Positions 1 through 54,732 of a stretch of 54,732 nt of DNA are shown here, in pieces (within the stretch, counting starts at the first letter, position 1; each line of letters starts with the position of its first letter). Position numbers and translations under genes: made by a program. The notes below the pieces were generated by a model that saw nothing but the letters and a program-made list of their open reading frames with translations, was not told the DNA's origin and made no database searches. This DNA comes from Prorocentrum cordatum (Eukaryota). The stretch lies in contig CAUYUJ010000221.1 of NCBI GenBank assembly GCA_963575745.1, forward strand, positions 62,001 through 116,732. The letters are read 5' to 3'.

Positions 1-413
1 GGGGCTTGCGTGATCGATCTCTTGCCGATCGAAGCGTGCCCCTCGACGATCGCAGCATATTTGGTTCGGAGGTCGGTGATGATCTCGGGGATCGAAGTGT
101 GGTCTTCAGGCCCCTTCTCCAAGTCTGGGGGAGAAGCACGATGACTATGACCGAGATGTCGCAGGGTCTTGTCGATGCCGATCTTGGTCATGGTCCATGC
201 CAGCCGTCGCCGACTCGCGAGGACGATCCACGATCTGACGATGACCAAGCTGGACGGAGACCAAGATCAACACCTGCGCTTCCACACGCAGTTTTGGCCA
301 TGGCCGCTGTTTCGTATCCCTCCCGAAGGAGCGGCAACAGCAGCGGCTCCTGCGTGGGACGCCTGCGGAAGCCTGACCCTCGGGACGACCATGGGTTCCG
401 CCAGCCCAGAATG

Positions 414-543
414 CAGTCAACCCACATGGTAAGGAGGAGCACCTTTCCCAAGGTTGCCCTTGCATCCCTTCCCTTTGGCCCATCCTTGGCCGCTTTCGCT
501 GGCCGTGCCCTGCTCCCAGAGTGTCGACATGGCGGGTTGACTG
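414..543. mobile_element. Tc1/mariner-type MITE (family T)
   Basis: Ends CAGTCAACCC...GGGTTGACTG with TG/TA flanks. The body is homologous to 53148-53317, 24447-24800 and ~47792 onward. Confidence 0.7.
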
Positions 544-548
544 TATCG

Positions 549-715
549 TTAAGTCGGGCCTGGTCCTTTACAGGAGGAGTATTCAAACATAGTAAGGAAT
601 ACCATGGGGACGTTTTTTTTTTCTTTGTTTGTTTTTTTGTTGTTTATGTTTGGTGTTCTTGTTCATGTTTAGTTTTCGCCCAACATCCGCCTATAGGAGG
701 ACATGCCCGACCTAA
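549..715. mobile_element. MITE family 1 (TTAAGTCGGG TIR, 8-bp TSD)
   Basis: TTAAGTCGGGCCTGGTCC...GGACATGCCCGACCTAA flanked by CTGTATCG at 541-548 and 716-723. Confidence 0.85.
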
Positions 716-2005
716 CTGTATCGTGAGTGTCTCAACGGAGGTGCGCCTTCGACGCCACAGCCTGCGATCTGCAGGGCTTCGCCGCGTCGCACGTTACGAG
801 GGGCTGCGGCCTCGGGAGCGGCAGCACACGCTGTCATCTACGAAGGGGCTGGGGCCCAGGGAGCCCGAGCGCGCTGTACTCTGCGAGCGGAGGTGGCCCC
901 CGCTGGCGCGCACGCGTCATACTTTTTCGAGGGGTTCGGTCCCAGGATTGCAGGGGAGTGTGGGTTCGAACGCGCTCATGTTTAGTAAGTTGCCAGAAAA
1001 TGTTGCTTCGGGAGTGTGGACTTGTGCTGCTTTGGCCACAGTCTTGCTGCCCAGGGGGCGCGAACTAGTAAGACACTGCGGGGTAGTGTGGTCTCGGGAG
1101 CGCGAACGCGTTGTAACTCATGAGTAATTGCGGCGTCGGGAGTGCGAACCAGTTGTAGTGTTATGTGTCGCAACGCCCCCAGCAATTCGGGCAATGTGAC
1201 ACTGGGAGAGTAATGGGGTGCTTTTCGAGCTGGTGTCCTTGCTCGTTCCTTAACCACTCCAGCGCTGGAAACAGAGAAGTACTGAACCCTGCGCGACTTC
1301 TATTGGAGGTTTTTTCTTACAGAGCATGTCAAAGCAATTCTCACCAAAGCGAAGCAATGCAACTGAACGTATCATTTGGCATGGGTTTGACTTGCATGGC
1401 ATTGTTTGCCGCTGCTTGGCGGAATCATTGTAGCTTGGTATTGTCTGGCATTGCTGGGCGCTATTTGAGCTTGCTTGGCGCTGCTCGGTGTTGCTCGGCA
1501 TCGCTTTGCCTTGCTTTGCTTGGCTCCAGTTGGCAGTGTCTGGCAGCGCTTGGCACTGCAAAGGACGGGGAGCCCAAGGAACGAGGCCACGGAACCCGAG
1601 GGACAAGACCGGGGAGCCCGAGGCAGGAGGGCAGGACTCGACTAGACGCAAGAGTGACCTTTCGCCGGAGTGACCTCTGGTGCGGGCACAGATGGGCCCC
1701 CAGACGCCTGACGGAACGAAGCGGTAGCAGCGGCTAGCGCGCCTGGATGTGGCCTCCCCCGCGGCCCCCGGAAAGCCGCGCAGCAGAGGTCACTCTCGCC
1801 TAGGGGTCACTCCTGCGTGCAGCCGGAGGACACGAGGCCGGGGAGAACCGAGCAACGGGCCGGGGGGCCGAAGGAAGGCAGGTGGCAAGGCCAGGGGGCC
1901 CAGCGGCAGGGCGGCAGGGGCACCAGGGCCGGGGAGATCCGGGCAAGGTCGGGGCTCGTCGTCTCCGAACCGGGGGGGTGGCACCCGTCAGTTCCTTCAC
2001 AGCAC

Positions 2006-2286
2006 TCCTCCTCCTCCTCGTCCTCCTGCTCCTGCTCCTGCTCCTGCTCCTCCTCCTCCTCCTCCTTCTCCTCTTCCTCCTCCTCCTCCTCCTCCTCCTC
2101 CTCCTCTGCCTCCTCCTCCTCCTCCTCCTCCTCCTCCTCGTCCTCCTCTGCCTCCTCCTCCTCCTCCTCCTCCTCCTCCTCCTCCTCTGCTTCTGCCTCC
2201 TCCTCAACGTCCTCCTCCTCATCCTCTTCTTCCTCCTGTCCTCCGCCTCCTCCTCCTCCACCTTCTCCTCCTCCTCCTCCTCCTCC
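2006..2286. repeat. (TCC)n microsatellite with flanking 11-bp direct repeat
   Basis: Imperfect TCC tract; CTTCACAGCAC occurs at 1995-2005 and 2296-2306. Confidence 0.9.
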
Positions 2287-2428
2287 GAGTAAGAGCTTCA
2301 CAGCACGAGTCGTAACCCCATAGGCGAAGCTTCACCGGGGAATAGCTTGAACACTGGGGGAGCCTTTGCAGGTTGCAGGGCCACCTCTGGCTGGCAGCCC
2401 GTTGCTCCCCGAGGGGGCTGGCGGGTTT

Positions 2429-2450
2429 GCCGTAGCCACTTTGGCTCAAG
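2429..2450 (+). other. Genomic copy of the dinoflagellate spliced leader (DinoSL) on a retrogene
   Basis: GCCGTAGCCACTTTGGCTCAAG versus DinoSL DCCGTAGCCATTTTGGCTCAAG: 21/22 match, 74 nt upstream of the RPS3 ATG. Confidence 0.95.
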
Positions 2451-2524
2451 GGTTGCAATACCGACCGCCCCGCTCACCTCTCTGACTGCCGCGCCCCCCT
2501 CCAGGCCACCACGCCCGCGGACAC

Positions 2525-3226
2525 ATGGCGAGCCAGGCGCAGGTGTCCAAGAAGCGGAAGTTCGTCGCCGATGGAGTGTTCTACGCGGAGCTCAACGAGT
2601 TCCTGATGCGCACGCTGGCCGAGGACGGCTACGCTGGCGTCGAAGTGCGCGTCACGCCCATCCGCACCGAGATCATCATTCGTGCCACCCGCACCCGCGA
2701 GGTGCTGGGAGAGAAGGGCCGCCGCATCCGCGAGCTGACCGCCGTCGTGCAGAAGCGCTACGGCTTTCCCGAGAACAGCGTCGAGCTCTTCGCGGAGCGC
2801 GTCGAGAACCGCGCTGCGTGCGCGATGGCCCAGGCGGAGTCGCTGCGCTATAAGTTGCTGGGCGGGCTGGCAGTTCGCCGCGCCTGCTACGGCGTGGTCC
2901 GCTTCATCATGGAGAACGGCGCCAAGGGCTGCGAGGTGATCATCAGCGGCAAGTTGCGCGCGCAGCGCGCGAAGGCCATGAAGTTCAAGGACGGCTACCT
3001 CATCTCCACTGGCGAGCCGAAGAAGCACTACATCGACGAGGCCGTGCGCCACGTGTCCATGCGCCAGGGCATGCTTGGCGTAAAGGTGAAGATCATGCTC
3101 GCATACGACCCCGAGGGGAAGATGGGCACCAAGATGCCGCTGCCCGACAACATCGTAATCCACGAGCCGAAGGAGGAGGCCGTGGTCGCGCCCGACCCGG
3201 GGTATGGTGAGGGCGACGGCTTCTGA
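2525..3226 (+). CDS. RPS3: 40S ribosomal protein S3 (uS3), intronless retrogene
   Basis: 233-aa intact ORF with [60 protein letters not shown] and [11 protein letters not shown] motifs typical of eukaryotic S3. Confidence 0.97.
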
Positions 3227-3949
3227 GAGCAGGCGACGGGATCTGGCCGAGGGGGGCCTGCCACCGCGCCCGGCGGCAGCGCCTGGGCTCGACGCCCGGC
3301 CAGAGCAAAAAGGGGGGTGACGGATCAGTGCAAAGGGTTCTGACCCTGCGGCCTTCGAGCTCATGCCTCGACGATGCCGCACCGCCGAGCCCCGAGTCCC
3401 CGAGCGCTCGAGGGTTTTGGGAGCCTCCACCTGCTGTTGATGCCACGCTCCTGTCGTCCATCTCTTGCTTCCATCTCCGCGACCTCCTGCCTCTTTCCTC
3501 ATCGCCTACTCCCTCCTCGCTCCTGCGTCTTCCCTCCTCCCTCTAGCCTCCTCCCTCTCCGTCCACATCCTGTTCACGTCCTTCCTTCCTCTACCCTCCC
3601 CCGTCTCCCATTCTTTTTCACCCTTCCCTTATTGGAGCTGGCAGGACGATTCCTCGCAGTCAGTAATGAGAAGACATCCTCAAAGGGGTGTGTGATCGAA
3701 GTGAAGCCTACACGCGACCGGTGAATGGGGTTGGTATCGACGGCGTGTGGTGCACATGTTGGGAGACACGCGAGCAAGTAAGAGCAACTCGTTCTATTAC
3801 TACTGGGCATGTCCTAGAGGTTTCTGTGTGTCTACTTTAAGGTTGGGGCTTGGCTGGTGGGCGGGAGCGCATGCTTGATGGTGGCAGAGCCCCACTCGCA
3901 GGACTGATTATGATTCTCTGGGCGCATCCATTACATGGGGCAGGCTCTT

Positions 3950-4330
3950 AGTGTTGCCAGAACTCCATTCCCAGGGCTTATTCTCATCATTCAGGTGCGA
4001 TCCTGAAAACCAGTCGGTGTCCGTGTTGCCAGAACTCCATTCCCTGGGCCTGATTCTGACCATTTGGGTGCCGCTCTTGCAGCCGACCTGCTTTTCGTGG
4101 GCAGGCTTCGATCTTTGAGCATCTGGAGCCAGCCTGAGTGCTCTTCATGTCTCCAGAATTCCAGTCCAGGGCCTATTGTCTCAGCGTCCGGACCCGACCA
4201 TCCTGCGTCTGGTGGCCTTCATGCTGGAAGAACTTGAATTCCGTGCCTGATTTTGTGCGTCTGGAGTCATTGCTGGAGTGGGCAGTGCTCCTCATGCTCG
4301 CAACTAGGGCCACCACGAGGGTGCGAAGTT
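3950..4330 (-). pseudogene. Possible degenerate LINE C-terminal fragment
   Basis: Minus strand reads ...EGHQTQDGR...ALDWN...PRKAGR...AQGMEFWQ, resembling LINE ORF2 ends. GTGTTGCCAGAACTCCATTCCC is duplicated at ~3951 and ~4023. Confidence 0.35.
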
Positions 4331-4565
4331 AGTCGCGCTTCGCATTCACTTCACGGTCTGGGCGATCTCAGAGCGAGGCGCGAGTCCCTAATCCTATTCC
4401 GGGGGGGGGGGCGGCGCGAAAGCGCGAAGATGATCGCGCTTCGTGGAGCGCGAAGCTCGAATATAGTTGCCGTAGTCGAAGCTCCAGGTCCAGTTGCAGC
4501 TTCAGCTTCGCTCCAGCCCCAGCTGCAGCTTCGATCCAGAGTTCCAGCCCCGGCTCCAGCCCCAG

Positions 4566-5995
4566 TGTCCGTGCTCTACAAGTTGTTCAGCCGCCTGCTA
4601 TACAACCTGCTCTCATCAGCACTCGACCAGCACCAACCCGACGACCAAGCAGGCTTCCGACTTGGGCGCGGCACGCGCGACTATTTCTTCACATGTAACA
4701 TCCTGCGGGACCAGGCTTCTGCATGGAATCAGACTATGCGGACCACAGCAGTAGGTTTCGACAGAAAAACATTCGACATCGTGGAACACAGCAGCTTATG
4801 GGCAGCCCTGCGTCGCCAGGACGTGTCGCCCGATTACGTCCACTTGCTCCAACGCCTCCACCATGACCAAACGGCAGTAGTACGCAACGATTCCATGCGC
4901 AAATCGTTCAAATTGCGACCGACGCAGCACGAAACAAGGAGACCCCTTAAGCTCCTTGCTCTTCAACGCGCTACTACAGCACGTTCTCGCACCACTCATT
5001 CCAGAATGGCAGCGACGACGAAAAGTTGTTCGATTGGCGCACACCGACCAATCTGTTCTCACCAACCTCCGTGTCGCCGACGACATCCTGCCAGTCAGCC
5101 AGATGTTGCCCGACCTGAAGACTCTACTTGCAGACTTGATCACAGTAGCGAGCGAGACCACATGGCTTCGAAATACACCCGACTTGGACAGAACTCATTA
5201 CCAACCAAACTAAGACCCGGACTCGCTCTACCAGCATTGCAGCCATGGACATTGCCAGACATGCCACACACTGGCAAGGTGGCATACCTCGGCCAGACAA
5301 TTACATTCCAACAAACCGCGGCGACAGAAATCGAACACCGGATACAAGCTGCGTGGGCATGCTTCACAGCTCGCAGTCAAGAACTGACGAACACGCACTA
5401 CACATTCAAACACAGGCTGAGTCTTTATCATGGCACCGTCATTTTCACGGCGACATACGGTTCGGAAGCGTTGACCTTGACAGAGCCATTGCGACAACAG
5501 CTACGTCACACTCAACAACGGATGGTTCGGGCAATCATCGGAACTCCGAGAAGGCGCACAATCGCCACCTGGCGAATGCGCGCCGCCCCAACAACAGACA
5601 ACCACAGTAATAACGACGCAGACAGCGACCACCCTGACAACCCCAGCGACCACGACGCATCCAGCACCCCACCCTATCAGAGCAGACCAGCACACAATAA
5701 GACACCGGTGACGCGCACCAGACCCACGAGCAGATGATGGACGACGACGAGCCGTGGTCTGACTTCATCCGCAGGAGTACACGCAGAGCTGAGGAGCTCA
5801 TGGGCAAGCACGACATCCTTGATTTAGTACAGATATATTGCACACCAAAAGTTTGGCGTTGGGCCACGCGCGTTGCAAGCCATCCGCAGAAACGATGGAC
5901 ACACCGAGAGTTGAATTGGAACCCCAGTCTCGACACGAAACAACAAAGTCACCTCAGCATGCCGGCCAACGAAAGCGGTGGGACGACGACGTGAG
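4566..5995 (+). mobile_element. 5'-truncated, frameshifted non-LTR retrotransposon (RTE-like) reverse transcriptase
   Basis: Motifs across frames: LYKLFSRLLY, QAGFR, KTFDIVEHSSLWAAL, LLFNALLQ, NLRVADDIL, YLGQTI, EIEHRIQAAW, TYGSEALTL, WRWATRVA. Confidence 0.9.
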
Positions 5996-6649
5996 TAAGT
6001 TTTTGCAGGGGTAGCATGTACGAGTGCTAATGACGAAGCCACCGGCAGCGACACCAACGACGCCGTCCATCCACGATGATGGATGATGCCTCCATTGCAA
6101 CAGTAACTGTGTGAGATGGTTGACAGCCGCGACAGACACGACGTGGTGGGACTCGCTTGAGAGCGCTTTCATGTCATACATCAGACGAGGGTACAAACTA
6201 TAGCCGGTTCTACCTTCCAGCGCCAACACCAATGACCACCAACTCCGGCAGTAACACAACAGCACCGACTACACACAACAGCAGCGACTAAACCCCTGAC
6301 CACCACCGACAGTAACATAGCAAGGCCAACAGCAACACCGACAGCAATGCAATCGTGGCACCAAACCACAGCAACGAGTACCGACGACCATCTAAAATAG
6401 CAGACACCGTCCGCACCGATCCGATCTTGACCAGGTTCTTGAACATCTTCTGTCACGCCCCCTATCTCTTTCGATTCACGCGCGTCCTGTTCCTTGCCTA
6501 TCTTGTGCACTGTTCCTGTAGTGTTTCGCCCACGATTCTTATTCGCGCACGGTGTGAGGCCACGGCCTCGTGTGCCTTGCCCGCAAGGGCATCAGCACAC
6601 CTGCGTGCCCGACTCCGGCGCCTTGGCTCTGTTTCGCTTCGCTTCTCCT

Positions 6650-6965
6650 AGCTCCAGCCCCAGCTCCAGCCTGAGCTCTGGACCAGCCCCAGCTCAGCTC
6701 CGGCTCCAGCTGCGGGTTCGCCCCAGATTAAGGCACAGCCCTGGGGAAACGTCCAGCACAAGCTTCAGCTCCAACCGAAGTCCTGTCCAGCTCGAGCCCC
6801 GGCTCCAGCCCCAGACCCAGATGAAGCTCCAGCTTCGCTCCAGCCCCAACTCCAGCTCGAGCTCCTGCTCCAGCTCCATCCCACCTTCGCTCCAGTCCCA
6901 GCAAAACCATCTTCATCTCAATCAAGCTTAGCTCCAGATCCAGCTCCAACCCAGCTCCAGCTCCG
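6650..6965. repeat. (CTCCAG)n-like hexamer repeat
   Basis: Degenerate GCTCCA/GCCCCA array; the same repeat is at 4481-4565 on the other side of the LINE. Confidence 0.85.
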
Positions 6966-7147
6966 GCCTTGCATCCTGCCGAAGGCCATTCTGTCCTGGC
7001 TTGCTGCTTGTTCAGGTTGCGTGTCTCATATGGCTTAACTCATGCTGAGTTGTTGGTATTACCCGGTTTAGATCCCAAACCCCATCTTACATGCCCCAAG
7101 CTCCATATCCGAGCTTCACCTTTTTGGATCATAGCGTTGCACAGAAC

Positions 7148-7330
7148 TCACAAGCACAAGCACACACACAAAAACACAAACACAAACACAAACACCAACA
7201 CTAACACAAACACAAACACAATCACCGACATAAACACGCACAAGCACAATCACAAACACAAGCGCAACACATAACACACCATACACCCAACAACAACACC
7301 AAGCACAGTCCCAAACACACATACATACAC
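7148..7330. repeat. (ACAAAC)n/CA-rich microsatellite
   Basis: Direct reading. Confidence 0.85.
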
Positions 7331-8442
7331 AGCCCGTTTTTATTCGCTGGTGTTGTTTGTTTCATACACGCCTCCATACATTGAGTTGCCGATCAGCAAG
7401 CGCAATTCCCCAGACACTGAATTGCCTTCCCAGCCACACGGTCATCATTTGCTTGCCTTCTCAGCTGGGCGTCTTACTCTTAGGATCATGCTGACATGTC
7501 TTTGCACGCTCTTGTTCGTATCGTCCATCTGTGATTTGGCGACCCCCCGCCCCCTTCTGCAGGGCCCAGACGTCGACTGGCCCCGCGCCGAGAGTCCTTG
7601 TGGGGCTCGACAACGGCCCGAGAAAGCCCAAGAGGGACAAAGCTAGGACGAAGGCCCCGATGTGGCGTTGAGCTGGCCCATGAAGCCCTGGAGTCGCCGC
7701 TGGGAAGCGAATGGTATGAAGGAGTGCGTTTTCTTTCAGGGGGTTCTTACCCAGGTTCTTGAACATGAAGCAATGGAGGGCTCAGCCAGGTTCTCACGCT
7801 AGAGTCGCTTGGGGCGCGTCTGCCCCCCAGCTCCAGGAGGCTCCCCAGACAGGCCACTAGTGACACAAGAGGCCCTCAAGACGCTTTAAGAGAGCCACAG
7901 CTGAACTCCCAAAGGATCCAATCATGCATGAACGAAGCCCAGCACAGTACCAATAAGCTCTAATATGGCCCAGGCATGGCCCATGCTCAAGAAGCCCCGA
8001 GGATTTCCCCAAGGATTCCTCGGGGGCACTACTGGGATGCGGAATAACATTTTCAATTCTTGTTTTGCTGGCCTGTCTGACTGTGTGGGAGGGCCATAAT
8101 CAGCGCTGGGAGATCGTGGGAGGGCCATAATCTCACACTGCAGTTGCTTGTGGCGCATTTTGGAATGTCCGCATGGCCTAAAGAAAACTTAGAAAACCCA
8201 AAGAGGGACCCACACTGATTCAACCGTTCCTCAAGAGACTTCAGTTTCAATTCTTGCTCAAGCTTATGGGGCTCAATCAACTCTGGGCTGAGATTTTTCC
8301 ACCATGATTGACGCCCAGCAACAGTCTCGACCGAGTGTTTACGCTATCGGTGCGGCTGGACATGAGAGTGACAGGGCAGCACATGGAAGCGCAGCGAAGC
8401 ACGCATTCTGCGAAGCGTATCGGCTACGTGAGAAAGGCCTAG

Positions 8443-8652
8443 GCCGCTACGTTGCTGACATCAGCGCGTTCGGCAAAAGCAGGCAGTGGCAACACGCGCT
8501 GGCGCTTCTCGAGGAAGCGGTTGAAGCCAAGTTGACGCTCAGCGTCATCTGCTACAACGCAGGCATGAGCGCGTGCGGGAAGGGCAAGCAGTGGAAGCGA
8601 GCCCTGTCTCTACTCCGCGAGATGCTGGGGGCAAAGGTCGAGCCTGACGTCA
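8443..8652 (+). pseudogene. PPR block, 2 x 105 bp
   Basis: RYVADISAFGKSRQWQHALALLEEAVEAKLTLSVI-CYNAGMSACGKGKQWKRALSLLREMLGAKVEPDV; exactly 210 bp between CTAG (8439-8442) and TC (8653). Confidence 0.85.
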
Positions 8653-9075
8653 TCTCCTCCGAGACAACCTAGCCACTTATGGGGTACCCACACGGTTTTC
8701 GTTGTTGGACTCTTCACCCTGGAGTGCTCTTCGGTCCAGGGCACCCTCATGCGGCCGCAGACCTTCGGCGAAGGAGGGGGAGGGGGAGGGGCACCACGGA
8801 GGCCTCCGGGCGCGTCCGCGAGAGCCCCTGCGAGACGACCCGCGGCGGCCCTCCCTGGAAGTCCCCGGGCGTCGTGTGCCGCTTTTCGCGGGCACTCCGC
8901 CACGCCCGCGCGGGAGCGTGCCGAGATGGGCCCCTCAGGCTCCCAGAGATCCGAGGAGCCGATTTTTTCCCAATCATCCTGTGGTGTTGGGTCCTCGTTC
9001 TGAAGAAAGGGTCCCCGCGTCTCCTTCTCCTCCTCCGGTGCCCTCCCCGCTCCTCCCTCCTCCATGCGTTTCACC

Positions 9076-9450
9076 CACCCAGTACAGCGTTTCGTGGCCC
9101 CATAGGGAGCTCCACCGAAGGCCCCTGCCGGGGGGGTACCACATGCGTCTGCCACGCCCAGTACAGCGTTTCGTGGCCCCATGGGGAGCTCCACCGAAGG
9201 CCCCTGCGGGGGGGTACAACATGCGTCTGCCACACCCAGTGCAGCGTTTCGTGGCCCCATCGTGCTCCACCGAAGCCCCTAGTGGGACCGTCCGCCGGCG
9301 TCCCACACGCCCAAGTTGGCATTTTCACTCACCCAGTACGGCGTTTCGTGACCGCACAGGGAGCTCCACCGATGGCCCCAGTGCAACCGCCCGCATGCGT
9401 TCCCCCCCACCCAGTGTAGCGCTTCGTGGCCCCATAGGGAGCTTCACCGA
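9076..9450. repeat. ~77-bp minisatellite, 4-5 copies
   Basis: CCCAGTACAGCGTTTCGTGGCCCCAT.GGGAGCTCCACCGAAG recurs. Confidence 0.85.
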
Positions 9451-10087
9451 AGAAGATATTCACAATTGCGGTACCCACAACTGCATCTGGTTGGGTCCTT
9501 CGCCAGGATAATTCCTGGATTTCGGCCTCCGGGGCCCGTTCTCGGGCCCAGGGACCATCAAAAATGGATCCGGGACGAAAAGCCACTCCCGGGGAAGGGT
9601 CTGGGACCCCTGGGGCCGCGGATTGAACAACACAGATCGGCGGGTGTTTGGGTTTCCGACGGCGCCGAAGATGCCGACCCCTCAGAGGCCAAGAGGGCCC
9701 CAGATGTCTCCCAGAGGGCCCACAACGGCCTTGCTTGGCGCCCAAACCGGCCCGGAGGCGGCTCCATGATGACCAAGGTCGCCCTAACATGGTCCCAACA
9801 GCTCGCGAGATTGTCACCACGCCCCCCACAATTTTAACCGGGAAGTTCCGAGCGACCCCTTGGTAGTCCAGAGAGGGTCCCAAGAGACAAACAGGCCCAA
9901 GCTTACCCTGGCAGCATCCTAAGATTCGGATCGGTGCAAAGTCCCCGCAGTCTGCGCAAAGTCCTTGAGTCTACGGGACGAGCACGATCACCGCAGAAAT
10001 CCCGAGTTCATGAGGCCGTGTGACGTCCTGCTACGTTCTGATGGTCAGTTGCTAGCCCGTTTTTTTGAATCCACTGGCATACACTAG

Positions 10088-10378
10088 TCAGCTACAACTC
10101 TGGGATCAGCGCGTGCGAACGAGGCGAGCAGTGGCCCGCAGCCCTGTCGCTGCTCAGGGAAATGTCGGAGGTGAAGCTGGATCCTGACGTTATTAGTTAC
10201 AATGCTGGGATGAGCGCGTGCGAAAAAGGCGAGCAGTGGCAACGAGCGTTGTCGTTGCTCAGTGAGATGATCGAGGCGAAGTCGGAGCCCGACGTGATAA
10301 GTTACAATGCTGGGGTTAGCGCGTGCCAGAGAGGTTAGAAGTGGCAGCTGGCCCTGTCACTACTCAGCGAGATGCCGA
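10088..10378 (+). pseudogene. PPR block, ~2.8 units, in-frame stop
   Basis: Starts at CTAG^TCAGCTAC. Reads SYNSGISACERGEQW..., SYNAGMSACEKGEQWQRALSLLSEM...; TAG at 10336-10338. Confidence 0.88.
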
Positions 10379-13300
10379 ATGATATACCATCGGTAATCCG
10401 ATGTCTGGCCCGACGCGCGCGAGACAGATCAAGCTTGTTTTGTTGCCCCCTGCCCCCCACTCCGATTGGTCCAGCCGCAGTAGGGCCCCGGGAGTCCCAC
10501 GCTTTTCGTTAGATCTCCAAGCTGCAAGACCCCTAAGATGCTAGATGAGTCGTCAGAGGGTCACAAGATGGCCACAGAGGGCCCGAAGAGGTTTCAAGAG
10601 GTACTCCAGGGCGCTCGAAAATGGTTGAACTGTAACTTGCTCATGCGTGGTTCTCAGCACTCCCGTCGCTTTCTCATCGACAGGATCCGCTGACCCACTC
10701 CATGATCCCACGATGCCCCAACCGGGCTCCCGGATGCCGCCAAGCCGCCGCCAAGAGCCCAAAGCGCCCCCCAGAGGCCCCGAAGATTTCCCAAGAGGGC
10801 CACCCCAAGAAGCTCCTGGATGCCCCATCAGAACTGATGAGGGCTCGAAGGGGGCCTCTGCAGAGCCCTCGACGGAGCCCCTGCCAGCTCACGAGGCTCC
10901 AAGAGAGCCCCCAGCCGCCCTCACACTGCTGGACAAGCTTTGGAAAGACCGCCCCAGGGCCTCCCTGGATGCCCCAAGCTGGCGCTGGAGAGGGTCCCAA
11001 GAAGTCTCCCAGAGGCACTGGATACCCTTGAGCCTTCCTCCTCCTCCTCTGCTGCTGCTGCTGCTGCAGCTGCTGCTGCTGGTACTCCTCCTCCTCCTCC
11101 TCCTCCTCCTCCTCCTCCTCCTCCTCCTCCTCCTCCTCCTACACCCCCTCCTTCTCCATCGTGCGTCCCTCCCTTCCTTCCTTCATCCATCTCTGCGTTG
11201 CCTCTTTGGCTCCTCCCCCCTCCGTGGCCTCTCCCGTCCGTCGTACCGGTGTGTCCCCGCCCGCTGCTTGCTCGACAAGATGTGGGCCCCCCGCCAGGGA
11301 ATGTGGCTGCTGGCTTTGACCAGGGAGGAGGCGGAAGGAAACGAGGGAGCGGGGAAAAGAGGAAGGGCGGGAGGAGGAAGAGGAGGAGGAGGAGGAGGAG
11401 GAGGAGGAGGAGGAAGAGGAGGAGGAGGCGGAGGACAGGGGCAGGAGCAGCGCAAAAGCCAGGGGACCGAGGAGGGGCGATGGGCCTACGATTGCGACGG
11501 GTGTTCTCGGGACGTCTTTGTCTACGGGGTACCCTTCCCCCACGCCTTTTTACCACCGCGCTCCCGTTGGTATCGCTCGGGCGTGTGCACTTTTTCCCGG
11601 CGGGGAGTCTTGAGGAGCATCCTGGATCATCCTGCGAAAAAGCCACGCACGAAACCGAACCGAACACAGGGAGTGGACGCCCGAGCGATGGCCAGTCGCA
11701 GACTTCCCTCTGCCTTGAAATGGCAGGCGTCCTGCGCGCGTCCCTCTGCCCAGCGTGCCGCCGATCTGCACGCTCACCTCCTCCCCGGTGCCCGAAGCCC
11801 GGCCCCGGGCTGAAATCGGGCGTGTCCCTGGGCATCGCTCAGGCGTGTGCATGTTTCCTTCGGCGAGGACCATCGAGGAGCATCCTTGATCATCTGGCGA
11901 CAGCGCCTCGCACCATGAAGCCGAGCAAAAGCACAGGGAGTGGACGTCCGAGCGATGGCCAGCATTCAGGAGCAGTAGCAAGTAATATGGTGACGACTGT
12001 TCGTGCTCTTTTGTGACTGTGTTGGCTTGCTCGTGGCTATGTTTTGGAGTTCTCTTCCAAGCCCGCATGTGTGGGAGGGAGGACGTGCCCGACCGAGCCC
12101 CAGGCAAGCGCCCTGGGGCCGCAGCACACCAAAGGCCGCCAGAGTCCATCGCGTTCCCCTTCTCCCCCGCTGGGCCCTCCGCCGGATGTTCCCCGCGGGC
12201 TCCCGTTGGCCCAAGAGGGCTCCCAGGCCGCGTCTTGCAGCGGCCGAACAGCCGCCAGGGCGGCCCCCGGGGGCCTCGAGCCACCGCCGGAACGGCCTCG
12301 AGGGCCTCACACGGCCCCGGAGGTGTTTCAAGTGGCCCCATAGAGGCCCCCAATGCGCCCCAAGAGAGCCTTGACATGGCTCCAACTGGGGCCCCGAGAC
12401 GCAAAACAGTTGCCTCCCCTAAGGATGTTCGAATATTCGTTTTTGTTCTGCTGATCGCCCAAGAGGCCCCCCCAAGACCGCCCCAGGACGGCCCAAGACG
12501 CTTCCCCAATGGCCCCAAGACGGACCAGGAGGCCGCGAAGACGGCTCCAGAAATTTTGCAGAATGCCCACGCTCGCGTCCGAATGCGTTTGTGCAACCCT
12601 CTGGGCAGCTCAGGATGGCCCAAGGCCATCCCCGAGACGGCTTCCAGGGGTCCCAGAGCACAAAAAGCGTCAGCAATGGCACTCGAGGCTCCCCAGGCCC
12701 TTCAAGCAAGCCTTGCAGTGACCCCCAAGAGATCCCCGAGAGGCTAATAGCATGTATGCTCATGATGTGTTTGTCATGTTTCAACGTTTTCGCCTTTTCC
12801 AGCTTCAACGCTCCAAGACAGCCCAGGGAGCCCTCAGTGCCGCCCCCAGGGCGCCCCCGAAACGGCCCCAGGACGGCCCTCAGGGGGCTCCGAGGCAGCC
12901 CAGGAGGCCCCAAAGACGGCCCTGGAGACCTCCAGGGTTGCCCTCCGCCGCCACACAAGGCATGCGGCACCAGCCCCACGTTTCGGGGGTGCGCTCCCCG
13001 ATTTCGGGACCTGGCGCACGAGCGCGCCGGATCCACGGACTCGCAGTCCACGCCAGCGTGCGCCCGATCGGCAGAGACTCCCTGCGGGGCGGCGACCCCT
13101 GTGCGGCTGGCGCGGTCATGGAGTTGTTGGTGCTCTTCTTGCGTGCGCGCGCTCGTTTCGTCCAATGTGTAGGCGTTCGCGCTGGCGCGGCCCTGACGCG
13201 CCTCCGACCAGCAACTCAATGATCACCACCGTGGAAATCGCGAGCTTGATTTGTCGTCTCTTTGGTGCGCGAACCAAGATATGGATAATTTTCTTTGATT

Positions 13301-13912
13301 AAGTATTGGTGGGCAGTTTATTGCTGCCTAGAGAGGGCTCCGAGCCAGCCTGGGAGGCGGCCTCGACGGGTCTTCCACGGCCCAGGGGCCCCCGCGCAGC
13401 TCCAGGAGGCCCCCAGGCACCGCCCGCCCCGCAGCGGGCGGGGGGCGCCTCTGAGGGCCGAGGGCCCCAGGAGCGGAAGCATGCTGCCAAAAAGGTCTCC
13501 AGATGTCTAAAACGTGTTTCAAACATGCTTTAAGCACGTAGAAAAAAATATGCTTGAAACATGTTTCGAACATGTTCCGACATTTTAGAGACGTTCTATT
13601 CTAAGTTCAATGCTGGGGCTGTGAGAGTGTCCATTGTCATGGCATCCATAACCCAAGAGCACCACCCGATTGCGGGCCCACTGGGCTCTCGGACACCTCA
13701 GAGGTGGACTCGCGACCCTTTGGCTGATGGAGGGCGCGGGGGCGCGGGGGTTGCAACCGCGAGGCGTACTGTATGCTTGCGCGTGTGCGTGCCATGTCGT
13801 GAAGGGGTGCACCGCACATCTTCAGCCGAGCCCCTACTTGCATCGTCAGCAGCGGACGCGTTGGCTTCGAAACCCACGATTTCCGTGTAGTTCGGCACGG
13901 CCCCTCTTCCGT

Positions 13913-13943
<31 letters not shown>

Positions 13944-14253
13944 AGCGAGCTCTGCCCTGGCCTATCCTCGTAGTCGTAGGCCCCTGGGGCTCCCAGAGGC
14001 CCCCAATGAACCCAAGGGCAGCCCGAAGGGCCCCTAGGCCGCTCACGCGAGCCGGCCAGGATGGGCTCCAGGGACTGACCAGAGCTCCCTAAGGGGCTCC
14101 CCGGTGGCGCCCGCACGGGTCCGGGACGCGCCCAGGCCGTCCGCCGAGGGCCCCCTGGGAGGGGGAGCTAGTCGAGTTCCTTCTCGTGGGTTTAGTGTCT
14201 CGTTCCTGGCTGGGTCCCGTATGTTTTAGCACACGATGGTCCCTCACCGCCCA

Positions 14254-14410
14254 CCAAACCACCCCAACCTAACCCGAAGGCCTCAATTTGCCCTCCATTT
14301 CCAGTGGGGGGGTGTCGGGGAACATGGAGAACAACACACGGAACCCGTACCCCATCCAACCCGAAATTCGGGTCAAATTCGGGTCTTCGGGTTGGGTTGG
14401 GGTGGTCTGG
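14254..14410. mobile_element. Short foldback/MITE
   Basis: CCAAACCACCCCAACCTAACCCGAAG ... CTTCGGGTTGGGTTGGGGTGGTCTGG inverted repeats. Confidence 0.55.
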
Positions 14411-15611
14411 TAGGTAGTCAGTCCCCAACTAGGCTCCAGTGGCTTCTGGAAAGGCCTCGGTGGCTTTCAGAGCACGCCAAGGGGGGCGGCCCCGAGGGGC
14501 GTCGCAGCAGGCCCGATGCCCCCTCCCCCCTACCGCCCCGACGCCTTCCCAAAAAAGGGACCCAGGCGGTCAAAGGGACGCCAAGATGGCCCCAGGAGTG
14601 TGAGTCCAGTTAGTCCAGAAGGGCTCCTAAAGATGGGTCCGCGATGGCCTTTCCGACCAACGGCGTCCCCGCCATCACCCCTCTTTTGTCCCCCATTCCG
14701 TTCTCGCTCCTCGCCCATCCTTCTCCCCCCCCCTCCCCTCACCACTTGTCGCTTCGCTGCAAAGGCTCGTATCCCCACGTTCTTGCCAGACATGCCCCGC
14801 GTGTCCCTTCGACTTCCGCTCGGACACAGGGGTTTCACACAGCTCTGGCAGAGTCGGCGTTGGCATTCCTACGTCTTTGTGGGCAGGTCACCGAGTCTGC
14901 TTACGTAACGATTCAGAATCTAATGGGTTGCGCAATGAACTTTATGGGCTCGCGGGACAATTTCTGCATTCTCTGGCACAGTATGAGGGCATGGGGCAGC
15001 GGCAGCAAGAGCAGGCGCACGGCAGCATGCAGCAGCAAGCCCGAAGCAGCAGCCGCGAGGAGGAGGCAGAGCCGCAGAAAGCAGCGAGGAGGGGCTGCGC
15101 ACGGTGCGCCGGTGCATGGAGCGAGGAGGGAGGGGCCTTTGGGCCGCCGAGCTCGATCCTCCTCGTCTTGTCGCTGCCAGAGATGAGGTGTGAATAGCAC
15201 AGTCGTCTCGAGCGAGGGGGAGGAAGGCACTCGTGTCTCGACGCGTGCTGTTTCTGTCGCCTTCTCGCTGGCGGCCGGGCGGCGGCGATAATCACCTGCG
15301 CCGTCGCCGTGTGTTTCAATTTGCCGGGCGCCAGCCCCGCGATTGCCCGAGCAGGGACACTTTTTTTAATCACACGCCCCCCCCGGATTTGTTAATCCCC
15401 GGATTTGTTAATCTCAAGCGTACATTACCCCCCTCAGTCTTGCCTTCGTAATGGCCACGCGGCCAAAGGCAGGCTGTTTTCGGCATCGCTCCCCCCCGCT
15501 CTGGGATAACATACTTGTTGTGGGACGCGGGGAGATGGCGTCGGGGAAGAAGAAGCAAGGCCGAACCCATCGACACGCCATGCTTTGGATGTATCTACTG
15601 GTGCACGCTAG

Positions 15612-15716
15612 TCAGCTACAGCGCCGGGATCAGTGCCTGCGAGAAAGGTGAGCAGTGGCAGCGGGCCCTGTCGCTTCTTAGCGAGATGCAGGAGGCGAAG
15701 CTAGAGCCCGACGTCA
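15612..15716 (+). pseudogene. Single PPR unit, exactly 105 bp
   Basis: SYSAGISACEKGEQWQRALSLLSEMQEAKLEPDV, between CTAG (15608-15611) and TC (15717). Confidence 0.9.
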
Positions 15717-16589
15717 TCCATACCACGTGGCCAGGGCCAGCGCGCGCGAGGCGGCACTCGGGTATTGTTCGCCCTGCCCCGCCCTGCACGCTGTCCAGTC
15801 GCGCCGCCGATCTGGTCCTGGAACCTCGGGGTCCCTTCGACTCGGCCCCAGACGGGCCTCAGAGGTCCTGGGCCGCCGCCCGAAAGCAACCCCCCCAGGA
15901 GGCACCAAGAGGCGGGCGAGACGCTTCTAGGCGGGCTCGACGATGCCCCGGGATCAGCTGCAGACCCCAGGAATCTTCAAGAACGACCTCTGGCCTGTGC
16001 CGCCGATCTGGGGAGCTCCAATCTGTTGCAGGGCCGCCATGGCGTTTGGCCGGCTGACGCGTTTCCAGGTTGGACTGTGCGCTGGTTCGCGGGTTGGTTC
16101 GCTGATCGGTCGTGGATCTGCTTTTGGGCCTGGTTCGGTGGTTGAGGGGTTGGGTAGCTTGTCGGCGGGCTAGTTGGCCGGTTGGCTAGCTTGTTGGGCT
16201 AGATTGCGCCGTTTTGGGAAGATTTGAGTATGACGTCTCGGGTGTTTCCGTGGGAGGCTCCTTGTACATTTGGAGCCATCGTGGGGTGGTCTTTGGGCTT
16301 ATTCGAGGCATGATGGAAGGTATGTTCGGTTCTGTTGGGCTACGTCTCGGCATCTTGGAGGCTATCTTGGGTTACCTGATAGCCGTTCGGATATCTCGGG
16401 GCGACCTCATCCTTGGCCTCTCCCTCATCTCCATACTCAGGGAGGGGGTGGGGAGGGGAAATCATTTGCCAAAGAGGAAGAGGGTTGGAAGACCTACCCT
16501 CCTGCACCACTTACTAGGATGAAACAACAGGATATAGAGGGTGGTAGAGGATGCGGGTGTAGGTAGGAGGTTGGAGGAGGTGGTTTGAG

Positions 16590-16885
16590 GAGGAGGGAGG
16601 GAGGGAGCGTGGGAGGGAGGGTGGGAGGGAGGAGAAGGACGAGGAGGAGTTGGAAGAGGAGGAGGAGGAGGGGGAGGAGAAGGAGGAGGAGGAGGAGGAG
16701 GAGGAGGAGGAGGAGGAGGAGGGGGGAGGAGGAGAAGGAGGATGCGGAGGAGGAGTAGGAGGAGGCGGAGGAGGAGGAGGAGGAGAGGAGGAGGAGGAGC
16801 AGGAGGAGGAGGAGGAGGCTGAGGAGGAGGAGGAGGAGGAGGCTGTGGAGGAGGAGGAGGAGGAGGAGGAGGAGGAGGAGGAGGT
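16590..16885. repeat. (GAG)n microsatellite
   Basis: Direct reading. Confidence 0.95.
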
Positions 16886-17533
16886 GCGAGGACGTGCGAG
16901 GAGGTGTGATGAGGCTGAAAGAAGGATGTATGAGGAGTCTGAGGAGGTGCAGTGAGATAGGAGAAGGGTCGGTGGAGGGAGGAGACGAGTTGCCCAGTCC
17001 AATGCTCCTCGTCGAGACGTCGTTCGCGTTGTCGTTTCCTTTCCAGCAGATCTCAGCGCAGCCACCCAGGGTTAACGAATCTTGTGGGCCGTATACGTCT
17101 GAGGAAACAGTTGAGTTGCATGCCCGAAGCGATCCAGACTGGCTGCGTCACAGAATTCTCCTTGCCGGGGAGGAAAAGATAGGATGAGCATATGTACAGC
17201 AGGGTGCAGCTGCAGAACACCCGCTGACGTTCACGTTGTCGTTGTCGTTGTCGTTGGGCCGTCTTCGCTGTTCACGTTGTCGTTGGGTCTTCTTGAAGAC
17301 GACCATGACCTCCCAGGCTCTGGGAGCCGCCCAAATGGCCTCAGGGATCGGCTCCAACGCACAACAGTGGCCAGTCCCCTTTGTGCGTGTGTGTGTGTGT
17401 GTGTGTGTTTCTGATCTGTGTGTGTGTGTGTGTTTCTGATCTCCACGCTGCGTAAGCTGGCCCTGTCCGCGCTCTCTCGCCTGACTTGACCTGCGCCGCG
17501 CCGCCGCGCGCGTGGCCGAGACGCCAAAGTTGG

Positions 17534-17730
17534 CGGCGAGCCCGGGGGGAAGTCAGAAGGGGCGGGCCTCCCCAGAAGGCTCGGCAGTCCCCCGACTCTC
17601 CGAGAAGTTTTCTGAGCCTTCCCCGACGACGCAGAAAGTCTCTCAGACGGCGTGAGGGCTTCTGAGAAGCCCCGCCGCCTTCGCCTTCTGAGAAGGCCTC
17701 CTCCTTCTCACTCCCCCCCTGGGCTCGCCG
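17534..17730. mobile_element. MITE family 2 (TTCTCAGAA-rich foldback)
   Basis: CGGCGAGCCC...GGGCTCGCCG ends; homologous to 18426-18624. Confidence 0.65.
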
Positions 17731-18425
17731 AGACGCCGGCCCTGAAGCTTGTGCGTTTTCCGATTGCGAAGGCCATGCGGCCGGTGCCGCCGACCTCGCA
17801 GGGGAACGACGACAACGGCGGCGGCGACGACGACGACGCTGGCGTGGGTCAGAGGCCTCACGGATGCTTCTTGGGGTCTCTTCGACGCGCTCTGGGGGGC
17901 CTCTGGGGCACAGTTTCGGGGGGCCTCCTGGGAGCCTCTTGGGGGCCGCTGGGGCAGAGCGCCTGTGCGTTTTCCGATTCCTCCTGGCGCCCTCCGCCCT
18001 GCCACTCAATGGGGGGGGGGGGGGCGGCGCAGCAGGGGCGCGGGGCCGGCGGCCCCCGCGCGGCGCGCCGCCCCCCGAAGCTCCCCCTTCAGGCTGGGCC
18101 TCCCCGCCGGCCTCTCCGAGCTGTGGCCCCCGAGACGGGCCCGGGGCGGCCCCGACAGACCCCGACCCCCTCGCGCCGCGAAAACATATCGCGGCGAGCG
18201 GTCTCTCGCGGTTCCCGGCCTCCGGCGGCCCCTCCCGGGCCTCGGGGCCGAACACGCACGATTCAGGATGAACCAAGGACCGGTCCTGGGGAAGGGGTCC
18301 GGGACCTCTGGGGGGTCGGCGTTGTGACAAAAACCACGACGTCGGGGGTGTGCATGGGGACCGCCCCAGGGGTACCCCCCGGCGCGCCGGCGTGTGAGCG
18401 GCCCGGGAGGAGATCCCGTGATGTT

Positions 18426-18624
18426 CGGCGGCTAACGAGGGGGGGAAATGAGAAGGAGAAGGTATTCTCAGAAGGCGGCGGGACTTCTCAGAAGCCCTCG
18501 CGCCTTCCGAGAAGTTTTTTCCTGTCGTCGGGGAAGGCTTAGAAAACCTCTCAGAAGGCTGGGGACTTCCGAGCCTTCTGAGAAGGCCTTCTCCTTCTCA
18601 CTTCCCCCCCCTCGCTCGCCGCCG
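18426..18624. mobile_element. MITE family 2 (TTCTCAGAA-rich foldback)
   Basis: GAGGGGGGGAAATGAGAAGGAGAAGG... and ...CCTTCTCCTTCTCACTTCCCCCCCCTC form long inverted repeats. Confidence 0.7.
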
Positions 18625-20215
18625 AGACGTCGCGATTTTTTCTGCTATTTTCCGTTATTTTTGAATATTTATTGTTTTGCTCACTCCGTCGGCCTGTATT
18701 GTGCCATCGCAGGCGTTTGCCCGCGCGTTCGTGGCCTATTGGGGCCTCTTGGGGGCCGTTTGGGGACTTCTTCGGGGCTTGCTGGCGGTCTCGGAGGTGG
18801 CCCTTGGGGCGGAAATGTGGAAATGTCATTTCGTGTTCCCCCTCTTGGGCCCCTCTTGGGGCTGTCTTGGGCCGTCTTGGGCGCCTCGTGGGCCGTCTTG
18901 GTGCCCCCTTGGGCTGTCTTGGGGCCCTCTTGGGCTCTCTTGGGTCCATCTGGGGGGCGTGTCGGGCCGTCTGGGGACGATGTTGAAAGCCTCTGGGGCA
19001 GTTCTGGACGCTGTGAATCCCCAAATGTCGTACATGCAAGCGATGTTTTTTCTTCAAAGGGAACGAGACGAATTTTGCTTGTTGGGGCCCTCTCGGAGAG
19101 CCTCTTGAGGCTCCCTTGGGACTTTTTCGCTGCCTCTGGGGCCGTCTGGAGACCATCTTGAGCCTCTTGGAACGGTCTTTCGGCGACTCGGGGCCTCTTG
19201 GGCCGTGTAGGGGGCGCCCCGGCGCCCTCTTGCCGCGCTCCTAGAGCGCCCTGGGGGAGTCAGCAGGGCATCGCCCGGGCATCGCCCGGGCATCGCCTGG
19301 GCATCGGCTGGGGTACTTTTCGTCCAGGGGTCCCCAGGGGCCGCCACGCGCGCGCGCGAACTAGAAATACCGTTAACCTGTTACCGGAGATCTTAGCACG
19401 CCTTTGGCCCGTTGGGCCAGCGAATTTATGAGTACTTTTCATTTCTCCTCCAAAAATCTTCAGGAGGGGAAAAACATACAGACACAATTAATCGCCGATC
19501 CCCAGCAGCATTTTCTTTCCCATTGCCGGGCAACTTTGTCTCCGAAGCCACCCGTTCGATACCGCGTGGCTGTCCGTTGCCATTCCCGGCTTGGCTACAA
19601 GCGCCCGGCCCGTCAGCAGAAAAGACAGCAGCAGCGGTCATGATTTCGGGGGCGGCAAAGAGGGGGGTGATGACAAGGGGGGGTGGATATCATGGCGTGG
19701 GCCATGATATTTCCCTAGATTTCATGGCGCCTCTTCTTATTTCATTACGTCCCTGGGCCACCCCCTGGGCCGCGCACATGCCGCCGGCCATGATTTGCAC
19801 CCCTTCTCTTGGACGCCCCCCTCGTGGCCGCCCCCGATGATTACGCAGCGGAAGGCAAGCAACAGCAAGCATCAATAACAGTACCCCTCAGCAGGCTACA
19901 GCGAGCAGCACAGGCAGTACCAAGTGGCAGAACGCCGCGGCAAACAGCAGCACGCAGCTTCACCATCACCGCCATGTGCTAAGCAGCAGCACGCTCACCA
20001 GACTCCGCGCGCACGTGCTCAGCGGCTGCTCTCAGCTACACTCTGAGACCCCTGCGGGCTTCTCTGATTTCTCCATCCCCTCTGGCCTCCCCGACTTTTC
20101 ATGTATTCCCGGGCTTTCCATATTGCGGACGTTGATACGGATGCATCATTGTTTTGCTCAGCCATGCCAGCACAGCAGAGCGCAGGATAATTTTGACTAC
20201 GCTACAGGCGCACTC

Positions 20216-20320
20216 TCAACTACAATGCTGGGATCAGCGCGTGCCAGAAGGGCGAGCAGTGGTGGGCGGCCATGTCGCTGCTCAGCGAGATGCGTCAGGC
20301 GAAATTGGAGCCCGACATTA
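20216..20320 (+). pseudogene. Single PPR unit, exactly 105 bp
   Basis: NYNAGISACQKGEQWWAAMSLLSEMRQAKLEPDI followed by TC at 20321. The upstream CTAG is not preserved. Confidence 0.85.
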
Positions 20321-21941
20321 TCTTTGAGGAACAACACATGGCATCAGCACGAACTGTCGGAGGTCTGTGCTGATACCTTAGATCGGCGCTGGACCTCCCT
20401 TCCTGGCAAGCGGAGCGCACCACGGGCGGGGGCGCCGCCAGGGGGCTCCAGCGCTGATTCAAGAAATTCGCACGGATCTCCGAAATTCCATGTTTATTCT
20501 TTCGGCGCCGCCCCGCGCACCAGGAAGGGCGGTCCAGCGCCGAGTCAAGAGATCCGCGCGGACTTCTTACAGTTTAGGTTTACGTTTTTTTTTGTTGGTT
20601 CCTGGATTATATAGGCTCCAGGATTTTCCCACCAAGCTGCCAAGGGGGCACTAGATAGCCCGCGGATGGCCCCAGAGATGTGAACTTCGGCCAAACCAGT
20701 ACGTAGATGCTCGAAATCGGGCGTCCACTTTTGCAGTACAAGATCGCTCCGAAATTCGCCCTAGAAGCTCCTCAGAGCTCAAGAGGACCAAAGACGCCCA
20801 CATTATTGCCTAATCTGACCCTGGCTGGCTTCACGACGATTCCCACACTGACTCCAAGACGGTCCAAGGCCAACCCATCATAGCCTGAAGACACCCCAGA
20901 CCGCCCCCAGACCCGCCCAGTACGCCACCCAGAGGCCCCAATAGACGCCAAGGTGGCTCCACGACGCCCTAAGAGGGCTCTGAGACAGCTCGAGAGGGCC
21001 CCCAAACTAGGCCAAGGAGGCTTCATGGGCCCCGAGCGCAGCCGAAGGAGAAGAAGGAGGCCAAGTGTTCGGGCGCACGCGGCTCGAAGCCACACACCCC
21101 AAACGCTCCCCGTACTTCGTTGGGGCCTGCTCCTTCCTCCTCGCTCCCAGCTCCTCGCAACTGGAGCCCGTTTTCTGTTTTTCGCGGTAACGCTTGTGAC
21201 CGGCCCCGCCGCGGTCCCCCCCCCGCCTCGTCCCGTCACGATCCGCGCTGGCGACGTCTGAGAATGAGCCATCCTTAGGCGTTCCCAGACCGCGCTGGCG
21301 CGATTCGTGACGTGACGGGTCCCCTTCCCCCCTCTCCCTCCCCCGTCACGCCCGTGATCGCCAGGGACTTCGAGAGCGCTCTCCCAGCGCGTCCCTCCTC
21401 GCTCCCAGCTCCTCGCTCCTCGCTCCTCCCGGCCCGCTCCATGCTCCTCGTCGCTTCTGCTCCTGTGCCCCGCTGTCCCTCGGAGACTCGCTCCCTTTTG
21501 CTCTCTCTCTCTCTCTCTCTCTCGCTCTCCCCCCTCCGCGCCGCCTCGCAGATCGCTGCTCCCCCCGCCGCTCCTCAGAGGAGGTCTGGCGCGGGATCCC
21601 CTCCTCCTCCGAGCCGAGCGTCCACAGCACCCGAGCAGCAGACAACAGCATGAGCATGAACTTTCGGGGCTCCGCGCGGAACCGGCGCTGGAGCCCCCCC
21701 CAGGGGCCCCTCCAGCGCCGCCCTTGGCGCGCGGGGGGGCCAGCGCCCATACAAGAAACCTGCGGGGAGCTCAGAAAGCTGTTTCCGGGAGGGGGAGATG
21801 CACATACGCAAAGAGATGCTGATTTCCCAGAAGAGCTGAAAAAACGTGGGAGCCAGGGGGGGAGGGGGGGGGGGGAAGGCAAAGCTCCATCACAGATGGG
21901 CAAATCGATGGGGAAATCTTGGGCTTGTGTGTGTTTTTGTT

Positions 21942-22105
21942 TTAAGTCGGGCCTGTCCCTCTACAGGGGGAATCTTCAAAAGTAGTTAAACAAATTAGTC
22001 TGGGGATTATTTTTGGAGTATTTTTGTTAATCATTATGGAGCTTTTTTTGTTGTTTTAAATTTTTTCGTCGAACATCTCCCTGTAGGGGGACACGCCCGA
22101 CTTAA
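21942..22105. mobile_element. MITE family 1
   Basis: TTAAGTCGGGCCTGTCCC...GGGACACGCCCGACTTAA; flanks TTTTTGTT/TCTTTGTT (7/8). Confidence 0.85.
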
Positions 22106-22581
22106 TCTTTGTTTGTGTGTGTTCCTGGGCCCCCTTCGTGGACGCTCCTGCCGCTCCCTCTGCTCCGCGAGCACCGCCCCACAGACCCCCGCGAGGGCCC
22201 GGGAGGCCGCCCCTCGGCGGGCCCGAAGCTTGGGTCGCCTCCAAGGCTCCCAGGTGCAGTCCCGACGGCCCGTTTCGGCCACGTGCTTCTGCGTGTGTCC
22301 AGGCCGCGAGCGAGGACCACCCGCCGAGCGCGTTCCACGACTCGCAGGAGTGCCTACTCGCAAACGCCAGCAAAAACACACACATGTCTGCTGCGAGGTG
22401 ATGTGTCGTAGATCCCCCGCGGCGGATCCGGTCCATTTGCGAGTCGTTAATTTGCGAGTAGTTACTTTGCGAGTAGTGGAACGCGCTCGTCTGACCACGT
22501 GTTTGAACGTGTCCAGGCCGCCCAGGGGTGTATCGAACATGATTGTCCCGAACTGGAACCTCGTGTTCAGGGGGGTTAGGG

Positions 22582-22744
22582 TTACATCGGGGGGTGTCCC
22601 TCGATAGGAGGAATCTTCAAACATCGTCCAAGAATATTCGGGGGACGATGTTTCGATATTTTTTCACAATGTTTGAACATTCCTCGACTATTTTCATCAA
22701 TTTTTCGCCCACAATCCGCCCGTAGGGGGACATGCCCGACCTAG
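22582..22744. mobile_element. MITE family 1, degenerate left end
   Basis: TGTCCCTCGATAGGAGGAATCTTCAAA ... GTAGGGGGACATGCCCGACCTAG. Confidence 0.65.
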
Positions 22745-23971
22745 GGTAGGGGGTTGGGGGAAGGCTTCTCAGAAGCAGCCCTGCCTCTTGGAAGGCACGG
22801 GTTTCGTCTATAAATGCAAGGCCCGCGCCATCTGAGAAGCAGCCTCCTTCTGAGAAGCCTCCCCCCCTACCCCCTTCGGCGCGCCGCCAACCGTTGATCA
22901 TCCAGCCGAGCACGAGCCTGTCAGCCGTGGTTCTTCCACGGGCTCTCTAATCTATAGTCGTCCTTGCTACGCTGCAGGTGCCACCGCGTGCCAGAAGGGC
23001 GATCGCTCAAGCGACTGAATATCGGCCCAGCCAGCCCCGACGCGCTCCCCTGGAACGCCCCAAGGCGCCCAGTGGAGCTCCCTGCGGCCCCATGCGGCCC
23101 AAGAGAGCCTGCAGGAGGCGCCTGCGACCGCCAAGCATGCCCTGGAGACGTCCCTGGGCGCCCGAAGATGGCCCCCTAAAGAGGCCACACCGAGACCCGA
23201 AGATGGCTCCGCGCAGGGTCCCCAAGCGGCGAGAACCATTGGGTTCTATTGGTTTTCGCGCACGCTTAGCACGGTTCTCATTGTTCGGCTCCACCTGCCT
23301 CCATGACGATCCCGAGAGTCTGCAAGGAGCCCCCCTCGGGCAAACGAGCGCGTCCGGGGAGGCTGAAGCCCCCCCAAGGTAGCCCAGGATGGCCCGGCCC
23401 AACCGCCCAGCTGGCCCCCGAAGAGGCGGCAGCCCTAAGACGGCCCCAGATCGTCCTGAGATTACCCGAAGACCTTTCCAGATGGTCCCCAAGACTTCCC
23501 AGAGGGCCCCGCGAGGCCATCAGGAACCCGAAGATGGCGCTCAGAGGCCCCGCGAGAGGCCAACAAGGGCCCGACATGGTCCCCGAAGGCGATGAAACAA
23601 GCAAACTGTCAGGCGAACCGGCCAACATGCGAGCAGGAAAGACAGGCAGGATAAGTTCAGGCCAGCAGGCTAGTAGCAATGTGCGCAGGCCAGCAGGCAA
23701 GAAGGCAAGCGGTCTGCACCCTCGCGTAACTTCAAAACCTTTCGTGGACGTTAAGTCCACGGAGCAGCCGTACTCTGCGTACATTACAATACCAGTCATT
23801 CTGCCTGCCAGACGGGTCCATTCTGCACCCTTGGGCCGCGGCGCCTCCGTGGCCTCGTTCGGGGGGCGACGCCGTCCTGGCCCGAGAGCTTCAGGACGTA
23901 CCGAGGGAGGCGCCAGCCCGCCCCAAACAGGCTCCAACATCGGCCCCAGAGAGCTCCAAGAATGCCTACGA

Positions 23972-24128
23972 TTAAGTCGGGCCTGTCCCTCTACAGGGGG
24001 AAAATTCAAAGATAGTAGAAACATAGTCTGGGGACGATTTGAATATTTCTGAATACGTTTTGATTTTTTGGGAGCATCTCTTTATTTTTCTTCAAAAATC
24101 ACCCTGTAGGGGGACAGGTCCGACCTAA
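23972..24128. mobile_element. MITE family 1
   Basis: TTAAGTCGGGCCTGTCCC...GGGACAGGTCCGACCTAA; flanks GCCTACGA/GCCTAAGA (7/8). Confidence 0.85.
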
Positions 24129-24483
24129 GCCTAAGAGCGCCCCGCGGCGCCCCAAGACGGCCTCCAGGCTGTCCAAGGGGCCCCGGGCGCGCCCCAGGAC
24201 AGCTCACAGGGGATCCTCGAGAGGACTGCTGTGATAGTGGAAGCGTACGACTCGGGTGAGCCGGAACTCGGGTTAGGCCGACGTGTGCTTTTGACGGGCA
24301 CGCCCTGGATTTTGACGGTCCAGTTTTCGTGGGATGCTTGCAGCGGCAGCTCGCGTCAAATTTAAAATGGGGTGTGGCCATTTTCGTTGGTGGTCCCGTC
24401 AGGCCAGCCCGAGTCCCCCGAACCCGAGTCTTACGTCTCCCCGATACAGTCAACCCGCACGGTAAGGATGGGCAACCTTCCTA

Positions 24484-24664
24484 CAGTCGGGGCGCTGAAG
24501 AAGGAACCCTTTGCGTTGGGGAGGGGCTCCGTGTTCCTTAATAGCTTCGCAGTTGGCCTTTGGTTTTCCTTAGGTTTGCTATGGGAAATCGAAGCTTAAC
24601 TCATGGAAGAAGAGGGAGGGGCCTCGTTCCTTATTTAGGATTCCTTAAGTCAACGCCAAGACTG
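24484..24664. mobile_element. TA-flanked CAGTC...GACTG MITE nested in a family T MITE (24447 to ~24800)
   Basis: TA|CAGTCGGGGCGCTGA...TCAACGCCAAGACTG|TA. Removing it restores the family T body seen at 414 and 53148. Confidence 0.7.
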
Positions 24665-26011
24665 TATGGTACCCTTGCATTCTTGTCCCTGCGGCCCATC
24701 CTTCGCGACTTTCGCTGGCCAGCCTCGTTCGAACAGCGTTCACGGGGTCCTCCAAGGCCCGTGCATCCTTACCGCGCATCCTTCTGCTACGGGTGGGCTC
24801 TACATTGGAGACCCATGCCAAGAAGCACCCTGCTTGCGTCCAGGGTGCCCTGGTACAGGGTTGGTGGCATGGTCGGCGCGGCCCCTCACGAACTCTCTCT
24901 CCCTTCTCCCACCATTCGTCTCCCTTTCAATAGTCTCTTCCTAATATGCCACTGTATTTCTCCGCTGTGCAGTTTCTGATTTTTGAAAGGCGCACGGGCG
25001 GTGATTAAGTCCCTGGACCCAGGGGGCCCGGCTTCCATCCCGACGCGCGCGTGTCCGTTATGATAGCTAAACCTAGAAGAAGTTGGACGAGTGTTACAGC
25101 ACTCCTGTTTTGTTGACTCCTTCCAGCAGCCAGAGACAATCTATACAGAGTGCTTGTCCGTTTCGCACTCTGGCTCAAGGAAAAAACAGATGCAGACCTC
25201 TCTTGCTGCTACGCCCTCCTGAACGTCCCTGGACCCCCCCCACCAAAAAAACGCTCTCATACAGGTCTCCCTCCTCCCCTGAAGTTGTGCGGAAGATCTT
25301 CCGCCCCCTCCGCGTGCTGTTTTTTCTTCCACGCAGGAGTTCAGCATTTTTTTGGGGGTGAATATAAAAAACGCGGCTCTTTACAATCCGATTGTGTCCG
25401 ATATTTCAAAATGGTGCTCCCGCTGCAGCATGGGCTTCTTTTTCGAATCAGCGCTTTTCTCGCGTCGTTCAGAATGGCGCTCTCGCTCCAGCGCAAACCA
25501 CTTTTCGAGTTCCGACTCTTGCTTCATGGTGTCCCCCCCCTCATTTCCTCTCCTCCGTTTTCCCTTGGTCCTCCTGTTCCTCCCGCTCCCTCCACTTCAG
25601 TTCCTGCTGCTGCTGTTCTTCTCGCCCCTTCGCGGGCCACTATTCTGAATCTGAGTCTTTTTTCATCGTTGTCGCCCCCCTCATTTCCCCTCTTCCGCCT
25701 TCCCCTGGTCACCCTTTCCCCCGATCCTTCCAGTTTGGTTCCTGTTGGTGCTGTTCGTCCTCGATTTTTCCTCCCGCTCATACTCCTGCTCGCCTGCCAC
25801 CTCTTCCCGTGCACGCATCTCCCATCTCCATATTGCGCAGAACGCGAAGTGGTCTTGCCGTGGGAGTCGCAGGTGGGCATGACACGCGTCCGCGGATAGA
25901 GAAAAATCGGCGCCGTGGGAAGGGATGATAGGGAGGGATCGCATGTCAGCTGAGGCGCGAGCGCGCTTAGCTTGTCCCAGCACGAAGCACGAACCAGGCA
26001 ACGGCAGCAAT

Positions 26012-26039
26012 AGCAGCAGCAGCAGCAGCAGCAGCGGCA

Positions 26040-26096
<57 letters not shown>

Positions 26097-26097
26097 A
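26012..26097. repeat. (CAG)n microsatellite in a CAG-rich tract
   Basis: Direct reading; similar degenerate tracts at ~19850-19990 and ~37080-37175. Confidence 0.9.
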
Positions 26098-26383
26098 GTG
26101 GCAGCACACGGCAGCAGCAAACAGCAGCATGCAGCGGGCAGCAGCAAGCACAATGCGGAGCTCGCCATCAGCAGCACCCAGCAGCCACAAGCAGCACCAG
26201 CACGCAACAGCGGCAAACAGTACCAGCAGTACAAAGCAACGGCACCAAGCGTCAGCACGCAGTAGCACGCGGGGAAAGCAACGTTCGAGCCCCACGTCAT
26301 TATTTCAGCATGTGGGCAGCATGTCCACCAACACACGCCAGCTCGTGCAAATTTCGTGGACGGAGTCCACGGGTCAGCCCTAG

Positions 26384-27342
26384 TCTCTACTACATTGCAG
26401 GGCCCAGTGCGTGCCAGAAGGGCGCAGGCCCCAATGCACCGAAACCGCCCCGGGCTGGCCCCGGGCCGCCCCGGGCCGCCCAGGCAGGCTCCAGGACATG
26501 TCGAGAGGGCCCCCAGAAGCCCCCAAGACGGCCCCGGAGAGCCCCGGCACGCTTGAAGATGGGCCCAAGACGCTTGAGATTCGCCCCAGACGGCCCAAGA
26601 GGCGTCCAAGACGCCCGAAGAGGCCTCCCAAGAGGCCTCCCAAGAGGGCCCCGAGCGACAGAAATCGTCGATGTCTATTGTGTTTTTCTATGTTTTCGGC
26701 CTCCTCGCCTCTTCGGCTTCCCGACGCTCCAAGACGGCCCAAGAAGTCCCCCCGACCGCTCCAAGACGGCCGAAGAGGACCCCAAGAGAGCCCCAAGACG
26801 GGCCAGGAGGGCCCCAAGACGGTCCCAGGACGGCCCCAGGACGGCCCCAGGAGGCGACCAAGACGGCCCAAGAGGCACCCAAGACGGCCCCAGGAGCGGC
26901 CCAAGACGGCCCAAGACAGCCCAAGAGGCGCCGAGGCGGGCCTCAGACGGCCCCAAGGCGGCCCAAGAGGCACCCAAGACGGCCCGAGAGGGCCCTAAGA
27001 GCCCCCCCCCGGAGGCCCAAAAGAAGGCCGAAGAGGCTCCGAAACGGCCCCCACGAAGCCTTCAGTGGCTACAGAATTCCCTCCAGGAGCGGGGGAGCGG
27101 ACGAGAGGCGACAGGCATATCGCAGGCAAAAGCGCCCCAAGAGATCCCCAAACGGCCCCCACGAAGCCCTGTGTGGCCTCAGAATTGCTTCCAAGAGGGG
27201 GGGAGCGGACGAGAGGCGACCGGCATATCGAAGGCATCATGATTGCCTTTCGGCCCTGCAGCCGCACCCCCCCCGCGCTTGCCCAGAGACCCCTCGCCAC
27301 GTCGAGCTGATGTCGTGGACGGAGTCCACAGGTCTGCCCTAG
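26384..27342 (+). mobile_element. Complete non-autonomous Helitron-like element (959 bp)
   Basis: 5' TCTCTACTAC...; CCCAAGACGGC-rich body; 3' GTGGAC-GGA-GTCCAC hairpin, then CTAG^T; no TSD. Confidence 0.8.
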
Positions 27343-27447
27343 TCAGTTACAACGCTGGGATCAGCGCGTGCGTGACGGGCGAGCAGTGGCAGCTGGCCCT
27401 GTCGTTGTTCAGCGAGACGTGGGCTGCGAAGCTGGAGCCCGATGTCA
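27343..27447 (+). pseudogene. Single PPR unit, exactly 105 bp
   Basis: SYNAGISACVTGEQWQLALSLFSETWAAKLEPDV, between CTAG and TC. Confidence 0.9.
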
Positions 27448-28991
27448 TCTACCCTGCAACGCGGGGGGAGCCGCGTGCCAGAAGGAACATTCTTTGAGTG
27501 GTCAGAACTGGCCCCTGCTGGCCCCGGCGCGCTCCAGGCACCCCCGTGGGTCTCCAAGACGGCCCAAGAGGGCCCTAAGGCGGTCCGAGATGGCCCGAAA
27601 CGCTTCATATGGCTTCCAGACGGCCCAGCAGGGCCGCAAGGGTGCCCAAACGGGCTACAAGAGGCTTCCCCAAAAGTGCACCGAGAGTCCCAAACCTGTC
27701 ATTTTTCTCGTCTTTTGGAAAGGTTTTAGCGTTCTCACCTTTTTGGATTTTCGACGCTGCAAGACAGCCCAAGAGGTCCCAGAGAGGCCCCAGGATACAC
27801 CCAAAACCGCCTGCAAGAGTCTTCCTAGGGAACATGCCTTTAGAGAGCTCTGGGACCGCGCCGGCCACCCAGGAAACCATGGCGCCCATGCTCCTTTTAT
27901 TTTCCCCCTTCTTTGGATACAGCCAGGCCGAGGTACATGACCGAGGCCGACTTGGGGAGGGTACCCTCGTATTCTTCGTGCCTGTCGGATGCTCTTGTGG
28001 CCCATGGGGGAGGGCACCCTCGGATATTCTGTGCGTTTGGGCCGGCGGAGGGCCTCGCGATCTCGAGGGGTGCTCCTCTGGCCCGGGCCCGACTGCAGGG
28101 GAGCCGTGCCCGGGTGTGCCCCGGGCAGAGCGGCGTGCTCCGCAGTGCCCTCGAGCTCCCCTGATTAGGGGCGCGTCCTCCGACCTCGGGCGGCCACGGC
28201 CGCCACGGAGCATCGCTGGAACACAGGGCGCGCGTGCAGTAAGACCGAGGTCTCAGATCGAGGTCGGTTCGGGGAGGGTCTGCCGCCGTCCTTCGTGCTC
28301 GTGGGGCGTTCTTGTGCAGCCTGGGGAGGGCACCCTTGGATGTCCTGTGCGTTTTGACTGGCCCCAATTAGTGCTTTGCGCGGCCCGCCTAGCTCCTAAC
28401 TGGAAGAGGCTCGCTCTCGACCCGCAGACCAGAAAAGTGTTTTGACTGGCGGAAGGTCTCATGTCCTTGAGGCATGTTCTTCTGGCCTAGGTCCGACCGT
28501 ACCTCTGCCTCTTGATTTCCAGCCTTGGCCCTGATACGACCTCAGGGCGGCTAAAGGTCATCCTGGGGTGGCCCCAAACGCCCCCATCCCCCCCGAAGGC
28601 AAGGCAACAGCACGCAGTGGCATTCGCGGGATTCGAAGTTCGAGCCCCACGTCACCATGCCAGCCTTTCGGCATCATGTCCACCACCACGTGCCATTTCG
28701 CGCAAATTCTCATGGAACCAACATCGCAGAGCGGATTTCGTTCGGAAAACAGTGGGATGGGCCCAGACTGTCCTGGAGAATTGTTCGTTCCGGATTTCGG
28801 AGTGAGTTTCGTGCGGATTTGTTTTCGCCAGGAATGAAGATTGCAAACAATCCACGTGAAATTAACTTCGTTTTTCGCTCGCTGTTCCTGGGCTTTGCAT
28901 TGACAGAAAGCCGCGCCCAAATCCGCTGCAGCACGTCTTCAAGGTCCGTGCAGTGACACTTTCGTGGGCGGGGTCCACGGGTCAGCCCTAG
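27448..28991 (+). mobile_element. Non-autonomous Helitron-like element (1544 bp)
   Basis: GTCA^TCTACCCTGCAACGCGGGGGGAGCCGCGTGCCAGAAGG 5' end; CGTGGGC-GGG-GTCCACG GGTCAGCC CTAG 3' end. Confidence 0.75.
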
Positions 28992-30149
28992 CCTCGGCCT
29001 GCATGGCCGCGGGAAGCGTGCGCCAGAAGGGAGCGGGCCCGACAGGACGAACTGCGTCCTGGCTGGCCCTGGCGCGCTCCCGGGCGGTCTGGGGACGCCC
29101 CCGGGCGCTTCCAGAGAGCACCCAGAGGGCCCAAGACGGTCCAAGATAGCCCGAGACGCCGCCAGACGGTCCAAGAGGTCGCCAACATGGCCTTCAGACG
29201 GCCCAGCAGGGCCCCAAGGCGGCCACCGAGGCCCCCCTGGCCCCGAGAGGTCAAGATCGTTGTTGATTTTTCTCGGTCGGTTTTTCATTGACTTTGGCAG
29301 TCTCTCCTTGGGCTTCCGACGCTCCAAGACGGCCCAAGAGGCTTCGAACATCGCCCCAAGACAGCCCAACATGCTCCCAAGGCTCAAAGAGGCCCCCCAC
29401 GAGGGCCCCGAGAGGCCAAATTCGTTAATTTCCTGATCGAGTTTTCCCGAATGTTGGCGGTCTCGCCTGTTCTGTATGGAACGAGCTCGGCCTTTCGTTC
29501 CATCGCACACATTCGCTGGCCCGAGGGATGCGCGGCTGACGTAGGCGCGAACAGCGCCGCGTCGCCGCACTGTCCGCGCGCGTCGCGGCGCGCCGCAGGC
29601 GACGTGGGCAGGTCCCCGCCACTCCGCGTGGTGCCCGCACCCGCCGCGGCGCTGCGGAGGTTCATGGACAGGACGGGGTGCGTGCACCCCGCGCTCGGCA
29701 TTCGAGCGCTGGGTGTGCGCGCGCGCGCCCGCCGGCGCCCCGCGCTTGTTGCTTCGCTTGCTGCTTGCCCTTGCGCCCTGCGCTGCCGCGTGCCTGCTCC
29801 GCGCGCGCACGCGCCGGCGGTCGCCGCGCCGCGTCGCCCTCCTGCGCAGGTTCCGATTCCCCCTCTCCTGCGCGCGCCGCCGTCTTCGTGCGCAGGTTCC
29901 TCTGCCCCTTCTGCCCGTCCAACACGTGCCGTTGGGCTCGCAGGCCAAGATTGCTTCGTGGCCATTCGGCGCAACATCTCGCGGCGAAAGCTGCCGCGCA
30001 TCTACTTTGTCCCCGCGACGCATCCGTTCCAGCTTCGCGCGCGCTCGACCGAGCGCGGTTTGGGGTCATCCGCGCCGCGTCCGAGCGTGGATCGCGTGCG
30101 AACGACCGCGCGAAGTTCTTTTCGAACGCGCTCTTGGCGCGTAGGCGCA

Positions 30150-30700
30150 GGCGACCCAGACAAGGGTGCCCCGGGGTTGGGCTACCCGCGCTAGGGGGCC
30201 CCAGCGGTGCTACAACTGCGCCGGCGTCTGAGCGACCCGAACACGTTTGACCCAGTAGCGCGACCAACGCGCTACATGCAGGCGGCCCGAACAAAAGCGA
30301 CCTGGCGTTGGGCTGCCCGCACTGGGGAGCCCCGGCGGTGCTATATATGCACCGGCATCTGGGCTACCCGAGCCAGGGCGACCCAGCAGCGCGATCATTG
30401 CGCTGCATGCAGGCGACCCGAACAAGGTCGACCTGGCGTTGGGTTACCCGCGCTAGGGATTCCCAGCGGTGCTACACATGCTCCGGCCTCTGGGCGACCC
30501 GATCACGGTCGACCCAGTAGCGCGACCAACGCGATACATACAGGCGACCCGAACAAGGGGTACCTGTTGTTGGGCTACCCGCGCTACGGATTCCCAACGG
30601 TGCGACAAATCCACCAGCGTCTGGGCTACCCGACCAAGGGCGGCCCAGCAGTGCGACGACCCGAACATGGTCGACCTGCGGTTGGGTTGCCCGCGCTAGG
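30150..30700. repeat. ~130-bp minisatellite, ~5 copies
   Basis: GTTGGGYTRCCCGCGCTAGGG recurs at ~30176, 30307, 30438, 30569 and 30681. Confidence 0.85.
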
Positions 30701-30704
30701 GAGT

Positions 30705-31230
30705 CCGCTACGACGTCAGCGCCACGTCCGAGCGAGGATCGCGAGCGATCGCGGTGACGTTTGCGCCGCGTCCGAACGAGGATGCGAGCGAGCGACCGAA
30801 CAGGGTCCGCTACGACGTCAGCGCCGCATCCCAGCGAGGATCGCGAGCGAACGACCGAACGAGGCTCGACATTGCGCTTGCGCCGCAGCCGAACGAGGAT
30901 CGCGCGCGACCGACCGAACGAGGTCCACGCATAGCGTCTGCGCCGCATCCGAACCAGGATCGCGAGCGAACGAGCGAACGAGGTCCGCTTCAACGCCTGA
31001 GCCGCATCCCAACAAGGGCCGCGAGCGAACGAACGAACGAGGTCGGACCTCGAGGTCTGCGCCGCATCGTTCGAACGTGGTTCGCGCGCGAGCGACTCGA
31101 CGAGGTCGGTTTCGAAGTTTGCGCCGCGCCCGTCCGCGCTGGGATCGCGGGCGAACGATGGAATGAGGTCGCTCTGGGTTCTGTGCTGCTTCCAACGCGA
31201 TTCGCGAACGAGCGACCGAACGAGGCCCCA
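30705..31230. repeat. ~50-60-bp minisatellite
   Basis: CCGAACGAGGATCGCGAGCGAACGACCGAACGAGG-type units. Confidence 0.8.
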
Positions 31231-32039
31231 ATCGGATCTCACCGCGGCGAGGGGCCCATCTTTTTCTGCCCCATGCCGGCGCTGGTTCGCGAGTGCACGC
31301 GTGCGCATTCCGCGCGCGCCGACGGAGCTCGTCCGCGAACTGACGACCCTGCATGCGTTCTTGCCCTCGGTCAACGCTCGCAAGGCGCGGGCGAGGACTG
31401 CGTCCGCGACGTAGTCGCAGCATTCCGCGCCAAGTCGTCCGCGGCGGGTTGCGAGCGCATCGTCGGCCTGAGCGCTCCACGTCGCGCGCGCCAGGTCGAG
31501 CGGGACCCAGTGGGGCTCGACATTCACGCGGGTGCTTTTACGGGGGCAGGTCCCATCGGAGGAGATGTCGCCTTTCTTGGCCGCGCGGTCAAGATGGGGG
31601 CGACGAGCGCCGCGAGGGCCGAGGCGGCGGCCATGTCCGCCGCCCTCTGCGTTGGCAAGGCGGCGGTGGAGCGACCGATCCCGCGACCGCCCTCGTGGAT
31701 GCGTTGGCGCGCAGGCCCGCCGCGCGCGTTGGCGTCGGCAGCTGCCTGAGCACGATTCGCCTCGCCAGGCTGCCGCCGTCCTGCTGGCCATCGCCGGCGC
31801 CCTGCGATTGGCGCGGCAGCCGGGCGCGCGCGCGGGGGCGCCCGCGTGGCGGCCGCGCGAGGCGCGCGCCCGATCGGCGCAGGCAAAGGCGGCTCAGGCG
31901 AGAATGATTTCAACGCTTCTCATCCATGAAGACGCGAAGAAGCGGCCGCCCGCTGGGCGGTCAAGAAGCGCGGTGGTCAGGGCGGAGTCGACGCATGCGA
32001 AGATGGCCCGGGCCGCTCTCGCTCGATTCCGAGCGGCGC

Positions 32040-32330
32040 AGCCTAATCGTCAGGCATGTCGCTCATGGCGTGGGCTGCTGCGTGCGACAGGTGGGCCCTG
32101 GCCGCGTCCTTCGCGGGCCGGATTAGCCTGGTGGCAGCAGTGGCGCGCAGAGACATATTGCGCTTCAGGCGTCCTTTGCCGCGCGGCCGCCGCGGGCCCT
32201 TGCTCGCGCGCTGGGCGGCCAGGCACGAAGGGTGCGCGAGGCCGCAGCACTTGCGATTGTCTACGACGGCCTGGCCAGGCGAGAGTGGTCCGACCGCGCT
32301 GGCGGCGCCAGTTGCCCTGTCGGCGATCGC
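32040..32330 (+). pseudogene. Gag-like ORF relic of the YR retrotransposon
   Basis: SLMAWAAACDRWALAASFAGRISLVAAVARRD, then (frameshift) LAIVYDGLARREWSDRA; positioned upstream of the RT. Confidence 0.45.
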
Positions 32331-33249
32331 GCCGCGCGGCAGCGAGCGCAGGGCCTGCGCGCGCGCCGAGCGCGAATATTCAGAGCCCCCGATGGGGGGG
32401 GGGCTCCAGAAGCGGCCCCCAGGGTGACCGCGCGGGCAAGGGGGGGGCCAAGTCCTTCCTCTTCAGCGAACGACGCCAAAGAGGGGGGCCGGTCCCGGGA
32501 GCCTCGGGGCGCGGCCAAGGGCGAGGGCCAGCGCGATACCGAGACGGACGCGCCGCAGCCGCGCGCGCGCGCCAATGCGGGAGCGCGAGGGCCGAGGCGC
32601 GCGCGTCGGGAGGTCTGCCAAGCCGCGCGCGCGCGGGCTGTGCGCTCAGGCAGATCGGCCTCGCTGAAGTCGTCAGCTGAATCCGCGTCGGCGATTGGCG
32701 AGGGGCGACAAGGCGTTGTCCGCTTGGGTAACGACGTCGCGGCATTGTCAGTCCGCGCGGCGCCAGCTGGGCAACGGCAGTCGCGCTTAAGCCAGGCTCC
32801 GCGGGCCTCGCCCACGCGCGTGTCTGTCGGGCCCGGCAGTGTCCCCGCGAGTGTATTTTGCGCACAGCAAGCGCGCGGCCACCTCGCGACGCGCCCGCGG
32901 CGCGCGGCAAGTGCGCGTTTGCCAAGTCTGATGCGACTAGTGCAGATGATTCGGCGAGCCAGTGGCTCCCGCGTTTTAGAGAACCGAGCAGTTTCATTGG
33001 GTGGATGGGAAAGGGTGAGATCTGAAATGCCGTTTCGATTGCTTTCCGAGGCTTGGATCTTCAAAAGGTAAATCACAAGACGGATTGATTTTCGAGGTGC
33101 AAAAGCCCACATGGATTTCACCCTGAGCCCTCCCCCGGAAGAAAATTCCCAGGATGATTGCCGTCCCGCGCCGAGGCGCGGCGGCTGCAGGCGCGCTCGC
33201 GCCCCGCCGGGTGCGTTTCGTCGCAGGGTGAGGGCAATTCGAAGCTCGA

Positions 33250-35270
33250 CTTCGTCATCTGCGTCGCGGCAGATTACGCTTTGTTGTTTTCGGATAACAC
33301 GCCCCTCCCCGACGAGCTCCGTACTTGCGTTGATTGGGCCAAATCGCGAAGCTGTCAGCTGGCGCGTGCGCTGCGCGACCCGCGCGCGCGCGATCTCGCG
33401 AGTCGCGGCGCTTGGGGGCTCAGAGGCGCTGGCTCGACGGCGTGGGCGCTGCGACCACAGCTGCCCTCTCCGAGGTCGAAGGGCCGACTATTGGCGCCGT
33501 TGCGGCCGAGCTCGGTTTCTCCGACGACGTCGAGCGCTTGTTTCGCGAGGGGGCGCCGTTCGTGGGCGCGCTGCCCGCCTCCGGCACTGACGGGCGTCGA
33601 CGGGCGTCGCGCGGCGCGCGAAGGGCGCGGAGTGCGCGAGCTCCTGGGCGACTTGCCGGGCCGCGCGGAAGCGCAGAACGCGGCTCTAATCGCGAGCCTC
33701 CGCGACGACGCCCGCGCCGCCGAGCTGCGCGCTGGCGCGGTAGCAGACGCCGAATGCACGCGGATGACGTAGCCAGTGCCAGTGGGCAGTCAGGCGCCGC
33801 ATGATAATATTCTGGCGCCTCGCTTCTCAGTGGAGCAGGGGCGCAAGCCGAATGGCCCCGCGCAGGCGACCGCGACGCGCGCGGTGGCGCTAGCCAGACA
33901 TGGCGCCACGACGCCATCGATCAGCTTGCTGCGCAAACTTGCGCGGGCTTTTCACGAGAAGGCACCGCGCGCGCGGTCGCCCGCGCGTCGCGACGCGTCC
34001 TGTCTGGGTGCGCGCGGGCAAGTTTCAATGGTAATTGAGTTCTGGAAAGTTCACGAGAAGGCGCCGCGCGCGCGGTCGCCCGCGCGTCGCGACGCGTCCT
34101 GTCTGGGCGCGCGCGCAAGTTTCAATGGTAATTGAGTTCTGGAGAGCTGACGTGGGCGCAGCCTTCCGACGGGTGGCGATCCAGCCCAGGCATCGCGCTG
34201 TCGCTTGGTCGGTCGCGCCACGGCCTGCCAGCGCATCGCGCTGCCGTTCGGCGGCTTGGCCTGCGCGCGCGGCTTGGAGCGCGCGTGCTCGTTCCCGGCG
34301 GCCGCGGCGCGTAAACTGCTGCGGCTGCCAGAATGTCGACGGTTTTCTTAAGTCGACAGGGGCTCGCGGAGCACGCAGACCAATGTTTCGCGAGGCTAGT
34401 GCGCGCCCTCCGCGGGCCCAGCGCCGTGCAGGACCGCGAGATGGCATAGGGCCAGTCCATTGTGATTCTTGGGCTGCAGGCGCTGGCTTCGGAGTCGGGC
34501 TTCCACGTGTAACCGGGCGGGGACGAGGCCAGGCTGTGGACCGATGTCATCAATGGCTCCCTGCTTTCGGGTGCGGTCACAGTCGGGGAGGCGTCAAATA
34601 TGGCAGGGCGCCTGTCGCGGGCGTCCTGCCGCATGTTCGAATGTGCCGTGCGTTCATTGGCGTGGCCGCTCTTCGACCAGTCGTTCAGCGCCTCGCCCCG
34701 CCTCGCGGACCGCGCGGGGCTCGCGCTGCGCTGGTGGGGGGGCCTGCTGGCGCGGGGCATCGCCCGCGCGCGGCCCTGGAGATGCGACGCCCGCCCGCGC
34801 TTGCGCTGGCGGATGCCCTCGGCCGCCCGCCGCGGCCGGCGGCGATTCTAATTGCCGGCGACGCATTCGAGAGGGCCGAGATGGCCCCCCCAGTTGATTC
34901 TCTCCGGCGCCCGCCCGCCGGCCCGCGACGACAGTTCGGCGCGCGCGTCTCGAGTCGGCTCAGCGGATTGCTGTGCCGGAACGACCGCCAGATCGCGGCT
35001 CTGGAAATGCTGGCGCAGTGCGCGGCGCTGACTACGTGGGCGCACGCGATGCAAGGGCGCCGAGTTGCATTCCATTCGGAAACATGCGGTTGCTGAGGGA
35101 ACCTTCCGGAAAGGCGCCTAACGGACGATGCTCGGGCGGCTGGGCGCCAAACGCGTTCGCGCTCAGATGCCGCGGGCATTCCGCTGCGGGCGCGCCGAGA
35201 ACGCGCGGCCGGCCGCCTAATCGCGCCATCGCTGAGCGCGACCGGGCGTGCCTCCCGAAGCGCGGGGTCC
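33250..35270 (+). pseudogene. Reverse transcriptase-RNase H relic (DIRS-type)
   Basis: LFREGAPFVGALPASG, PRFSVEQGRKPNG, FW(K/R)ADVGAAFRRVAIQPRHR, QIAALEMLA...LTTW...QGRRVAFHSE, then AVAEGTFRKG; stops and frameshifts. Confidence 0.75.
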
Positions 35271-38029
35271 ACGGTGGCAATCGGCGGGCCGGGCGTGCGC
35301 GCGCCCTGTTCAGGGCAGTCTATACTCTGCGCGCCACTCGGCACAGTTGCCAATCAGCAGGCGGGCGGGCGTCTTGCGCGATGCCATTCGTCGTTGCGCC
35401 ATGCCGCCATTTCGCCCGAACGGTTCTGGGGCGCCGGGGCGCCGAGTGCCAAGCCAGCGCGTCGGTTGCGCGTGCGCGCCAACTGCCGCGGCAAAGGGGC
35501 AGGGGGGCAGACGCCCGCCTCGCCTGAGTCGCCGCGGTCGGGGGGCCCGCGCGCGCGCGGCGGCCGCGCGCGCCGCCGCGTCCGACAACTCGGACAGCTC
35601 GCGCAGAAGTTCTGGCGTGTCGAACAGCTGGGGCCGCCGCCCGCGCGCCCAGCGCCGGCCGCGTCGTTGCAGTGGGTCGCGGTGCGACCGGCGCCGAGGC
35701 CGGCCGAGGCGCCCGCGCCCTCTCGGCGCGGCGCCCGCGCCGCGGGGCGCGGCGCAGGCTTCGGCGCGCGCCCGGCGCTGTGGTCCAGAGCAACCCTGCG
35801 ATGGGGGAGCGGGGCCCCCGGGAGATTTACGTGCGCGGAACTAGCTCGGCCCTTCGCACCATCGCTCATGTTCGCTGGCCCCGGGGATGCGCGGCGGACC
35901 TGGGCGCAAACGGCGCCGCGTCGCCGCGCTGCCCGCGCGCGTCGCGGCGCGCCGCGGCCGGCGCGGGTAGGTCCGCGCCCTTCCGCGCGGTGTCCGCGCC
36001 CGCCGCGGCGCCGCGAAGGTTCGTGGACAGGGCGTGGGGCGCGCGCCCCGCGAGCGGGTTTGACCCGCCCGAGCCCGCCCCGTCTTCGCCCGTTGCTGGG
36101 TCGCGCTGCGACCGGCGCCGCGGCCGCCCGAGGCGCCCGCGCCCTCTCGGCGCGGCGCAGGCTCTGGCGCGCGCCCGACAATGCGGTTGCGAGCGCAACC
36201 CAGCGACGGGCGAGCGGGTGCTCAGGGAATTTGCGGGGCATCCGACGCTCCGAGACGGCCCGAGAGGCCCCGAATCGCCCCAAGACGACCCCACGCGCTC
36301 CCAGCAGGGCCCCCAGACAGCCCAAGAGGGCCCGAAGACGGCCCGATAGGCGCCCAAGGCGGCCGAACAGGTCCCCAAGAGGTCCCCAAGAGGGGGAACT
36401 CGAGCAGGCATGCCGCGCCCTCAGCCCCAATGATGCCCCCGAGACCGCCAGCAGGCCCCCAAGCTCCAGGAGATTGCCAAGAGGCCCAAATCAGGCCCCA
36501 AAGAGGCCCATGGAGGCCCCCAAACATCACCCAAACCGCCTCGAAGAGGCTTCCGAAGGAAGATCCCGTAGAGAGCTCTGAGACCGCGCCAGCCACCCAA
36601 GAGAGCTCCATGAACGACCCAAGAGGAGCCCAGACACCCAGCCAAACGCACGCCGAGGCCATTGGGGCACGCGGGTGCTGGCCCCTTCTCATGCTTCCCT
36701 TCTCGCTCCGTGCTCCTCGCTCCTCGCTCCTCGCTCATCCCAGTTCTCTCCTCGACCCCCGCCTCCCTTTGCAGTCCCGAAACGGTGCGGTGACGCACCG
36801 TGCGGTGACCTCGAAATCCCCCAAGACCTCACCGCACGGTCCGTCACCGCACGGTCTTGGGACCCCGGAGGCCCCTGTCGCCCGAAACGTCTTCGGAGAA
36901 CGACCCGAGTCCCAAGACCGTGCGGTGACCCCGAATCCCCACCGACTCACCGCACGGTGTGGTCACCGCACCGTTTGGGGGCCCCCGGCTCCCCCTCCCC
37001 GTCATCTCCGCCCTCGACCCTGATTCCTCGTTCCTTGCTCTTCGCTGCAGGTTGCGTCATCTGGCAATGGCACCGAGAAGCAGCACTCTGCAGCCTCAAG
37101 CAGCAACAGCGATTACCAACAGTCTGCAACAGGCAATGGCAGTACAACAAAAGAAAGCTGCAGGCAGCAACAGCAGAGGCGAAACTCGGGCCCCAAATCA
37201 TCACGAAACTCTTTTGGCAACATCTCTGCCTTGTTCCAACGTGCAAGCTCAGACAGCTTTCGTGGCCGGTAGGCCACCGGTCAGCCCTAGTCTCTTCTAC
37301 AATGCAGCGCGATCTTTGCGTGCGAGGTCCCCCGTCCAGAAACACCGCCCGGGTCCCCCAGGGCATCCTGCGAGTCTTCCGGGCGCTCCGAGACGGCTCC
37401 GTGGGGTCCCAGAATGCACCAAGACGGCCCCCAAACGGCCCCAAGACGGCTTAGAGACGCTCAGAGGTGCCCAGACGACCCGAGAGGACCCCCAGCGAGC
37501 CCCAGGATAGCCCCAGAGGCCTCCAAGGCAGGCCAGGAGGCTCCCGAAACGGCCCAGGAGGTCCCCCAGGAGAGCCCCTCGAGGCAAAAATCGTTCATTC
37601 CTGTTGGAAAGCGTTTGATGTTCCTATGTCCTTTCGTTTCGTTTGCACAGTTTCCAAGACGGCTGTACAGGCTCCCAAGGTCGCCCGCGGACGCCCCCAG
37701 GAGGGCCCCAAAACGGTCCGATACGGCCCTGGGACGGCTCCAGAGACGCCCAAGGCGGCCTAAGAGGCACCCAAGACAGCCCCAAGAGCGCCCAATAATG
37801 GCTCAAGGTGGCCCCAAGACGGCCCCAAGATGGCACGAGAGGCGCCCAAGACGGCCCCAGATCGACCCAAGACGGCCCGAGAGGCACCCAAGACGGCCCA
37901 AGAGGGTCCCGAGAGACCCCCAGGAGGACGTAAAGAGGCCTCAAACGGTCCCCAAGAGGCCTTGGATGTTTGTTTCTTGCGGAGCATCGACGACCGACGA
38001 TCGAAGATCGACGGGATGCTGATCGAGGG

Positions 38030-38480
38030 GAAGAGGAGGAGGAGGAGGAGGAGGAGGAGGAGGAGGAGGAGGAGGAGGAGGAGGAGGAGGAGGAGGAGGA
38101 CGAGGAGGACGAGGAGGACGAGGAGGACGAGGAGTAGGACCAGTGTAAACCCAAGAGTCATCAACGATTTTGGAATTTACCCTCCCTCCAAGCTCCTTAT
38201 TTATAGGCCCCTACAACTGTTCATTTCCGTTGAGGGAACTGCCTCGTTGGAAGACAGCTGCTTGAAGACCCCGAAGCACACCAACACATTGTTCTCGGGA
38301 TTACAACGCCACGCTTCAACCTGACTGCTGCGTCTTGAAGACCCGGAGTCGAGCCATAACGCCACTTTTGGGACTTCAACACCGCGAACCAACATAATTG
38401 TTTCACCCGCATGATCCTGTATCCTTCCGAAGCACCATTTCTTGCACGGTGGTCATGGGATTCCGTGAAACTCATGTTTT
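38030..38480 (-). mobile_element. Truncated LINE-like 3' end with (CCT)n tail
   Basis: 38139 to ~38395 is homologous to 54466 to ~54720, and both abut a GAG tract at the same point. Minus strand has decayed ORF2-end-like motifs (WFAVLKSQKWRYG, QVEAWR). Confidence 0.6.
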
Positions 38481-38975
38481 TCAAACGACTGTGCGCGGCG
38501 CTAAGGCGAGTGCCACTTTTTGAAAACCATCCGCCCTGAATCCGTGAAGGTCTTGCAAGTTCTTTGGAAGAATGTGCGCGGCGCTAAGGCCAGAGCCACA
38601 TTTTGAAAAGGAACCGCCCTCCTTCCGCGAAACTCTTGCAAACTGTACATCGAATGTGCGCGGCGCTAAGGCCAGAGCCACATGTTGAAAACCACCTGCT
38701 TTCAATCCGCGAAATTCTTGCAACTTTTTGAAGCGAATGTGCGCGGCGCCACGGCGAGAGCCACATTTTGAAAACCACCCGACCTCAATCCGCGAAATTC
38801 CTACAACTTTTTGAAGCGAATGTGCGCGGCGCCAAGGCGAGAGCCACATTTTGAAAACCACCCGCCCTGAATCCATGAAACTTTTGCGAATGTTTGCAAC
38901 GACTGTGCGCTGCGCCAAGGCGAGAGCCACATTTTGAAAACGACCCGCCCTCCATCTGTGAAGCTGTTGCCGTTT
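38480..38975. repeat. ~83-bp minisatellite, ~6 copies
   Basis: GCCACATTTTGAAAACC recurs at ~38512, 38596, 38676, 38760, 38843 and 38926. Confidence 0.9.
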
Positions 38976-39547
38976 TTAAGCTTCAGGGGCATACATGGTG
39001 AGGACGTCTCGGGCGAAGCGCCTGGCCCGCCCCGCAAAAATTGACCTCGGGGTGCGAAAGGGAGAAGCTATTAATGAGGAAAAAATCATAGAAGAGGAGG
39101 AGGAGGAGGAGGAGGAGGAGGAGGAGGAGGAGGAGAAGGAGAAGGAGAAGGAAGAGGTCCCAAATGGCCCCCAAAGCCGATAGAAGCCACCGAGATGTTC
39201 CAAGCATGACCCGAAGGATGCTCCAAGAGGGTCCAGACACACCGGGACGGCTCCTAACAAAGATCGACGGGATGAAGGATCCAGGGCTGGCCGAGGGGGG
39301 CGCCCCAAATGGCCCAAAAGCCGGTAGGAGCCACAGAGATGTCCGGACCAAGCCCCGAAGAGGGCCCTAAGAGTGTCCAGACACCCCGAGAAGGCTCCTA
39401 ACGCTCAGCCCAAGCAAACCAAACGGACAGTGACTCCAGCGCCCTATCGGTGATCCTCCCGTGCACTGGGCGCCGGAGCGGCCCCAGTGCGGAGTCCACA
39501 CCACTGCGGGCAGATTCCGCGGCCGGCAGGCCGCGGGTCAGCCCCAG

Positions 39548-41108
39548 TCTCTCCTACATGGCCGGTGGAAGCGCGCGCGAGAGGCCCAGGGCCTCAAGTG
39601 GACAAAATCGCTCCTTTTCGGCGCCACCACGGGGCCGAATCGCTCAGGCCGGTCCCAGAGGCGCTCCAGAGGGGTTCCCAGACCGTCCAAGAGCGCTCCA
39701 AGACGGCGTCAGTGGGTCCCGAGGCGGCCCACGAGGGCCCGAAGTCTTGGGGTCTCCGCGACGATCCAAGAGGCCGCAAAGACGCCCCAAGAGGGCCCCG
39801 AGCGCACGCCAAAGAGGCACAAATCGTCAAATTCTAATAGGAGAACGTATATTAATCGCTTCGCTCATTCCGCCGGCCCGTATTGTGCCCTCGCTGGCGT
39901 TTAGGCTTTTGGGGGCCTTTTGGGGTCCTCGTTGGGGGTTTCTTGGGGGCCTCTTGGGTTTCTGTTGGAGCCTCTTAGGGGTTTCTTGGAGCTCCTTTGG
40001 GAGCATTTGGTAGCATCTTGGAGCTCCTGGGCGCCGCTTGGGAGCATCTTGGGGCTTTTGCGGGGGTCTGGCGGGTCTCTTGGGGGCCTCCCGGGACCGA
40101 ATCGCTCAGGCCGGTCCCAGAGGCGCTCCAGAGAGGTTCCCAGACCGTCCAAGAGCGCTCCAAGATGGCCTCAGTGGGTCCCGAGGAGGCCCACAAGGGC
40201 CCGAAGCCTTGGGGGGGGGGGTTCTGCGACGATCCAAGAGGCCGCAAAGACGCCCCAAGAGGGCCCCGAGCGCACGCCAAAGAGGTACAAATCGTCAAAT
40301 TCTCATCGGAATACGTATATTTTCGGCATGCCCGCCTTGTGTGCTCCTCAGCGGCTCAGGACACGCCAAGAGGCCTCCCAAAATGCCGCAAGAAGACGCC
40401 AGCGGCCCCTAAGAGGGCTCCAAGACGGCCCACAAGAGCTCCAAGACGACGCCAGAGAGCCCTGAAACGGCCTCACAGAACCCCCAAGACGGCCCCAAGA
40501 GAGCTTCGAGGGGGCCCCAAGAGGCTCCCAAGACGGCCTCAGGCAGCCTCAAGAGAGCTCCAAGACGGTCCAAGGCCTCCCGGACGCCGCGTGACGGCCC
40601 CAAATGGCCCCAAGACGTCAACAAAAACATTCCCAGAGCAGCCCCCAAAAGCTTCAGAATGGCCCGAAAAAGACCCCCACAAGGATCACCAAGCAGGCCC
40701 AGAGACGCCCATTAAAAGATCGATCGGTGAAGTACAAAGCGCTTCTCACCAAGGCTCCCAAGAGCGAGCCGCAGCGTAGAGAGCTCTCCCAGGCACAGCT
40801 CCCAAGAGCGAGCGGTGACGTGACCAGCCCTTCACACAGGGGCTCTCAAAAGCGAAGGGCGCCATGAGCCATCTCGGGCCTGCGAGCGTGCGCCCGCCGT
40901 CACGCTTCACCCAGGCAACTGGGAAGAACTCACTACAGCTTTCCGGGCGTTCCCCGCCCACGGATCCCCGCCGCACTCAGAGCGCTGCCCTTCTCCGTGG
41001 GTGCGGGTGCGAGTGCGCGAAGGTATGCGCGTATGGCACGGAGCCGCGCCGTGGAGGCTCACCAAGGGGACCTGAAGGTCGTGGACGAAGTCCACGGGTT
41101 CGCCCTAG
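39548..41108 (+). mobile_element. Non-autonomous Helitron-like element (1561 bp)
   Basis: 5' TCTCTCCTACATGGCCGG...; internal ~200-bp duplication (~39635-39835 / ~40097-40303); 3' CGTGGAC-GAA-GTCCACG GGTTCGCC CTAG. Confidence 0.75.
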
Positions 41109-42303
41109 TCTATACTACAATACTGGGACCCGTGCGTGCGAGAAGGGCCTGGGGATCAATCGGGTCACCCGGGCGGAAAGGGAGGCCCGGAGAGCCCCCG
41201 GAGAGCCCCAGACGGCCCCAAGACGGCCTCAGACGGCCCCCAGTCGCCCGAAGATCGCCCCACGCCGCCCAAGATGGCCCCAAGCGGGTCCAAGAAGCCT
41301 CCAAGACGTCCCAAGAGTCCTTTTGGCCGATTCCCGGGAGAACCCACAGAGCCCAAATTCGTCAATTTCTTATGGGAAACGTATATTTCAAGCACATGCG
41401 GCTGTTCGGCCTTCACCGTGTCGACGATGGCCCACGAGACCCCCAAGACCGCCCCAAGACGGCCCAAGACGCTCCCAAGAGACCCTCAAAACGGTCCAAG
41501 AAGGTGCCAAGACGGCCCAAGGGGCAATCAAGACGGCCACTGAGGGCTCCAGGACGGCCCCCCAGCTGGCTCCAAGACGGGCTCAGACGGCCCCCAGTCG
41601 CCCGAAGATCGCCCCAGGCCGCCCAAGATGGCCCCACGACGGTCCACGAAGCTTCGAAGACGTTCCCAAAGGGTGCCCATGGAGCCCAAATTTGTTAATT
41701 TCCTATGGGGAAACGTGCATTTCTGGCATGCGGGGCTGTTCGGCCTTCAGGGCGTGGACGACGGTCCACGAGGCTCCCAAGACAGCCCCAGGATGGCCCA
41801 AGAAGCTCCCAAGAAGTCCCCAAAACGACCCAAGAAGGCGCCAAGACGGCCCAAGAGGCGCCCAAGACGGCCCAAGAGAGCCCAAGACGCCCCCCCCGTA
41901 TGGCCTCAAGACAGCCTCCGACGGCCCCAGTCGCCCGAAGATCGCCCCAAGCCGCCCAAGATGACGCCAAGCCGACCCACGAAGCCTTCAAGACGATGAC
42001 AGAGGCCTCCAAGCGGACTCCCACGAGGACCCCCAGACGCCACACTCGTCAAGTTCCTATAAGGAAGCGTACATTTTAAGCATGTGCGGCTTTCCTGTCT
42101 TCACGGCAATGACGACGGCCCACGAGGCCCCCAAGACCGCCCCAAGACGGCCCCAGAAGTTCCCAAGAGGCTCGCAGAACGATCCCAGAGGACGCCAAGA
42201 CTGCTCAAGAGGCGTCCAAGACGGCCCAACAGGGCGCCAAGACGGCCCAAGAGGGCGCCAGGGCGAGCAAATTCCGCGGCCTGAGGCCGCGGGTCAGCCC
42301 TAG
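41109..42303 (+). mobile_element. Complete non-autonomous Helitron-like element (1195 bp)
   Basis: 5' TCTATACTACAATACTGGGACCCGTGCGTGCGAGAAGGG; 3' CCGCGGCC-TGA-GGCCGCGG GTCAGCC CTAG^TCAGCTAC. Confidence 0.82.
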
Positions 42304-42618
42304 TCAGCTACAGCGCTGGGATCAGCGCGTGCGAGAAGGGCGAGCAGTGGCAAGGAGCTCTGTCGCTGCTGCGCGCGATGCGCGAGGGAGGAGTCCTTGC
42401 CGACGTCGTCAGCCTCAACGCTGGGATGAGCGCGTGTGTGTCAGGCGGGCCGTGGCAGCAGGCCCTGCTCCTGTTCGGCGAGCTGCAGCGGAGCAGGCTG
42501 GAGCCCGACGCCGTCAGCTACGTCGCCGGGATCGGCGCGTGCGGGCGGGGCGCGCAGTGGCAGCTGGCCCTGTCGCTTCTCGCCGAGATGCCGCGGGCGA
42601 AGCTGGAGCCGGAGGTCA
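42304..42618 (+). pseudogene. PPR block, 3 x 105 bp, open frame
   Basis: SYSAGISACEKGEQWQGALSLLRAMREGGVLADVV-SLNAGMSACVSGGPWQQALLLFGELQRSRLEPDAV-SYVAGIGACGRGAQWQLALSLLAEMPRAKLEPEV. Confidence 0.88.
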
Positions 42619-43072
42619 CCTGCGCCCCTCCTCCTCCTCCTCCTCCTCCTCGTCCATTCTTCTCCTCCTCCTCCTCCTCAGCATCACCTTTCTTCTCCTC
42701 CTCCTCCTCCTCCTCCTCAGTGCCCTGGAGCCGCGCGCGCCAGTGGGTCAGCCGTGGCGGGGCCCAGGGGGAGGGGCCGGCGGGGGGGGGAGGCCCTGGG
42801 CGCTGGCCTCGCCGCCCCTGGCCGCCCGCCGCGGCCCCCGCCCGGCTTCTTGGGGCGGCTGCGGCAGCGCCCCGGATGTCGGCCTCGCTCGGACGTGCGC
42901 ACGTGCCCTCGGCGAGGAGTAAGTCGGGCCTGTCCCTCTACAGGAGGAGTATTCAAACATGGTAGCAATATATGGTCCCGGGCTCGGGACCCACGGGCCC
43001 CCCCCCCTCCCCCCAGATGGTATGGTCCCAGGATTCCTCGGGCCCCCCCCCCCAAGATGGTATGGTCCCAGA

Positions 43073-43500
<428 letters not shown>

Positions 43501-43949
43501 CTCTGAACCACCACAGCACCGCACCACATCCACAGGGGGGGGGAGGGGGGCACCGCAGCGCAGCACCACGCCACGCCCACCATTGAACCACCACAGCACC
43601 ACACCACATCCACAGGGGGGGGGGAGGGGGGCACCGCAGCGCAGCACCACGCCACGCCCACAGGGGGGGGGCGGGGGGGACCATCGCCCGGGGGGGGGGC
43701 CCAGTGGCATCAGCATTGGGGGGGGGGGGCCCAAGCCCTGGACCATATGTAGAACGGCACGTGCATCGCGTGCGCGGCGCAGCACCTGGACACGGAGGCT
43801 GCGTGGCGGGAGGAAGCCGCCAGAGCAGCCGCCAGAGCAGGCATGCAGCTCGCTGACCGGAAGCGCGCGGTTTGGGCCCGAGGCGCGGATGCTGGGCGAT
43901 GGCGGCAGCGCGGGTTGACGTCCTGCCGGTGCTCGCTCGCCGCGGGGCG

Positions 43950-44570
43950 GCATGGCCTGGGCGCGTCGTGGGCCAGCCTCGGTGAGGACGGAGATGTTGC
44001 GCGGGCTTGGGCCCGGACGGCCATGGGAACAATCGCGCGAGAGTTGCAGGTGCTACAGGAAGCCGGGCTGCCGAAACAGTGCGCTCAGGCTTTGCTCCGC
44101 TCGCGGTCGGCTTCTGTCCCTCGGCGCGTGTCGCGCGGGGCGCTGGTCAGTGATGCCGCCCTGCGAGGTTTAGAAACCGCGCTCGAGGATTGACGGGCGC
44201 GCGCGCTCGGTGCAGATGCCCCCGCGCCTCATCGACGCACGCGGTTGCATTTGCCACTTGGGATGGGCGGCTTGGCTGCTGGGGGCTCGCGAGTCCGTGC
44301 GGCAGCAGCCTATTTGGCGTGCGCTTGCCAGACGCATCACCATGTGGCGCGGACGCTGGGCATCGCGCGCCGCCCATGCGCTCGCCCGCAGAAGAGGCAG
44401 CCTCGCGCCTTCAGAGCCTCGTTGTGGCAGAGCCCCTCCGAAGTTTGATGCGCGGCGGAGCGCGCAATGCGAGGGCGCCCAGCGCGGATGGGTGCGCGCC
44501 GCCCAGGCCACTTTGCAGCAGGAGTTGTTCTCGCATGCCCAGGCTAATCAGATCCTTGGCATGCGATGGG
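43950..44570 (+). pseudogene. CRE/RLE-type non-LTR retrotransposon fragment (post-RT region)
   Basis: GLPKQCAQALLR, then HLPLGMGGLAAGGSRVRAAAAYLA, resembling the LP..GGLG...A..A motif of CRE-like elements. Confidence 0.5.
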
Positions 44571-45098
44571 GCAGCGGCAAGCGTGCTCCAGCCTTACCCA
44601 TGCCTCCGCGGTTGACTGCGGGCAGGGTGGCCTCCTCCTGCTCCTCCTCCTCATCCTCCCTCTCCTCCTCCTCCTCCTCCTCCTCCTCCTCCTCCTCCTC
44701 CTCCTCCTCCTCCTCCTCCTCCTCCGCCCGCCGAGTGCCAAGGCAGCCCAAGACAGCCCCAAGACGGCTCAAGCCAGCCTCGAGTGGCCCCCAATGGCAG
44801 CCCCCAAAAGGCAGCCCCAAAAGGGCTCGGGGACTGCCGAAGGGAGCCCAGAGCGCGCTCTCCGACGGCCCTGGACTCCCAGCATGGCTCCAAGATGGCC
44901 AAGGAGCTCCCCAAGACATTCCAAGAGGGGCCCCAAGTTGCCCCAAAGGGGTTCAAGAGGCCCCAGGAAGGCCCTCAATTAGGAGACTCTGAAAGAGTCC
45001 CCGAAGATCCGACAGGCAGCACGTCCCAAAGTTCCCAAACACCCCCTTGCACAGATGCCCCCAGGAGGCCTCGAACACGCCACACAACAGCACCTCCG

Positions 45099-45141
45099 TC
45101 AGCTACACCGCTGGGATCAGCGCGTGCGAGAATGGCGAGCA
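45099..45141 (+). pseudogene. Partial PPR unit
   Basis: TCAGCTACACCGCTGGGATCAGCGCGTGCGAGAATGGCGAGC = SYTAGISACENGE. Confidence 0.7.
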
Positions 45142-45684
45142 AGCGACCTAGGAGGAGACCAAGTGTTCGGCCACGCGCCCGCCGAGTCCATTGGGAGACC
45201 CGTGTGCTCGTCTCTCTTCAACCCTTTCTCCTCCCTGCTCGTTCCAAGCTTCTCGCTCCTCGCCCATTGCCATTGCCATTGCTCCTCGCTCCTCTCTCCT
45301 AGCGCCTTGCTCATTTCCCTTCACTACTCTTCGTTCCTGTTTCGTGGCCCCTGCAACCTTCCGCACCGGCAGAGCCTCTCACGGCCTCGGAGTGGCCCGA
45401 CGTGCCTCGAGGTCAGCCCCCCCCCCCACCCCCCCACAGAATTGCTTCACTGCGCCCCTGAGCAGCAAGCGGCAGTAAGCGGCAGCGGGCGGAGGAGCAC
45501 GCAGCGAAGCGAGCTACGAGTTGCAGGCCATTCGGCCAGCAACTTCGCTGGCAGGAATGCAGGCACGACGTCAAACAGACAAGCGATCCTCGCCCTGGCA
45601 TGTGAGTAAACTTTCGTGCCCGCCAGAAGCATCGTGATCAGATCTTGCCGCTTGCGGTGGACACAGTCCACGGGTCAGCCTTAG

Positions 45685-46020
45685 TCAGCTACAGCGCTGG
45701 GGTCAGCGCGTGCGAGAGAGGCCGGCAGTGGCAACGGGCTCTTTTGCTTCTGAGCGAGATGAGGGAGGCAAAGTTGGCGCCCGACATCATTAGCTACAGC
45801 GCTGGGATCAGTGCGTGCGGGAACGAGCAGTGGCAGCGGGCTCTAGCGCTGCTCAGCGACATGTGGGCGGCGGAGGTCGATCCCAGCGGTGTTATTAACG
45901 CGTGCGTGAAAAACGTGCCGTGGCAGCATGCAATTCTGTTGCTCATCCAGACACGCGATGCGAAGTTGGAGGCAGACGCCGTCGGCTACAGCGCCGGGGT
46001 CAGCGCCTGCGAGAAGGCCA
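45685..46020 (+). pseudogene. PPR block, ~3.3 units with in-frame deletions
   Basis: Follows GTGGAC-ACA-GTCCAC GGGTCAGCC TTAG. Reads SYSAGVSACERGRQWQRALLLLSEMREAKLAPDII-SYSAGISACGNEQWQRAL...GYSAGVSACEK. Confidence 0.85.
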
Positions 46021-48205
46021 ACTGTGTTGGCCCAGGGAGCTGGTTTCTCACCAATTGTCTTTGCCAAGTGAGCGGCGCGGTCTCTGCGTCGAGTGCGACG
46101 TGAAAGCTCTGCTCTTCAGTTATGGACGTAGCGAGTGAGAGACAGGCGAGCAAGAAGAGCAGTCAGCAGCAACGCTGGCATCGGTGCGTGCCAGAACGGC
46201 GGGCAGGGCCACCGTGGGATACATACCTGGCGTTCGACGACATTAGCGACCACGATAGGACCAGCGTGTGCGTGGCATGCAGTTCAGTTTCCCGCTGCCC
46301 AGAACTAGCAACCTGGAGCGATGGATGACTGCAGAATTCAGACCTCAAGCGCTTGCTGGCCATTGGAGCTCCTGAAAACGCTGCTCGCCCACCAGTCCCA
46401 GTTCTGATGGCCATGATCAGCTGTGGGCCCAGCCGCGAGATGGCTGATGCGGCTGGGGGAACGCAGCGGTCGCCCGCTGGTTTCTGCCGGCGGCTGCTTT
46501 TCTGTTCGCTGCCCGGCGTGCCCGCCGTGCTGGTCCGCGTGCCGCGGCTCTCTGCCCCGACCCGAGGGCTCCGTTGACCTCGGCCCCGGTGTCGCGGAGC
46601 GCGCCGTGCCGCTGGCTGCTGGGAGGGGAGCGCACGTGGAGCAGGGGCCAACGTCGCCGCACCAAGCGGAGGTCCAGAGCCAGACCCTCCCCCCCCTTCC
46701 GCCCAGTGTCGAAACTCGGGTCGAACGAAAGGGGGGGATTGGGAAAGGGGGTGTTACGAAATTTGCTGCATGCAGCTGGTTTCGGCTTCACCGAGGGGCC
46801 CATTCCTCGATACATAGCCGCCTCCGGCGCCGGGAGGCGCCTGGAAAATCAGCTCCGTGAGCTGATTCTCAAACCCCCCTTTGCTATCCCCCCCTTCCGC
46901 CCAGTGTCGAAGCCGCTCACGTGCACCCCTCCAGCGCGCCGCCAGTCCTCCTCGCCCTCCTTCGGCGCCACCCCAACATACTTGCACTATGTGGGCGTCG
47001 CCCCCCCCCCCCCCCCAGGGGCGACGCGCGCATCTTCTAGTATGTGCGTCGTGGCGAGCGCTTTCTGGCCACACCGCTCGGGAAAAACGATACACTGCCA
47101 GATGGGTTTACTATATGTTCGGGTCGGATGCGCGCCTCCAAGGAGGACATGTTAGCATGTCTCTGTGCGTCCCACTCCTCGTCCTCCCCCCCTCCCCCCA
47201 GGGGGGGGGGGGGCGGCGCGAGGGCGCGCCGCGGAGCGCGCGCAGCTCGGCTGCTCCCGCGGTCTGGGCCGCGGGTCTCCCTCCCTCTGGTGGGGCGGCC
47301 GCGCGGGCAGTGCCACCAAGGAGGAGGGGGTGGGGGGGGGAGCTGCAGGATGGGTGGCTGGGGGCAGGGGGCGAGGGGGGAGGGGGAGGGGGGAGAGGGG
47401 GGGGGGGGGGGAGGAGGGAGGGGCGGGGGGGAGCCAGGGGAGTGGGGGGGAAAGGGGTGAGGGGGGGGGGGGGGGGATGGGGGAGGAGGGAGGGGAGTGC
47501 CACCAGGGAGGCGGGAGGGGGGGGGGAGGAGCCGGGGGTTGCAGGATGGGGTGGCCCCGAGGGGGCCCCAGGCGTCGTCGTCGCCGTCGTCGCCGTCGCC
47601 GTCGTCACGCCCGTGTTCAATCGCAGCACGTACCGTGTTCCACACGTCGGGGTTGGCCACGCTGCGTGCTGCCTCAGCGCATGTCGACCCACGCTTGGGC
47701 GGCCGCCTCTCGCCAGACCCACGTGCTCAGCCTGCGTGCCGAGCTCCGTGCCATCACGCCACGTGCTGCGTGTTGCGCATCGGGGCGGGTAGAGTCAGCC
47801 CGCTTAGTCAGGATGGGCAACCCTCCCCCTCGCATCCTCGCCTCCTCGGTCCATCCTTGGCCTCGCTCGTTTGGCCGCGCACCGCTCGGAAAGCTTCGCA
47901 AGGGGCGTGCAAGGCCCTATCTCCGCTCGGCCTCGGCCTGGGCCGCTCTCCTGGGGGGCCACAGGCGAACCCTACCCCTACCCCCTGCCATTTCTGTGGG
48001 GGAGGGTGGGGTTCCCTTCGCCTCCCCCTCAGAAGTCGTGGGGAGTATGGGGCAGGGCTCGCACGTGGCCCCCTTCTCTCCGCCACCGGTGCCCGCCCGG
48101 CCCAACGAGGCCCCCCGCAGTGCCCGCGACTCGCTCCGGGCGACCGCTTCGATGTCGCTTCCGGCGGGCCCGGTCCGACTCGGCGAGCGAATGATACGGC
48201 TGGGG

Positions 48206-48364
48206 TTCTGTCGGGCGTGTCCCCCTACAGGGGGATTTTCGACCAAATAAAAAAACGACCCCAAAAATAGTCCCCAGACTATTTTTGGATTATTTTTTGA
48301 TTTGTTTTGGGTATTTTTTAGTTTTCGTCGAAAATCCCCCTGTAGGGGGACAGGCCCGAGTTAA
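48206..48364. mobile_element. MITE family 1
   Basis: GTCGGGCGTGTCCCCCTACAGGGGGATTTTCGAC ... GTCGAAAATCCCCCTGTAGGGGGACAGGCCCGAGTTAA; TSD not evident. Confidence 0.8.
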
Positions 48365-48371
48365 ATCTGGA

Positions 48372-48606
48372 CCTCCTACATGGGATCGGAGTAGATCGGG
48401 TCGGAGGATCGCGCCGCATCGCCGAGGCATCGCCGATGCGGCGCGCTGTGCAGCCCGATTGGCTTCACGCCATTGTCGCCGATGAGTCGCCGGTGTGTCT
48501 CCGATGCATCGCCTGTGCATCGCCGATGCATCGCCGATGCATCGCCGATGCATCGCCGATGCGGCGCGATCCTCCGACCCCACCTGCTCCGACCCCATCC
48601 AGGAGG
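48372..48606. mobile_element. Foldback element with ~50-bp TIRs and internal (ATCGCCGATGC)n
   Basis: GGGTCGGAGGATCGCGCCGCATCG / CGATGCGGCGCGATCCTCCGACCC inverted repeats. Confidence 0.75.
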
Positions 48607-49225
48607 CCTCTCGTTAAGGAAGAGCCCCAGGATGCCTCAGACCCTGGAAGGGTCCTGATCTAATGAGGGCGGCGGTGATATCCACGGCCCAGTCCCGAGT
48701 GGTGCTCCACTGGCTTCGGACCCTGGACTCTTCTTTGCCTACGGGATCTTGATCCACTGCCCTCGCCGTGTCGATTCCGGCCAGCCTGGTCCGATATTCG
48801 AATAGTATTCGAAAGAGCGTCTTCTGTGCACGGTAGGAGGAGGCCAGGGGGAGTTTACGACCCCCCCTCAAAAGTGTGTGTGTGTGTGTGTGTGCGTGGG
48901 GCGTCGCAACCCGCCCCGCCCCCCCCTTCCCGCCCAGTGCCGGCAAACGGCGACGACGACAACGAAGCCGACGGCGACGATGACGACTCGCCCGCGACGA
49001 CGTGTCCCGCCCGCCCACCCCGGCCCCAGCCAACGAGGAGGCGGAGGAGGAAGAGGAGGATGAGGACGACGACGACTACGGCAGCGGTGGCGGTTGCGAT
49101 GGCGACGGCGACGCTGACGACGAATGATGACGACGTGTCCCGCCCGACCGACCGACTGGCCGACTTGACGACGACTCGACGGCGACGACCACGACGACGA
49201 GGACTACGACGACATCGACAACGAC

Positions 49226-49284
<59 letters not shown>

Positions 49285-52200
49285 TGGCCACGACAAGACC
49301 GAAGCCGACGACCAGACTGACGGGGCCCAGAAATTGGGTGGGTCTGACAATTTTTACGGGGATACGCCGGATGCATGTTCTCCGTTTGGGCTGGTGGTGG
49401 GGCCCAGGCGGCGAGCTGTCTTTATTGTTTTGTGCGTGGGCGGGCCACCCCCGCGTCGCCACAATAATGTTTCTTCATGTGTCACCGGCCCCAGTGGGGG
49501 TGGTGGAAATGATTCACGCCCTCGGCCTTGTGAGGTGTGAGGTTCCTCTCCGTAGGTTCCCGCGTTGCGAAGGAATCGCGACGGGCATTTTCGTATCGAT
49601 TTTGGGCCCAGGACCCTCACGGATCGGTTCATGTCGAGAATTTGCCGCAGAAGCATCAGGACGAGGGTTCAGGTCGTGATCCTCTCGCGACGTTCCTTCC
49701 CTTTCACGCCGTGGTGTCTCAGGGCCCCTCCTGGAGGCCCGCTGGGGGCCAGGCGGAGCGCCGAGAGTCATGCCTGGCATGGCAGGAGAAGGCGCCCGCA
49801 GAGACGGGCTCGGGGAGACCGGGGGCACACGCGAGCAGGAGCTGCTGTCGCTGCAGCCGGCGGGGAGGGCCGTTTGGGGCCTCCCCTGGAATGCTGGGGG
49901 GCGCCTCCGGCAGCACTCCACACGGGGCCCACGCCAATCGGGACTCGTGCTCCTCGCTGCGCATCGTCCTGTTCGTGGCGGAAGCGAGGGTCTGATCGTC
50001 CACGCTGCCTCCGAGACACATCCCAAACATCCCACAACCGTCGTCTGTTCCCAGCTCAGTCCGCACCTTGGCCTTCGGTCCCTAGCCCCTGGGGACGAGG
50101 CCAGTGCGCGAGCGTGGGCTTACTGTTGAAGGAACAAGCTTGGCACCAAGCGTTTGGAAAGCGCTTCGCATGGCCCCCCTCCGCCCCTGGCCTCAAGATT
50201 GAACCAGCGTTCCCGCGGAGAAGCGCGGCCGGGGAAAGCTTGGACCCAACCCCACCCGCAACACCTGCCAGTGCTAAGGCCCAGGGGTGTTCGATAACAA
50301 GTCATGGGAGCCTTCTGTGCCCTCGCAATTCCGTCTTTCGAGTGCGTTAGCGTCTGGTAATCGATGAGATAGCGCCGATTGAGCGTCGATTAGTGCCGAC
50401 TGGCGTCGATTGAGCGTCGATTGAGCGTCGATGTCGGCTAGCGTCGAATCGCGCCGATATCCGCACGAGCCAGCAAGATGCTACCCACGATTTGCCTCCG
50501 AGGCTTGTTCTCCCAACCGTGTGCCCAGACATCGCGCAGGCTGCCGCCATCGCCGGTCGCTGCGCTCGCCCTCTCAGCCGTTTGGGTCTCCGCGCCCGTG
50601 CCGCGCCGGCCGGGCACCGCGGGCAGCCGCGGGCGGTGGCGCCAGAGGCCCTGCCCAGGCGTCCGGCGTCTCGATCTGGTCCAGGCACGGGCCCCCCCTC
50701 GTCCTCGCCCGCCCCTCGTCTTCGTCCTCGCCCCCCAGGGTGCCTGTGGCAGGCCACACGCTTGGCAAGCCACACCCTTCGGAGTCGCCGACTCTCGACC
50801 ACCTACCAAGGAACGGCTTGTCCCCCCGAGCAGTAGCGTCTTCTAATTAATGCTCCCCTCTGGTTTGATCGGTCTCCTCCAAGATGGCCCCAAGAAGCGC
50901 CCAGGAGGCCCCAAGGGGTCCCAAGATGGCCCCAAGATGGCCCCATGAGGCCCCCAAGAGGCCCCCAGGAGGCCACCAAAAGGATCCCAAGCGGCCCCAA
51001 GAGGCCCCCTCCCGAGGCACCCAAGACGCCGAAGAGCCCCCCACGACCGCCAAGAGACCCCCAAGACGTCCCAAGACGCCCAAGAGATACCCCAAGAGGT
51101 TCCGAGAAGCATCCAAGCGACCTCTGGCCCTTTTGCTTGCTCTCCTCCTCCTCCTCCTCCTCCTCCTCCTCCTCCTCCTCCTTCCTCCTCCTATCCCTTC
51201 TCATCCTCCTCCTCCCCGTCCGCCTCCTCCTCCTCATCCTATTCATCCTCCTTCTCCCTACTCCCTCATCCATCCATCCATCCAATTTTCTCCTTCGCTC
51301 CCTCTCTCCTTCACACGGTTCGGCCGTCCCTCTCTTTGCTCCCGCATTTCCCTGATCAATTTTCAACTCGCCTGGACATTGTTTCTGGATGGGCTGGTGG
51401 GGATACTTTTTTGTCGCGGGCGCAAGCGGAAGCGCAGGCGCCGAGTTGAACTGGTGGGACTGGTTTTTCTGCCCGAGTGTTTTTTTGACGGCCTGCAGTG
51501 CCTTGCGCGCTCCGTTCGGGTCCCTCCGCGCCCCCCCTACAGCCGCGCACCAAAGGTCACTCTCACCTAGCGCACCGTTGCGTGTATCGGCCACGCGCAG
51601 AAGGGGGGCAGGGGTAGGGCAGAAGGCCTCTTAGAAGCACCTCTGCTCCTTAGGAGGAGCGTGCCTTCTCTGTAGATGCAGGTCGAGCGCTCTCTAAGCA
51701 GCAGCCTCCTTCGAAGCAGCTTTCCCCCCTCCCCCCTCCCCCCTGCTCCCCTGTGCGCGCCGCCAAGTGCGCGACACAAAGACACCGCGTCGTCTGCGCC
51801 GACATGGGCGCGTAAGCTGCCCGCGTGAGGTCGCGCGTCCCCAATGAAGCGTTCCGCGCTGGCGGCCCGCGTGAGCCGCGGCGTGAGACCCCTTCTTGCC
51901 AGACCCCAAACGTTGCGACTCTTTCGCGACGCCGACCCCCAGAGGTCTGGACCCCTTCCCGGGGACGGGCTCTTCCTCCCGAGCCGTTTTTTGACGCCCC
52001 CGAGGCCCGGGCAGGGCCCCAGGACGCCGAAAGCCGCGAGAAGCCGCCCGTCGCCGCTTTTTTCACCGCGCGAGGGGGTCTGCCGGGACCCCCTCCCTGG
52101 ACGTCGCTCGCGTGTCGCCCGCTTCGTCGGGGCGCCGCCTGCCTGGGGGGGCGCCTCGGCTGCAGCCGTCGGGGGCCGCGGGGCCCCTCGCGCCGATGCG

Positions 52201-52321
52201 GGCGGCGCGCGCGGGCCGCGGCCGCGAGGGGGCCGGCTCGCTCGCCGCCGCGAGGGACGGCGCGGGCCGTGTCGGGTCCTGCGGCGCGCCGCGCCGGGGC
52301 AGTCGGGGGGCAACGCTGGGG

Positions 52322-52482
52322 TTAAGTCGGGCCTGTCCCTCCACAGGGGGAATATTCAAAAATAGGTAAAACAAATATCTGGGGATAATTTTTTGAATAT
52401 TTTTTGACCATTTTGGAATACTTTTTGAGTATTGCTTATATTTTGTCGAAAATCCCCCTGTAGGGGGACACGCCCGACTTAA
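52322..52482. mobile_element. MITE family 1
   Basis: TTAAGTCGGG...CCCGACTTAA with perfect CGCTGGGG flanks (52314-52321 and 52483-52490). Confidence 0.9.
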
Positions 52483-53147
52483 CGCTGGGGGGGGGGATGG
52501 GCACGGGGGGGGACGCATCGGACCCCCCGGGGTTCGAGGCTCGGTCGGGCGATCGCAAGCATGGATCAAGGGGGCGTGGATCAGCGATGGGTCCCGTGCT
52601 GATGGGAAATCGCGGGTTTCCGCCGCCGAGCGAGGCGGCTCCGGCCGCATTTTGGGGAGGGCACCTCCCCCGATCTATGGATTTGGCGACCGCGCGTCAA
52701 ATCCATGGACCGCGAATCCATGCCTGCGCGCCCCCGAGAGTTCGTTGATTCTCAGCGGCCTTCCAGCCTCGGGACGCTCTCCGTCAGCTGCGCCTCGTCG
52801 AGGGCGTTCCCTGGGGGTGCCTGCATCGTCCCGGACGGCCGCCGGAGAGCCGCGTGATGTCCCCAACACCAGTCGCGGATGGGCACGGCGGCCGACGCAT
52901 CGACCCCTGATCTCGACTGCACACAGGAGCGACCTCTCGCGGGAGTGGCCTCCGGTGCGGGCCCGCTGGGGTCCCCCCTGTCGTTGAGCGCGAGGTGTCA
53001 GCAGCGCCAGGTGCGCTTGGTTTTGGCCCCCCCGCGCCCCTGTTGAAGCCGCGCACCGAAGGTCACTCTTGCCTAGGGTCTCTCTGGCGTGTAGCTGACA
53101 AGTAACCCCTTGATCGCCGATAGGGGCCCGACAGCCCCCAAGCCCTA

Positions 53148-53317
53148 CAGTCAACCCGCATAGTCAGGATGAGCAACTCTCCAAGGTTACCCTTGCATCC
53201 TTCCCTTCGGCCTATCCTTGGCCGCTTTCGCTGGCCGCGCCCCGCTCGCAAATTGTCAACATGGCCTTCTAAGGCCCTTGCATCCTTGTCGTGCGTCCTT
53301 GTTATATGGGTTGACTG
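53148..53317. mobile_element. Tc1/mariner-type MITE (family T)
   Basis: TA|CAGTCAACCC...GGGTTGACTG|CA. Confidence 0.72.
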
Positions 53318-53981
53318 CATCGTCAATCAATCGGCGATGTATCACCAGTTCCAGGTCGAGGTGTCCCCCTTCCCCTATGCCAGCCCCCCTGCCCCGATCG
53401 TTGCTCCTCAGGCAGGGGGCCGAGATGGCCGCCGTGCGCGGCGGCGCCGGTGAGGGCGAAGGTCGGCGGGGCCTTAAGAGTTTCGAGCCTCGAGCCTCGA
53501 GCTGCGATTCTCAGAGATTTCCGATTTGCATCGGTCCAGTTTTGTCTCGATGTTGCCTTCGTCTCGGGTGCAGGTGCCTTCGTTGACACCCCCCCCTGAG
53601 ATCCGATGTTGCAAACAATATTGCAGCATAACAATTATTCCGTGAGCCCTGGACCCAATTCTTGTTGTGTTTTTTCTCGAGCCGAATCGAACCGTGAGGG
53701 TCCCGGGGCCCGAAGTGGAGCTAAAACGCTGGTGGTGAAAAGTTGCAGCGCCAGGATCCCAGACCCCCGCGGGCGACGTCGTGATTTTTTCACAGCGTCG
53801 ACCCCGAGCGGTCTGGACCCCTTTCCCGGGGCCGGCTTGTCATCCCGATTCGTCTCGTGACGGTCCCGAGGCCTGGGAAGGGACGTATTCATTTCACAAT
53901 TCGAGGGGGTTTGGGAAGGCCGGAGGGCTTATGATAGGGGATCACAAACTGACATAAACATAACTAACAACTCGGGGGTCG

Positions 53982-54092
53982 CGCGGATTTGTCGGATCGG
54001 CGCTGGGGCCCCCCGGCGGCGCCTCCGGCGCCGCCCCTGGCGCGCTCTGCGCGCCAGGGAGGGGGGTCCAGCGCCGATCCGAGAAGTCCGCG
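53982..54092. mobile_element. Short palindromic element
   Basis: CGCGGATTTGTCGGATCGGCGCTGG...CCAGCGCCGATCCGAGAAGTCCGCG; related sequence at ~20381-20480. Confidence 0.5.
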
Positions 54093-54394
54093 CGGACCTC
54101 CGAGTTGTTAGTTATGTTTATGTCAGTTTTTGTCCCCCCTGTTGGAGAAGCCCCGCCGGAGGATCTCAGAGCCCGCAGGAAGGACGGCGGGCCACGAGGG
54201 GCGGCCCCTGCGCGCGTGCTCGCCAGGGGCCTGTGTGCCGAAGGTCCCGCGGCGAGCGGGGGCGTCCGGATAAGACGCACGTGCAGTGCTCTCCCGCTGG
54301 GGCCGGCTGCCACTGCTCTGCAGCCGCCGAGGCAGGCTGCACACTCCTCGGCGGCGAGCCACGGGGGGCTCAGAGGGAGGAGGAGGCGGAGGGA

Positions 54395-54732
54395 GTAGGA
54401 GGAGGAGGAGCAGGAGGAGGAGGAGGAGGAGGAGGAGGAGGAGGAGAAGGAGGAGGAGGAGGAGAACCACTGTAAACCCAAGAGTCATCAACGATGTTGG
54501 AATAAACCCTCCCTCCAAGCTTCCTCTTCATAGGCCCCTACAACGGTTCGTTTCCATGGAGGGATCTGCTTTGTTGGAAGACAAACCGTTCGAAGACTCT
54601 GAAGCATGCCAAAACAGTGTTCGTGGGATTCCAACGCCACGGATGAACCTGACTGTTGCGTCTTGACGATCCTGAATCGTGCCAGAACGCCATTCCTGGG
54701 ACTGAAACACAGCGAATCAACGAAACCGTTAC
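54395..54732 (-). mobile_element. LINE-like 3' end with (CCT)n tail, runs off the window
   Basis: Homologous to 38030-38400 with the same tail junction. Confidence 0.6.

What the first reader, a model, noticed from the sequence alone, without database searches (positions are those of the whole stretch)
41105..41150. Element 5' end mimics its PPR target sequence
Seen: 5' end TCTATACTACAATACTGGGACCCGTGCGTGCGAGAAGGG (41109) versus PPR target TCAGCTACAGCGCTGGGATCAGCGCGTGCGAGAAGGG (42304). They are collinear over ~37 nt apart from a 2-nt insertion after TC. The same holds at 26384 (TCTCTACTACATTGCAGGGCCCAGTGCGTGCCAGAAGGG), 27448, 28992, 37291, 39548 and 15717. Similarity stops after GAAGGG. Established: Helitron transposase recognises and nicks the 5' terminal sequence. 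Inference: one recognition sequence serves as both donor origin and target, which would explain PPR targeting and self-insertion. It also predicts that any PPR unit could act as a cryptic 5' origin and be mobilised.
Basis: partly seen in the sequence, partly recalled or inferred. Interest (0 to 1): 0.88.

Follow-up and report, generated by a model that had tools for sequence, protein, structure and literature searches.

The report
PPR-targeting Helitrons with PPR-derived left ends
Small rolling-circle transposons (Helitrons) have piled up at one exact spot of a repeated protein-coding motif in what is probably a dinoflagellate gene, and their left ends are themselves modified copies of that motif, which hints at how such a transposon picks its target and how new families arise.

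Summary
41109-41147 aligns with the PPR unit start at 42304 (28 of 37 aligned bases, one 2-nt offset). A PPR DNA profile finds the 5' ends at 26386 and 41115, directly after a hairpin+CTAG end.

These are real Helitron left ends, not debris:
- Their first 10 nt equal published maize Helitron termini.
- The 3' ends carry a covarying hairpin 11-12 nt before CTAG.
- The same junction recurs in an unrelated metagenome contig.

About 13 elements, all on the + strand, interrupt one PPR array. Four of seven left breaks sit at the unit boundary A|TC, and all seven resumptions start at unit position 1.

The claim that similarity stops after GAAGGG is not general. PPR homology runs to position 53 in L001. 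At 20214 an LTS-type start with the two extra bases is followed by a whole PPR unit.

The PPR-like stretch evolves as non-coding DNA. I read the left end as a PPR unit start plus two bases, related to the target by descent. Shared recognition is plausible only for the nick-proximal ~11 nt and is untested.

No RepHel gene lies in the window, and the host genome could not be searched. Verdict: a new variant of a known kind, of moderate to high interest.

The parts
41109..41149 (+). Left terminal sequence (LTS) of element E2: canonical Helitron terminus TCTATACTAC followed by a PPR-like stretch up to GAGAAGGG
   Evidence: profile 5-39, E 5e-4; 28/37 against 42304. First 10 nt equal the maize Hel1-4 terminus.
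41109..42303 (+). Element E2, a non-autonomous Helitron of 1195 bp. Its body is three ~350-bp tandem units rich in CCAAGACGGCCC-like 12-mers
   Evidence: 41206-41893 against 41560-42248, 75.7%; no Pfam family in its ORFs.
42274..42303 (+). Right terminal sequence of E2: 8-bp stem, 3-nt loop, then an 11-nt tail ending in CTAG
   Evidence: -19.9 kcal/mol, z -3.3, 0 of 200 shuffles as good; covariation.
42304..42618 (+). Three intact PPR units. 42304 is the target's downstream half-site, TCAGCTACA...
   Evidence: PF13041, 8e-11; 77.6, 71.9 and 77.7 bits.
26384..27342 (+). Element E1 (959 bp), with LTS TCTCTACTAC... and a hairpin+CTAG 3' end
   Evidence: profile 1-39, E 6e-4; 26354-26992 against 41079-41673, 65%.
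27343..27447 (+). A single intact PPR unit, exactly 105 nt, between the 3' end of E1 and the next 5' end
   Evidence: (94.1 bits).
27448..28991 (+). Element with a degenerate LTS directly after the PPR end GATGTCA, and a hairpin+CTAG 3' end
28992..37290 (+). 8.3-kb stretch between two hairpin+CTAG ends, possibly composite. Its 5' end starts CC, not TC
   Evidence: (28960-29413 against 26352-26819, 66.7%).
37291..39547 (+). Element with LTS TCTCTTCTACA. Its 3' end is a hairpin followed by CCAG
39548..41108 (+). Element E3 with LTS TCTCTCCTACA. Its 3' hairpin is 41080-41096, followed by a 12-nt tail ending in CTAG
   Evidence: Its 3'-end peptide recurs before a PPR unit in protein P0002.
20214..20320 (+). 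LTS-type start (TCTCAACTACA, with the two extra bases) continuing as a complete intact PPR unit. Candidate progenitor or hybrid form
   Evidence: 20214-20254 against 26384-26424, 85.4% over 41 nt; aligns without a gap to the LTSs; 90.4 bits; best-matching unit for 6 of 10 LTSs.
20321..22957 (+). Stretch from the PPR end GACATTA to a hairpin followed by CTATAG. It may belong with 20214-20320 as one element
   Evidence: hairpin z -2.0.
22958..26383 (+). Element with a degenerate PPR-like LTS and a perfect hairpin+CTAG 3' end
   Evidence: (22965-23002, E 0.1).
8443..8652 (+). Two PPR units, ending in GACGTCA
8653..10087 (+). Insertion at the unit boundary. It ends in CACTAG ('B-type' end, no convincing hairpin) and its 5' end TCTCCTCC has no PPR likeness
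   Evidence: z +0.7; score 2.
10088..10380 (+). 2.8 PPR units. The array breaks inside a unit (profile position 83)
10381..15611 (+). Interruption ending in a B-type CGCTAG. Its left edge is not at the unit boundary
15612..15716 (+). A single intact PPR unit, exactly 105 nt
   Evidence: 95.5 bits.
15717..20213 (+). Element with a degenerate LTS (TCCATACCAC) after GACGTCA. No recognisable 3' end
42619..45098 (+). Interruption after GAGGTCA. It starts CC and contains a CCT microsatellite and CCAAGAC-type repeats. No recognisable 3' end
45099..45684 (+). PPR positions 1-43 without the two extra bases, then non-PPR sequence, then hairpin+CTTAG. Status ambiguous
   Evidence: E 6.5e-10; 95.5% to 42303-42346.
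45685..46025 (+). About 3.3 PPR units, the end of the array

Best explanation
What it is. 41109 is the true left end of a non-autonomous canonical Helitron (41109-42303). It is one of about 13 Helitron-like elements stacked head to tail, all on the + strand, inside one PPR gene. They sit at one position of the 105-nt PPR repeat: the A|TC at the unit boundary.

The left end is a PPR unit start carrying two extra bases. This turns TCA(G/A)CTACA into the canonical Helitron terminus TCTMTACTAC. It is therefore related to the target by descent. Copies keep different lengths of the PPR unit:
- a whole unit at 20214;
- about 53 nt in L001;
- about 40 nt at 26384 and 41109;
- barely recognisable elsewhere.
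The stretch evolves as non-coding DNA.

How it most likely works (inferred, not shown):
1. The family's RepHel nicks 5' of a T that is followed by a TC..CTAC-like sequence.
2. PPR unit starts resemble that sequence, so they are used as targets in one orientation.
3. A PPR start that gained two bases became a usable origin.
4. Rolling-circle transposition from that origin to the next hairpin+CTAG terminator founded this family.
5. The distal block GCGTGCGAGAAGGG is inherited baggage, not a second recognition site.
For: Helitron anatomy
- Five 5' ends match TCTMTACTACA with at most 1 mismatch, against 0.12 expected.
- 26384 and 41109 equal the maize HelA2 (TCTCTACTAC) and Hel1-4 (TCTATACTAC) termini. 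Those elements are shown inserted A|T and ending in CTAG (PMC10095026, Table 3).
- Eight of the 9 matches to GGGTCAGCCCTAG (at most 2 mismatches; 2.3 expected) are hairpin-preceded 3' ends, all on the + strand.
- The hairpin is paired in 95.7% of cells. Two of its 7 pairs change on both sides (6 cells), and 0 of 500 shuffles reach its covariation score.

Site specificity
- Four of 7 left breaks of the array follow ...GTCA (8652, 15716, 27447, 42618). A fifth, at 20320, follows ATTA.
- All 7 resumptions start at unit position 1.
- Exactly 105 nt separate 15611 from 15717, and 27342 from 27448.

Recurrence elsewhere
- L001 carries hairpin-CTAG followed by TCTCTACTACAATGC. L002 carries hairpin-CTAG followed by PPR units.
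- 3'-end peptides are read through into PPR units in P0002, P0088 and P0049.
- A 280-nt contig of run X2 matches 41108-41379 with 13 differences and has 8 unlike bases upstream.

Descent
- PPR homology has graded lengths between copies.
- Six of 10 LTSs, including L001 from another locus, match the unit at 20216 best rather than their own neighbouring unit.
- Differences by codon position are 160/205/311 among 14 PPR units but 72/68/60 among 6 LTSs.
Against: - No RepHel or PIF1 family was found in 150 of 163 ORFs of at least 150 aa. The host genome is not held. The transposase and its specificity are therefore unknown.
- The blocks at 1-11 and 26-41 are somewhat better conserved among 9 LTSs (65% and 63%) than 12-25 (54%) or 42-164 (52-58%). 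Some constraint on the distal block is not excluded.
- 28992 and 42619 start with CC, not TC.
- Three interruptions lack a recognisable 3' end (20213, 45098; the B-type ends have no hairpin).
- The upstream flank of 20214 is neither CTAG nor GTCA, so its status as an element end is not secure.
- Copies are only 65-70% alike. Insertion ages and order cannot be read.
Confidence: 0.55

Rival explanations
1. One recognition sequence of about 37 nt is read by the transposase both at the donor 5' end and at the target, and selection for transposition keeps the two alike. This would explain PPR targeting and self-insertion.
For: - The similarity is real and starts exactly at the nick.
- The distal block GCGTGC.AGAAGG is the best-kept part after the terminus among 9 LTSs (63% against 54% for the middle). 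It is identical, 14 of 14, between 41134 and 42327.
- HUH transposases cleave donor and target with one active site (recalled for IS608 and IS91). The Helraiser passages state that the LTS is essential (PMC5876387).
Against: - The length of the similarity differs between copies (39, 53 and 105 nt). That fits inheritance better than a fixed site.
- For 26384 against 28992 the LTS is no better kept than the body (26/42 against 66.7%).
- B-type ends use the same PPR site (10087, 15611, P0049). The only candidate left end for them, 8653, scores 2 against the PPR start.
- In two of three arrays the most PPR-like 5' end lies next to the intact PPR half-site, not upstream of a resident LTS. This speaks against LTSs being preferred targets. 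The third array is ambiguous because of 20214.
Confidence: 0.2
2. Introner reading. The elements are, or sit in, introns of a working PPR gene. The PPR-like head of the LTS is kept because it is exonised and supplies a splice donor, and the terminal CTAG supplies the acceptor AG. The two extra bases would set the reading frame.
For: - The single PPR units between elements are intact and score highest (95.5, 94.1 and 90.4 bits).
- The probable host, Prorocentrum cordatum, has introns of 4.7 kb on average, with donors GT 24.7%, GC 51.4% and GA 23.8% (PMC10666404).
- The GTGC block starts 27 nt into the element at 26384, 41109 and 27448, and 30 nt at 22958. It starts at 27 in L001 by my own count. 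Multiples of 3 keep phase 1 into TC AGC TAC.
- Helitron-derived introners are reported (PMC12130899).
- Gene model P0023 joins an LTS-head peptide identical to that of 26385-26426 directly to a PPR unit.
Against: - The element boundaries are TC...AG, and no canonical donor removes an element in frame (my reading).
- At 8653 a stop comes after 5 codons with no in-phase donor before it.
- The spacing is 29, 26 and 25 nt at 37291, 28992 and 45099.
- The shared 27-nt spacing may simply be inherited.
- P0023 is a chimeric model that contains a LINE-like ORF and out-of-frame PPR units.
Confidence: 0.12
3. There is no mobile 5' end. The PPR-like stretches are decayed PPR units of this locus that happen to follow the 3' ends of elements.
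For: - The end points of PPR likeness vary.
- 45099 is a plain PPR start without the two extra bases, and it is 95.5% identical to the nearby 42303-42346.
- The weaker sites are individually near chance.
Against: - The two extra bases and the canonical 10-nt terminus recur at 26384, 41109, 37291, 39548, 20214 and in L001 from another record.
- Six of 10 LTSs, including L001, match one unit type (20216) best, not their local neighbours.
- A contig of run X2 shares the boundary at 41108 but has a different upstream flank.
- 26354-26992 aligns with 41079-41673 well past the PPR-like part.
Confidence: 0.04

Closest known systems
Canonical plant Helitrons (maize HelA2, Hel1-4) and their non-autonomous derivatives
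   Same: - 5' terminus TCTCTACTAC or TCTATACTAC.
- 3' CTAG.
- Insertion between A and T without target duplication (PMC10095026, Table 3, one passage seen).
- A subterminal 3' hairpin, head-to-tail junctions and tandem arrays (PMC5876387, passages seen).
   Different: - Here every insertion seen lies at one position of a coding repeat, in one orientation.
- Behind the 10-nt terminus, the left end continues as a copy of the target.
- No autonomous partner was seen.
Telomere-repeat-targeting Helitrons of Paramecium (PMC13085455, passages seen)
   Same: - Proposed strand-specific integration into a short repeated sequence, with an absolute orientation bias.
- Many non-autonomous, satellite-rich copies.
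- Right-end stem-loops with compensatory changes.
   Different: - There the target is a non-coding hexamer repeat and the right end finishes in CCAA.
- In the passages I saw, the authors report no homology between the left end and the target.
- Here the target is a 105-nt coding repeat and the left end derives from it.
IS608 / IS91-type HUH transposons (recalled, not looked up beyond the remark in PMC5876387 that IS608 integrates site-specifically)
   Same: Single-strand HUH chemistry in which the sequence at a donor cleavage site and the target sequence are the same or alike.
   Different: These are bacterial, their recognition is 4 nt, and in IS608 it is read by base pairing with the element's own DNA. 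Nothing of that kind was tested here.
Helitron-derived introners (PMC12130899, abstract and passages seen)
   Same: Non-autonomous Helitron-like elements lying inside genes as intervening sequence.
   Different: Splicing of the present elements is not shown, and their boundaries do not fit GT/GC/GA...AG.
Transposons specialised on multicopy genes, such as Dada in tRNA and snRNA genes (PMC8869645, search listing and start of abstract only)
   Same: Sequence-specific insertion into a highly repeated gene sequence.
   Different: A different transposase class. The targets are RNA genes, not a protein-coding repeat.

Membership tests
Canonical Helitron (Helitron1 type) | 5' terminus TC | tested here: met
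   TC at 15717, 20214, 22958, 26384, 27448, 37291, 39548, 41109 and in L001. Not at 28992 and 42619, which start CC.
Canonical Helitron (Helitron1 type) | 3' terminus CTRR | tested here: met
   Of the 8 hairpin ends in the window, 6 end in CTAG, one in CCAG (39547) and one in TTAG (45684). L001 and L002 end in CTAG.
Canonical Helitron (Helitron1 type) | Hairpin about 10-12 nt before the 3' end | tested here: met
   A 7-pair stem with an 11-12-nt tail. 95.7% of cells are paired, and 2 pairs show compensatory change in 6 cells of 10 sequences. Folding z is -3.3 and -1.8.
Canonical Helitron (Helitron1 type) | Insertion between host A and T, with no target site duplication | tested here: met
   The left flank is ...GTCA and the right flank is TCAGC..., with no duplication. 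The uninterrupted site GTCA|TC... exists at 8547|8548 and at L002 922|923. In tandem junctions the base before the nick is G.
Canonical Helitron (Helitron1 type) | An autonomous partner encoding RepHel (HUH Rep + PIF1-like helicase) | not testable with these tools
   No such Pfam family in 150 of 163 ORFs of at least 150 aa. The host genome is not held. A RepHel of another type is reported in Symbiodinium (PMC8788227, one passage).
Site-specific (homing) transposon | Independent insertions at the same position of the target sequence, in one orientation | tested here: met
   Four of 7 left breaks and 7 of 7 resumptions are at the unit boundary. All ends are on the + strand, like the PPR frame. 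L002, P0002, P0088 and P0049 show the same at other loci.
Introner (transposon that creates a spliceosomal intron) | Precise removal from mRNA at element-borne or co-opted splice sites | tested here: inconclusive
   No canonical in-frame sites at the element boundaries. A donor-like block sits 27 or 30 nt in for 4 copies by script, and for L001 by eye. One unreliable gene model exists.

The most novel reading that the evidence does not exclude
This Helitron lineage uses one nick-site recognition for everything, in the way a rolling-circle plasmid uses its origin. The sequence read 3' of the nick at the left end (TC..CTACA) is also the start of every PPR unit. The same recognition would then choose the target. 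It would also cut at the 3' junction (CTAG|TCAGCTACA), so that the downstream half-site acts as a regenerated origin that ends the round. And it would let any PPR unit start that gains two bases found a new element family. The result would be a homing Helitron living on a coding repeat that seems very abundant in the host. Its PPR-like head might also allow in-frame splicing.
Probability: 0.2. Interest if true: 0.85.

Novelty: new variant of a known kind. Interest (0 to 1): 0.62.

Why it matters
Helitrons are usually described as needing only an A|T dinucleotide, and how they choose targets is poorly understood. This window shows a canonical-type family with base-exact, orientation-specific insertion into a protein-coding repeat. 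Its left end is visibly built from that repeat.

If this holds genome-wide, it offers three things:
- A natural system for asking which bases 3' of the nick the RepHel reads at origin, terminator and target.
- A worked example of how a host sequence becomes a new transposon end.
- A possible source of the long, repeat-filled interruptions in dinoflagellate PPR genes.

I found nothing in print on this. The searches were Helitron + pentatricopeptide (47 papers, 15 listed), Helitron + dinoflagellate (34 papers, 15 listed), and the P. cordatum genome paper (0 occurrences of Helitron in the listing, 0 of pentatricopeptide).

Tried and rejected
- Whole genome: not held.
- Earlier findings of this scan: none by place, sequence or words.
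- Scans for the 16-nt 3' end: genome contigs gave 109 stretches and viral contigs gave 5. Of the 114 matches read, none has a PPR-profile hit or the family's features, so they are chance matches.
- Sequencing runs: no RNA holder listed, and all holders have small shares.
- Read laying on 26301-46300:
  - Only contigs were laid, and no piece spans the stretch.
  - A 321-nt contig in X1 and X5 is identical to 42324-42616 and then differs for 28 nt. Its extra letters were not shown, so an empty allele and a spliced RNA cannot be told apart.
  - The high depth on element repeats in X2 and X19 is not a copy number.
- Protein search with the junction peptide between the 3' end at 41108 and the left end at 41109: 1 hit among 13 candidates.
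- Protein search with the LTS-head peptide of 26384: none of 2 candidates passed.
- Search for an annotated protein of this locus: 109 hits, best identity 60%, so none is this locus.
- A long target duplication (PPR 1-40 copied at each insertion): rejected. The left copies share the two extra bases and the canonical terminus.
- 3' read-through carrying the PPR flank: rejected. At 15717 and 27448 the PPR-like stretch follows the PPR end GTCA with no 3' end upstream.
- Plain spliceosomal introns with GT/GC/GA...AG at the element boundaries: none is in frame.
- 45099 as an element that starts with an unmodified PPR unit: unresolved. The sequence behind it resembles 36615-36738 (69%), and the global alignment is too weak to decide.
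- Array polarity (the most PPR-like 5' end lying rightmost): holds in two arrays. The third depends on how 20214 is classed, so I do not lean on it.
- Small extra residues at PPR unit boundaries in gene models (32 of 104 boundaries did not fit my regular expression; several of those are ordinary variants): DNA not seen, so this is only a lead.
- Atlas search with the ribosomal protein S3 ORF gave only 'eukaryote'.
Full report
**Setting**

The window has 63% G+C. It carries a eukaryotic ribosomal protein S3 ORF and many PPR units of the type SYNAGISACEKGEQW, all on the + strand. No whole genome is held. A source names the only protein that shares the peptide across the 41108 junction (3' end into left end) as a partial product of Prorocentrum cordatum. 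In passages of that species' genome paper I saw 59.7% G+C, introns of 4.7 kb on average, and GT, GC or GA donors (PMC10666404). The host is therefore probably this dinoflagellate or a close relative.

**The observation**

The named pair is collinear. 41109-41147 against 42304-40 gives 28 identical of 37 aligned columns with one 2-nt offset.

I built a DNA profile from 11 intact PPR units and searched both strands of the window. Besides the real units it reports 26386-26424 (profile 1-39, E 6e-4) and 41115-41149 (profile 5-39, E 5e-4). Both start right after a hairpin and CTAG.

They give 24-27 matches to the 39-nt consensus. The share of random 41-mers scoring as high is 0.019-0.070, against a null that still contains real PPR units. 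What makes them credible is their fixed place directly after CTAG or after the PPR end GTCA.

**What the elements are**

The 3' ends:
- Eight of the 9 matches to GGGTCAGCCCTAG (at most 2 mismatches, 2.3 expected) are ends preceded by a hairpin, all on the + strand.
- In an alignment of these eight with the ends in L001 and L002, a 7-pair stem lies 11-12 nt before the end.
- The stem is paired in 95.7% of cells. Two pairs change on both sides (UA to CG in 2 sequences, AU to CG in 4). None of 500 shuffles reaches its covariation score.

The 5' ends:
- TCTMTACTACA with at most 1 mismatch occurs five times, all on the + strand, against 0.12 expected.
- The first ten bases at 26384 (TCTCTACTAC) and 41109 (TCTATACTAC) are identical to the termini printed for maize HelA2 and Hel1-4. 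Those elements are shown inserted between A and T and ending in CTAG (PMC10095026, Table 3; I saw that passage only).

No ORF of the elements has a Pfam family, and no RepHel or PIF1 family appears in 150 of 163 ORFs of at least 150 aa. The elements are non-autonomous.

**Site specificity**

The PPR array runs from about 8443 to 46025 and is interrupted six times by about 13 elements.
- Four of seven left breaks come right after ...GTCA (8652, 15716, 27447, 42618). A fifth, at 20320, comes after ATTA. Two lie inside a unit (10380, 46025).
- All seven resumptions start at unit position 1. Five of them follow CTAG or TTAG.
- Exactly one unit, 105 nt, lies between 15611 and 15717, and between 27342 and 27448. 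Three units lie between 42303 and 42619.
- Within the interruptions the elements abut 3' end to 5' end (22957, 26383, 28991, 37290, 39547, 41108). They differ in length and content, so they are not multimers of one copy.

The same junctions occur elsewhere:
- One metagenome scan returned two contigs. L001 has hairpin-CTAG followed by TCTCTACTACAATGC. L002 has hairpin-CTAG followed by three to four PPR units.
- Gene models P0002 and P0088 read a 3'-end peptide straight into a PPR unit. P0049 does the same with the hairpin-less end type seen at 10087 and 15611.
- In run X1, 95 contigs that match from 42304 onward carry an ordinary PPR unit end upstream. That is the uninterrupted site at other loci.

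Head-to-tail junctions and tandem Helitron arrays are known from plants and bats (PMC5876387, passages). Strand-specific targeting of a repeat has been proposed for Paramecium Helitrons in telomeric repeats (PMC13085455, passages).

**Is the similarity function or ancestry?**

Several results point to ancestry.
1. Its length varies. It ends near profile position 39-40 at 26384 and 41109. It runs to position 53 in L001 (E 1e-7).
2. At 20214 a start with the two extra bases (TCTCAACTACA) aligns without a gap to the left ends and continues as a complete, intact unit (90.4 bits).
3. Six of ten left ends, including L001 from another record, match that unit type best rather than their own neighbouring unit. 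They share an ancestor and were not made locally.
4. Differences among 14 PPR units fall 160/205/311 on codon positions 1/2/3. Among six left ends the same columns give 72/68/60. The stretch carries no PPR coding constraint.
5. Conservation among nine left ends is 65% for 1-11, 54% for 12-25, 63% for 26-41 and 52-58% beyond. Random 41-mers give 48%. The pair 26384/28992 is no better kept there than in the body (26/42 against 66.7%).

The modest excess at 26-41 leaves some room for constraint on the distal block.

A second end type uses the same PPR site (10087, 15611, P0049). The only candidate left end for it, 8653, has no PPR likeness. This suggests that the long similarity is not needed for targeting. 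The evidence is weak, because those ends lack a hairpin and the element limits are uncertain.

**Best reading**

The left end is a PPR unit start plus two bases. Because TCA(G/A)CTACA is already close to TCTCTACTACA, PPR unit starts are natural look-alikes of the canonical terminus.

I infer three steps. None of them is shown.
- The family's RepHel prefers such sequence 3' of the nick, which makes PPR starts its targets in one orientation.
- A PPR start that gained two bases became an origin.
- Transposition from that origin to the next hairpin+CTAG terminator founded the family. The rest of the PPR unit was carried along and is decaying.

The two extra bases could be a TC left behind by an earlier element. 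That is speculation.

It is not supported for the whole 37 nt.

**Rivals**

- Pure in-situ decay of PPR units is largely excluded by the shared terminus, by L001, and by a contig of run X2 that matches 41108-41379 (13 differences) with an unlike upstream flank.
- A long target duplication and a 3' read-through origin are excluded by the junctions at 15717 and 27448.
- An introner reading stays open:
  - The single units between elements are intact, and host introns are long.
  - The GTGC block lies 27 or 30 nt into four copies, and 27 nt into L001 by my own count. That would keep the frame into the next unit.
  - Against it, the element boundaries fit no canonical splice sites, 8653 runs into a stop, other copies have 25, 26 or 29 nt, and the one gene model that joins an LTS head to a PPR unit (P0023) is a chimera.

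**What remains open**

- The transposase.
- Copy number and the range of insertion sites in the genome.
- Whether the interrupted gene is expressed and spliced.
- The status of 20214 and 45099.
- The 321-nt contig that leaves the window 2 nt before the break at 42618.

Supplements of the cited papers were not opened. They may hold repeat libraries that bear on novelty.

Noticed in passing
window 2486-3223 (+): An intron-less ORF of 246 aa with the Ribosomal_S3_C and KH_2 domains (eukaryotic uS3), about 5 kb upstream of the PPR array.
   Followed up: partly
window 4238-5734 (+): The longest ORF of the window (499 aa) has no Pfam family at E 0.001.
   Followed up: no
window 41206-42248; also 26488-27236, 37650-37963, 40378-40616, 50877-51107: The element bodies are built from 12-mers of the CCAAGACGGCCC type and from ~350-bp tandem units (three in E2, 76-78% alike). 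The same material has very high summed contig depth in runs X2 and X19.
   Followed up: partly
window 42619-42720; 2005-2286; 16570-16984 (-); 44630-44730; 38025-38145 (-): A CCT/GAG-type trinucleotide microsatellite recurs at many places on both strands. One copy lies directly at the interrupted PPR boundary at 42619.
   Followed up: no
window 10087, 15611; protein P0049: A second kind of element end (…CAC.CTAG, no convincing hairpin) abuts PPR unit starts at three loci. In gene models it gives the read-through peptide xTLV before S/T-Y-N-A-G.
   Followed up: partly
proteins P0002, P0034, P0058, P0076, P0081, P0086, P0049 (dinoflagellate gene models): Several models carry small extra residues or a frame shift exactly at a PPR unit boundary. 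Examples are an added F, an added YYTI, and whole units read in the shifted frame after an LTS-like start. These could be LTS/PPR hybrids, excision footprints or annotation artefacts. The DNA was not seen.
   Followed up: partly
window 26373-26388, 42293-42308 and the other 3' ends: The 11-12-nt tail after the hairpin contains TCAGC, the same five bases that start the PPR unit after CTAG, so the junction reads TCAGC-CCTAG-TCAGC. This may be chance or another piece of target likeness.
   Followed up: no
window 42324-42616 (runs X1, X5): A 321-nt contig identical to this stretch runs on for 28 nt unlike the window. It leaves the window 2 nt before the interrupted unit boundary. Empty allele, paralogue or spliced RNA is not resolved.
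   Followed up: partly
L002 1131-1180: Inside an otherwise regular PPR array, a 50-nt stretch replaces the start of a unit just before a new TCAGCTACAATGC.
   Followed up: no
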